NCBI RefSeq assembly: GCF_036588685.1 | Contig: NC_086379.1 | Span: forward strand, 36,828,001 to 36,892,000 | Reading direction: 5' to 3' | Origin: Mytilus trossulus | Lineage: Eukaryota | Length of the DNA: 64,000 nt | In this document: piece after piece, positions 1 through 64,000 of the stretch | How the letters are laid out: the number at the start of each line of letters is the position of its first letter | How positions within the stretch are numbered: position 1 is the first letter of the stretch | Notes under the pieces: generated by a model | Told to the model about the DNA's origin: nothing | Databases searched by the model: none | Seen by the model: only the letters and a program-made list of their open reading frames with translations | Made by a program: the position numbers and the translations under genes

Positions 1-2
1 AA

Positions 3-767
3 TGTATCAGATTTGTTTTTGGTTATTTTTCTATGTCTTAGTATTCTATCGTACAAAATAACCATCTTACCATTAACTTGTTGTCTTATCTGTCTTGCTA
101 ATTCTGCATCAGTAACCATATCAAATTCTAAACAAATGTTTTTGATTGTATAACTTGCAGATGTATCTGTTGATTTAATAACATTGCTATAATTATTAAA
201 TGTAAGTTCATATTCAAGTCTATCACCAAGACCTGCTTGATAAAAAGGCATATGAGTTTCTAATAGTTCAAAATCAAGTGGGATACAAAATCTTGCACCA
301 TATGCAGTTGCAATTGCTTCATCCCCTATGTTTGATGCTTTATCATCCGCACCAACTCTGTGTTTTAACATGTTTGTTTCACCAATTCCTTGGTATGCCA
401 TATTTAAACGTTCAGATGTAGATTTCCATAAATCAACATAACAATGATAAATATCACTATCATCAATTGACATAATTTCATTTCCACTTATACGAATTGT
501 TGTTTTTTTAACTATTGTTCTTCCTATGTTTTGATATATAGTTGCATTGTCGTCTGTAGATGTGAGTTCTATTTCAAATGCCAATCTGGTTGTTCCAGGA
601 ACAATAACATCATTATTGCTTAGATTGGGGAATCTCACTAATAGCTGTTGATTTTGATCAATAGTTGAAGGATTATTTGTTATTGATACACTTTGACGAA
701 TACCTTTCACACCACGGGGTTCTCTTATTTTTCTGTAAGGATTTAATTTGTTTCCGTATGCCGACAT
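3..767 (-). CDS. Major capsid protein (double jelly-roll type) of a Polinton/adintovirus-like element; C-terminus runs off the window
   Basis: Missing from the ORF track because it has no stop in the window. ATG at 767: MSAYGNKLNPYRKIREPRGVKGIRQSVSITNNPSTIDQNQQLLVRFPNLSNNDVIVPGTTRLAFEIEL...RFCIPLDFELLETHMPFYQAGLGDRLEYELTFN...YTIKNICLEFDMV. Alternating beta-strand pattern and IPL..F.....P....L.....EL motif typical of these capsids; adjacent to a penton-like gene. Confidence 0.75.
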   Translation of the reverse strand, partial: MSAYGNKLNPYRKIREPRGVKGIRQSVSITNNPSTIDQNQQLLVRFPNLSNNDVIVPGTTRLAFEIELTSTDDNATIYQNIGRTIVKKTTIRISGNEIMSIDDSDIYHCYVDLWKSTSERLNMAYQGIGETNMLKHRVGADDKASNIGDEAIATAYGARFCIPLDFELLETHMPFYQAGLGDRLEYELTFNNYSNVIKSTDTSASYTIKNICLEFDMVTDAELARQIRQQVNGKMVILYDRILRHRKITKNKSDT

Positions 768-785
768 TTTTAAGGATTAAATTTG

Positions 786-1331
786 TTATAAAAATAATTC
801 AATTACCACTGATACTAGAGTATTGATACATGTAGAATTATCACTCTCACTAACAAACCCTATAATATCTCCAGCCTTAACTTCAAAAGGTATATTAAAG
901 TTATGATAACTGTGTGTGTCACCATTACTTAAACTTATTCCGTAACTATATGTCTTATAATTATTAACAGTTATCATAACATCTATATTATCTGAGTTTG
1001 TTCTTAAACTTACTAAACTAATACCCAATATTTGTCCTGGAAAGTTCATTACATAATAACCACCACCACCATCACCAAAATTAAACTTTTGTCTTGCATG
1101 TATTGAACCATCAATTCCAGCATTTATACTTATTATTTTTCTGTCTGGTTTATTTTTAATATTACTAACTATATTTTCAACATTTAAAACTCTGATGCTT
1201 AGGGCAGCGACACTCCGATGTAAATTTTTATCCTTAGTATCCATTGTTTGAAGCTCACTCTTCATATTTAATATTTCCTTTTTTATTTCCGATGTATCTA
1301 CGTTTTTTTTTTTGACACCAAGTATGCTCAT
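786..1331 (-). CDS. Viral protein with N-terminal coiled coil and C-terminal beta-sandwich; putative fibre/attachment protein
   Basis: 181-aa intact ORF between the penton-like and capsid genes; heptad-like region aa 10-60, beta-rich C-terminus (FEVKAGDIIGFVS...LVSVVIELFL). Function is inferred. Confidence 0.55.
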   Translation of the reverse strand: MSILGVKKKNVDTSEIKKEILNMKSELQTMDTKDKNLHRSVAALSIRVLNVENIVSNIKNKPDRKIISINAGIDGSIHARQKFNFGDGGGGYYVMNFPGQILGISLVSLRTNSDNIDVMITVNNYKTYSYGISLSNGDTHSYHNFNIPFEVKAGDIIGFVSESDNSTCINTLVSVVIELFL

Positions 1332-1344
1332 TTTATTAAATAAA

Positions 1345-1986
1345 TTATATAACTTCTAAAACACAATTAATTGGTAAATGATTAATTATCTTGTTATTAT
1401 TTTCATCTCTTATTTCTAATTTCAATTCTGTTATAACATCATTTACTAAACACTTATATTCCGGATGCTCAAATCTCGCTGTTATAACTTCACCAAACTC
1501 TTTATTCTCGACTGGAATAACAGCCAATAATGTACTTGGCTTACCATCAAGATAATTATGAGAAGTGCTAACTTGTTCCAAATGGATATATAATGATTTA
1601 TGGATAGCAAAATCCACAAATTTGTTTCCATAATGTAATTCATTAGGTTCGAATTTACGTTTATTATTAAATCCTAACATATTTCCCAAACCCTTACTTA
1701 TCTTTAACTCAGTAGTAGTGTTTAATGAAGCGATACCATTTGCTTCATTTACGGATAATACAATATTTTCTTTTTGAAATTCATCCACTATTTGTTGAAA
1801 ACTATAATAACCATTCATAATCCTTTGTTGTTCCTCTCCGGTTTTTGTTATAAACCCATGATAAACATTATACCAACCTATACTGTATCTTATAAATTTC
1901 AAACCAATACGTTTATTTCCATTTCTGTTATTTATGTATTGTTCTAAGTTTATTGTATTATCAATATTTGAAATAGTATGAAACAT
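1345..1986 (-). CDS. Minor capsid (penton-like) protein
   Basis: 213 aa with GYYS..I, LGNMLGF, LYIHLEQV, LLAVIP, HPEYKCL...ITELKLEIRDENN motifs characteristic of Polinton penton proteins. Confidence 0.72.
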   Translation of the reverse strand: MFHTISNIDNTINLEQYINNRNGNKRIGLKFIRYSIGWYNVYHGFITKTGEEQQRIMNGYYSFQQIVDEFQKENIVLSVNEANGIASLNTTTELKISKGLGNMLGFNNKRKFEPNELHYGNKFVDFAIHKSLYIHLEQVSTSHNYLDGKPSTLLAVIPVENKEFGEVITARFEHPEYKCLVNDVITELKLEIRDENNNKIINHLPINCVLEVI

Positions 1987-2001
1987 TTTTAATATAAAAA
2001 A

Positions 2002-3234
2002 ATGATAACAAAAGAATTTAAATATAATCCTAATGTTTCATATAATCCAGGTATTAAATATTCTGAAAAAGATCATCAATTAAAAACAAATCTTGTAAAT
2101 CAAACAATATTTGTAAATCAAAAAGAGAACTTTAAAACATCTTTTCCTGATTTATTTCAAAACTATCAAAACCCATCAATACACACTAACGAACCATGGA
2201 ATGCCTGGATTCATTCTTCATTTGATTGGTGGCAATGTCAGTTAAATTTTGCAGTTTGGTGTGCAAGTACAGGATGTGGTGTTTCTTATAATGATCATAT
2301 ACAAAATACTTCAAATCTTACAAAGTCTTTTTATATGTTTCATTTATATTATTGCATTGCAAGAATTTTAAAAGAACTTAAATCACCTTTACCAACAGAT
2401 TCTTCTTTCTGTTATTACAAGAACCCATATGACAAAGCTGCATATCAGAAATTATGTGATGAATTTAATATTTCTCCAAATACAAATTGGAGACAAAAAC
2501 TAGAATCATCATGTCAAGGATTAGGAAGTTTTGAGCAATATTATAAACCAAGTGGTGAATATAGACAAAATCATAAAAAGGATGGTCCATTCTTTAATAT
2601 TCATGATACAATTTATCATGAAAAAGATATAAGTATGGCTTGGACTACTTTTATTTTAGATAATGGGAATGGATTTACACAATCTGGTGTTGAACGTATT
2701 AATGAAAGTATTAAAATTTATGTATGGGCTTTGTTAGGTGCACAATCACAAACAAAAACAGAAATTTTAAAAGTAGGAACAGGATTTGATGCACAAAAAC
2801 AATTCTTAGCAAATGTACAAGATGTAATAAATAGTCCTATCGATTTACCCACCCAGATATCGAATTATGAAAATGTTTTAAAATATGCAAGAAGTAAAGT
2901 TGATTATGCTTATGGACTTGGTTTATATATGTCTCCCAGTGATATGGTTTTACAAATTGGAAGTATTGTTGGTTATAATAATAAAATTATAATTGCAACA
3001 GAAAATCAAACACTTGGGTTAAATGATGATTTAAATAATAAAAATTTTGATCATGTTGATTTTAAACCAAAAGAACCTGTAAAACCACAAGAACCTATAA
3101 AACATGAAAAGCCTAAAGAACCAAAAATAGATCCAATAAAAAAAATTGAACATGAAGATCATGAAGATAATAAACAAGCAATAATATTTGTAAGTATTGT
3201 AATAGGATTTACAGCACTTTATTTTTTCAAATAA
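2002..3234 (+). CDS. Uncharacterised viral protein with Pro/Lys/Glu stalk and C-terminal transmembrane anchor
   Basis: 410-aa intact ORF with WQCQLNFAVWCASTGCGVS motif, KPKEP-rich linker and hydrophobic tail AIIFVSIVIGFTALYFFK. Starts 15 bp from the divergent penton-like gene. Confidence 0.65.
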   Translation: MITKEFKYNPNVSYNPGIKYSEKDHQLKTNLVNQTIFVNQKENFKTSFPDLFQNYQNPSIHTNEPWNAWIHSSFDWWQCQLNFAVWCASTGCGVSYNDHIQNTSNLTKSFYMFHLYYCIARILKELKSPLPTDSSFCYYKNPYDKAAYQKLCDEFNISPNTNWRQKLESSCQGLGSFEQYYKPSGEYRQNHKKDGPFFNIHDTIYHEKDISMAWTTFILDNGNGFTQSGVERINESIKIYVWALLGAQSQTKTEILKVGTGFDAQKQFLANVQDVINSPIDLPTQISNYENVLKYARSKVDYAYGLGLYMSPSDMVLQIGSIVGYNNKIIIATENQTLGLNDDLNNKNFDHVDFKPKEPVKPQEPIKHEKPKEPKIDPIKKIEHEDHEDNKQAIIFVSIVIGFTALYFFK

Positions 3235-4550
3235 TCTCTAGCAGCAGTAAACAATAAACTAACAACTAAAATAAGCAATGCCCATAAGTTGTTTGCAAAC
3301 CAATTTACTACGTCTTTTGTTGCAGACAATAACCAAGAAACAATAGAACCTATAATACCTGGTAATGCAGCTGCTAATTTTCCTGCAAGAAAAGATAATA
3401 ATTTTCCAAGATTTTTTAATTGTTTTTTTATCCAGTCTTGTACACCACCACCTTTTGATGGAGGAGAAGGAGAAGGAGAAGGAGAACCAGTAAATGCTTC
3501 AACAATAACACCAATAATCATTCCAAAAGCAGTTAAAACACTAACTATTGTTATTCCTTGTTCTCTGAATAATGTTCTTATTCTTTCACCTAATGTTCTG
3601 TCTTCGTTTAAAATTTTATGTATTGTTTGTTTAAATCTATCTAATTGACTACGTAGTTTTTCTCTATTAATATTAATTACTTCTATTCTTGCACTTCTCT
3701 CAGATTCCAACTCTCTCATTCGACTACTTATTCTTTTTATTTGAAATTTTAAATTGTCTTCTTTAGCTTGTTTTAATTTGGCATTTTCTTTTGCTAAGTT
3801 TTTATTTGTTTCATTCAGTTTTGCTAATTCATTTGCAATCTCTTCCTTTACTGATGTCATTGCACTGATTATTCCATCCATCTCTCTTTTTGTCATTTCT
3901 GTTTGTGTTTCATTATCTACTAAAGATGTTCCTTGTTCAATAAATGAAGTTTCTATTTCTTTCACATATGTTTCTGCATTACTTGCTGTTTCTAATAATT
4001 CTTGTCCTTCTTCTTGTGTAGATATTTCTTGTAATGGAATTTCTATATTATCGAGTTCACGAATTGGTGCTTTTATCTTTTTTTGAAAATCTTGAAACAC
4101 TGATCTACCTTCTTTTAAATAATCAGATATTTTATAATCATCTACACCTAAAACATCCCTGACAAAATTAACACCGTATTCTCTTTGAAGAGTGCTAAAT
4201 TTATAAAACTTTAATACTCCTTTTTGGTAATATGTTAATGCAATATCATTACCTTTTTCATCTTTTACATATAAGATTTGTCTTTCATTATGATCTTCCC
4301 TAACAAAAAAACCTACTTCATTACGTGTAGTTTCACCATTTTTTTTATAAAATTGTTTAATCATTTTTTTTGTAGTTTCTTTTTTACGAATTTTAGCATC
4401 ATTTTCTGATAAATCTCTTGTTACTTCAATTTCTTTATTTATATACTTTTGAAACTCTTCATCATTTTGAACAGACGTTTCTTCTTCTTCTTTATCATAA
4501 TCATTATTTTTAAACTCAGGATTATCAAACTCATAACCTCCTTCAGCCAT
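3219..4550 (-). CDS. Viral coiled-coil protein with C-terminal hydrophobic/amphipathic helices (putative membrane-active protein)
   Basis: Likely start MAEGG at 4550 (TAAAATG context; the track uses 4559). Long acidic/coiled-coil region, then GITIVSVLTAFGMIIGVIVEAF, a Ser-Pro linker and amphipathic/TM helices. Confidence 0.65.
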   Translation of the reverse strand: MAEGGYEFDNPEFKNNDYDKEEEETSVQNDEEFQKYINKEIEVTRDLSENDAKIRKKETTKKMIKQFYKKNGETTRNEVGFFVREDHNERQILYVKDEKGNDIALTYYQKGVLKFYKFSTLQREYGVNFVRDVLGVDDYKISDYLKEGRSVFQDFQKKIKAPIRELDNIEIPLQEISTQEEGQELLETASNAETYVKEIETSFIEQGTSLVDNETQTEMTKREMDGIISAMTSVKEEIANELAKLNETNKNLAKENAKLKQAKEDNLKFQIKRISSRMRELESERSARIEVININREKLRSQLDRFKQTIHKILNEDRTLGERIRTLFREQGITIVSVLTAFGMIIGVIVEAFTGSPSPSPSPPSKGGGVQDWIKKQLKNLGKLLSFLAGKLAAALPGIIGSIVSWLLSATKDVVNWFANNLWALLILVVSLLFTAARDYLKK

Positions 4551-4551
4551 T

Positions 4552-4686
4552 TTATTCATCTAAAATATTAGATAATAAACAATAAAAAGAACCTGTTAAA
4601 AACAACTTAAGATAAAAATAATTAAATTTTTTATTTAACATTATTTTTACATTTTTTACTAATTTTTCTTTTGTTTCTTCATCCAT
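4552..4686 (-). CDS. Small 44-aa viral ORF, possible membrane peptide
   Basis: MDEETKEKLVKNVKIMLNKKFNYFYLKLFLTGSFYCLLSNILDE*, with TAAATG start context. Its TAA is 1 nt from the next ATG; below the ORF-track cut-off. Confidence 0.5.
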   Translation of the reverse strand: MDEETKEKLVKNVKIMLNKKFNYFYLKLFLTGSFYCLLSNILDE

Positions 4687-4776
4687 TTATTTAATTAAAA
4701 ATTGATTCATAGTTTGGTGGATTTCCCACGTTCACATAGTGGTGATTTTCAACTAAAGTTATTTTGTTTATAAAAA

Positions 4777-5367
4777 TTATAGATTTTCCATTTTTTTTTT
4801 TATTTCATTTCTTACTCTATTTTCTGTTTCTTCTATAATTTTTCTTCTTTCATCTTCTGGTAAACTTTTTGAAGTTTTTAAATTTGCCATTTTTAAATTT
4901 TTTTTCATCTCATTAAATTTTTCTAGTTCTTCTAAAATAAGTTTAAATTCTTCTTCACTTATTTTATTGTCAGTTAAAGATCTAGAAATTAAATCTTTAA
5001 TACTATTTAATTTACACTCTGCTAAAGTTTTTATTTCATAATGTTTTTTAGCTTTTGAAGTAAGCTTTCTTCTTATTAATTTTATTACACCCCCAACACT
5101 ACCGCATGCGACTGCTGTAATCTGTAATGGTAATAAAATAGGAATAGCAATACCTATACCTGCAGAAATAACTGATGCTGAAATTAAAGTTGTATCTATT
5201 CCATCTGTAAAGTTTACTCCTCTTTTATATTTTTTATATAAAGAATTTCTTTTGTCTCTTTCATTTTTTAAAGAATTTTCTATTTCTGAAATTTTTTGTA
5301 ATCTATAGTTTTGTCCATCTTCTATAGGTAATTCTGGATATAAATTAGGAGCTGTAGGTTGTTTCAT
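4777..5367 (-). CDS. Viral coiled-coil protein with central hydrophobic hairpin
   Basis: 196-aa intact ORF with PTAP-NLYPEL at the N-terminus; hydrophobic segment LISASVISAGIGIAIPILLPLQITAVACGSVGGVI flanked by Lys/Glu coiled coils. Confidence 0.65.
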   Translation of the reverse strand: MKQPTAPNLYPELPIEDGQNYRLQKISEIENSLKNERDKRNSLYKKYKRGVNFTDGIDTTLISASVISAGIGIAIPILLPLQITAVACGSVGGVIKLIRRKLTSKAKKHYEIKTLAECKLNSIKDLISRSLTDNKISEEEFKLILEELEKFNEMKKNLKMANLKTSKSLPEDERRKIIEETENRVRNEIKKKMENL

Positions 5368-5696
5368 TTTTTTAAGTAAAAATTGATTTTTTTATTTTTC
5401 TCTTAAATCCCACAGAATTCTTTCTCTGTCAGTTCTCCCGGGTTTTTTTATTTATTTTTTTTTGGAATTTTTTAGTTGTTTTTTGGGTGTTTTTATTGTT
5501 GGTTTTTTTCCCAAAGTAAAAAAAAAATTTTTTTGGGAGTAAGAAAATTTGGTGTTTTTTGGGGTGTTTTTTTGCTTTTTTATGAAAATTTAGGGCTCTT
5601 TTACTTGAAATGAGGGTAATTTTTTTGGGGGTCAAATTTTTTTTTTTTTTTGGAGGGGGTGCGCTGGAGTCGTTCAAGTGATGATTGGCTACATAC

Positions 5697-8600
5697 CTTG
5701 AGGTTGAGGTGGGTATCCAGCTTCTGAAATGTATAAATATAAAACAAATTATACTTATTCTATTTATAGTACATACATACTTGAAGCTTAAGTTGCTCCT
5801 TCTTAGTATACCTTTTATAAAGCTTACTGACAATGAGGTCAGGCCCGTAGCCAGGAATTTCCAAGGTGGGGTTCGTTGGACTCACAAACTCGACTTTAAC
5901 AGTCACAATTCGAACAGAACATTGACTTTAACAGTGCTTCTTTGTGTTCAAGGGGAGGTTTGTTCGACCCCCCTGGCTACGGGTATGATGAAAGTCTGGC
6001 TAGGGTTCACAGAATAGAAATAAACTAGAGGCTCTAAAGAGCCTGCGTCGCTCACCTTGGTATATGTCAATTAAACAAAGGACGCAGACAGTTCATGACA
6101 AAATTGTGTTTAGGTCATTGTGATGTGTTTGTACATCTTACTTTACTGAAGATTCTTGCTGCTTACAATTATCTCTATCTATAATGAACTTGTCCGTGTA
6201 GTTTCAGTGGAAAATGTTAGTAAAAATTTACAAATTTTATGAAAATTGTTAAAAATTGATTATAAAGGACAATAACTACTTAGGGGGTCAATTGACCATT
6301 TTGGTCATTTTGACTTATTTTTGAGTCTTAAATTGCTGTACATTATTGCTGTTTACAGTTTATCTCTATCTATAATAATATTCAAGATAATAACCCAAAA
6401 CATATATTCCTTAAAATATTTTCCTTAAAATTACCAATTTAGGGGCAGCAACCTAACAATGAGTTGTCCGATTCATCTAAAAATTTTAGGGCAGATAGAT
6501 CTTAACCAGATAAACAATTTTCAGATTTGCTCTAAATGCTTTGGTTTTTGAGTTTTAAGCCAATAACTGCATTTACCCCTATGTTCTATTTTTAGCCATA
6601 ACACGGCTAATTTGGTTGGTTGGCCCGGTCACAAAACACACTTTTAAACTAGATACACCAATGATGATTGTGGCCAAGTTTGGATTAATTTGGCCCGGTA
6701 GTTTCAGAGGAGAAGATTTTTGTAAAAGATCATGGAGATTTACGAAAAATGGTTAAAAATTGACAATAAAGGGCAATAAATCCTAAAGGGGTCAACTGAC
6801 CATTTTGGTCCTGTTGACTTATTTGTAAATCTTACTTTGCTGAACATTTTTGCTGTTTACAGTTTATCTCTATCCATAATAATATGCAAGATAATAACCA
6901 AAAACAGTAAAATTTCCTTAAAATTACCAATTTAGGGGCAGCAACCCAACAATGGGTTGTCTGATTCATCTGAAAATTTCAGGGCAGATAGATCTTGACC
7001 TGATAAACAATTTTACGCGATGTCAGATTTGCTATAAATGCTTTGGTTTTTGTGTTATAAGCCAAAAACTGCATTTTACCCATATGTTCTATTTTTAGCC
7101 ATGGCGGCCATGTTTTTTTATGAAATCATATGGGAATTAAAACACAAACTTTATTTTAGATACCCTAGGAATCAATCAGATGAAGTTTGGTTTGAATTGG
7201 TTCAGTAGTTTCAGAGAAGATTTTTGTAAAAGTTAACGCTGGATGACGGACGACAGACGCCAAGTGATGAGAAAAGCTCACTTGGCCTTTTAGGCCAGGT
7301 GAGCTAAAAACAATAAGTGCAAAATAAATGGCTAAAAAAATAAAGAAAAGAGAATTATGGTCAAATTGAATAAAGAAAAGAGAATTAAAATGGTCATAAA
7401 AATTAAATAATAAAGAAATGAAGGCCCACTTTTATAATCAGAACATCTCTTTTATGCAGATCAACATGATCAATGACCATTCTTAATTAGAATACCTGGT
7501 TCAGATAATCAGATTGGACTTATTGTAAATTGTATCTATTATCTGATTATACAGAACATTTATCACTTTTTTCTGTTATAAAGGTAAAATCAATAACTTT
7601 ATGCAGTAAACATATTATTTTCACCTGTTTGATAAGCAATAAGTAAGTGTACATTGTATACTGTATAATGAATAATGGAACATAGTTAATTTCAACCGTC
7701 ACTAACAACAAACACATCATGTGACATGTGCAATCCACATTAGTTATATATAATACTTAAAAATTTAATTAATTTATCTTAAAATAGATACAATCAGCAA
7801 CATGTATTTTCATTTACACTTCCTACATGTATGTACATAGCTAGCCTTTAAAATTGTTCATGTAATTTATCCCAAAAAAATATCCTAAGTACAGGAACTA
7901 CTTTCGGTAATTCATTACTCATAATTATTATATTTTAAAGTGTTATATTAATTACCACCAGGAAATATATATAAAAGGCTATTCTTTGAACTTAGAATTA
8001 TTTTTATAATTATGGAATTTGCATAATTTCTAGTGCTTGAAATTTTTAATAAATTTCATGTTTATCATGTTTATTTGGTATCATAATGTTTTACGCAGTT
8101 CATACCACTTTCCTTAAAATGCATTTTGTATAGATTATGTTGTGCGTGGCACAGTACATTCTATTGAAAATGTGCTCTATTGAAAATGTGCTATCTTCTT
8201 TGTAACAGAAAGTGTTGTGCACAGCACAGAACATTAAAGTACAGAATAAACATGGAATTTATTAAAAAATCTCAAGTACAAGAAATTATGCAAATTCCAT
8301 AGTTAAAAATAATTTCAAGTTCAACTATTAGCCTTTTATATATTTTAAGGTCAAGGAACAGTAAATGGGCTATGTCGCAGATTTTGCTAAAAAATTGCAT
8401 ACAACCTTGGCTCGTTGAACTTCAACTGAAAATTGAAAAAATAATACCTTTATCTCTTTTATTTTCTGAAAAGTTGCAGATTGATTTCTCTTAATATGGG
8501 TGAACATTTGTATAGAAAGCACCTATAAGCGAAAAACCTTCTAAAATTTGTCTTTAAATCGTCATACCTCTAATTCTACTCCATAGATTTTTCTTAAATA

Positions 8601-9535
8601 ACTATACATTGTATATTGTTGACACATAAATTTCTGTTTTAATAATATAAAATAATAATAGGGTCACTGACTTCGTTTTTTGTCTAATAATCAATTTGTT
8701 ACCTTATTGGTAATGAAAAACGTCAAAAATTAACATTTTACGGCCTGCTGCGCGATAACGTTACGATTATTTCGACGTTTTGTTGGATTTTTTCACAAAG
8801 AATGCAACTTTGAATGATGTATACCGTGAAAACGAAGTCGGTGACCCTATCTTTATTTTGCATCATTATAACGGAAATTGATGTATCAACAACAAATAGT
8901 TTTTTAAGAAAAATCTATGGAGTAGAATTAGAGATTTGGCGATTTTAAGACAAATTTTAGAAAGGTTTTCGCCGATTTTATGTGCTTTCTATACAAATGT
9001 TCACCCATTTTGTACGAATTCAATCAATAATATTTCAAATGATAATTGAGATAAATGCATTATTATTTCGATTTTCAGTTGAAGTTCATCGAGCCAGAGC
9101 TGTATACCAAATTTTACTGAAATCTAAGACATAGCCCATTTACTGTAACTTGACCTTAAATTTAACTTAGATATCATCTTTGTCAAGTATTAAAAATGAC
9201 AATCGTTCTTATTCAATGCAACTATCAAGACATACATTTTGTAAATAGCATGAGAGATTTTAAAGCATGAACATTAATTGTATTTTTCTGTTCTATTGAC
9301 TGTGAAAATTTCGTCTTTATCACTTGGATATAGTGCTGTTAGATCCATAAAATATATTAGTTAGGACTTGAAGCCTTTACCATGTTTACATTTTTAGTCA
9401 GCTTGGTATTTAGGGGGAGATGAGGGTCCGACATTTTAACCTTGACCTTGATTTCCCGAAAAGTGTGAGTTGGGTTTGACATTTGAACTTACCTTGACCT
9501 TTTTCTCCTGGATAGGGTGGTGGTGGTCCTGACAT
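5697..9535 (-). CDS. LITAF-like gene 1, N-terminal exons only (coding 9535-9493 and 5723-5697); the remainder is presumably beyond the viral insertion
   Basis: Canonical AG/GT boundaries and matching phase 1 give MSGPPPPYPGEKGQEAGYPPQPQG, paralleling MSAPPPPY of the neighbouring LITAF gene. The LITAF domain itself is not in the window. Confidence 0.6.
6023..7310 (-). mobile_element. Non-autonomous Helentron/HINE-like element with internal ~500-bp tandem duplication
   Basis: On the minus strand it starts TTTTTAGCTCACCTGGCCTAAAAGGCCAAGTGAGC followed by GTCC/GTC repeats, and ends GGTGAGCG plus hairpin AGGCTCTTTAGAGCCT. Internal units at ~6200-6710 and ~6710-7220. Confidence 0.75.
7964..8345. 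mobile_element. Foldback MITE
   Basis: Imperfect inverted arms of ~90 bp (ATAAAAGGCTA...TATGGAATTTGCATAATTTCT / AGAAATTATGCAAATTCCATA...TAGCCTTTTAT). Confidence 0.6.
8349..9155. mobile_element. MITE with TTAA target duplication (Kolobok-like GG...CC termini)
   Basis: TTAA|GGTCAAGGAACAGTAAATGGGCTATGTC ... GACATAGCCCATTTACTGTAACTTGACC|TTAA, with long imperfect inverted arms. Confidence 0.75.
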
Positions 9536-12500
9536 ATTGTAATATTCACTTTTCTATAATGAAAGGATATAAAATAAATGAATATTAAAACAGTTAAGAT
9601 ATAAAAAAAATAAAAATCAGGTTCCATGAAATACTACAAACATAAGCTCTATATTGATTTATAAATATTACTTCTAGACAAAAAACAACACATAATAATC
9701 ATAACAAACAATTTTTTTAAAACCTATAAATTATTTTTGTTAAAAGAAATACAAATTACATTGACGCTACATAAAAATGGTAGCCCTAAGAAACAACTAA
9801 CCTGTTGAACAATCAAAATTAATGTTAACAGTTTTTGATAGGGGTAAATAATTTCATTACATAATCCCCTAAGGGTTAAACTATGTCAATGTTGTAGAAT
9901 AAAGGATTTGGAAAGTGAAAAAAAAACAAAGATTTTTTAAACATTTTAAGACTACATTGTTCTTTGATTATGTCATAAAATAAAATAATGATTTAACATT
10001 TTTGTATTGAAATCATTGATTAAATATCAAATAAACATGATAAAGATAATAATATTATTGTTGACCATGTACATTGTACATGTACTGTATTAAATGGCTT
10101 CCAAAACAGTTGTAATGTATGTTCATGACTTGTAAAATTAATTTCTAAACAGCTGGTGTGTAACTGAAGAAGACATCATGATTCAGAAAAAAGTATACGT
10201 TTTGACCATCATTTTTTGCCTCATGTGTTCCTTTGCAAAGACACATTTTTCTGGCCATAAACATGATAAATTTGCAAGATGAGAAACAAGCCCTAATAGT
10301 TATTAAATACCCCTAACCAAAATAGTTACAAGTACATGTATCATTTGTGTATTGAGGTAATACATGGCTGACTGACCAGTCTTGTATTTTAAAATATATC
10401 ACATAATTTCTTAGTTACCGTGCATGTGCATTTGTATTTTCTCTACAATCCAAACAAATCTGCCCCTATCCAATATTGATGCAGTGTGCATTATTGTGCA
10501 ATACAATGTACATGTACATGGATGGTACCAGTGGGATTTGCACTCTCAATCTTGGGTTCTAAAAGCAGGGCTATTACTGACTGATCCAAAGAAGATCTTC
10601 CCAAACTAAACAAGTAAGACTACCATGACTACTTTTAAATCTTCAGTTTTACAACACTCTTCCCTAGCCTCCGAGCATCAGGTACTCACAAACAATTATA
10701 TGTGCCAGTAGAAAATGCTCACTGCCCAAATAAAGTGAAAATACATGGTGCTACTAGCAGAATTTAAACCCCCAATTTCAAGATCTTAATGCATATATAT
10801 CTTAACCGACTGAGCCTTAGAAGTTCTTCAATAACTCAACCAGTTAGACTACCTTAATTTTCAGTTACACTGTTCCTACAGTGTACATGTACATTTGTAC
10901 ATACATGTATATACAGTACAAGTCAAATCAGCACCTGCACATTTGTATAGCATTGTATAGAAAGAGGTCAAATCAGAATTCAGACTAATTGGCACCTATA
11001 TTGTATTTAGTCATTATGCCATGGTATTTGGTTAGTCAATTTGACACCAAATATATTTTAAACTTTCATTTGTTTATTTTTATATATGATACATTGTACA
11101 TGGGAATGGTGTTTCCCTTATTTTTTATAATTTGTTTCCTGAGGTTAATTAAAAAGATACATTTTCTTCATATCGTCTAGAAAAATTTGTGCACATGTTA
11201 TCAGGTTTTCTCAATAATTTTATTGATTAGGTTTGATTGGGTGTCATTTAAAAAAAATATGGTATATATGTAACTCGTAATTGTTTCTCAGTAACTCAAT
11301 GTACGATGCTGTCCCTGCTCCCATAATGAACCTCCTGACCTTGGTTTGTTGAAATTCAAATTCCAATAACGTCAAAATCTTGTGATGTAAAATAGTTCTA
11401 CTCAATCAAATTGCTCTATTGTCAATTAGGTGATTTTTTTCAGTCTACAGCAATTACATTATTTGTTTGTGTGATATTGCTTTAAAATAGTTCACAAAAA
11501 TCTGGGGTTTAATCAACAGGAAACCTCATATTTTGCCATCCCTTTCGACATCAATGGAATTTTGTATGAATATTTACCTAGTCATGATGGTCAGGATATC
11601 GATCTTTTTATAATGAATCAATTTTTTTTTTCTATGAAAAATGTAAATTGTTTTTTATTAACCTTCTCTATATTCATGATATTCCTGGACAAAATTATGG
11701 CAAGGACATCGATTTTTCATTAGTTTTCCTTTCAATTTGGTTAGGCTTTTTTTTTGCGATGAAAATCGCGAAAGACATTAGGAGCTTGTCATTTTAAAAT
11801 TCATAAAAATACGATTTGCTTGACTTGTATAGCCTGCCACAAGATTGATGACGCTGAATGGTATGTACAAAAAGCAATGGAGGCCGGAAGTGGGATTTTG
11901 TAAAGTTCTAGAATGATTTTAGACATTTGGAAGTCGGGATTGAAACAGTCATTAGAAAATTGGCATTTTGGTGCAATATTTGAGAACAATGAAAACTTAC
12001 CTTAACACATGTTTTTTAATTGAAAAGAGTAGAAAAAAACATAATCTGCACTAATTTTCTATGCTGGAAGTAGCAGTGTTTTACATTCGGCATTTAAGCG
12101 GGGTGTGCCAACCACCTTCTTTTCAAAGCAGACCACCTTTCCATTTTAGGAGGTGGTCTACCTTTTTTTCAAATTCCAGATTTTTTTGGTTCTGCACCAT
12201 AAAAATTTAAATACTAATCTTGCCTCCCAGATTTGTTTTCATTGACAAAAATGGCAGTTCATCAAATTTCAATGTTTTCTTTTAAGAGAAAGACAGATGA
12301 CTATGGTGATAAGGAAAATTCTAAGCCATGTAAGTCTACTAGTAAGTCTACGGATAGATGTATTGAAATTGTCCCTCAGGCAAGGGGTCATATTACTGTT
12401 GAAGAAAGTAAAAACTTAGATTTTTTAACTTAAAAGGGGGGAATCGTTTTATTTGGTACAACTTTTCTAAAAAAGTGTCCCAATATTTTTAATGTCCAGA

Positions 12501-14071
12501 ATGACAAAAAAGATATACATCCAGAAATAAATATGTGCTTATTTGTATCTCTTTAAATGTACATTTTGTACCCCTCATAAAAGGGATAGTCATTACATTG
12601 AGAGCTAGAGGTTACCCGTCATTTGAGGGGTAGTGATAAATATAAACGGCTAATCGTCACAAAAAAATATTACTGTTCTGTGCAGCTGTGTGCCAAAAAT
12701 ACAGCACTAAAGCGAGGAACAGAACAGAAAGTTGGATTCGATAGGCCATGCATTTGCAGGAGGAAGTCCTGCAAAAGCCATCATGATCTGCTATCCAAGA
12801 TGCACAAAACTAATTTTTCAAATCGTTTAATGAAAGCTTACAACTAGCAGTGATAGCAGAAGAATGGTTCAATTCCATTAAATGTGAATACAATAATAAA
12901 CCCTGTTGAAAATATTAAAAAAAAATCAACCAGTTGCAAACTTTTTTTCAAAACACCCACATTACCTTAGTGAAAAAAGGGGAACACTGAAGAAGCATAG
13001 TAACGTCAATGCATATTTGCACTGTGTGAGTTCAAACACAAATACTGAACAAACTAACAAGATGACAGATTTTAGACTACAGTAGGATTCTACATGTAAA
13101 TACTTAGTCCAAATAATTATGACGTCTTAAAAGGCTATTCAAAGAAAAAAATTATAATAGCCTTTCAAGACGTCATAATATTTGAACTACTAAATACTAT
13201 GCCAGTCATGGGTTCCAAAAAACTACACTGGGAGCTTAATCGACTATAAAGGGATCTCCTGTAGTTGGTGATCGCAATACTGGTATACCAGTATTGTGCA
13301 CAATACTGGTATAAAAATTTTGTACCAGTATTGTATTCCAGTATTGTGGTTTTTTTTTGTTTTTTTTGTAAATAAACAATACATAGGTAATTAATCTTTT
13401 ATTAAATGTGTCACATAATGCAATTAACATATGACATGACTATCATAAGGTATTTGAATAATTAGACATATAAGCACTAATTTAATTATAAACATAATGA
13501 TATTAAATACTGATATATATCATATATGATAATGTACTTTTAGCACTAATAATAAAATAAAAGCACGATGTATAAGTATAACAATTGTTAAATTCACATG
13601 TTTAAATGGTGATACAATGATGTGTACTCTGTCTAAAACAGACATCTGCTTAGGAAAAGGAGTGCAATACCAGCCATATCAAAAGTGGTTAATGGGGAGA
13701 TGAGAAAAAAACATAAATTATTAATATATGATTAACAATTGTTTGAATAATATAAGTTAATTACAATAATCTTTTGAAAATATTTGTATCTCTTTGATCT
13801 TAATTAGGGTATAAAGAACATGCTTATATTTAATGAGCTGTTGATAAATTTCAATTATCCTCTTTAATCTTTTTGAGTTCAGTTAATCCCTCTTTAACAT
13901 GTTTAAGGTTTTAGGTGAAATCACGTGACTATAGTGTAAACAAGCAATTTGTCAGGTCGAAAAAATAACTTAGTTTTTGTTGGATTTAAAAGACTTTTTA
14001 CGATATAAATTATAGTCAGTAGTTACAAAAGACTTTAATCTTCGATAATACGTGATTATTAGTGTGCTTGG

Positions 14072-14971
14072 TTGGATATTTGTTCAGATAACTTAAATAT
14101 GGATCAATATATGAACTTTCCTATGTGTACAAATGGCGGAAGTGGTCACTTCGTTAACAACTCAATGATGAATCCAGGCCATGTACCTGTAAGTACTTAT
14201 AACTATTCAGTATCATCTTGGTCTGAAAGAAAACGTCAGCTGTCAGATCAAATGTCAAATTATATTAATGAACCTGGAACAGAGCACAAAAAATCAAAAT
14301 GTGATTCTAGCGTATCGAGTGCACCCATGTTTGAAGATACAAATAGAGTTGAGGCATTGATTTTACAGTTATCATCAAACTTTTCAAATATGAGTGAAAA
14401 ATTAGATAAGAGAATTAGCGAATTGGAAACAAATTCTGTTATGATTGACAATAAAATGAAAGAAAAACTAATTGAAGTTAAAACAGAAGTTAAACATGAA
14501 CTTGATGGTATGAAATCCAAAATAGAAAACTTAGAAAAACAGGTATCTGAGAATAAAATTAACAGTACATATAAAGATTCGTTGCGCAACAAATTCATTA
14601 TCAAGAACCTTGAATATGATGATCGTGAAAAAACTGACCCAGAACTGACAAAACATAAAGTACAAGGTTTATTAAAAGATTGTTTAGGGCTCAGCAACGT
14701 TAAGCTAAAAACTGTCTCCAGAAAAGAAAGTAGAGGAAAGTATCATGGCTTGATTATTGTGGAAACTGACACATTTGATAGTAAAAGGGATATCATGAAG
14801 AGCAAGGTTAAACTAAAAAACAATAGACTTTATGCTAATGTCTACATTGAGAACGACATGTCGCCAGAAAGGAGGAACTTTCAAAGTACCGTTCCAACCG
14901 TTCTCAAAGAAATGGGCAAGGAAAAGAATTTCAAGTTTGTAGGAAATCAACTGTTACCAAAAGAAACATAG
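14072..14971 (+). CDS. LINE ORF1 (coiled coil plus RRM-like region)
   Basis: 299 aa; heptad region, then NKFIIKNL and K.KLK.....NVYIEND motifs typical of non-LTR ORF1; directly upstream of an AP endonuclease. The true start may be the ATG near 14099. Confidence 0.7.
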   Translation: MDICSDNLNMDQYMNFPMCTNGGSGHFVNNSMMNPGHVPVSTYNYSVSSWSERKRQLSDQMSNYINEPGTEHKKSKCDSSVSSAPMFEDTNRVEALILQLSSNFSNMSEKLDKRISELETNSVMIDNKMKEKLIEVKTEVKHELDGMKSKIENLEKQVSENKINSTYKDSLRNKFIIKNLEYDDREKTDPELTKHKVQGLLKDCLGLSNVKLKTVSRKESRGKYHGLIIVETDTFDSKRDIMKSKVKLKNNRLYANVYIENDMSPERRNFQSTVPTVLKEMGKEKNFKFVGNQLLPKET

Positions 14972-14974
14972 GAC

Positions 14975-17380
14975 ATACTGCGGCTTGGTGTATGGAATTG
15001 CAGGGGATGGTCCACCAAAACGAATGACAACTCAATATTCCGCGAAAAACTGCTAAACTATTCGAAATGTGATATTTTATGTATATGTGAAACATTTTTA
15101 CGTGTAGATGAGTTTTTAACTGTCATTACTGTTGATGGTTTTAGATTTTATGGTAGTAATAGGAAATATATACACAAAAAAGCAACGCGAGGGTCAGCAG
15201 GGGTTGGTGCTTTCGTGAAAGAAGAATTATTGAATTCATTTAATATTGGTATTATAGATGATACTACGGAAGGAATAATGTGGTTGGAATTTTCAGATAA
15301 GTTTTGCAAAAAATGCTTCTACGTAGTGGCATGTTATTTACCCCCTGCTGACACATGTAGGCCAGTGGATGCCGACGTTTATTTCCAAACTCTTTTAAAC
15401 CAAATATATTCATACCAACATAAAGGAAAAATATTTATATGCGGTGACATGAACGCATGTGTAGGTGCTAATTCTGATTTTATAGAGGGCGTCGATTTAG
15501 TGAAACCACGAAATGTTATAGATCATGTAGAAAATCACCATGGAGATGTTTTCGTGAATTTTTTAAGTGATGTCATTTTTGGAATGTTAAATGGACGATA
15601 TAATGATAATGAATTTACATGTATATCAACCAACGGTAAATCAGTAGTAGATTACATATGTGTTCCCTATGAGGATATGGAATTTATTAGTGATTTCAAA
15701 ATAGTATCGATGTTGGAAATTTCTAATGATATTACATATATTCCTGATAGTTTACCGGACCACTCATTGCTTTATTGTGATTATAAATTATCTTTCGATT
15801 TAAACCCGAATTCACAGCATGCACCGATCAGTAATACACGTATAAAATACAATTTTGGAGCGATTCCTAGTGACTTCTTATTGAATCGGGAAATTCAGGT
15901 GAAATTAATTTAAACAATTGAGAAAATTGAAATTATATAGAAATATCAAATGACGTGCAAAATGCATACGATGAATTTGAGGATTTAGTTAAATGTGAAA
16001 TCAATAACAAATTACCGACTTATACCAATGCTACTGGTCATGATAAACGTAAGAAAATATGTTATAAACCGTATTGGAATGAAACTCTTTCAGCCCAATG
16101 GAAGACCGTATGCAAATCCGAGAAGAAATGGTTATGTTTCACCGGTCCGAACTGTACAAAGCGTAAACTGAAGGAAGAATATTGTGTAGAAAGAAAAACT
16201 TTTGATCGCTTAAACAGAAAATGTTTAAAAGACAATTTCAGAGTCAAGAGCGACAGAAACTTGAAGACAAACTTGATGAGACTAATCAGCGTGACTTTTG
16301 GAAGACAATAGGAAATTTAGGCATCGCTAGTAACCGTAAACGTTGTATACCATTAGCTATAGTGGACGAGGATGGAAAAGAGGCAACGGATAAAAATGTT
16401 GTTCTTAACAAATGGAAAAACGATTTTCAGACTTTATTCCATCAAAATGGTAACAGTGACTCGGACCTTGATGAATCAACATTTGATACTGAAGCCGATG
16501 TTTCGCCGTTAAACGAACCTATCTCCAGGGAGGAAGTTTTGCAGGCAGTATTACGTGCATTTGGGGCACTAAATCGTTTAGTGCTATTTCAGCTGTACAA
16601 AACAGAGCCTGCAAATATTTTCTCTCCGTTGGAAAACTGACCTCGAATGTAGCTACTCGTGGTGATATGGGATGGACATCTTATCACACAAAACAACGAA
16701 TACATTACTGTAGGCTATTGTGTAGACTTCTTCGCACCGAACATACTAGAACATCATATAAAATATTGAAATGGACATCTAGGAAGAAAAAGGGCCGGGC
16801 TTTTGAAGTTGACAAAATTGTAAATAGTTTAAACATTAGAGATATTGTATACGACTTGTCTTATTCCATAAAAACTGTTATGAGAACTGTTATTGAAAAA
16901 TTGGTAGAACTCGACAATACAGAGTGGCACAGAGAACTTTTCAATGATAGGCGCAATATACAAAATGGTAATAAATCACGCACATATAGACTGTTTAAAA
17001 ACAATGTAAAAACTGAACCGTATGTTTGCCTAAATATGGCTAGGCCGGAAAGACGAACTATGGCTCTGTTTCGGTCCGGTGCACTACCCCTTGCCTACGA
17101 GATCGGCAGGTACTCCAGGCCGCCTATTCCGGTAGAAGAAAGACTCTGTGTGTTTTGTAACCTTGATAATGTAGAAAATGAAAAACACTTTCTTCTTGAA
17201 TGTGAACTTTATAGTGACTTACGGTATAATTTATTTTCCAAATGCTCTAAATATGTTGATATCTTTAGCAATCTTGTTATGGACGATAAATTTATACAAA
17301 TCATGAACTGTTCGAGTATCCAACACTATTTGTGTAAAATATTACATAAGTTTTTTATTCGAAGAAAATTATTTTCATAG
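14975..17380 (+). pseudogene. LINE ORF2: AP endonuclease, linker and C-terminal Zn finger; RT core deleted, with a stop and frameshifts
   Basis: WNCRGW, ICETF, CYLPP, CGDMNA, SVVDY and PDH endonuclease motifs; stop at 15913; EPISREEV joined directly to IWGTKSFSAISAVQNRACK; C-terminal EIGRY...CVFC...ENEKHFLLEC. Confidence 0.85.
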
Positions 17381-19286
17381 TAAATATATTTTAATCAGAA
17401 TTTATAACTGTTCTTAATTTAACATACATATTTTTACCAGTAGAAAATTTTAATACAGGCAGTAATTTTTAAACTTTATATTACATTGTATACGTCAATT
17501 TTAACAATGATAGTCAAGAAATTATTATACATGTATATTCAGATTTTTAATTTGTTTTTAAAAAACTTTGATAACGGAAAATTTTACAAGTACAAAAATG
17601 AAGTATAAGAACTACGATATAGGAAAATTTTATAAGTATAAGAAACAATTTTAATGAGTAACTGAATGTTTAGTTGTTTTATTTAGTGATCATTAATTGT
17701 ATAAAGTTTTATACTGTTAGTGTCTCATAAGTCAGTATTTATGGCTGGATATTGATTGTTTTATGTGTAAATATTATAATTGTTGTATATGTTTTATGGC
17801 AATCAATATGTGACACTTTAGTAAACAAATTTATTAATATCTAATTTTACTTAAAATTCCTTTATTTGTTTTATACTTTCAAAACACAAGCTCATCACCA
17901 AAAAAGTCACAATACTGGTACAAAATTTTTATACAGTACCAGTATTGTGCACAATACTGGTATACCAATATTGCGATCACCAACTACAGGAGATCCCTAA
18001 AAGGGCCTAATACAAACTTTCTAAACTTTCAATCGTCTACTTTTTATTACAAGGAAGTTTAAACTATTGAGAGATAACAGGTTATTTATTTTTTTGGGAA
18101 GACCAAAAGCCAAAAAATATATCTGTCGAACTCTTTCAAACATTTTACAGGTGAAAATGGATAGCTAATGAAAAAAAAAGCCACACTAGATATAAATATC
18201 GCAAATAATGGATTGTAACCTCTCAATAAACGTAGCTAACTTGTATTACTTACACTTTACGATTGTAAATAAGATAGCCCCTCAAAGGTGTGTCAACAAA
18301 CAATATCTGTGTCGTGCGCACTAATTGAAGTCATTTCCGGTCAAATATAAACCTAAAATAAGTTTGGCATATTCGAACTTATCACGCAAATATTGTATTT
18401 TTACAAGGTAGTGCGTTATAATAATGATTAAACATGCAAAAATTATACAAAACAGGTTATGTTCATGAATTATTCAAGATGGTTTCAATTACGTGAGTAA
18501 AGATAAATAAAAAAACAAATACGGCAAAAATTAACAACACCTTATCGTAAAATCTGGCAAGGGTAACGTGTATCTTGAGAGGAACAATTCAAACGAGAGA
18601 AAACTAACGGCCTTATTTATTAAAAAAAAAAATGAACGAAAAACAAATATGTAACACATAAACAAACGACAACCACATAATTACAGGCTCCTGACTTGGG
18701 ACAGGCACATACATAAATAATGTGGCGGGTTAAACATGTTAGCAGGATTCCAACCCTCCCCTAACCTGGGACAGTGGTATAACAGTACAAACATAAGAAC
18801 GAATTATAAAAATCATTTGAAAAGTCTTAACTCATCAGATAGACAAAAATACAATTATTATTTTTTTTTGTAATACGTAGAAGATAATTAAAAATAACCG
18901 GCATACTAAAGATTTATAGAAGTGTAAAAACGATGCAATTTCATGCCACACTAAAGCAATTTAATAGGAATTTTGATAAAAAAAATATTAAAAAAGGACA
19001 CCAATGAACTACGCATACATAAGGTGACGTCCATCAGTGTTGTCCAACTTGTTTGAAACCTTTTGTAGATCTACATGTTTACTTTTTTTCTAAAATGGTC
19101 CACTGAGATCGATATTTTAAATATCCCAATACCGACAATAATATATGAAATGTATTACTCTCCCTTTATATTTATGTATGGTTTACAAAACACTTGCATT
19201 TTGCACCAATGCATGGTTTTAAGTTTTCGTAATCATTGTCTTGAATAAGTGTCAGTGACACACACACTCACTAAATAATTGAACAG

Positions 19287-19731
19287 GTGTCATATACCAC
19301 CAATTAAAAGTCCCTATCTGTTCAACCAAATTTTACAATTTTCACAGCTTTCTAAATATTTTACCTTAACTTCAAAGAAACCAGGTATATCCTGAATCGT
19401 ACATGTATCAGTTTCCTACATGTCAATTTTCAACAGATGTTTAAAATCAGATAAAAAAAAGGTCTCCCGAATAGAGGTACCACTAAAAATAACCCCTGTT
19501 TTTTTGGAAATCTTAAATTACTATACTATGGAGTGCATTAATCCTCAATTTTGAATGCAAACTCATAAACAAGTAAAATGGTCTTAATATATTTCTCTTT
19601 CACCAAAAGTTTCATTTCTGCCAATTTGTTGGCTAGTTTAAGTAAACAATGACATCAAATGCACTATTTTTTGTCCGAGTAGGCCTACTTTCACGTTCTA
19701 AATTTGAAGGAGTAATTGGTGGTATGACACC
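19287..19731. mobile_element. Small TIR element/MITE
   Basis: GGTGTCATATACCACCAATTA ... TAATTGGTGGTATGACACC inverted termini; no clean TSD. Confidence 0.5.
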
Positions 19732-20337
19732 AAACAAGGTGTATTTTCAACTTATTTTTTGTGTCCATTGTACCAATACATGTAAAATGCATTGGCCTCT
19801 TCCGTTTCGCTTCCGCTTTAGCATTTGAGCAAGTGCCCATTCGATATTCTCTCTCTTGCAAGCTTTTGAACCGACAAATTTAGTGGATCTAATTGTATAT
19901 GCCTTACAAATAACATTTTAGAAAAAAGACCACTTAAGTTGATTTTAAGGATACAAGCTCATGCATATTGATTTGTTTTTAGAATTGGGTCTTAGAACGG
20001 TAAGACTTTCCATTGTCATGCTCGACATACTATTGTCTGCTGGCTATTATGCCAGTTATGATACATCTTCGATTTTATTAACTTTGTATATGCTGGCAAT
20101 GTTTACATATCCTAGAAACAAGGTTAAGATAAACAATATTTAGTATTAGCTAGAGAGTTGCACATTCTCTGCTCAGGCGTCCTGTTTTCAAAAGGCGATA
20201 TAGGATCATATAATTATAGGAATTTCGTTCGATAAAGTTCAGACTATGACTAGTTAAAAGTATGTGTTGTGTACTATTAACAACAATCCAATTATATGTA
20301 TATTTTGTGAAAGCCGAACATAGTTGTATTTTTTGTT

Positions 20338-20370
<33 letters not shown>

Positions 20371-20599
20371 TTCGCCCACGTACTTTGGTTTTAAATTCTT
20401 TCCTATAGTATCACCTCACCTCGTATTGTTTAGTCTTTAGTTTTATATGTTGTGTCTTCTGTACTTTTATTTGTCTGGTTATTTTTATTTTTAGCCATGA
20501 CGTTATCAGTTTATTTTCGATCTATGAGTTTGACTCTCGCTATGGTATCTTTTGTCTCTTTTTTTTATCTGCTGGTGTTCACTGAATTAGTGAAGCTAT

Positions 20600-20864
20600 T
20601 TATATAAAAAACAGATTGATCAGCATGTTTTGGATAAGATATATCGAAATAAAAAAATGTTGATTCAAAATCTGCGCAAAAAATAATTGCAGGTTATATA
20701 TAAGTTCTCGGATATATACAATAACTGTCATCTTCCAAAATTTCGAAATTCGGTTGTGCTTTCTTATAGGGGTAATACAGTTTGGACACCTGTGTACTGT
20801 GTTAATTCTTACATGATTTGACTGTTTAACACAGAATGAAATATAACAACATCCGATATCACAT
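20600..20864 (-). pseudogene. Duplicated, diverged LITAF terminal exon (possible alternative last exon of gene 2)
   Basis: TTTTGTAG acceptor, then CDIGCCYISFCVKQSNHVRINTVHRCPNCITPIRKHNR; the frame stays open to TAA at 20600-20602. Confidence 0.65.
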
Positions 20865-22320
20865 CTACAAAAGTAAAGACATGCTTCTGTGATATAGTCC
20901 TCCTAATACAGTCCCGAAATACCTCACTTTTTGTGTTATCAAAATTTGCTGATACAAAATGATCAAAATTTGCTGATACAAAATATTAGAAATTATTATA
21001 AATTAAGGAATGTATCTCCCTCGTGCAAAGCTCTGATTCCTTTCACGGATTTGGCTATACTTTTTGGACCTTTTGGATTATAGCTCTTCATCTTTTATAT
21101 ATATAAGCTTTGGATTTCAAATATTTTGGCCACGAGCATCACTGAAGAGACATGTATTGTCGAAATGCGCACCTGGTGTAGGAAAATTGACAAAACTATA
21201 AAGTTGTGAACAAATAGATGTCCACATATGACAGTTTTAATAACCAGTAAGACTGTTTTTGCCCCGGTACGAATGAACGCGTAACAATAAGCTGTATTTT
21301 GCAAAACTTTTAGGATTTTTTGGTATTCCATGCTCTTCAACTTCTTACTTTATTTGGCATTTTTGAAACCTTTTTTTTAAAAGCGCCACGGATGAGTCTT
21401 TTGTGGACAAAATGCGCGTCTGACAATGTCTGACGCAAATACAAAATTTCGTTCCTTGTATCAGTGATGAGAATTTATTTACAACCACTGGGTCGATTCC
21501 ACTGTTGGTGTAGTTTGTATTTACCGAGGGTATCACCAGCCCAGAAGTCAGCACTCATGAATTATAACAGACATGTTCATACTTATAAATTAACTGTTTA
21601 TTAATGTTTTATTCGAGCGTTTCTGATGAGTCTTTTGTAGATGAAACGCGCGTCTGACGCAAATACAAAATGTCATTCCTGGTATCTTTGATGGGTTTAT
21701 TATTGAAAAGAGAAAAACATCCACCTAATTTATACTACATCAATGAAGTGTGACACTTTTCTAACTTCCAATGCGTAGCATTGGGTTTTAATAACGTATC
21801 TCTGTTTTTATTCAAGATGAGACAACTTCCAACAGAAAGATAAATATATATGAATCGTACACTTATAGCTGAAATTTATGAATGTTCATATCTATATGTA
21901 TAAAACAGAACTGCCGTTAGTTATTTACAATGATACTATAATTGTTTTAGTGAAAGTATGTAGGGATGTCGTCCGTACCATTATATAATGTAAACAGTTA
22001 AAAAGAAACGTTTTAACAGGGTCGTAGTTGATGAGTTGTACAAAAAACTTCGTAAAAACAACAACAATGTATGAAGTTTTGTAAGAAAATACATCACATA
22101 AGTTATATCAAGTAATGGTAAGAGTCAAACATTTTATGAAGAGCAATTAAAAAATTGTAATTATTTTGCTCATTCATTTACTCAAACAGTAAAAATATTC
22201 AATAAATAACAAACATTTGAATAAAAAGTTAATATCTATACACAAAAAATTATCACAGACTAAAATCATATCTTGTAAGATATGAAAAGGTAAAAAGATA
22301 AGGCGCATTTCCTGATACTT

Positions 22321-25300
22321 TTACATCCGATTATGCTTCCCCAGAGTGGTTCTACAGTTTGGACAACTGTGTACTGTATCTTTACACGAACTGATGCAGA
22401 ATGGAATAAAACAACATCCGACGTCACATCTACAAAAAGAATAGACACAAAATGTACAAGACTTTTTGTAAATTTAAAGCCTAGTTTAAAAAATATCATG
22501 TTAAGAGTACTATCAATTTAGATTTTATAGTTGATTACATTAAGATTCTAGGGTCTATCAATTATGGACCCTTAAGGGACTGTTGACCTAAATATAACGA
22601 TTTCTTTCAGAATGGGCGCTAAAGGGGTCTGGAATGATAAAAAATAAACTCATCACAGATGCCAGGATTGGAATTTTATATTTACGCCAGACGCGCGCTT
22701 CGTCTACAAAAAGACTCAACAGAAACAGTCGAATCAAAAATGTTAAAAAGCCAAATAAAGTACGAAGTTGACGAGCGTTGATGATCATTATTCCTAAAAG
22801 TTTTGCCAATTGCAGCTTTAAGGTAATCTTTTCCTGAGATAGAAATATTTTATGAGGTAAATTTTTATCATCTAATCTTCAGCTGAATGAATTTCACCGT
22901 AATGTTTGGTTACTGTCTCTTGATCTTTCCTCCGCTTATCTCTATAGTCATTAGAAAAACATGCGTAAGATGAAAATATTCAATTTCCTTTCTTCAACAA
23001 ATTTAACTTTTCATGAAAATGATTTCGGACTAAACCAATGCTAATAGTGGTCAGTAGTTTCTAGTTATGTCTTATTAAAGTTATTTGATTGACTACGTTA
23101 CATATACAAACATAAAGAATGACCAATAGCAAATATGGTCGAGAACAATTTAAATTATACATTATATCGGCACCAATAATGTAGGTTCAAAACTAATGGA
23201 AGCCAGCTAGATCTAACTGTCCATTCTCTTTGTTGGTATATTGGATAAGATAGGGGTAGAAAGTTAACATAGAGATAATCTGGATCCATCGTCTTCAAAT
23301 AAAAACAGGTTTCTTAACCCACCATTTTCTTCGATAAATGCCTATATGATGTCAAGAGTATGGAAGTTGTTTTGTGCTTGCTTGAAGTTGATTGACACCG
23401 TATGATTTTGTCACTTTTTAATTTGTTTTAAAGATTGGTATATTTGTCATACTATTTTTCAATACGTGGGATGGGTAAGATAAACTCTGTGTATTTTGTA
23501 TAGATAAGCGGAGGCTTCCTCAAACACACATGCTACTGTGGACCGTTAGAAAACTGTTTCTTTCTACACCACCATTGTGTTTTGTCATACCTGAGGGAAT
23601 GAGGGATCACAATACAAGACTCATCAGTCCATCTGCAGTGGCATCGACCCAGTGGTGTAAATAGTTATCAAAGGTATCAGGATTATAATTTTATACGCCA
23701 GACGCGTACATGTATATGAATTATGTACATGTGTTAATTCCAGAAATTATAATTTCATCAAATCATAGAGACATTTGTCAATATTGGACCGAATGTATAG
23801 AAAACTTACCCAACAAGACACAGAACTAAACATGCGACCCACGTTAATGTACCAGTTTGATAAGTTGTGCTGGTTATTATTTGTTTCTGACAGCTTGGAC
23901 AGGTCATACCAACTGGCGACTCTCTCATTGGTGGTGACATCATCGGCTGTGTTATGATGACTGTTGTTGGTTGACCATATCCTGGTTGACCTAGAATGTG
24001 ATGTAAAATTATGAAAATACATTTAAGATGTCGATTTTTAGTAAGTCAATTTATATGAGGGGTTGATTGAATCTTTCAAAACTGGATTGTAGTCACATAA
24101 TTTTATGGCCCTATTTTATGAAATGTAAATAAATGCAAACGCAGTGTTCCGCTGTTCCAAAGTTATTCCAGGTCTTTCAGAATCATTTTGATTAAATATT
24201 TGCTTTTTTTTTTAATATAAAATTGTACTTTATTTAATCAAGCTTTATGTTTTAGCAATTTTAAGAATAACAAAAATTAATATTGATATGGAAACAAATT
24301 TAAATCTTTTATTTTTACCTAAGCTTTTTTTCTTTTCCCTAAATTTTTTGTTAAAACTGAATAATAATCCAACTAATCAACAACAAAAAAACCAACCAAC
24401 AAACAAACAAACATAAGCCTTATCAACTGATTTTATAGTTCGTACTTATGTTATACTGTTATACCACTGTCCCAGGTTAGGGGAGGGTTGGGATCCCGCT
24501 TACATGTTTAACCCCGCCACACTATTTATGTTTGTCCCTGTCCCAAGTCAGGAGCCTGTAATTCAGTGGTTGCCGTTTGTTTATGTGTTACATATTTGTT
24601 TTTCGTTCATTTTTTTTTATATAAATAAGTTATCTCGTTTGAATTTTTACATTTTCATATCAGGGCTTTTAATAGCTGACTTTGCGGTATGGGCTTTGCT
24701 CATTGTTGAAGGCCGTATTGTGAGCTATAGTTGTTAATGTCTGTGTCATTTTGGTCTCTTGTGGACAGTTGTCTCATTGGCAATCATACCACATCTTCTT
24801 TTTTAAATATACAAAACATAAATACGATAAAAACTTTCAGTCTCATATTGATGTTTACCCATGCACTGACGAAATGTTCATCCTATTTAAGAAGAGTAAA
24901 ACATGAAACGTTAACCGTTTAAACACACAATCAATCATTTTTTTCAATATATTTCACTATTAAATGATTCCCCAATGGTTTATATCGTGCCTCATGCAAA
25001 AGACATCGGAAACATCTGACAAAATGATATGACATAAATAATAAACAGTACTGTTTAGTATTGAGTCTTTTTCTAGCTCGTCGTATACCTAGCATATGAC
25101 ACTCTAACCATAACCAGAAGTAACTAAATTATTAATTTCTGATCGAATTTAATTAAGAATTGAATGCTTCTTTTTGTAAATTTAATGGGTGGTAAAAGCG
25201 TTGACCGAAGTACATTTTGTATGAAGCGCGGAAGCGCTTCATTCTAAAAATGTACGCACGGTCAACGCTTTTACAACCCTATAAAGTTTCAAAAAGAAGT

Positions 25301-28300
25301 ATTCAATACTTATAATTACATTTTTTTAGCTAAAATCATGAAAACACGATTTTTATCCAGTTTTATTTAATTCACCTGTGCACTTTTTTGTGGGACCTCG
25401 TGTCATCATGCATGATAAATGTTATGGTCTGATGCAATTGTTTACGGAATAACATGTTAGCCAATCAGAATAACGTATTATAATGAAACTTACATCTAAT
25501 GTAATTATATTAAAATAAAATGCATGAAAAATCCTGTAAAAAGCAAGGCTATTTGCTGTTGGACTTCATGATATTGAATATGTTTGATATGGGCCGTTAT
25601 TGGAATTAAGCATAATTCCAAGTGAGGGATAAATGTTGATTCTGAGATTCTAGCTTTATATACAAGCTGTAGTTTTCATTTTTACCTACAATAGAAATTA
25701 TATTTAAAGGGTATAACTGAAATCATATTTACCTTGATGATATGGTGCTGGAGGTGGGGGTGGACCATATCCTTGTTGACCCCCTGGCGGACCATATCCG
25801 GGTTGACCTCCTGGTTGACCTCCTGGGGGACCATATCCAGGTTGACCCCCTGGTTTACCTTCAGGTGGACCATATCCAGGTGGACCTCCTGGTTGACTTC
25901 CTAGAGGTAAAGATTAATGTGTCATGAAGCCTGATTAAAAATCCAATCGCACAGACTTATTTTTTAATAAAAAAAATTCCACGAATTAGACCCAGCACAA
26001 ATCAAGTATGTTTACAAGAAAATAAACTAAGAGCGTTATTCATTGTGGCTGTTGTTAGATGGAACAATCTGCAATGGTGAACCAAATTCCGCTCTGCTTT
26101 CAGCAATACTACAAAGCTCAGATTGTGTGTGTATGCTACAGATGAACTCTACATGACTATATTTTCGTTTTTTATATGCTCTAATGATCATATGTCAAAA
26201 ACGTCTTATTTTTAGTAGGTGCTATAATTAAGTGTATGTTTATATTTTGTGGCCCATTTATGGGCATTATGTTTTATGGTATGTGCATCCGTCTATTCGT
26301 TCGTCCGTATGTCCCGATTCAGGTTAAAGTTTTGGTTAAAGTTTTTGAGCGAGATTTTTTTTGACGAAGTTGAAGTCCGATCAATTTGAAACTTTGTTTA
26401 AATGATCTCTCTAATTTTAATGCCAAATTAGATATTTTATACTATTTTCACGGTCCACTGAACATAGAGATTAAAAGTGCGGATGGGGCATCCGTGTTCT
26501 TGGGACACATTCTTGTTTGTTGTTGTAATAAAACATATAATATATTATCAGTCTCCTAGGGTATCATCAATTCAGCTGTTAGTACTTCGGTACTGACATG
26601 ATAATAAATCACCTTTCTTAAAGTGTCTGTTAACAAACTTTGAAATTTTAAGAAAATCAGGTTTCAACTAATTCATGCAAAGTTGACCTTCGATGAATTT
26701 GGCTATCTATTTTTGACTTTTTTTGGGTCATATATATATATATACAACTCGTCTAAACATCAACCCAACAATGTTAGATCTGTAAATTTGCTTTCGCAAA
26801 TTTTTGGTTCTTCCCTTGCCGGGATTCGAACCCATGCTACTGTGATATCGTGACACCGAATCGCCTGCACTGCAGCCGTCCCGCTAGACCACACGACCAC
26901 CTGGGCTCTCAAAAAAAGAGATTTCGGTGGCCATATGTTACCTTTCCACGTCAGTTTTAATCTAGCGGCGTACTACAGTACATGATATATAAGGCATGAA
27001 GATGTTATTGTTACAGATCAGCTAAATTATCTATAGTAAAGGATCCTACAAATTAATGTAAGATACAGTCACAGAAAATAATTATATTCATAAGTACTTC
27101 TGAGTCAGTGACAACCCTACAACAGATGTATCCATCGGATCGCCATCAATGATGGTGATACATGGCTGTGTACATAATGTATATACAACTTGTCTAAACA
27201 TCAACCCAACAATGTTAGATCTGTAAATTTGCTTTCGCAAATTTTTGGTTCTTCCCTCGCCGTTTTTTTTGGATATATATATAACAATAACATCTTCATG
27301 CCTTATATATCATGTACGTAGTACGCCGCTAGATTTACACTGACGTGGAAAGGTAACACATGGCCAGCGAAAGCTCTTTTATGAGAGCCCAGGTGGTCAT
27401 GTGGTCTAGCGGGACGGCTGCAGTGCAGGCGATTCGGTGTCACGATATCACAGTAGCATGGGTTCGAATTTCGGCGAGGGAAGAACCTAAAATTTGCCAA
27501 AGCAAATTTACAGATCTAACATTGTTGGGTTAATGTTTAGACGAGTTATGAAGATGTGGTATGAGTGCCAATGAGACAACTCTCCATCAAAGTCACAATT
27601 TACAAAACTAAACCATTATAAGTCAAGGTACGGTCTTCAACACGGAGCCTAGGCTCACACCGAACAGCAAGCTATAAGGGGCCCCAACAATTACTAGTGT
27701 AAAACCATTAAAATGGGAAAATCAACGGTATAATCTATATAAAACACGAGTAACGAGAAACACTTATGAACGACATAAACAAACGATAACCACTGAACAT
27801 CAGATTCATGACTTAGGACAGGCGCAAACAATTGTAGCGGGATTAAACGTTTTAATGGAATCCAACCTTCTCCCTTTTCTGACACATTAGTATAACATTA
27901 CAACATAGAAACCACATTGTAAAATATCAATTAGAAAGACTTAAATCAATCAAAAAAACGAAGTGACACAAATAAAGCTGTTTGACTGTTCCCGTTCTTA
28001 TGTAGCATTGGCTTTGTAATATTCGGATTTGAGCGTTCCAAATGCAAATGATTCCAGAATAGCGCTGCGGACTCCAAAAAAAAAATTTAGTGTTTTCATT
28101 TTCACTTAGGTATATCATATAATTGTTCATGTCGATACTTAGTTTAATAAGAAATTTTCTGCTATATAGATTAATCTATATGTTTATTGTTAAACAAATA
28201 AATAACTGGTTTAACATTAGATATTCTAATAAAACAAATATTCAATACAATATGACTGTATATAATTTTCAATTTCACCAACAACCTTTAAATGTCCATA

Positions 28301-30626
28301 CCGTACTCCTAAGGAACCATTTGAAACTCTTTGTGGCTTTCGTATTATCGATATTGAATTATGTACCTTATATTCGGATTTCTTTTAAATGCATTGCCGA
28401 TTTGACTAATCCGAAACAACTGATATTGACCTATTACATTACGAGTCTAAACATCAAAGCTTTATTTTTCAAGAAATACTACTGTTAATCGTGATTTCAA
28501 TTTTCGAAAATATTTCTGTAATTTTGATTAAAATTATTACGAAGTACACAGTTTAGAAGAAATTCAATATTATATGCAGTATAAAAAAAGGGATAATATT
28601 ATGATTTAGGTACACTTTATTTACACACTTTATTACACAAATGTTTGACAAATTTATTCCAGTATTTACGAATATTCATAGTACATTATCCTCTTCCATA
28701 CTAACAAATCATATCAAATTAAAATACATTTTATTTTTAAAACAATGTTCATTGAAATTCACAAAAATTGATTAACCTGTTTCTTGTAATGACGTAAAAT
28801 TTCCCGATAAACATGAAAGGATTCTAAACATAAATATAACCAAAGGTGTATCATTACGGCTGTAGTTTCTTTAAATAGTACAAATAAAAATGTCAGTCGT
28901 AGTTCAAGTTCAATAAAAACAGGATAATCTTTTATTATGTATTGATGATCAGTTACAAGTCATAACGTCATGAATAGATCTATAAAATAATAAATATGTT
29001 GATAGATCACTATGGTTGCACAACACAAACGACATACTCGACTGATCATGTGCACAATAATAATTTTATTCAATGTTTAGCAGGATGTTGATATACAATC
29101 AACCTTGCACAAATAATTTTGCGATAAGTATAGTTCTTTGGTTTCCTGACCGCAATACAAATAAACGTAACTGTCGCATACATGTAAGAAAATACCTTTA
29201 AACAAAAGCGAAAAAGCTAGTGTCATTCTGATAAACATTAATCGTGTTCATATGATGAAATCATAATCTTTCAGTCAGTTTAATTGAAGTCTGGAGCTGG
29301 CTTGTCAGTTAAGTGCTAGTAGTCTGTTGTTATTTATGTATTATTGTCATTTTGTTTATTTTCTTTGGTTACATCTTCTGACATCAGACTCGGACTTCTC
29401 TTGAACTGAATTTTAATGTGCGTATTGTTATGTGTTTACTTTTCTACATTGGTTAGAGGTATAGGGGGAGGGTTGAGATCCCACAAACATGTTTAACCCC
29501 GCCGAATTTTTGCGCCTGTCCCAAGTCAGAAGTCTCTGGCCTTTGTTAGTCTTGTATTATTTTAATTTTAGTTTCTTGTGTACAATTTGGAAATTAGTAT
29601 GGCGTTCATTATCACTGAACTAGTATATATTTGTTAAGGGGCCAGCTGAAGGACGCCTCTGGGTGCGGGAATTTCTCGCTACATTGAAGACCTGTAGGTG
29701 AACTTCTGCTGTTGTTTTTTTTATTTTGTCGGGTTGTTGTCTCTTTGACACATTCCCCATTTCCATTCTCAATTTTATTAGTATTTATTCAGTTCAAGGA
29801 TAGCTATGAACAGGTATATATATTTGTATTAATTAAAACTGTCAACGTAGAGATATGTAGTGGGTTCTTTCAAGTTCTTACTCATTATAAGTTATAATGA
29901 CCTGTTAATTTTTTTTTACAATTAATCGTAATCACATGTCAGACGTATTTCAGTCGCAACTACAATGGAATAAGAACAAGGTACTACGAATACAAAAATG
30001 CTGTAACTAATGCCTTACATCCCTTGCACAAATTAGCAGAGTTGACAATGATAGGACAAGCTTAATTTGAACACACGTATCGGACAATCTGCTGCGATAT
30101 CTAGTTCAGGCAAAAAAATTTGGAAGGGAAATGTATATTTATTGTCACATTAGAAATACCTCTGAAATACTAGTATGTTGCATTCATTGGTTTGACACAT
30201 ACTTGAGTGTGAAAGCATCGTTTAGAATCATCCCCAAAACAGAAATATCACAAGACTGGAAGATATTGTTTTATGATAACAACGCATAAGCATAACGACC
30301 ACCGAGACAACATGCAATAGCGGTCACGAAAGGATAGAAGGATCAAATCATTATAAGTTCGTCATAAACGTTATTTGTCAGCATGCATCGATATATTATG
30401 TAACCATAGTTGTCAAAAGTAGAATAAATAAAATACCGAACTTAAACGACATTTCAAACGTAAGCTTTTGTAATCAGAACCAAACGTTTGTTTTCCCTTC
30501 CGCAAGAACCTCAAGAAAATGGAGTGAAACTTTTTATTACTAAACTTAATCCAACGCAGTTATCTATTAAAAAAAAAAGAAACTGAATTTACCTGGGTTG
30601 TTATAAGGTGGTGGTGGCGCTGACAT
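22321..30626 (-). CDS. LITAF: LITAF/CDIP1-like gene 2, complete (coding exons 30626-30593, 25900-25733, 23990-23810, 22429-22321)
   Basis: All junctions are GT-AG and phase-compatible. MSAPPPPYNNP-(GYGPPGGQP repeats)-...[74 protein letters not shown]: CxxC, hydrophobic core and HxCxxC of the LITAF domain. Confidence 0.92.
25151..25505. repeat. Palindromic (Crypton-like) non-autonomous repeat
   Basis: ~80-bp inverted arms around GAAGCGCGGAAGCGCTTC. Similar architectures occur at 42262-42838 and 49434-49565. Confidence 0.5.
26245..26520 (+). mobile_element. Short Helentron/HINE-like element
   Basis: 5' hairpin GCCCATTTATGGGC, degenerate TCCG microsatellite and 3' end GGGCATCCGTGTTCTTGGGACACATTCTTGTT. 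Confidence 0.55.
26740..27550. repeat. Repeat with tRNA-like Pol III head, in tandem and inverted copies
   Basis: Plus copy at ~27387-27480 has A-box TGGTCATGTGG and B-box GGTTCGAAT; inverted copy at ~26812-26907; the sequence at 26745 recurs ~438 bp later. Confidence 0.6.
29250..29780 (+). repeat. Interspersed repeat; inverted copy at ~56040-56465, related core also at ~18590-18860 and ~24420-24810
   Basis: Shared CATGTTTAACCCCGCC...CCTGTCCCAAGTCAG core, with long near-identity between the 29.3-kb and 56-kb copies. Confidence 0.7.
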
Positions 30627-33501
30627 ATTTCCAAATGAATCAAACCGTTATCCAACTTTATCCAATTCCTGAAAGAGATGCAATTGGACGTGTCACTTTG
30701 CGTCACAAAAATATGTAATAAAAATGCCTTTGATTGTCAAAATATATATAAAAAAGAGCACGAAATTTATTTCATTTTAACAATCTTGTTCAAGAAATCC
30801 TGTGGCAAAATATCTTTCTGGGTAAAATATTGCTCAATTAAGGAAATCTGATTCCGATGATGTTCGCAAAAATGTAAATTGACAAAAATATTGAACTCCG
30901 AAACTCTAAAATACAACAAACGAATGGACTACAACTGTCATATTCCTGACTTGGTGCAGACATTTTCAAATGTAGAAAATGGTGGATTAAACCTGGTTTT
31001 ATCAACCGAGTCAAATTTGACATTTTTTATTTGCATTGGAAAGACAGAAGTATTAATAAGTGCCCGAAGATAGAAAAAAAAATATGTTTGATAGAATTGA
31101 ACAAAATATAACAAATATGTTTTCAGGCAGACATACTCTTTAATGTCTATGTTTTATAAACATACATAAAAAAACTGCTTTTGTTAGAAGATGAAATTAA
31201 ACACAACGGTTTAACCTTATATTTTTTGTTCGGTTTCATTTGTTCACACTGAAATTTATGAACTAATATCACAAGAAGAAACGGCTAAACTCCTGATGGT
31301 GGCTGGCAAATTCCTGTGTTAATAAAAAAGATCTGAGAAAACAAGATTTTGTTTGAATTCTTAATCCTGAATCATATGAACAAAAAGCAAAACACATGAT
31401 ATATGTAGGTTTGCATTTCTTTGCTTTTTGTAATCAAAAGATTTAATGTGTATATGAAAAATAAAAGTATTGTAGCGTTTAATGCTGAAATGATCTCCTT
31501 TATAACATCTTTATTTGACATCAGACGTCTGGCAATCAACCAATTGAAGTTTGAGAGGATTAAAATACATCTCACTTTATCTGCCATTGACATTGTTATA
31601 TTTATTCTAATGAAACATATAATGGACACTTCTCATGGCGGTTTCCGTACGCGTAATGATATCCACCAATACCAGAATAAAAAAAAAACACAAGAAAATA
31701 ACTGTTTCGTCGAATGCAGTGTATTCTGCCAAAAAAAAAAAAATGAACTACGAGAACTAAAACTACTCTTTTCTACTTACGTGTACACAAACTATAGTTT
31801 CATCACTGAAAATCCACAATTTATTTTCAAACGTAGATATTGGAAAAGTGAAATCATTACTACATGAAGCCAGTCAGGTGTGAACAAATAGCATTTCAAT
31901 ATGACCGATTTTTTTTCTATACTGAATTGAAGTGTTCAAACATCTTTTGTGTTTATTGATCCATTTGATAGATAAATATATGTGGAAATAAGATTTGATC
32001 TGGTGCTGATGTTCATTGAATATATAGATATATTCTGTTGACAAATTAAAGTATAAATAGGTTTCAATACACTGAACATATTTTAGGATGTTAAGAGAGG
32101 AGAGGATTAAGATTCAAAACGTCATCATACTTTAAAAATTAAAACCGACAAAACCCTGACGAATGAAGTACCATGACGAAATACTCAGTGAATGAATTTC
32201 GTGACGAAATAATTAATGATTGAATTTGATTTATTTAAGTATAATTTTTTTGCAAAATAGACGGTGTAATGCTCATTTAATCGATGAACAGGTTTATCAA
32301 TGGCACACCTACAATCTTATGAAAAAGTAAAATAACAAAAATTACGAACTCAAATGAAAATTCAAATTGGAAAGTTTAGATGACCTGCAAGATGATTTGA
32401 TGTCAGATGTATTATAGCCGCAACAAAAATGTGGTTAGGGCTATATAATGACCCAGAGTCCCATCACAAAAAAGGAAAATAATGTAATGAATGTCTGACA
32501 ACTCCTAGCATCAATTTGGAATGCTTCCAAAGATGCTCAAAGCTTAATTTGAAAACAAGAATCCAACAATCTGCAAAGAAATTCAGTCCTAGCAAAGGTT
32601 TCTGGGAGAGAAGTATACTTTGTGTGAAGTAAAGTAAAAAAAAAGAACCGACCTCCTAGGAATAATCAAGATGGAAGTTATTTTTATAAAATGGCAAAGT
32701 CAAAAGTTCAAACGCTTCAAACGAATTAAAAGCAAATGTTATATATATATATATTCCTGATATGGTATAGGCATTTCCTTATGTAGAAAATAACGGATTA
32801 AACATAGTTTTACAGCAAGCTTAACCTCTCACTTGTATGACAGTTACATACAATTCCACTGTATTTACAACAGTGTGTAGATAAAACATACAGACATTAT
32901 AATATAAATGTAAAAAAATAGAGGTTCGACAGTAAACACTGTTTTATAATCTTCATCACTATAAAAACGAACTGGTATGTCAATAAAGAAAAGAATACAA
33001 AAATTACCACATCAATTTTCAATATCCTTAACCTCGTTAGCAAAATTAGTCGGTCCTTCACATGATTTGTCAAAATAATATCATGCCCGGCTACAAAAAC
33101 AGTGACCTGCTTTTCAACAGGTTGGACGAAAAAGAAAAATAAGAACTCCAAATAGTAAATATTTAAGATAAATAAAATTTAGACTTTTTAGGTCAGGGTT
33201 CCTAAATTTCCAATGCATGAAACCGTCTTTTAGTATCATTTATGTGCATTATTATTAGATCAAAATATGAATGTGTGATAACAATGCGATGTTAAGTATG
33301 TCCTATAAATTTAAATTTCTTCCTTTCGTATAATTGCCTTTTTGAAGCAAATTCAAAGTACTTCCCAAGATCTTCATTTCCTTGTTCAATAATGTGCTAT
33401 TAACTCCCTCCCCCTATGATGGTGTTAATTAAGACTCACTCATATCTATTGATAGTTTTAACAATGAAAACTTTCATCAAGAACAACACTGTTTGATAGT
33501 T

Positions 33502-33511
33502 GGAGTTTCCC
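33502..33511 (-). promoter_or_regulatory. Possible NF-kB site between the divergent LITAF gene 2 and the TIR-BIR gene
   Basis: GGGAAACTCC on the minus strand matches GGGRNWYYCC; a single motif that could be chance. Confidence 0.25.
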
Positions 33512-34983
33512 CGTTTTTTTTTAATTGTTATATTTGCTGATTTTTTAACAAGGTGGAATACATGTATCTATTATGATAATAGACTTGCTATGAGTAGTTT
33601 ATTATATTTCTTATAGGGATATAATATTTGAAATCAATCATACACGAATACAAATAGTATCCTAGCTACTACTCTTGTTTTTGATATCCCAGATGACACT
33701 CCTGTAAATTAAAAAAAGGAGATTTAGACTTCAATGGAGCTGAAATTTTATCAGCTAATTTTAATAACAATTAGTATGTCGATGGTGTCCTTATCATATC
33801 TTCTATGCCCAAAATCAGCCTTTTGTCTTTATTTCATTAAATATGTATATGAGACTTTATTGAGACATAATAACATTGTAAAGATTGTAGTATGATTTAA
33901 ATGTCCTGATTATATGCATTTTGCTTTAAGATGAGCCATTTTAAATTAGTTTAAACAATTTCTATGTCCAGACCTTTAAGTCCAGTTTCCTTCATAGCGT
34001 TGTAACACCCACCTAGAACTATCTTTGTGTCTTGTGTACTATTTTGTCTGTTTTTCTTTTTTCTTTTCTAGCCAAGGCGTTGTCCGTTTATTTTCAAATC
34101 TTTGATTTTTGAATGTCCCATTTTTGTCTTTAGTCCCTCTTCTTTAATGTGTACATTGACAATTCTTTTATCATGTTTACATCATACTGAATCTACTGTA
34201 CAAGTAATATAGGAAACAAGTTGTTGATGAGATTAAAAGAACCACAAGATAAAAAAAATAGTTTGAATTAATGATTACTTCAGACTTCAGTGGAAGTATA
34301 AGATTTTAAGGCTGATTGGGATGAGAAAGGAAATATAGAATCCCACTATTCTTACTAAGTCAAGTCTATATTTCCTAGGTGAAGTTTCTTATATTTTTAA
34401 ATTTAAAAAAAAAGACTAAATAAAAACCTAGTATGTAACATCATTGCTACCACTTGTGTAGCTCTATCAATTATCATGTACATATCATAATTGATAACAA
34501 ATGTTTAAAAAGTAAAATCACAAAAATACTGAACTTAAAGGAAAATCAATTCGGAAAGTCCATAAAATTCATGTTTCTTTTGGTGAAATTTTCCTACAGA
34601 AAAAAGGCAACAGAAAGTTAAAGCTTTAAAATTAATAGCATTGCAGAACACCCTGTTCAAAGTTCGTTGAATTTTACCGCTGTAAAGCAACCTCGGTCTC
34701 TCGCTACAGATCATGAAAAAAGATTGGGATTTTTATTTTATTGTTGATTCAATTATTAAAGCGATGACCAGATGTTTCCTATAATAAAAATCACTTTAGG
34801 TTTCGCGGGTCAACACTTCCCCATTTAAAATATATCCTACATTGTAATGCGTACTAATCCCATTAGCTATGTTTATAGTGTTAAACTTTCTTTTCGAAGC
34901 CAGTAGACTGGATCATGACGTTATAACTGTATCGATTTGAAAAACTATTTATATCACAATTACCAACTGTAATTAATTGACAG

Positions 34984-36637
34984 CGAGTTTGGAGCAGAAA
35001 GATGAAAATCAGACAGTTAACGAAAAGAAACCAAATGTCGACATTTTTGTATTGTATGATGAAAGCGATGAGTTTACCACACGTAAAATCTTGGATACAT
35101 TATTCCATGCTGAAAATATTTCATATCGATGTCTGGAAAGGCACGGAGATCCTGGCAACACGACTTTTGATGACTTCAAAAATTTGATTCTGGAATGTAA
35201 AAAAGTATTATTTGTAATTTCAAAAGAGTTCAATAACAATGATGAAAAGATCTTTATGGTCAAAATGGCTTTAGATATGATCAATCATGACGTCAGTAGA
35301 CTCATTACTCTTTTATTGAATGTAGAAATGGCTGGCACCAAACATTTGTGGTGTCTTAATACAACTTTGAAACTCTCAATCCGACAACAAGATTGGAAAA
35401 GGCAACTTTTACAAGCGATTAAAATTATTCCTGTGGACTATTGCTCTGTATTAGAAACCGGAAACGTTTCAGATTATCTTCTCTTGAGAGGATTAACATT
35501 TGTTAACTTGAGGTGGAATGTTTATGGCGTTCTAATCGTTGCCGAAAATCGCTATTTAAAAGTAGAGTTGTTAGAATATTCAAAACACCTAGAGCAACAC
35601 CATGCTATGAACACGTTAAAAGCATGTGAGCAGTGCGGATTTCTTTCTAAGGTCGATACTACAATCAATTTATCATTTCGAAATGACTTTTCAAGCGATC
35701 AGATATTGGATATTAAAAACGATTTACTTCAGTTGTGCGTTAGTCTATTAAACACACGAATTCTAATGGAAACCCAGACAGAATGGTTGATAGTCTGTTC
35801 CATAACTGGACTTTATGGAAAACAACAACAAAACTATGTTTCAAATTTCTTTGCTGAGGTAAAGTCTGCAATAGAAACAAATTACACAACTGAGGCTAGT
35901 AATAAAGGTCAACTGCATCTCCCAGAATCTCCCAGAATATGCTGACGAGGAAAAACGAAGAGAGTCATTTGAAGGTGTCTGGCCAAGCGAAAATATTCCA
36001 CCCGCTGAAGTCATGGCAAAATCTGGATTTGTTTTTATGATGAAACCTGATGTTGCTCAGTGTTTTTCATGTGGTTATAACCAATGTTTATGGGAACCCG
36101 ACAAAGACCCCCTCATTGTACACGCACAAGTGACATCATCGTGTAATTTTGAAAGAGAAGATGTACCACCCCAAAAGCTTCCTTCACAAAGAATAAAATG
36201 TATTACCAAAAACGATGCATTTTCATCAGAAGACAGTAGGATGATTTCACTACGAAATTTAAAAATCTCCGAGTCAGACCTTTATATTTTAGAGTCTGAA
36301 GAAGACTTTACTCGCCATCAACTGGCAAAGGCGGGATTTTATAGGCTACAATATGGTTAAATGTTTTTCGTGTGGAATATCTGTAAGTTACAATGGAATA
36401 GAGACCGAATCAGACATTTGGAACATGCATGCTACCTTATCACCTAATTGCGAACATCTGTTACAACAGAAAGGTTCTAAATTTATCAATGCCATTAACA
36501 GTATTCAAAAAAGAAATATGGAGCCAACAATCGTCACTTTGTTTCTATTACCATTAAAGGGGAAACAAAGTTTCGTATGGCCAGGTTATGTGTTTCTACC
36601 TGGGGAACGATACAAACTTCAACCGATTGAATTATGA
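34984..36637 (+). pseudogene. TIR-domain / two-BIR-domain (IAP-like) gene, one large exon with two frameshifts
   Basis: TIR-like DIFVLYDESD...CLERHGDPG...ECKKVLFVISKEF; BIR1 YADEEKRRESF..WP...MAKSGF...CFSC-x16-H-x6-C; BIR2 LAKAGFY...VKCFSC-x18-H-x6-C. A 10-bp duplication at 35917-35936 and an indel near 36350 break the frame. Likely acceptor TTGACAG ends at 34983; start exon not identified. Confidence 0.8.
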
Positions 36638-37251
36638 CATTAAATTTTTATACTGAATCGAGGAATAAGAGAAAACATGATTTTTTTCACTAGGAAATAA
36701 AGCGGTAAATAAATAAATATATAAACATGTTTTATTTGTAATTAAATTACTTCATTAGTTGATATGAATTCCTTAGTTTTGTTTTTATAAAACTAAACAT
36801 GTTATAAGTGTGATAAAATGATATATTATATGGTATTTGCATAAAACATCAACCCTAAACACCAGCAAAAGACCTCATATAATAAACATGTGGTTCATTC
36901 TATATTTCATGTTTTTAAAGAAAAGGCATTTAACTATAAATATTTATATAAACAATATTAAAATCTTCGAAAGGATATGTTAAAATATGTGCTTCATTTA
37001 TATCTGTACAATAAACAAGAATGTAACTTAAAACTCCTTTAACAAAAACCTTACGTCACAATCAGTTGTAACAATGGAAAATGAAATATATTGCATACTT
37101 ATTACATTGATATCCTTGCAGGGTCTACAAGGTGATAAATCTTCTTGTTTTGGGGTGGGAGTGTTTAATGCTGGCTACCATTGTTCAGGTCTGATACACG
37201 TCTTATAAACTATATAATTCGACTAAAAAACAAATATGAAAGGTCAGAAGT

Positions 37252-37528
37252 CTTTACAGCACATTTCAGTCAGTATGTAGCTAATTGTAATATCTTTGGT
37301 TAGCTTGCTTGTTAGCTGAACCGTGAAGTCATTGTTATGTAAGGTAAACTTCCCTCCTTTAATATTAGACTAGCCCAACAGATAAAAAATATATCTCTCT
37401 GTAGGACTAAGCTACTTTAAAAGGAGGGTAGTGTACCTAACCTAACAATGACTTCATGGTTCAGCTAACAAGCAAGCTAACCAAAGATATTACCATTAGC
37501 TACATACTGACTGAAATGTGCTGTAAAG
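37252..37528. repeat. Near-perfect foldback inverted repeat (~95-bp arms)
   Basis: CTTTACAGCACATTTCAGTCAGTATGTAGCTAAT...GTCATTGTTA / TAACAATGAC...ATTAGCTACATACTGACTGAAATGTGCTGTAAAG. Confidence 0.8.
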
Positions 37529-37651
37529 TGTTGTTATCGATAAATATATGATTGTATATGATATTAAAAATAAAAGTAAGGAATAGAAGGAGTCAGTCAG
37601 TTGTTGTTTTAACATTGTCACAGTTGCATGAGTTGTAAATACATATTTTAT

Positions 37652-40600
37652 TTATATCTTGTTGTGCTTTCCAACGACGGTTTGGCAGTTTGGGCAGTTA
37701 TGTACTGTATCTTTACACGAATCCACACAGAATGGAATGAAACAACATCCGAGATCACATCTGTAAAAGTAAAATAAGAAAACTTAATTATAGACAAAGA
37801 CGTTCAGGTGTTGCATACTATCGAGAAAATGTAAAAAGAACAGAAAAATAAAACAGTCAACTGATACATTTATCATGTTTATTACTCATGTTTGCTTATC
37901 TAGCTTAGTCCTTAAAAAATCAAAAGATTTAAAGAAACTACCAACAAACAAAATAATATTAATAGAAACAAGTCATTTTAAACCCCGCTAAATATATATA
38001 TATATATACGAACATGTAGTATGTTGTTTTATTGACATAATGGATGTTATCTGCTACTAGTATTTAATCTTTGTAAATATTGAACGTATAAAGAAGTTTT
38101 TCATATGCACGACATGTTTAGGGAATACCTTAAGTCGGCCTCATATCTTGACTTACATCTAGTAATTGACAATTTTGGTCGGTTGAAAACAGAACTTAAC
38201 GACAAAAGAGATGATTTCAGCTTTCCAATTGTGAACTTTCCATTTCTAAGTATCAACATTCCAGAAGCATCTTCATACGGGGTATATATCTCCCAATTGA
38301 TACGACATTCCCGTGCTTGCATTTCCCATCATGATTTTCTTGATAGAGGGAAGCTATTAAACCAAGAGTTTCAAATGGTGAAGTTGAAATCATCCCTTCG
38401 TAAATGTTACGGACGCCATCGCGAGTTGGTTGACCTTCATTGAGTAACCGTTTCACAAATAATATCGGATATGTTCCTTACGTCGTTACTACAATCCCCT
38501 TCCCTTTCATGACTGTGACTGCCGAATTAGACTATTTACCGGATATTTTATAACCTAAGCAACACGACGGGTGCCAAATGTGGAGCAGGATCTGCTTACC
38601 CTTCCGGAGCACCTGAGATCATCTCTAGTTTTTGGTGCGGGTCGTGTTGCTTATTCTTTAGTTTTCTATGTTGTGTCATGTGTTCTATTGTTTGTATGTT
38701 TGTCTTCTTTCATTTTTAGCCAGGTGTTGTCAGTTTATTTTCGATTTATGAGTTGACTGTCACTCTGGTATCTTTCTTCACTCTTTTATTGGATAGGCAC
38801 TCTCGTGTTCAAAGGTTTGCACAATTGAGCTTACATATAGTCATTGTATGACAAAATGTCAAATAGTGAGTAAAATATCAATTCATTGACAATTAGCCAG
38901 GTGATATGTGAACAAATGTGCATTCCTGACAATGATAGAGGAGAAGTCAACGATTGATTTCACATAATTTAAGAACAAAAGATATAACGGACAATCAAAC
39001 TCCTCCTCCTCCTTCTTATGGTATCCAGTTATCCGTCAGATTTTTTATGATTACTAACTGCTGCGCATGCGTAGGATAATAATAATTAACAGTGCTAAAA
39101 ATAAACAAATACTAACATGACATGTGGCTAAAACTATTTACATAACTACTAGGTTTACTGTTCTATATTGTTGAGAACAGTGGGTGTCAACTGTCAAACT
39201 ATCAGTAAACTGTTCACCCAACATTTTTCACTACCATTCGAAACAAATGATTCAACGGACAATAAATATATCAGTATTCCACAAACACCTTTCGCCATCA
39301 TTCAGAACAAAAATTTTAACGGGTATACAAACTATCAGTAAACTTTCAACCAACACTTTTCACCACCATTCAAACTTACAAAAGATTTAACGGACATTCA
39401 AACCATGTAAACAGTGAAACTTTTCAAAACCTTTCGGAATAAAAGACTCAACGGGCAATCACACTATCAGAAAATCATTCATCTGATGCATTTTCCACCG
39501 CCATTCAGAACAAAAGATTCAAAAAAAACTTGTAATATAAGTAGACCTTTAACTTTATCATCATCTTCCACTTAATACTTACCCTATGAAACAAAGACCT
39601 AAGCAGGCAAGCCATGTCATCGTCCCTATCTCCTTACGTGTACCGGTAATAATATGGTTTTGACAGGCCGGACAGGTCATATTGACTGGAAATTCTGCCA
39701 TCCCAGTAGTTATCAGGGTAGTAACAGGTTGTGTGATGACAACAGTTCCGGACTGTCCGTACCCTGTGGGTTGACCATATCCTGTAGGTTGTTATAATTA
39801 AAGTTTATAGATTTGATATGATTCATTTTACATCATAATGAAGGATATCTGTTAACCAGAATATTTAACATTTGTTCATGATTTTAATAATTGTTTTTGT
39901 TTTGTTGAGGTCGTACCCTTTTAGACTTGCTTATTATGTATTATATTTATATACTATACTGATTTAATTTGTATAATTCGAAAAAAAGTTTAAAAAAACA
40001 CTTAAAAAAAATAAAATCAGGATATCACATTCAAATAGACGAATTAATGTTATTTTGCATTTGAATTTTACTGTTATAAACATCTAACCATCTCTTTAGT
40101 TCGTTATATGTAGTATTAATTGTTCTATCCTGTCGTTTACGTTATTTCCGTTAATGAACTTTATTGGGCATATCTTGGCGACAAGAAAACAGCAGGGGAT
40201 ATCGTTTTAGAAGGAGACACGACCAGCAATAATTTGAGAATTTTTTATTTCATGCAGTTTTAGATAGCAAGGTCTTGAATCACTAGACGCACTTCTTCAT
40301 TCCACGCTTTCATGAATGTCAACCGACTGATTCAGAGGTATATTTTGAAAGTAAGTTCATTGAAAACAAGTCAGGTATATACGGTATGGGCTTTGCTCGT
40401 TGTTGAAAGTCATACGGTGACCTATAGTTGTTAATTTCTGTGTCATTTGGTCTCATGTAGAGTTGACTCATTTTTTATATATTATTTTGCAAAATCTCAT
40501 GGAATCATTGAAGCTAATGATTTAATTGTAGATGTCATGAGTATTTGTGTATTTATATTTATGTTTATGTTTATGTTTATGTTTATGTTTATGATTATGT

Positions 40601-41248
40601 TTATGTTTATGTTTATATTTATATTTATATTTATGATTATATTTATGTTTATGTTTATGATTATGTTTATGTTTATATGTATGCTTATGTTTATATTTAT
40701 GTTTATGTTTATATTTATGTTTATGTTTATGATTATGTTTATGTTTATATTTATGTTTATGTTTATGATTATGTTTATGTTTATATTTATGTTTATGTTT
40801 ATGATTATGTTTATGTTTATATGTATGCTTATGTTTATATTTATGTTTATGTTTATGTTTATGTTTATATTTATGTCTAAGTTTATATTTTATCTATGTT
40901 TATGTTTATGTTTATGTTTATGTTTATATTTATGTTTATGATTATGTTTATGTTTATATTTTATCTATGTTTATGTTTATGTTTATATTTATGTTTATGT
41001 TTATGTTTATATTTATGCTTATGTTTATATTTATGTTTATGTTTATTTTATGTTTATGTGTATGTTTATGTTTATATTTATATTTATGTTTATATTTATG
41101 TTTATATTTATATTTATATTTATATTTATGTTTATGTTTATGTTTATGTTTATGTTTTTACTATTCTGTTGCTGTCTCATTGATTTATCATCAGCATATC
41201 TGTATACACATATTCACCTTGATCATAAGGTTGTTGTTGAACTGCCAT
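37652..41248 (-). CDS. LITAF: LITAF-like gene 3, complete (coding exons 41248-41218, 39781-39583, 37760-37652)
   Basis: GT-AG, phase-compatible: [30 protein letters not shown]...[73 protein letters not shown]. Confidence 0.9.
38125..38790 (+). mobile_element. 5'-truncated Penelope-like retroelement fragment (RT C-terminal region plus 3' tail)
   Basis: [37 protein letters not shown]...[13 protein letters not shown] motif; 3' tail sequence shared with copies at ~43660-43930 and ~46660-46850. Confidence 0.7.
40550..41157. repeat. (ATGTTT)n hexanucleotide microsatellite in an intron of LITAF gene 3
   Basis: About 100 units of ATGTTT with ATATTT, ATGATT and ATGCTT variants. Confidence 0.95.
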
Positions 41249-42261
41249 ACCTCTCTAAATGTCCTGTTAAAATACAATGTGTGAATTTTATAAAAAGGAG
41301 TTAAGTGGTCTTTTTTTTATTCCCTCTTCTTTCGTTTCGCTGTCAATAATCCAGACTTCTAGCACTTTCTAGAGAATATTACAATTGGACTAAATAATAA
41401 TATTGACTGGTTTTAAAAAATTAAGGCATGGATTTATACAGCTGGGTCAAATTTTACAAGCAATTAGAGGTAAAGGAATATTTCATTTTCTCTTGATTGA
41501 TCAGACGACTCCTTAAAGGAATTATTGTCCTTTTATGAATATTTTGGACCAGTTGTGGCGTTACTTTTTTTCTATTATCTTGAATACAATAAATGTATAA
41601 TAGACATATATAGAAACTGTAAACAACATACACACAACCAGCAAACATATCAAAAATAAAAAAAATCAATGATTGCCCTTTAATGAGTATTTTGACCAAT
41701 TTAAGCGGTAATTTTGTCTATCATCTTAGAAACAATGATAGATATGCAGAAATATCAAACACCTTACATAATCAGCAAAAGTAATATAAGATATACAAAA
41801 ATGTCAACAACACTGAACTAATCAATTCACTCCCTCTGGAGGAGTTATTGCACTTAAAATAACGATTTTCACCAGTATAGGCATTTCCGTCTTTTATCTT
41901 AAAAATAATAGAAATAAGAAAAGAAAAGTTCAATGGTGTATCTCTGTGCTTTTTAAGAATCTATGTATATAACTAAGGCAGCCAATTTTAGCATTTCATA
42001 TTGGGGCAGCTGAGGGTGAAACAAACATTTTTTTTTCTTAGTGTCAAAAACAAATTATGTTTTTCTCTCCCAAAACTGGAAACAAACTTTTTTTCCAAAA
42101 AAATCAATAGCCCCCCCCCCCCCCCCCCCGAAAATCAAATGGTTGTTGTCTAAGAGTTTAGAGCGCGAAGAACTGCATACAAATATCGCAAAATTTATAA
42201 TAATTATCCGAGATGTAGTAAGTTAAATATCAGGGAAATAGTAATACAAATGTATAGAATA

Positions 42262-42838
42262 TTATATGTTATTCAGGTCTCAGACAGGGTATATACTGTG
42301 ACATTCCCGGCTTAGAGTTTATATCCCCTGAGCCGAAGGCGAAGGGTATATAAGCCCTAAGCCGGGAATGTCACAGTATATACCCTTTCTGAGACCTGAA
42401 TTACACATATATTACGGATTACCCCTGACTTAATGTTATTTTCCAGTGCAGGTATTTGTTGACAACACATTTAAATAAGTTGAAAAACCAAACCTGAAGG
42501 ATTTTTTTAATTTGCTGTGAACATAGTTTTATCGTGTATGTAATAATTTATAATAACACTTTTAACATTAAATTTAAGTATTAAAAGTGTTAATTGCATG
42601 ATTTTGTATCAAAAATGTTTTATTGACTGAAGCACGTAATTATTTTCCCTCTGTGAGCCTCTGACAGTCTGATAGCTTTTGACTTCGTCACATAGTAACC
42701 GGTGTTATGATGACGTTTTTGAGGTTCCAATTGGGGATAAAAACGTCGTATATACCCCGGCAGTTTCCTGAATATATACTGACATCTCTGTGTTGTTATC
42801 CAATCACAAACCTCGACACATTTGTAATCCGTAATATA
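42262..42838. mobile_element. Crypton-like non-autonomous palindromic element
   Basis: ~60-bp arms (ATTCAGGTCTCAGA...CCCGGCTTAG / CTAAGCCGGG...TCTGAGACCTGAAT) around GAGCCGAAGGCGA, plus a second inverted pair ATATTACGGATTAC / GTAATCCGTAATAT. Confidence 0.5.
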
Positions 42839-44006
42839 CGTTAATATTGGGGGGAAAAGGTCAACGATTTTGACTTTGAATTATTCTTTCTCATATTCCA
42901 ATCATTCAACAATGTCCTTTGATTATGGTCTCCTTGTCGGATTTGGAATATAGGTCATTGCATGGCTTAATCCCATTCGTTCAAAATAAACTCCATATTT
43001 AGGTGCCTGTAGTTTATCGTTTGTTTTTGGTTCTTTTCTGTCATATTTGTTTTTTGTAAATAGTATTGCTATAAATAAGACCAAAAGTTGTTTTCCATTT
43101 TTTAAGTCTTTATCTTTTGTAGCCGATTACGGTATGTGTTTTTCTCATTGTAGAAGGCAGTAAGGTGGCCTATATAATTACTTACATCTACTTCAATTGT
43201 ACTCTGCATGGTGAATAGTTGTATCAAACACATCTTCGACTATTTGAATAAATTGTCAAATATTTCCTACTGTAAAAGATAAAAGTCACTGTTACTTACT
43301 TGTTTTTAATGTACTTGTGTACAGTCAAATCTGTGTTAGAAATTGGAAAATTCACAGCAGGAATTTAAACAGGTTTTTAGATTTACATTCACGTTAACTA
43401 AGTTAAATCGTAATTAGCTAGTATATATAGTTGTATATAATTATATTCAAGGATATTTCATTATTCTACAGCTATTAAATTTCAAAGTTGCTATTATTTA
43501 CACTATCTTATCATGATAAATCTTTTTTAAATGTCATATTGATTTTAAAACGGTACAAAGAAGTCGAGAACGTAACAAGACACCATGAGATAATTATTTG
43601 GTATTTAAATAATGCAACCCATGTACACAAATTAGTTCATACTTAATATCATGTCGCAGAAAAGAGGGGCGAAGGATACCAGAGGGATATTCGAAGTCAT
43701 AGATCGAAAAGAAACTGAAAACGACATGCTAAAAAATAAAAAGACAAACAGACAAATAACAGTTCACAAAACACAACATAGAAAACTAAGAAACATGAAC
43801 CCCGTCAAAAACTTGGGGTGATCTCAGGTGCTCTGGAAGGGTAAGCAGATCCTCCTCCAAATGCGGCACTCTTCGTGTTGTTCATATTATGACAAACCTG
43901 GTAAAATGTCTAATTTGGTAGGACGTTTTCGTGGAAAGAGGACTGGATTGTAGCCACGACTTAAGAGATAAACTCATCATAGATACCAGGACTAAATTTT
44001 GTATAA

Positions 44007-45282
44007 GGGGACGACCATTTGATATTCTGGGAGGGGGGACAGGAGAATTTGTTTTTGATCGGTTATTTATTTTTGTAAACTAAGGGGACAGATTATTCAT
44101 TTTCTGCACTATTGAAGCAAGATTTTCATTTTCATTAAAGCAAGGGACTGATTATTCATTTTCACAATTATATTAATGATATCGAAAAAAAAAACATTTT
44201 TTAAGTGATTTGTTTGTTTTAAATGCATGATACATGTATAGTCAAGTCATTATATGTACCATTTAATTAGAATTAATCATCATCCTCTGAAGAAATGAAT
44301 CTTTTATAATCCACCTGCATATATATGCATATATATTGCATACATACACACATAGTAGTAAATGTTGGTTGTATTAACCTCTTTTAAAAGTATTGGTTTA
44401 CATATATATTTCGCCAAAAAAATTTTTGAAGGGTTTTGGAGCCACTGAAGGCTCAAGAAGCTATAGAACAAATGTTGCAAAATCATGCTTTCTGACTTTT
44501 TCAAAGACCCTTTTCATAGTCTGAAAATACAAGTTATGTTTTAATAATTTTTAGCCAATATTTTGGTCTCAAGGCAAAATGTATAAATTCAGTGTAAGAC
44601 TTAAGTTTCTAGGGACAGCATCAGTAAATAGACCAATGTGCATGATTAAAAAGCAAAAATGAAATTCACATAGCTAAGTCTGTGGCTGGTTTTTTTTTTT
44701 AACTCATGATCAAATTTATTACAAAATTACTAGATTACAAAAGGAATGCAACACTAACAGAATACCGAAAGGCAATCAATGAACAAAAGAAAAATAAATA
44801 AGAAACATTGATCCCGAAAAATCAGAACTATGTCTGAGGGAAACAGAACTTGCTCCTTGCAAGGCACTTGCCGTAAACACAATATGATATGGAGACGCGT
44901 TTGGTTTTGAAATTTCCTTCACGAGGCATTTACCTCAATGTAGTTTCGACCCTGTTAAAATAAAAGTGAGGAAAGGTTTCCTGAGACAATATACCTCAAG
45001 TTAAATGAAACCAATTTTCAGACATTTCAAGTATAATCAAATTATTTTTACTAAAACAATTGGGAAGTGCTTCCCGATTTTTTTGGGGGGAAAAGATGAA
45101 TTTATGAAGAATCTGATGCCATCTCATACTTTCGATTAAACCTGCTGAGTTATTTATTTTCAATACATTGCCAGTCAGGTATTTTTTTTAAAACATTTTT
45201 TGGGGTGATTATTAAGGCTGAGTTATTTATTTTTAAGATCCTCCTGCCCCCCCCCCCCCCAGAATATCAAATGGTCGTCCCC
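44007..45282. mobile_element. PIF/Harbinger-type MITE
   Basis: TAA|GGGGACGACCATTTGATATTCTGGG ... CCCAGAATATCAAATGGTCGTCCCC|TAA: perfect TIRs with a 3-bp TAA TSD. Confidence 0.85.
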
Positions 45283-47881
45283 TAAAGATACATATCTGAT
45301 ATCTCCTGTGAAACGCATATTCTGTGACGGTCAACCAACTCGTGATGGTGATAAATTTAAGAAGGGATAATTTTAGATTTGCCATTTGGAACTTTGGGTT
45401 TAATAGCAGCAAATAATGTTTTTGTCTCATGTCTAACTTTGTTATAAAGTCTAAATATGTGTGTGTGTTTTAATAATAAATAAATAGTTGGAAAATCAAA
45501 GTTTATATCAGATCTACATCCACAACTTTGTAAAACACATGTTCAGTAGATGCTTTGTAAGTTGAATAAACACCCGATGTTTAAGTGTTATGCAAGTTGA
45601 ATATACCCCGTGTTTGAATGTTATGTAAGTTGAATAAAACACTCTGGGAAAGCACTCATAAAAAGCACTTTTTAAAACCATAATTTACAGGAGAAAAATA
45701 AATCAACACAGTCAAGCGGGGTTCGACCGTGGACTAGTGGGACTGGGGCTTACGGCAAAATCGTTTTATTAATTTTTTTTCTTCACCCCACAAAAAATCA
45801 AAAAAAATCGACATTAGTTAGGGGAAATTCGCCTAATTGCGGACACTTTTTAAAAATCCGGAATTTGGATACCGTAGAGGCCAATTGCGGACATACTGGT
45901 GGTTGCACTGGACAGGAAAGGATAGAGGGGTATCAAACGGACTTTTTCCCGCGGTTTTATGTCACCTCTCTTGATTGGTAGATTGGAAATACTCAAAACC
46001 CGCGGAAATGCGCAGTCGTGTAAATGCGGACATAGGGAGTTAAAATACGGACACCTTATCGTCAAATTGCGGACACTTATTTTTTTTAAATACACTTGCC
46101 ATTCAAAACGAAATTACTATGTCTATATATACGATTACCTTTCATGAATACCCCTTCATTGCATCTTAAAGCATGTCTGAGAATAGGTTTCGCACGTTAA
46201 CTTGTAATACACGTGGAAAGGTGAAATAATAATAATCAAAAGTATGAATATCTCAAAAATTTAAATTATTAAATGATATTAGAAACAGGAGCTATTTTGT
46301 GCTGACAAATTCTTTTGTGACTATTGTCTATCAAGATGTATACATGCAAATATACATGATGCTTTGGTGATAATTATCGATTTCAAATCGCATGGTATTC
46401 GTTTCTTTCATTTTTTAGTTTCATAATCACTTTAAAATCAATTAGTTCGAGAGGATAAGACATCTTTGGGCTTGATATCCAAAACATGTAGACATTCTGT
46501 AAAGACAGAGAGAGAGCAATATATAGACTTAAAAACCCAGCTTTGAGCAGGACGTTTTTCAGTTTTTGACCTAGTGAAGATGGGTGCAATTGGGTGGCTA
46601 TTCTAACATGCATGTATTTTAAGTCCTTGACTGACTAATCAGCCCTTACATATTTGATGTGGGGTTCGTGCTGTTTATTCTTTAGTTTTCTATGTTGTGT
46701 CATGTGTACTATTGTTTGACTGTTTGTCTTTTTCATTTTTAGCCATTGCGTGGTCAGTTTATTATCGATTTATGAATTTGAATGTCCCTCTGGTATTTTT
46801 TTTTATCTTTATAAATGTCCCTCTTGTATCTTTTGTCTCTCTTTTACCATCAACTTTCATGAAATGAAATTAGAGTATAGTAAAGTAAAGTTAAACAGTT
46901 AAAGGAAGTATAGATCAAAAAAATAATTTTCAACTATTTATTTTATTATTGTATTAAGGTATAAAAATAATGAAAGTAATATTTTAATATGTATTTGCAT
47001 TCTATTTGCTTTCGATTTAATCTTTTTTACCCCAAAAACATAAATATGAGGAACAATTTTGAATGCTGACAAAAAAGGGGAATTCTAATTCAACAACGTT
47101 TGTAACGTTCATTTTGATTGGATAACGTCACTTTTGACATGGCATCAATTGACAATTGATGCTATGCCGGGGACTTACGCACAAGCGCAGACGGCATATG
47201 ACAGGTTTTAAATACATGTTTTAACGTTGTTTTCTGACAGTTTCATCAGAATGGAGATAACTTGCAATATTGTATTTTAAGCTATAACACGTCGCCAGTA
47301 AACTTAATTTGCGACCATCAAATCCCCAATTGATGCCGTCGGAGCTTAAAATACAATACAGTTATCTCCTAAGTGCAGTGGCGAATCCAGGGGGTGGTCC
47401 CACGGCGCACCGGACCATCCCTTGTGAGATAATGCGAACTCTAGAAATTAATGCCCCCACCAGTACGTATGCCAGATAAAGAAAAGATGGCCTTCTTTCT
47501 CGACAATTACGCCAAATATATAGAAGAGACGAAATCATAAGAAAGGAATATATTACTAGTAGATGTGTTGCCTACTATACATACTCGGCAAAAACAGATT
47601 TATGATTTGAATGCATTCCGTTTTTATGGATTTGAATGCTCTACATTAACTTTAAACTTAAGCATTTTTTCAAAGGATAATTTAACATTTTTTTTTAATG
47701 ATATTTGATGATAAATAAGATTTTAAACTTCAGTTTTCTAATAATTTTCTTTCTAACAAACCCAAACTATAACGAAAGGTGACGAGATCGAATTAGCAAG
47801 AATTATTTTTTACTTCACACAGTGTACCGGAAATCAAAATATGAATTGTGGGCAACGCGGACTTTTCAAAAATAAACAAGT

Positions 47882-50800
47882 ATGGAGATGTCACAAAAAA
47901 AGGATATAATGATGATGCTGGAATCAGAACGCCTAAAATCTTTTCAAAGATGGCCTTTCTCCGAAGAGTGTAGATGCACACCGGAAAAGGTTTTCCATTT
48001 TTTTTTTTTAAATTAATAAAATCTAATTTTTTTTGATAATTTAATAAGAAAATAAAATTATAATGATCATGTTCCACAGCTACATGTAGTTAATTGTTAA
48101 TTGAATGTGGCTTTTGTAATAATTTCTATCGCATGCATTAAATATTAAATATTAAAAAATGTTTCGGGTTCATCATCATGATCATTGACATTTCAGTAAA
48201 ACAATCAGGACTCGGCAATTGCATTTTTTTAATTTATGGCACTTGTGATTTTTTGAACTCAACTATTGACAAAACTTCTGACATGGTTAATGAACCCATG
48301 ATATAAGTTCCATAAAAGCCTAGAGAAAAAAGACACTTGAGAGTGCCTTCAAAACAATTTTCTTATGATTGATATTTTAAAGGGACAAAAATTTAAAATT
48401 TTCTCTTTTGAAAATAATGAGAGACATATGATGACTAAACACTTGCAAGCATTAAAAGAAAATAGGAGACACATCATGACACAGCTCTTATGTTTTTAAA
48501 GACAACATATGACACAACACTTTTTAAAAGGTGCAGGAAACACTAATAAACATGGAATATGATACACATGACACAGCATTAATGTTAAACATGGAACATG
48601 ATACACATGACACAGCATTAATGTTAAATATGGAACATGACACACATGACAGCAGCATTAATGTTAAACATGGAACATGACACGCATGACACAGCATTAA
48701 TGTTAAACATGGAACATGACACACATGACACAGCATTAATGTTAAACATGGAACATGACACAGCATTGATGTTAAACATGGAACAACAGACACAATACTT
48801 GTGTTGGACTGTTCAACACAGTCACAGGGCATGAATCATATGACAGAACATGCAACACATTATGATACAACAATGAAACATACCTGTAATCAGAGTACAG
48901 TACTGAATGTGAAACCTACTTTTATTTCAAGCACAACACAGAATACTCAATAGGAAACACCTTTTAATCTTTAAGCATATAAATACTATGAAACTGAGAG
49001 GTTGGTAATACATGTAATATAATATAATATTATTAATTCGTATAATTTAACAAATTTGATTCGTTAAGGGATAGTCACATGTTAAACTATATTTTCGAAG
49101 GTAGAGAGAAAACGGCGTATAGCAAAAAGCATATTGACCGGCAAAAAGCATATCGCACGGTTATTTTTAGAAACCGATATACTTTGTGACGTCATATAAT
49201 GAATTTCAGGATATTGTTTAATGTTTTGAAACACATGATATCTGTGATCGATAATTTGACGAAAAAAATCTTCAAATACATAAGATGTAAAAAAATAAAG
49301 TAAATTAAATAACAACTAATATGTTGTTATTGTCAAGGAGACAAATTGATGTAATACATGTATCTATAAAATTCCAACAAACATAAATGACGATTTTGAT
49401 ACAAATATGGTCGGAAATTAATAATATAACAAATATAGCCTTTGTATGAGGTCAATACAGGATATATCGACCCAAAGAAGTATATTGACCTCGGACTTCG
49501 TCCTCAGTCAATATACTTCTTTCAGGTCAATATATCCTTGTATCGACCTCATACAAAGGCTATATATAATATTGCATTTTTATATAAAACAGCCTTTTTC
49601 AGACTATTGAACATGTTGAAAGCTCTATTGAAAAAAAATAAACACATTTGAATTGTATTAATAATTGCATTCTGAAATTTGATATTTTTTTCTTTTTCAG
49701 TTAGCTAAAGCTGGGTTTTACAGTTGTGCAACAGAAAATGAACCAGATGCTGTACAGTGTTTTATGTGTTTTAAAGAATTAGATGGATGGGAACCAGATG
49801 ATGATCCATGGTGAATATGATTTTCGTGGGTTTTTTAATTTCGTGGATATATTCTTTCCATGAAAAAAACGAAATTAAATCCTCCACGAACATTTCTGCT
49901 TTTACAGTATACATTTTGTATATTGTACATTGTACATGTAGTTGTAATAATTTTCAGTATAAATCTGTTGAGATAAAAAAAAACATCTGTAAAATATTAC
50001 AGACACGTCAAATTGAAATTCAATTGTAATGAATGTGTTTTTAATTTGCAATTTAACAGTTTGTTTAAAACATTTTTAAATGAACAATTTTATATATGAA
50101 TGGCAGGAATATTCAACTTCAATCTTGATTGACTATAGGCAATGATAGGATTGTCAGTTTTTCTTCCAAAAATATTGGTCCTATCTTCAAACTTCATATC
50201 TCTCCAATAACAAAATCTGAATGATTCATGAAATAAACAAAAGTGTTGATAGTGGCTTGAAACACAAATCAATCTATTAATCCTGTAAATGAACACATGT
50301 ACCAGTTCTGCCTTCAACATGTTCAAGTTACTAATTTTCTTACATATATGTTAAAGCTGTCCTTTTTAAAAAAAAAAAGACCTTTGTGCATGATTTTCAA
50401 ACATGAAGGTAAACATATCTGGCTTTTTTTATGCATTTACATGTTTACTTCATTTATTTGTTAAGTGATAAGGTATTCTTATGTATTTCAGGCAAGAACA
50501 TAAGAACCATTCACCGTCCTGTCCTTTCCTACAACTGACACAACCTTTAGAGAGTATGACATGTGAACAAGTGTTAAAGCTAGAGATGACTAGAAATAAA
50601 AATAAATCTGTAAGTAAAGAGAGTATGACATGTGAACAAGTATTGAAGTTAGAGATGACTAGAAATAAGAATAAATCTGTAAGTACAGAGACATGTGAAC
50701 AAGTATTGCAGATAGAGATGAAGAGAAATAAAAATAAATCTGTAAGTACAGAGACATGTGAACAAGTATTAAAGTTAGAGATGACTAGAAATAAAAATAA

Positions 50801-53205
50801 ATCTGTAAGTACAGAGACATGTGAACAAGTATTAAAGCTAGAGATGACTAGAAATAAAAATAAATCTGTAAGTACAGAGACATGTGAACAAGTATTAAAG
50901 CTAGAGATGACTAGAAATAAAAATAAATCTGTAAGTACAGAGACATGTGAACAAGTATTAAAGTTAGAGATGACTAGAAATAAAAATAAATCTGTATTAG
51001 TACAGAGACATGTGAACAAGTATTAAAGCTAGAGATGACGAGAAATAAAAAAAAAAGCTGTAAGTAAAGAGACATGTGAACAAGTATTAAAGCTAGAGAT
51101 GACTAGAAATAAAAATAAATCTGTAAGTACAGAGACATGTGAACAAGTAATAAAGCTAGAGATGACGAGAAATAAAAAAAAAGCTGTATTAGTACAGAGA
51201 CATGTGAACAAGTGTTAAAGCTAGAGATGACTAGAAATAAAAATAAATCTGTAAGTAAAGAAAGTATGACATGTGAACAAGTATTAAAGCTAGAGATGAC
51301 TAGAAATAAAAATAAATCTGTAAGTACAGAGACATGTGAACAAGTATTAAAGCTAGAGATGACTAGAAATAAAAATAAATCTGTAAGTACAGAGACATGT
51401 GAACAAGTATTAAAGCTAGAGATGAGGAATAAAAAAAAAGCTGTAAGTAAAGAGACATGTGAACAAGTATTAAAGCTAGAGATGACTAGAAATAAAAATA
51501 AATCTGTAAGTACAGAGACATGTGAACAAGTAATAAAGCTAGAGATGACGAGAAATAAAAAAAAAAGCTGTAAGTAAAGAGACATGTGAACAAGTATTAA
51601 AGTTAGAGATGACTAGAAATAAAAATAAATCTGTAAGTAAAGAAAGTATGACATGTGAACAAGTAATAAAGCTAGAGATGACTAGAAATAAAAATAAATC
51701 TGTATTAGTACAGAGACATGTGAACAAGTATTAAAGCTAGAGATGACAAGAAATAAAAATAAATCTGTAAGTAAAGAAAGTATGACATGTGAACAAGTAT
51801 TAAAGCTAGAGATGACTAGAAATAAAAATAAATCTGTAAGTAAAGAAAGTATGACATGTGAACAAGTATTAAAGCTAGAGATGACTAGAAATAAAAATAA
51901 AGCTGTAAGTAAAGAGACATGTGAACAAGTATTAAAGTTAGAGATGACTAGAAATAAAAATAAATCTGTAAGTACAGAGACATGTGAACAAGTATTAAAG
52001 TTAGAGATGACTAGAAATAAAAATAAATCTGTATTAGTACAGAGACATGTGAACAAGTATTAAAGCTAGAGATGACGAGAAATAAAAAAAAAAGCTGTAA
52101 GTAAAGAGACATGTGAACAAGTATTAAAGTTAGAGATGACTAGAAATAAAAATAAATCTGTAAGTACAGAGACATGTGAACAAGTAATAAAGCTAGAGAT
52201 GACGAGAAATAAAAAAAAAGCTGTAAGTAAAGAGACATGTGAACAAGTATTAAAGTTAGAGATGACTAGAAATAAAAATAAATCTGTAAGTAAAGAAAGT
52301 ATGACATGTGAACAAGTATTAAAGCTAGAGATGACTAGAAATAAAAATAAATCTGTAAGTACAGAGACATGTGAACAAGTATTAAAGCTAGAGATGACTA
52401 GAAATAAAAAAAAATCTGTAAGTACAGAGACATGTGAACAAGTATTAAAGTTAGAGATGACTAGAAATAAAAATAAATCTGTATTAGTACAGAGACATGT
52501 GAACAAGTATTGAAGCTAGAGATGACTAGAAATAAAAATAAATCTGTAAGTAAAGAGAGGATACTACTGTAAACATAGAAATTTTGTATGAATGAGTATA
52601 TTCGCTAACTGTTAATTCAGAAAAATTGATTGACCCATATGGATATATGTAAAAATCAATGTCGGATAACCAAATCTTGCAGCAGTTCAACCCCCCACTC
52701 CCAAACTATTTGAATTAAGTTTTTTTATCTTACATTGATCTTTTGATGTCATCCCTTAATGAAATTTATATTGTGTGCACATATATTATTTTCCCCAAAT
52801 TCCTTGGGGTATTTACTTTTCAATATTAGGCTATAAGGGAAAGATCACTTCTCCCTGAATTTCTGATGTGAAGTGAGCCTTGTGATAATATGCCTTGTGT
52901 ATAAGTGACCGATGGTTATCTTTTAGTCGTGTAAACATATCATTGACACATGACATGATTTTCATGAACCTGAGTGAGCGTACATCATCAAAATTATCCT
53001 GCTGCTGTAAAAAAATATCATAAAACCTGCTTCTTGCTAATATTTTTCTTTTTGATAAGATGTTCTTTTTCATTATTCATCAGTATTTTTGTGCAGCAGT
53101 ATTGAATTCTCATCTTTTTCTTTTTTTCAGAAAAAGATACTTGATAAAACATTACATGAATTCATGGACACTGTATCAGGGGTCCGTGAGGAGATGAAAA
53201 AGTTA
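47882..53205 (+). CDS. BIRC5: Survivin (BIRC5-like single-BIR IAP); exons 47882-47989, 49701-49810, 50492-50609, 53131-53205
   Basis: [36 protein letters not shown]|[37 protein letters not shown]|[39 protein letters not shown]|[24 protein letters not shown]. Strong resemblance to survivin, with the same four-exon layout (110- and 118-nt internal exons). Confidence 0.93.
48545..48790. repeat. ~39-bp minisatellite in survivin intron 1
   Basis: Unit CATGGAACATGACACACATGACACAGCATTAATGTTAAA, about 6 copies. Confidence 0.85.
50550..52559 (+). repeat. Tandem array (~31 units, 60-69 bp) of the survivin exon 3 3'-half plus its splice donor
   Basis: Unit ACATGTGAACAAGTATTAAAGCTAGAGATGACTAGAAATAAAAATAAATCT|GTAAGTACAGAG; donor-like GT at 50610, 50679, 50742, 50805, 50868, 50931, 50994 ... 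52546. Confidence 0.95.
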
Positions 53206-53769
53206 GCGGGATAAAAATTTGAGATTGAAGAATTGACGATCTGATTTGTTGTTTGTCTTGTTTATAGTAAACATGGTAAATGTGGAAGAATGTCAGGTTT
53301 TGGGATGCTGAGCAGTGATTGACTTTGTTTATATGAAAGAAGAAAATTTTAATGACTTTTTTGTATTTTAATGGGCAGTTTGTGAATTGAGTCATTCAAG
53401 TTAAGTCCAAGGTTGCTCTATCTTTGGTCAACATTTTCAGATCTTGCTTAGGCTGTAGGATATAAGAGGTAAATGCATAGACATTGTTTGCTGGCCAAGA
53501 CAATTTAGATAAGGAAACAGCTTAAAAAACAGTTTTTTAATTCAATTTTAGTAATATTCCTAAGAGAAAACAAACTTAGGATAAAGAGAGAAACCTGCAC
53601 AATAATAAAAGTAATCAGTTGTAGCTCTTCGACCTACATAATAATTTTATTCATCAAATATTGCTGGTTACATAAACCATCAAGATTCCAAGCTTCTCTT
53701 GACCTACCCTGTTACAATCCACTGACTACCCAGGGAATAATCAGCTGATTAAATTAATTGACATACATT

Positions 53770-55021
53770 TTTTACAAAACTCTATATTAACAATTTAAAA
53801 ATATTATTCATTGACTATGTGTCTTTTTATTGAAAGTAACATTGGACTTATTGCCTTAGGTCCATTAAAATTGGTATCTACTCTCTTGGTGTATTCATTA
53901 ATAAAAATTCTGAATACGTCTATGTTTTTTGTTTTCTGTTCAGATACATAGTACGACTTGTATATTGAAAAACTAATAATTGTAATCAAAAAATTTATTG
54001 GGTAATACTTGCTGTCTGTAATTTTGTATCCAAATATTATGTGTTGTAATTTTATTGAAAAATGTAAATTACTCTTTTTTAAGAGTTCGTTTAATTGTTG
54101 CCAATATCTTGTTAAATAAGAGCAATTAAAAAAATAATGAGCCTAGTCTTCTTCTAAGTTACAAAAATTGCAAAGACTGTTATTAGTTATTTTCAATTGT
54201 AATAAATGCTTTTTTGTTGGTACAATAAACTGTAGTAGTTTCCATCTGTATATTTTTAATTCATTTTCAGTTAAGTATTTGAAAATAAAGTTATATAATG
54301 AATTCATATTTGAATACTTAACTGCAATGGTAAAATATTGAGCCATCTGTTTATCCCTATTGACGCTTCTTTTTTACTATTCACTACAGAGTCATATAAC
54401 ATTTTATTTGAAAAAATTTAGTCTCAAAATAAAGATCTTTCCATGTGATCTTATTTCTCTGGATATTTACTTTACTTTGGACAGAATTTTCTTGTTTAAC
54501 TATGTCAATCTAATTTTGTGGAATGGATTGTTTCAATTTTTGAAATTCAGCAATCCAGTTTACTTTACACTTGAATTTGTTCAAAATATAATTTTCTGAT
54601 AGTGACATAGTGTCATCTAGAATGTCATTCAAGTATATTATATCACTTTTAATCCAGTTTTCAATATAATTGGTTTCTTATGAAATGCAATAAATTTATT
54701 TGTTTTCTTATATCAGCATAAAGATTATGTCACTGCTTGTTTTGTTTGCCCACCCCCAGTCAAAATCAAGGACTTTATTACTTCTCTATAAAGTTCTGGA
54801 ACATGTTTAAAATATTCTAAATGTTTTATATCATTTAAATTCATATTAAATATAACTAAAATATTATTAGACACTTTTAAATATTTAAAAGGTATTAGCT
54901 TCCAGTTGGCAAATTTACCATTAAGTAGTCTATATACCCATGATGCTTTAAGCGCTATAAAAATAACTTTTAAAATCGACCATTTGTAGGCCTCCTTTTG
55001 TGCCTTTTTAGTGAAAATCAT
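53770..55021 (-). mobile_element. Decayed L1/Tx1-type LINE 3' fragment
   Basis: Broken ORFs with ALKASWVYRLL...NWK and YRWKLLQFIVPTKKHL...SLCNFCNLEED (post-RT zinc-binding region). Confidence 0.7.
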
Positions 55022-56496
55022 TGTCCATATGTAGAGGGAAAAAAATCAATAATTTAAAATCACCAGCAAATCTAAAATCAACAATTGACTCTTTGCATGT
55101 ATATGAGTGTTTGTCCTTCTTCAATTACCTCTGATTGTTTCAACCTCAGTTGACTCAAAATTCTCGATGAGTAAAAGTTTTCTTATGGTCCACAAGCTTT
55201 GTTCCATATAAAAATGCCCTCATACATGTATAAAATTCCAACCGTATAATATTCACCATCATACCATCGCATGTGATTACCGGTATTGTTTTTTCAGGCC
55301 TAAGACAAAAGTTGCAAAATGCAAGACAGAATTTAGAATCCAGCAGTGGTGTAAATAATTTGTATTAAGCTTTATGTTTCAGAGGGTAGAAGACTAGAAA
55401 GCGTTAAAATATTTATACAGATGCCTTTGGTTATGAAGTTTCCTTAATATAGTTGGTGCATGGAATAATTGTTATGACTCTCTGGTACAGCATGTTCATG
55501 GTTCATTGGTCAATGTTAAGTATAAGTAGCTGATTCATGTTCTAAGATACTTTAAACTATAGGTCAACTTTATTTGGTTTATGGAATGATAGTAAGGTTT
55601 ACTCAGAAGCGCCCCCAACCCTTTTGTGAAAAATTTTGATTGGTTACATAGGAAATCACTTAAGCATAACAGGAACGACCCACCTCTTAGGCAGTCACTG
55701 GGCCCCACTTCTGAAAAATTCTGGATCTGCCACTGGTATTTGTCTGTCTGGTAAGGTTCATCTCATCCTAACCTCACTTTCATGGTTCACTGGTCAATTT
55801 TAAGTTTGTGTGGTTAATTAAGTTTCTTAAATACTATAAGCAAATAGGTTAACTTTATTTCATGTATAAAATGATTTAAGATTGAACATATTTGACTTGA
55901 GCTGCATTTCCCTCGAATTTTGTGAAAGAATAAAAATATGCGAAAGTGACATAAACTTTTCATCAAAGTATTGTTAACTATCTGCAAAGCAAAATACTCG
56001 CGTATGTAATGTGCACAGTCTTTTAAGAAACAAACATTCATAAAATTGAGAATGGAAATTGGGAATGTGCCAAAGAGACAACAACCGGACCATAGAAAAA
56101 AACAACAGCAGAAGGTTACCAACAGGTCTTCAATGTAGCGAGAAATTCCCGCACCTGGAGGCGTCCTTCAGCTGGCCCCTAAACAAATAAATACTAGTTC
56201 AGTGATAATGAACGCCATACTAATTTCCAAATTGTACACAAAAAACTAAAATTAGAATAATACAAAGGCCAGAGGCTCCTGACTTGGGACAGGCGCAAAA
56301 TGCGGCAGAGTTAAACATGTTTGTAAGATCTCACCGCCTTTATACCTCTAGCCAATGTAGAAAAGTAAACGCATAACAATACACATTAAAATTCAGTTCA
56401 AGAGAAGTCCGAGTCTGATGTCAGAAGATGTAACCAAAGAAAATAAACAAAATGACAATAAAACATAACAACATACATATATACATTCATATAAAT

Positions 56497-57030
56497 CAAA
56501 GGGTTAGTCTCAACACTGAGTGTAAAAGGGTTAGAATCAACACTAAGTATAAAAGGGTTAATCTCAACACTAAGTATAAAAGGGTTAGTCTCAACACTTA
56601 GTGTAAAAGGGTTAGTCTCAACACTAAGTGTAAAAGGGTAAGTCTCAACACTAAGTATAAAAGGGTTAGTCTCAACACTAAGTGAAAAAGGGTTAGTCTC
56701 AACACTTAGTGTAAAAGGGTTAGTCTCAACACTAAGCGTAAAAGGGTTAGTCTCAACACTAAGTGTAAAAGGGTTAGTCTCAACACTTAGTGTAAAAGGG
56801 TTAGTCTCAACACTAACTGTAAAAGGGTTAGTCTCAACACTAAGTGTAAAAGGGTAAGTCTCAACGCTAAGTGTAAAAGGGTTAGTCTCAACACTAAGTG
56901 TAAAAGGGTTAGTCTCAACACTTAAGTATAAAAGGGTTAGTCTCAACACTCAGTGTAAAAGGGTTAGTATAAACACTTAGTGTAAAGCCTTTAAGGGTTA
57001 GTCTCAACACTAAGTATAAAAGGGTTACTC
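56497..57030. repeat. 27-bp minisatellite
   Basis: Unit AAAGGGTTAGTCTCAACACTAAGTGTA, about 19 copies. Confidence 0.92.
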
Positions 57031-57379
57031 TCGGTCAAGATTAAATGTTAAAATACCGCTACTTTAATAGTAAAATTAAATTGCTATTAACATTTTAACA
57101 TGTACTTTTCAAAATGTACCCCACCCACTTAAATTTGACCGTGAGACACGATTTTAAATTGAATACACAACTAATTAAAGTATAAATACGTTTATAATAA
57201 GCCAACTTAACTTACACATAGAATTTATATATACAATGAACTGATCGATTGATAAAATGTTATTATTGAACCTCTAAGTCAACACATACAACACATTTAA
57301 ATTTAATATTTAGGAAAATGTCGGTGTTCTTTTCAATTTGTATGTTTTGAATAGCTTCACATAAACTGTCCTGTCACCA

Positions 57380-60261
57380 ATGCATTCATCTGATTCAGGT
57401 AAGCGTTTGTAAAAACTAAGATTATTTATTGTTTCTGAATTATTACATATATATATTGATATTCTATGTAATATTATAGCATATAAGTTTAAAAGTTCAT
57501 AGATTACATAGATTTAAACAGATCAAGAGACTACATATATAAGTTTGATCAAATTTTTGAATCTTGGATTATTTTTTCCAAAATTAATAGATTCCCATTT
57601 TCAAATGCAAAAAAAATAATATCAAATAAAGATTAAGTTGAGAAATAGACCTAGGACCCAAGCTTAAACAAGTCCGATTTTTTAAAACATCAATTCATGT
57701 TCATTTGAATGACATATTTACATGCATCTTTCGTATAGGACCGGACCAGACATCTCACTTACTGTTTTGAACTAGCTTTATAAACACCATTTTAAACAAC
57801 ATTTAATTTGAAAAAGAGCTAGTACTTTTCAGACATGAGAATTTAGAATCTATAAAAGGAAATTACGTCTAAGAAAACAAAAATCGAACAATGCTACAAA
57901 TTTACAAGTAAACATTTGCAATTATCCGAAATATGTATGTTCTTTTACATAATAGTTATTTTATTTGCCCAAACAGGAATACAATAAGGATATGAATTAT
58001 GTTTCGACAATGACTATTTAAAGTAATTATTGTGCAGTCTTTAAAGTAACATGTAAGAATATTCTACTTATTGGCTATAAATCAGATTAACCTTTAAATG
58101 TACGTATACTATAGTTATATACTATTTTGCAGTCAATAAACTAAATTAAAGAAGTCTTTTGAATATTTTATACATAAAAATGTATACAAAGGGTAGTAAT
58201 ATTTCTAACTTAGAAGATTTTAGAAAAATACAACATAGGTTTGATACTAAGAATGAAATGAATGGATATGTTGGGTATACCGCGTCAGTTAGACAACAAC
58301 CTAAATGACGCCAAACACCAAATGACATATAAAACAAAAGAAGTATAATCAGTTTATATTTTTTCATAGGAAACATGAACTGTTCATTAGATTAAACACA
58401 TCAGACTCCTTCTTCGAATTTTTATTTTAGAGTAAAAAAGATATTAAAGAGGAATAAAATATGATTATAAAATATTAATTCAGACATAATATTTAACTTA
58501 GAAAAATGTGAAATGGAATCGACACCAATATTTGGAGATGAAGCGTTCTGCATGATATGTCCATTTTGCCGCCATGAGATAGTAACAGCCATGTCTTACA
58601 ATGCTGGAACTTTGTGCTGGTTTTTATGTGGGCTAATGATATTTTTGGGGTAAGTATATTTTTTATGTCAAAGTACTGCTGCGGACGACTATGTTAAATA
58701 TTATAATAAGGACAAATGTTCTCTTGTAGAACGAAATATCACTGACCTTCTTCCGTATATATAGAAACACTGAAGAAAGTATCAATAGGTAGAATATACG
58801 TGCCATTGACTTTTTCTGAAATTATCTTGTACTTACTGAAACAAAGTACTATGTCATATTATGACGATCTATTTGATGTAATAACAATGAAACGAGTCTT
58901 TTTAAATAGTGGCATAATGATACTATTCGATGACGACTTTTTATCATTTATGCTTAATTAGTGCATAAGATTCCCTAAGCAATTCACAATGACGATTTTT
59001 GTTTATCAAAGGCCCTTATTATAATTTATAATACAAAGTCATTGTAATATAGTCGGGCTCTTAATAATTCCCAACAGCGTATTTGAATACAAATGTCTAA
59101 TAATAAAATTTACTTCTAATGAATGATGGGAAAAGTGGGTATATTTTACAAGTGCCTTTAACTTTATAAAGATAAGAAGAGCCACTGTGAATAAGACAAC
59201 TCTCTAGAAGAGACTGAATGACATGAAAGTAAACAACTATAGTTTACCGTACGGCCTTCAACAGTATCAAGCAAAGTCCATTCCAAGTAGTACGAAACGA
59301 AAAAAACAAAGACAAATATGATATACTAGTACTACAAGAAACGATAACCACTGAATTTCAGGCTTCTGACTCGAGACTAACAAATAAATAATGTTAAACA
59401 TGTTTGCTTGATCCAGATACCAACCATAACACGGACTAGTGCTGTTACACTACAATCCAAGATCAAACTATTGAAACCAGTTAAAAAGGGCTTGAATCAT
59501 CGGATTAAAAAGTCAGACATTTTAACCAAAAAAAACCCTATATCATAAAAAGGATAGGTTAAAAGCATTAAAATAGGGGAAATAAACAGTCGAAAAAGAG
59601 TTAATCTTATACTCAAATACAAAACTGTTAATAATAAAAAAAAACTTAAATGATATGATTGGCTGTTCCTACTTAACACATGCATGTTGTAAAAAATAAT
59701 TTGAAAATGTGATGTACAATGCCTCAAAGCATACGAAAGAACAGAGATATTCTAAAACTTTTCATAACTTTGAACAATAGTGTACACCAAATTGTATATA
59801 TATATGTTATTTCTTCATTGACAGAATAGACAGATTTTTATATTTTTAACAAAACAACAGACGCCTTTTCTAGAAGAATATCCGTATGCTTGTTTTTAAT
59901 TAATTGATTTATTGTTTCAGATCTCCATCATAAAACAGTATAACACGTTTTTCTCATATCTCTAATTGATATCAGAAATGATTGAGATCTGAAACAATAA
60001 ATCAATTAATTTATAATAATCATAAGGGTACTCCTCTATTTTCTTTCAATGCGGTAATATACCGGAGGGACTTGAATGGTAACTTATGAATTTATTCATT
60101 ATGCAAATTTTTCACACATACACACAGAAGCTTATATTTTGATCTTTTTCAGTTTGTGGTTGGGTTGCTGTTTGGTACCATTCTATGTGAACGCTGTTAA
60201 AGATTGTGTCCATTCGTGTCCAAATTGTTGGCAAATCTTGGGTCGGTACAATCGACTCTAA
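57380..60261 (+). CDS. LITAF: LITAF-like gene 4, short form lacking the proline-rich N-terminus (coding exons 57380-57398, 58502-58649, 60153-60261)
   Basis: MHSSDS|EKCEMESTPIFGDEAFCMICPFCRHEIVTAMSYNAGTLCWFLCGLMIFLG|LWLGCCLVPFYVNAVKDCVHSCPNCWQILGRYNRL*; GT-AG junctions in compatible phases. The first exon is less certain than the other two. Confidence 0.85.
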
Positions 60262-63200
60262 CCCTATCGATGCAGAAATGCGAGTGACGATAGATCCGTC
60301 ACAATGGACAATGATCGATCGAAGACAGAATCATGTGTAAAACAGCTTCCTCTTATATCTTATATCTTACGCTGAACCATATTTATGGAAACTCTGCGCA
60401 TGGTAACTGGGAGAAATAGGAGTAGAAAACTGATGTTTTTCGAAATTTTTGGAACATGTACAAAAAAATAACACAGTGGAGAATGAGGTTCTCTACACTC
60501 TTAATGAGGATTTGGACGGGGTTTACCAAAAAAACAAAAGAATAGCAGATCAAACCCACAGAAAGCAGAAAAAAAACCTCAAAGAATAGAGAAGATAAGG
60601 CCCCAAACAATAAAGAATAGAAACAAAACACGGCTTTCAAGATATAGAAAATAGAGAAAAACTACATAGGAATAAACAAAATACATTCTTGACGATTCCC
60701 TATTCTAGACACTATCGTTTAGTTGAAAAACGTAGCCAAAATATTCTCTTTTTTTATTATATATATGTCGATGATAAAAAATATAAGGGTAAAAGTTGTG
60801 TACACGTAGTATACATACAATGAGTAGTGAGACTATTTTGTGAATTCAATCAATACTGAAGATAAACTTAGAAATAGGAAGACATTATCAGTGATGGCTA
60901 AAACTTCAAAATAAGGTTAGAAGAACATGAAAGGAACACAAATGGAAAAAGGAAACAAAAAAGTGAAAGAAACTTTAGGAGTTAAATGTTACTGTTCCAA
61001 AGAAATCATGTCACAAGAGAACCCCAATGTTTTGGTATTAGGACATCGGATTTAAAAAAAAATAGACAAGAGGACTGTGAACAAATGAATAAGGTTTTGA
61101 AGATTTGCTGAATGTTACATTGAAACCCGATTCAAATTCGTCGAAAAACTAACTTACGATCGGACACAAAACGTTAGTTTCGAATATTTGTTTTTCAGTA
61201 CTGTGACTCTTTAACTTCGTAATTAGTTTAGCACTCCAACTTTTTGTTTTGTATCGCTATTTGTGTGTTCTATGTAAACACTGCGCGCGTCTACTAAGTA
61301 ATAAACCTGGTGTATCTTATCATATTTGATGATATTTTTTTTTATTGATTTACAAATTTTTGCTTGCTGAATCTTGCTTATTAATGATTGATTTAGACTT
61401 GCTATACATGTCCCCTCCTCATTTTTCTCTCTCAATTTTGCCACTTTAACATTTTTACTACTATAACTAAGAGATAACCGTTATACTGACATCTACAAGG
61501 GAAATCAATATAGTGGCAGTTATCAGTAAATATATAAATTATGTGTAGTAAGAAATAAATAAAAGAAAGGGAATTGTAGCAAGTCTACGATTGATACAAT
61601 ATAAGTATAGGTTGTTCTGCAAGACATATCGACCGGTACGAAGGCGAGAAATATGAGCTGCCAATACATGGTGAACTTGTGCTGTCCTGAATAGGGTAAG
61701 ATATTTACCTTGCAACAGGTGACGAACAGACCGCTTAGATAATTGTTGCCAGGGTCGTGTCACAAATAAATTCTGGGTGTATCTGTGACTGGGAAATGTG
61801 TTGGTTGGAACCACACACACACATTAAACAGTACGACAAGTCTACACGGACTCTTACTCTGGGACTAGCTCTTGTAACAAAAGACGACTCTGATTAGCGC
61901 GATGTATTATTTAATAAGTTCAGCATGGAATACAATTGTACAGAGTTGGAACTGCTCAGTGTTATACTAAATCCAATCTGCCACATCAAAATAACATCAT
62001 AGTTTATATAACAAACCAAAAACTACTAGAATAGACTTGACAAATATTTCTCTAAATGAGTGAGAAAATTCAATTAAGGGTTTAAACACATAGATAATAA
62101 TTAACAATAGAACATACATACTTATGTAGGGAATTAAACTCTTGGCTTGTCATAAACGAATAATAGATCATTTGAAGTAAAATGTTGCTAATTGAAAAAC
62201 AAATTAAAACATGAAATTAGATTAGCTTAATCTTCTAAACTTGACTTAAATCTTGCACAATAAAATAAACAAAATCCCTTCGTGAAATATTGGAAATATA
62301 ACAAAACAGTAATTTTATAAAATCTTTTACAAAATGTCCGAAAAGTCTCAAAAATCAATTTTAGTCCATTTATCCACTGTGACAGTCGCTTAACGTGTTC
62401 ATAGCGCAATTTCCCACTATGCGAGGCATATCGAATTACCTTTTTATTCCAATAACTTGGCTGTGTGTTTATTATACAGTTCACTAAGCACACATAAACA
62501 TCCAATTTTACTGACAGACGAAAGAAGTCTGAGAATAGCCTAACGTATGTCCCCTTATTACCGGACAAAGTGTTTACAAAGAAAACTTGTTTTTTTATTT
62601 TGCTTTGCTTAATTGAATGTACAAATTAGCTGTAAAACGTAAGTCACAAAAACATTTGTTGACTTTTGATATTCAAGCAAACTGGTATTTTTAGAGAGCG
62701 AATAAACAAACTTTTTTATTGTTTTACTTTAGGTGCGAACATCACTCTATTTTATCAAAATATATTTTATCCGTTTACACATTTTAATTTCTCTTGTCGA
62801 GTAGACGTGAAAAACCTTTTCCATACCTTGGGGTAAGGTTTCAACTGATCTATATATATTTGTTTTTGTTATATTCTATACAAATAAGACATATACATAA
62901 ATCTTATCACCTGACCATTATACGGATAAAATTTAAAATACAATAGCCACCTCAATGACAAAGTTGATTTTACGATTTGGAAAATGAGGATTAACAAGAA
63001 AATACATGACGCCACTGATATATTTAGCTAAATCTCTTGCTTGCAGTATGTAGTATATTTTGATTAATTAAAGCATATTTAATACATCTTTTTAGTTTGT
63101 TCATACGATGTCTTTCGGACAGGGATTTTTATTTTGGAATGCGGCACTTAAAGATCGTTTGCAATGTGATAAACTTACTAGCTGTAAGTGTCAAAGAGGA

Positions 63201-64000
63201 CCACAGAGAAAGTTAAATTGTCATAACAAAAATCCTGTCCTCTTTTTCACGATTGTGATATCTTTAAATATATTTATCACCGCCTAAGTGTGCACTTATT
63301 TGTCTTCAGGGCACATTTCGTGTATCTTTCACTCTGTCGTTTCAATTCCTCTTCGACTTGTATGGCTTTCCATCCTCGAGAACAATCGAAACCGAAAATT
63401 TCTAGGGTAATAGTAATAATTGCGAAAGTAAATTAATAAATAGAACAATGAATAAAACAAAGACAACGAATATTGTAACAACACACACAACAGCGTGATG
63501 AATATAGAATTTTTACCACAATATTACTATTTTAACCACAGTTTTGACTTATCATCCAATCAACCATAGATATAATAAGATGTTGTATCAGTGCCAATGA
63601 GACGACTCTCTCGCCCAAGACTCAATTTGTAAAAGTGAACCATTATCTGTCAAAGTACCGTCTTCAATACAGAGCATTGGCTCATATTTGTTTTCAATTC
63701 TATTATTGTAACGCATTTGTTTAGTTAATTGCTTCACAGTAGACAATAATATTATTAGGAAATCTTCAAAATATATATATATTTACAGTTAGTAAAAATA
63801 TCAATCTCCAAGTAACTTAGAATATGCCAGTTTACACAGAACCTTAATGATACAATATGACAGACAATGTATTATACCATGATTATAATATTTTACATTT
63901 TGATTAAAAAGTTAGCATAATTGTCATTTAAAAAAGGTGAAAGATAATGTAAAGCATAAACAACAAAATAAATTCACACAACTCCACTCTCTTCCAAAAA

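What the first reader, a model, noticed from the sequence alone, without database searches (positions are those of the whole stretch)
1..5400. Intact Polinton/adintovirus-like virion module with several membrane-type proteins
Seen: seven tightly packed ORFs with no disabling lesions, in a window where LINEs are decayed. Beside the capsid and penton-like genes are three or four proteins with TM or amphipathic helices. Inference: a recent, possibly still mobilisable endogenous virus whose particle may involve a membrane or membrane-penetration machinery.
Basis: partly seen in the sequence, partly recalled or inferred. Interest (0 to 1): 0.7.

Follow-up and report, generated by a model that had tools for sequence, protein, structure and literature searches.

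The report
Mussel polinton-like virus with budding motifs
This stretch, likely from a mussel genome, holds six unbroken genes that likely form the particle-building end of an integrated polinton-like DNA virus; one of its three predicted membrane proteins carries conserved motifs predicted to recruit the cell's budding (ESCRT) machinery, so such viruses would likely leave cells wrapped in membrane.

Summary
Mostly confirmed, with corrections. Six long intact ORFs (not seven) fill 1-5367; three (not four) look membrane-bound. The 3-767 gene is a double-jelly-roll capsid protein (model of a 99%-identical full-length copy hits iridovirus, PBCV-1 and mavirus capsids). 1345-1986 is a penton by motif only. 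Named relatives put the host in Mytilus, with many near-identical copies. It is not a classical adintovirus. Its capsid is of the Nematostella Polinton-3 type, and relatives read end to end carry an A32 ATPase, pPolB, more small membrane proteins, often an integrase, and no adenain protease. The gene set is already catalogued, without discussion, as Meld6842 and LC027333 in the supplement of Buck et al. 2024. New here: (1) the SLATT-like two-helix protein (4777-5367) begins with tandem PTAP and LYPxL late-domain motifs. YPx[L/I] is kept in 9 of 11 related proteins, both motifs in 5 of 11, including a protease-bearing adintovirus. (2) The 410-aa tail-anchored protein folds confidently but matches no structure searched. 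(3) The fibre head shows excess amino-acid change (38:3). Most likely an endogenous virus that exits non-lytically through ESCRT; binding and particles are untested.

The parts
3..767 (-). A: major capsid protein, double jelly roll; first 255 of about 421 aa, cut by the window edge; Nematostella Polinton-3 type
   Evidence: 99.2% identical to the full-length MCP of L001; its model (pLDDT 61.9) hits SGIV MCP E 7.8e-16 TM 0.51, PBCV-1 Vp54 and mavirus MCP; about 50 of 140 N-terminal positions identical to P3_NV by eye
786..1331 (-). B: likely short vertex fibre (helical stalk 1-60, predicted beta head 61-181), head hypervariable
   Evidence: Head aligns with the C-terminal domain of L006 55-900 (tblastn E 5.7e-7), which carries phage tail-fibre repeats (PHROG 1640, E 1.5e-7); head 38 non-synonymous to 3 synonymous differences against L001. 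No PDB match. Fibre role inferred.
1345..1986 (-). C: likely penton (minor capsid protein)
   Evidence: Motifs match the Polinton PX alignment of Krupovic 2014 by eye along its length; Atlas feature score 0.98 to arthropod and Preplasmiviricota clusters; look-alike labelled Penton in Meld6842. Not modelled; no Pfam or PDB sequence hit.
2002..3234 (+). D: 410-aa protein, compact domain of unmatched fold (1-345), Pro/Lys linker, C-terminal membrane anchor; 'Titinmem' of Buck et al.
   Evidence: AF2 pLDDT 87.3, pTM 0.82; best Foldseek E 0.35 in BFVD, best VIA Z 3.4 among 48,161 PDB chains; C-terminal hydrophobic helix in 68 of 73 aligned relatives, N-terminal signal-like stretch in 0 of 73; C87, C92, H99, H114 kept in 72-73 of 73; dN/dS 0.17 against L001
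3219..4559 (-). E: 446-aa acidic N-terminus and long predicted coiled coil, then hydrophobic helix, proline hinge, amphipathic helix and two more hydrophobic helices; 'Cah' of Buck et al.; candidate membrane-penetration protein
   Evidence: Hydropathy; residues 331-446 are 93-99% identical in 9 named Mytilus copies while 1-120 are 71-87%; 1897 relatives among 8000 scored; only weak tape-measure profile hits (E 0.002). Role inferred.
4777..5367 (-). F: 196-aa SLATT-like two-helix membrane hairpin with N-terminal PTAP (4-7) and LYPEL (9-13) late-domain motifs
   Evidence: look-alikes labelled Slatt / SLATT family 5 in the Buck supplement; no SLATT Pfam hit of its own
5368..5679 (.). Likely terminal region of the element (part of an inverted repeat); the exact end and target duplication are not fixed
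   Evidence: Contig depth in 5377-5600 is 1.7 to 4.5 times that of the bin before it in the three DNA-type runs; one contig of X12 follows the window to 5679 and goes on with about 211 unlike letters (tables 2 and 8; direction read by me). Weak.

Best explanation
The six intact genes are likely the virion-gene end of a recently multiplied, integrated polinton-like virus of Mytilus mussels that likely lacks the maturation protease and would likely leave cells without lysis, wrapped in host membrane, by recruiting ESCRT through the late-domain motifs of its two-helix protein F. Shown: double-jelly-roll capsid; three hydrophobic-helix proteins; the two motifs and their conservation; ATPase and pPolB in close relatives; no protease in fully read relatives; many near-identical copies. 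Inferred: pPolB copies the excised linear genome from its termini; A and C build an icosahedral shell with B at the vertices; the A32 ATPase fills it without proteolytic maturation; F sits in an endosomal or plasma membrane with both ends in the cytosol and binds TSG101 (PTAP) and ALIX (LYPxL) to bud capsids; D is displayed on that membrane; E breaches or fuses the target membrane at entry; an rve integrase (in cis in some relatives, in trans for others) inserts new copies. Odds: identity of the element about 0.95; F binds ESCRT about 0.65; membrane-wrapped exit about 0.5.
For: Fold. Clade: P3_NV: MCP+, ATPase+, protease-; Meld6842 0 of 13 and LC027333 0 of 16 labelled genes are Adenain; L003, 13,235 bp with inverted repeats, all gaps accounted for. 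Left arm by proxy: L002 (91.5% DNA identity over window 1-785) continues with A32 ATPase E 7e-13 and pPolB E 5e-16; gene model P0001 joins a 99%-identical MCP to the same ATPase. Copies: 42 proteins in D's 90% cluster, 14 of the 15 listed named M. edulis or M. galloprovincialis; dS 0.008-0.07 against L001. Motifs: both in window F, in 9 of 9 Mytilus cluster members fetched and in L003 F at 48% identity; YPx[L/I] in 9 of 11 distinct F-type proteins, both motifs in 5 of 11, with order and spacing changed; 0 of 15 other Slatt-labelled excerpts show either (by eye); both motifs in 12 of 200,000 shuffles of F; both in 0 of 120 D, 0 of 150 C and 0 of 43 A relatives. P[S/T]AP binds TSG101 and YPX(n)L binds ALIX (PMC10159163 passages). 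Fibre head 38:3 non-synonymous to synonymous against 14:20 for A+C+D (Fisher p 3e-6 for whole B), as expected of a receptor-binding protein of a virus that still infects.
Against: No binding, particle or expression is shown. The motifs were found after scanning six proteins for five patterns. 2 of 11 F-type proteins have neither motif (LC027333, Adinto13074) and 6 of 11 lack P[T/S]AP; the 8 proteins from the Buck supplement were sorted into the F type by eye from excerpts. The same motifs occur in a protease- and PLA2-bearing alpha adintovirus (BK012049), so they do not explain the protease loss. D has no signal peptide, so its domain would face the cytosol or the particle interior, not the outside, which fits an inner membrane or a matrix role as well. 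The excess change in the fibre head rests on one main pair (pN 0.133 vs pS 0.041, p 0.036, boundary chosen by me) and could be recombination between diverged heads. The MCP model is only moderately confident (pLDDT 61.9). The closest long relative (L002) shows no integrase in 9,110 bp, though it ends inside pPolB.
Confidence: 0.5

Rival explanations
1. Naked virus with lytic or pore-assisted exit: F is a SLATT-type pore (viroporin or holin-like); its motifs only sort it to endosomes, turn it over, or tie up ESCRT membrane repair; E is an internal membrane-lytic protein like adenovirus VI.
For: Barth et al. 2026 read polisuvirus SLATT and holin-like proteins as pores for lytic egress or abortive infection (section read). 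L003 F hits a PADLOC LeoBC profile (E 8.6e-5). Slatt proteins without motifs are common in these viruses. E has an amphipathic helix.
Against: Two different late-domain motifs kept together, in either order, across distant lineages is the pattern of budding adaptors. The module has at least six predicted membrane or hydrophobic proteins in L003 and L006, more than lysis needs.
Confidence: 0.25
2. Inner-membrane virion, as in PRD1, iridoviruses or PBCV-1: the membrane proteins build a lipid vesicle inside the capsid, and ESCRT, if used, seals it.
For: Best structural matches of the MCP are iridovirus and chlorovirus capsids, whose virions have an inner membrane (recalled). No protease, as in tectiviruses (Yutin 2015 passages). 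D is tail-anchored without a signal peptide. E resembles tape-measure profiles weakly.
Against: MCP matches are 9-13% identical and mavirus scores almost as well, so they do not tell membrane status. A 13-17 kb genome implies a small capsid with little room (inference).
Confidence: 0.15
3. No extracellular phase now: the element spreads inside the germ line like a transposon, or only with a helper giant virus; the intact virion genes reflect youth, not use.
For: No relative in the IMG/VR set in 4 scans. Many Mytilus gene models of D and E are shorter than full length. L003 has no integrase and would need help. Several PLVs depend on giant viruses (Bellas 2026).
Against: Purifying selection on D (dN/dS 0.17, p 6e-6) and excess change in the fibre head; relatives with the same genes in gastropod, bivalve and shark records are easier to explain by infection. 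Helper dependence would not exclude ESCRT exit.
Confidence: 0.08
4. Host genes, or a domesticated relic.
For: NCBI lists the relatives as Mytilus 'unnamed' or 'hypothetical' proteins.
Against: Intronless, 94.5% coding, capsid fold, the same gene set in inverted-repeat-bounded elements.
Confidence: 0.02

Closest known systems
Meld6842 (BK066732, 13,310 bp) and refMeld LC027333 (abalone), Buck et al. 2024, PMC11071296 supplement
   Same: All six window genes have counterparts: Hexon, Penton, Titinmem (D), Cah (E), Slatt (F), Glycot (position of B); relatives also share PacK, Fus, Ayleven, Lardeb, Nispumem; no Adenain among 13 and 16 labelled genes (matched by shared motifs and by eye).
   Different: In the window the B-C-D-E block is inverted and F is turned relative to the MCP (F, E, D, C, B, MCP against F, B, C, D, E, MCP). 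B is a short fibre. The paper's main text does not mention these elements, Titinmem, Slatt or budding.
Polinton-3_NV of Nematostella vectensis (Krupovic 2014, PMC4028283; Yutin 2015, PMC4642659)
   Same: MCP about 36% identical over the first 140 residues by eye; ATPase present, protease absent; described as a chimera of a PLV-type capsid with Polinton pPolB and integrase.
   Different: No penton was detected in P3_NV in 2014, whereas C is a penton look-alike; its membrane genes were not described in what I read and I could not compare them.
Animal-derived Aquintovirus-related elements of Octocorallia, Hydrozoa and Bivalvia (Bellas and Sommaruga 2026, 10.64898/2026.06.19.733378)
   Same: The only animal Polintons or PLVs outside the main Maverick groups, bivalves included; probably this clade.
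   Different: One sentence on ATPase genes; I could not test whether the ATPase of this element falls there (their supplement is closed).
Adintoviruses / Mavericks (Polintoviricetes; Starrett 2021, PMC8502044)
   Same: pPolB, A32 ATPase, hexon, penton, inverted repeats, often rve integrase, membrane-active accessory genes; an alpha adintovirus (BK012049) has an F-type Slatt with LYPDL and PSAP.
   Different: No adenain; capsid not of the adintovirus type (an adintovirus entry ranks 12th at 12% identity in BFVD); no PLA2X or GasderminX label on the relatives.
Bluetongue virus NS3 and hepatitis E virus ORF3 (recalled, not from a call; absent from the two reviews searched)
   Same: Works like: small membrane proteins with cytosolic late domains that let a non-enveloped capsid leave by ESCRT budding. 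Hepatitis A virus (YPXnL, ALIX) and vaccinia F13L are in the review passages read.
   Different: No homology claimed or tested; RNA viruses; binding proven there, only predicted here.

Membership tests
Polinton-like supergroup (Polisuviricotina) | Double-jelly-roll major capsid protein | tested here: met
   (model of the 99%-identical full-length copy in L001)
Polinton-like supergroup (Polisuviricotina) | Single-jelly-roll penton | tested here: inconclusive
   Motif match by eye and Atlas features; no model; no Pfam or PDB sequence hit
Polinton-like supergroup (Polisuviricotina) | A32-type packaging ATPase | tested here: met
   In close relatives, not in the window: L002 PF04665 E 7.3e-13; P0001 model
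Polintons / Mavericks (operational definition) | Protein-primed PolB | tested here: met
   In relatives: L002 PF03175 E 4.6e-16, L003 E 6.4e-19
Polintons / Mavericks (operational definition) | rve integrase | tested here: inconclusive
   Present in 3 of 17 loci (L006, L008, L014; most loci are too short to tell), absent from near-complete L003, not seen in partial L002; this copy's left arm is not available
Polintons / Mavericks (operational definition) | Terminal inverted repeats and 6-bp target duplication | tested here: inconclusive
   Inverted repeats in L003; in the window only one end, limit not fixed
Adintoviruses (Starrett 2021; Buck 2024) | Adenain maturation protease | tested here: not met
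   Tested on relatives only: none in L003, Meld6842 or LC027333; P3_NV scored '-'
Adintoviruses (Starrett 2021; Buck 2024) | Hexon recognisable by BLASTp against reference adintovirus hexons | tested here: inconclusive
   No reference hexons to BLAST; no named adintovirus among 43 longer relatives; Buck et al. file two relatives as 'Meld', and one carrier of an F look-alike as uAdinto14666
P3_NV / Meld6842-type protease-less polintons | P3_NV-like MCP with Titinmem, Cah, Slatt, penton and no adenain | tested here: met
   sequence matches by motif search and by eye
Aquintoviricetes (PLV class) | MCP or ATPase phylogeny inside the class | not testable with these tools
   No reference set available; literature places P3_NV-type capsids with PLVs
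SLATT 2TM domain | Profile match and two-helix hairpin (F) | tested here: inconclusive
   Two helices; no SLATT Pfam hit; look-alikes labelled Slatt by Buck et al.
ESCRT late-domain adaptors | Cytosolic P[S/T]AP and YPX(n)L motifs | tested here: met
   Motifs present and conserved; cytosolic position inferred
ESCRT late-domain adaptors | Binding to TSG101 or ALIX and dependence of release on VPS4 | not testable with these tools
   Needs experiments; no animal ESCRT protein was at hand for a complex prediction

The most novel reading that the evidence does not exclude
A widespread lineage of animal polinton-like viruses (molluscs, sea anemone, a shark record) makes membrane-wrapped particles without any maturation protease: a SLATT-derived adaptor buds capsids through ESCRT, a tail-anchored protein of a new fold lines the membrane, and a coiled-coil protein with a C-terminal helical cluster is a new kind of membrane-penetration or fusion protein. 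Late-domain SLATT proteins in classical adintoviruses would make ESCRT budding a general exit route of animal polintons, and would explain why their particles have been missed in preparations made for naked capsids.
Probability: 0.35. Interest if true: 0.85.

Novelty: new member of a known kind. Interest (0 to 1): 0.55.

Why it matters
Virions of animal Maverick-Polintons have not been observed, according to Bellas and Sommaruga 2026, and how they would leave a cell is open. A conserved pair of late-domain motifs gives a cheap direct test (peptide binding, vesicle release) and says where to look for particles: in detergent-sensitive, vesicle-like fractions of mussel haemolymph. Mussels carry many intact copies, so they are a practical source. 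Protein D is a deeply conserved viral membrane protein with a confident model and no structural match in the libraries searched. The element itself is a new member of a catalogued but undescribed clade, which limits the novelty.

Tried and rejected
No own genome is held, so the left arm and insertion site were not read. IMG/VR scans with A, the MCP alignment, the D alignment and the F alignment found no relative. GTDB gave one 2.8-kb contig in a bacterial MAG, likely misbinned. PDB sequence searches with A, B, C, D, E, F or their profiles gave nothing under E 0.06. Pfam and PHROG hits of B, D, E, F (GT-D, GP41, tape measure) are below cut-off and were dropped. The Atlas gave no usable hit for D. 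No match for D's model in BFVD or PDB does not prove a new fold; the model is at the size limit and was not split. The idea that D is a papain-like stand-in for adenain (conserved Gln, Cys, His) found no support in those searches. Seawater and RNA runs: the ratio of element depth to the neighbouring host repeat is of one order in all four runs (about 1:1500, 1:1800, 1:3500, 1:750, my arithmetic), so they give no sign of free virus or of specific transcription; contig depth is not copy number. Low cover at 5601-5824 was not used (repeat skipped at 5618-5664). Motif searches in the Starrett 2021 supplement found nothing, but the file is cut. Earlier scan findings: none. My note 5 says the gene order equals Meld6842; that was wrong, the B-E block is inverted. 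No complex prediction was run.
Full report
OBSERVATION. Window 1-5367 holds six long ORFs, A-F, covering 94.5% of 1-5400; shuffles give at most one such frame. A is cut by the window edge; the others are as long as their relatives. I found no seventh gene. Hydrophobic helices occur in D (one, C-terminal), E (three plus an amphipathic helix) and F (two). The one LINE I checked is in pieces.

HOST AND COPIES. No genome is held. The closest named relatives of D, E and F are Mytilus edulis, M. galloprovincialis and M. californianus proteins, so the host is likely a Mytilus mussel. D's 90% cluster has 42 members; 14 of 15 listed are named Mytilus, 4 of those 14 are full length. A metagenome copy, L001, is 96.8% identical over 4,274 bases. 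Twenty of 24 listed sequencing runs hold the stretch or part of it; in the four laid, contigs cover the element, several of them without any difference over 400-775 bases. This fits a recent multi-copy endogenous element. It does not show present mobility.

CAPSID. The full-length MCP of L001 (99.2% identical over the 255 residues in the window) folds with pLDDT 61.9 and matches the MCPs of Singapore grouper iridovirus (E 7.8e-16, TM 0.51), PBCV-1 and mavirus; in BFVD the top rows are mostly giant-virus MCPs and an adintovirus entry ranks 12th. By eye, about 50 of the first 140 residues are identical to Polinton-3 of Nematostella in Figure S3 of Krupovic 2014. That element is scored MCP+, ATPase+, protease-, and Yutin 2015 placed two sea-anemone Polintons among PLV capsids as chimeras. 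C was not modelled; it matches the PX penton alignment by motif and scores 0.98 by Atlas features, with no Pfam (0 of 76 relatives) or PDB hit. B's C-terminal domain is related to that of a tail-fibre-repeat protein in L006, and the gene at B's position in L003 has T7 tail-fibre repeats (E 1e-11), so B is likely a fibre.

THE MISSING ARM, BY PROXY. Sixteen metagenome loci encode relatives of A. L002 (91.5% DNA identity over window 1-785) goes on with an A32 ATPase, four small genes shared with the other loci, a Cys-rich ORF, a membrane-anchored second P-loop protein and pPolB. L003 (13,235 bp) starts with the Maverick-type GTAGTAG end (motif recalled) and has inverted repeats; its genes leave no gap over 618 bases and include neither protease nor integrase. 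An rve integrase follows the small genes in L006, L008 and L014 (3 of 17 loci, most too short to tell), and in a whale-shark gene model. In the window the B-C-D-E block is inverted relative to L003, L006 and L015.

ALREADY CATALOGUED. Motif searches in the supplement of Buck et al. 2024 hit Meld6842 (BK066732) and refMeld LC027333 (abalone), which carry Hexon, Penton, Titinmem (D), Cah (E), Slatt (F), PacK, integrase and PolB; none of 13 and none of 16 labelled genes is Adenain. The main text has no occurrence of these names, of Titinmem, Slatt or budding. Bellas and Sommaruga 2026 note bivalve, hydrozoan and octocoral ATPases near Aquintoviruses as the only animal elements outside the Maverick groups. 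So the element is a new member of a known, barely described clade.

WHAT IS NEW. (1) F begins with PTAP and LYPEL. P[S/T]AP binds TSG101 and YPX(n)L binds ALIX in budding viruses. Both are kept in 9 of 9 Mytilus cluster members fetched and in L003 F at 48% identity; the broken relative in L015 keeps LYPSL only. Among 8 distinct F-type Slatt proteins visible in the Buck supplement, sorted by eye from excerpts, 6 have YPx[L/I] and 3 also have P[S/T]AP, there in the reverse order (Meld6842, BK012049, uAdinto14918); LC027333 and Adinto13074 have neither. With my three lineages that is 9 of 11 and 5 of 11. None of 15 other Slatt-labelled excerpts shows either motif; 2 of 9 'SLOG-associating' places were not displayed and the file is cut. 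Both motifs arise in 12 of 200,000 shuffles of F and in 0 of 313 relatives of A, C and D; the 10 of 120 E relatives that have both are F-E fused gene models. BK012049 and Adinto6405 have Adenain, so the motifs reach classical adintoviruses. (2) D folds with pLDDT 87 and matches nothing in BFVD (best E 0.35) or among 48,161 PDB chains (best Z 3.4); it is tail-anchored in 68 of 73 relatives and keeps C87, C92, H99, H114. (3) Against L001, A, C and D differ by 14 non-synonymous and 20 synonymous changes, B by 40 and 4 (p 3e-6); the head alone has pN 0.133 against pS 0.041 (p 0.036). E's membrane end is nearly invariant (1:1 in 116 codons) while its N-terminal two thirds vary. One pair, so suggestive only.

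MECHANISM. Most likely: replication by pPolB, capsid of A and C with fibre B, packaging by the ATPase without proteolysis, ESCRT budding through F, entry with E, integration by rve. The capsid, the motifs and the gene content of relatives are shown; every functional step is inferred. The nearest functional parallels are bluetongue NS3 and hepatitis E ORF3 (recalled). Rivals are a pore-forming F with naked particles (the reading of SLATT proteins in Barth 2026), an inner membrane, or no extracellular phase.

NOT IN PRINT, AS FAR AS SEARCHED. 'polinto' + 'ESCRT' gave 2 papers, both on other subjects by title and abstract start; none of the 10 listed for 'polinton, late domain, PTAP, ESCRT' (3 of 4 terms) contains 'polinton'; 'LC027333' gave 0. 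The library lacks most subscription journals; three Buck supplement files were too large, others are cut, and bioRxiv supplements are closed, so a description there cannot be excluded.

PAPERS SEEN. PMC8502044: parts 1-3 of 6 and two supplement searches. PMC11071296: abstract, sections 16 and 25, a term search, supplement list and supplement searches. 10.64898/2026.10.13.758929: parts 1-3 of 5. 10.64898/2026.06.19.733378: parts 1-3 of 5. PMC4028283: parts 1-2 of 4, supplements 1, 4 and part 1 of 3. PMC4642659: passages and section 7. PMC11131425, 10.1101/2025.04.19.649669, PMC10159163, PMC7923801: passages. PMC7805220: term search with no occurrence. Others: search listings only.

VERDICT. Real, recent, endogenous polinton-like virus of a catalogued protease-less clade; new member of a known kind, with an apparently unreported and testable clue to how animal polintons leave cells. 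Interest 0.55.

Noticed in passing
window 34977-36360 (+): A TIR-domain frame (322 aa, Pfam E 4e-4) overlaps a BIR/IAP frame (161 aa, E 2.6e-16) by 71 bases in another frame: a possible TIR-BIR immune gene or a broken retrocopy.
   Followed up: partly
window 14063-17380 (+): LINE with an ORF1-like frame (302 aa), an endonuclease frame (313 aa) and three further short frames without a Pfam hit.
   Followed up: partly
window 4718-4727: A kappa-B-like site (consensus recalled) in the spacer about 160 bases upstream of E; could tie expression to immune signalling.
   Followed up: no
L003 1-13235: Near-complete, inverted-repeat-bounded relative with pPolB and all virion genes but no integrase and no protease: a free-living or integrase-borrowing form.
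   Followed up: partly
L002 4819-5901 and 5894-9109: A second, membrane-anchored A32-like P-loop protein (E 2e-7), and an endonuclease VII domain inside pPolB (E 1e-8) in the closest long relative.
   Followed up: no
L002 3265-3501, L003 8188-8427, L006 7292-7537, L008 4221-4457: A conserved 78-81-aa hydrophobic ORF between the small membrane genes, like 'Nispumem' of Meld6842.
   Followed up: partly
P0015 (Rhincodon typus gene model, named by its source): One 1421-aa model strings together MCP (62% identical), ATPase, two small genes and rve integrase: the clade appears in a shark assembly.
   Followed up: partly
L017 1-2759; P0078, P0080, P0081, P0084, P0327: Genes of this family sit in bacterial MAGs (Burkholderiales, Thiodiazotropha and another clam symbiont), likely host or virus DNA misbinned.
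   Followed up: no
window 2002-3234, residues 87, 92, 99, 114: Two cysteines and two histidines nearly invariant in 73 relatives of D: a possible metal site.
   Followed up: no
window 56398-56949 (-): 183-aa frame with a DUF6470 hit (E 4.6e-7, no single stretch passing); probably low complexity.
   Followed up: no
window 40435-41304 and 50450-52515: Clusters of overlapping open frames on both strands with strong skew, likely simple tandem repeats.
   Followed up: no
window about 6010-7200: Very high-copy host repeat with internal duplications next to the element.
   Followed up: no
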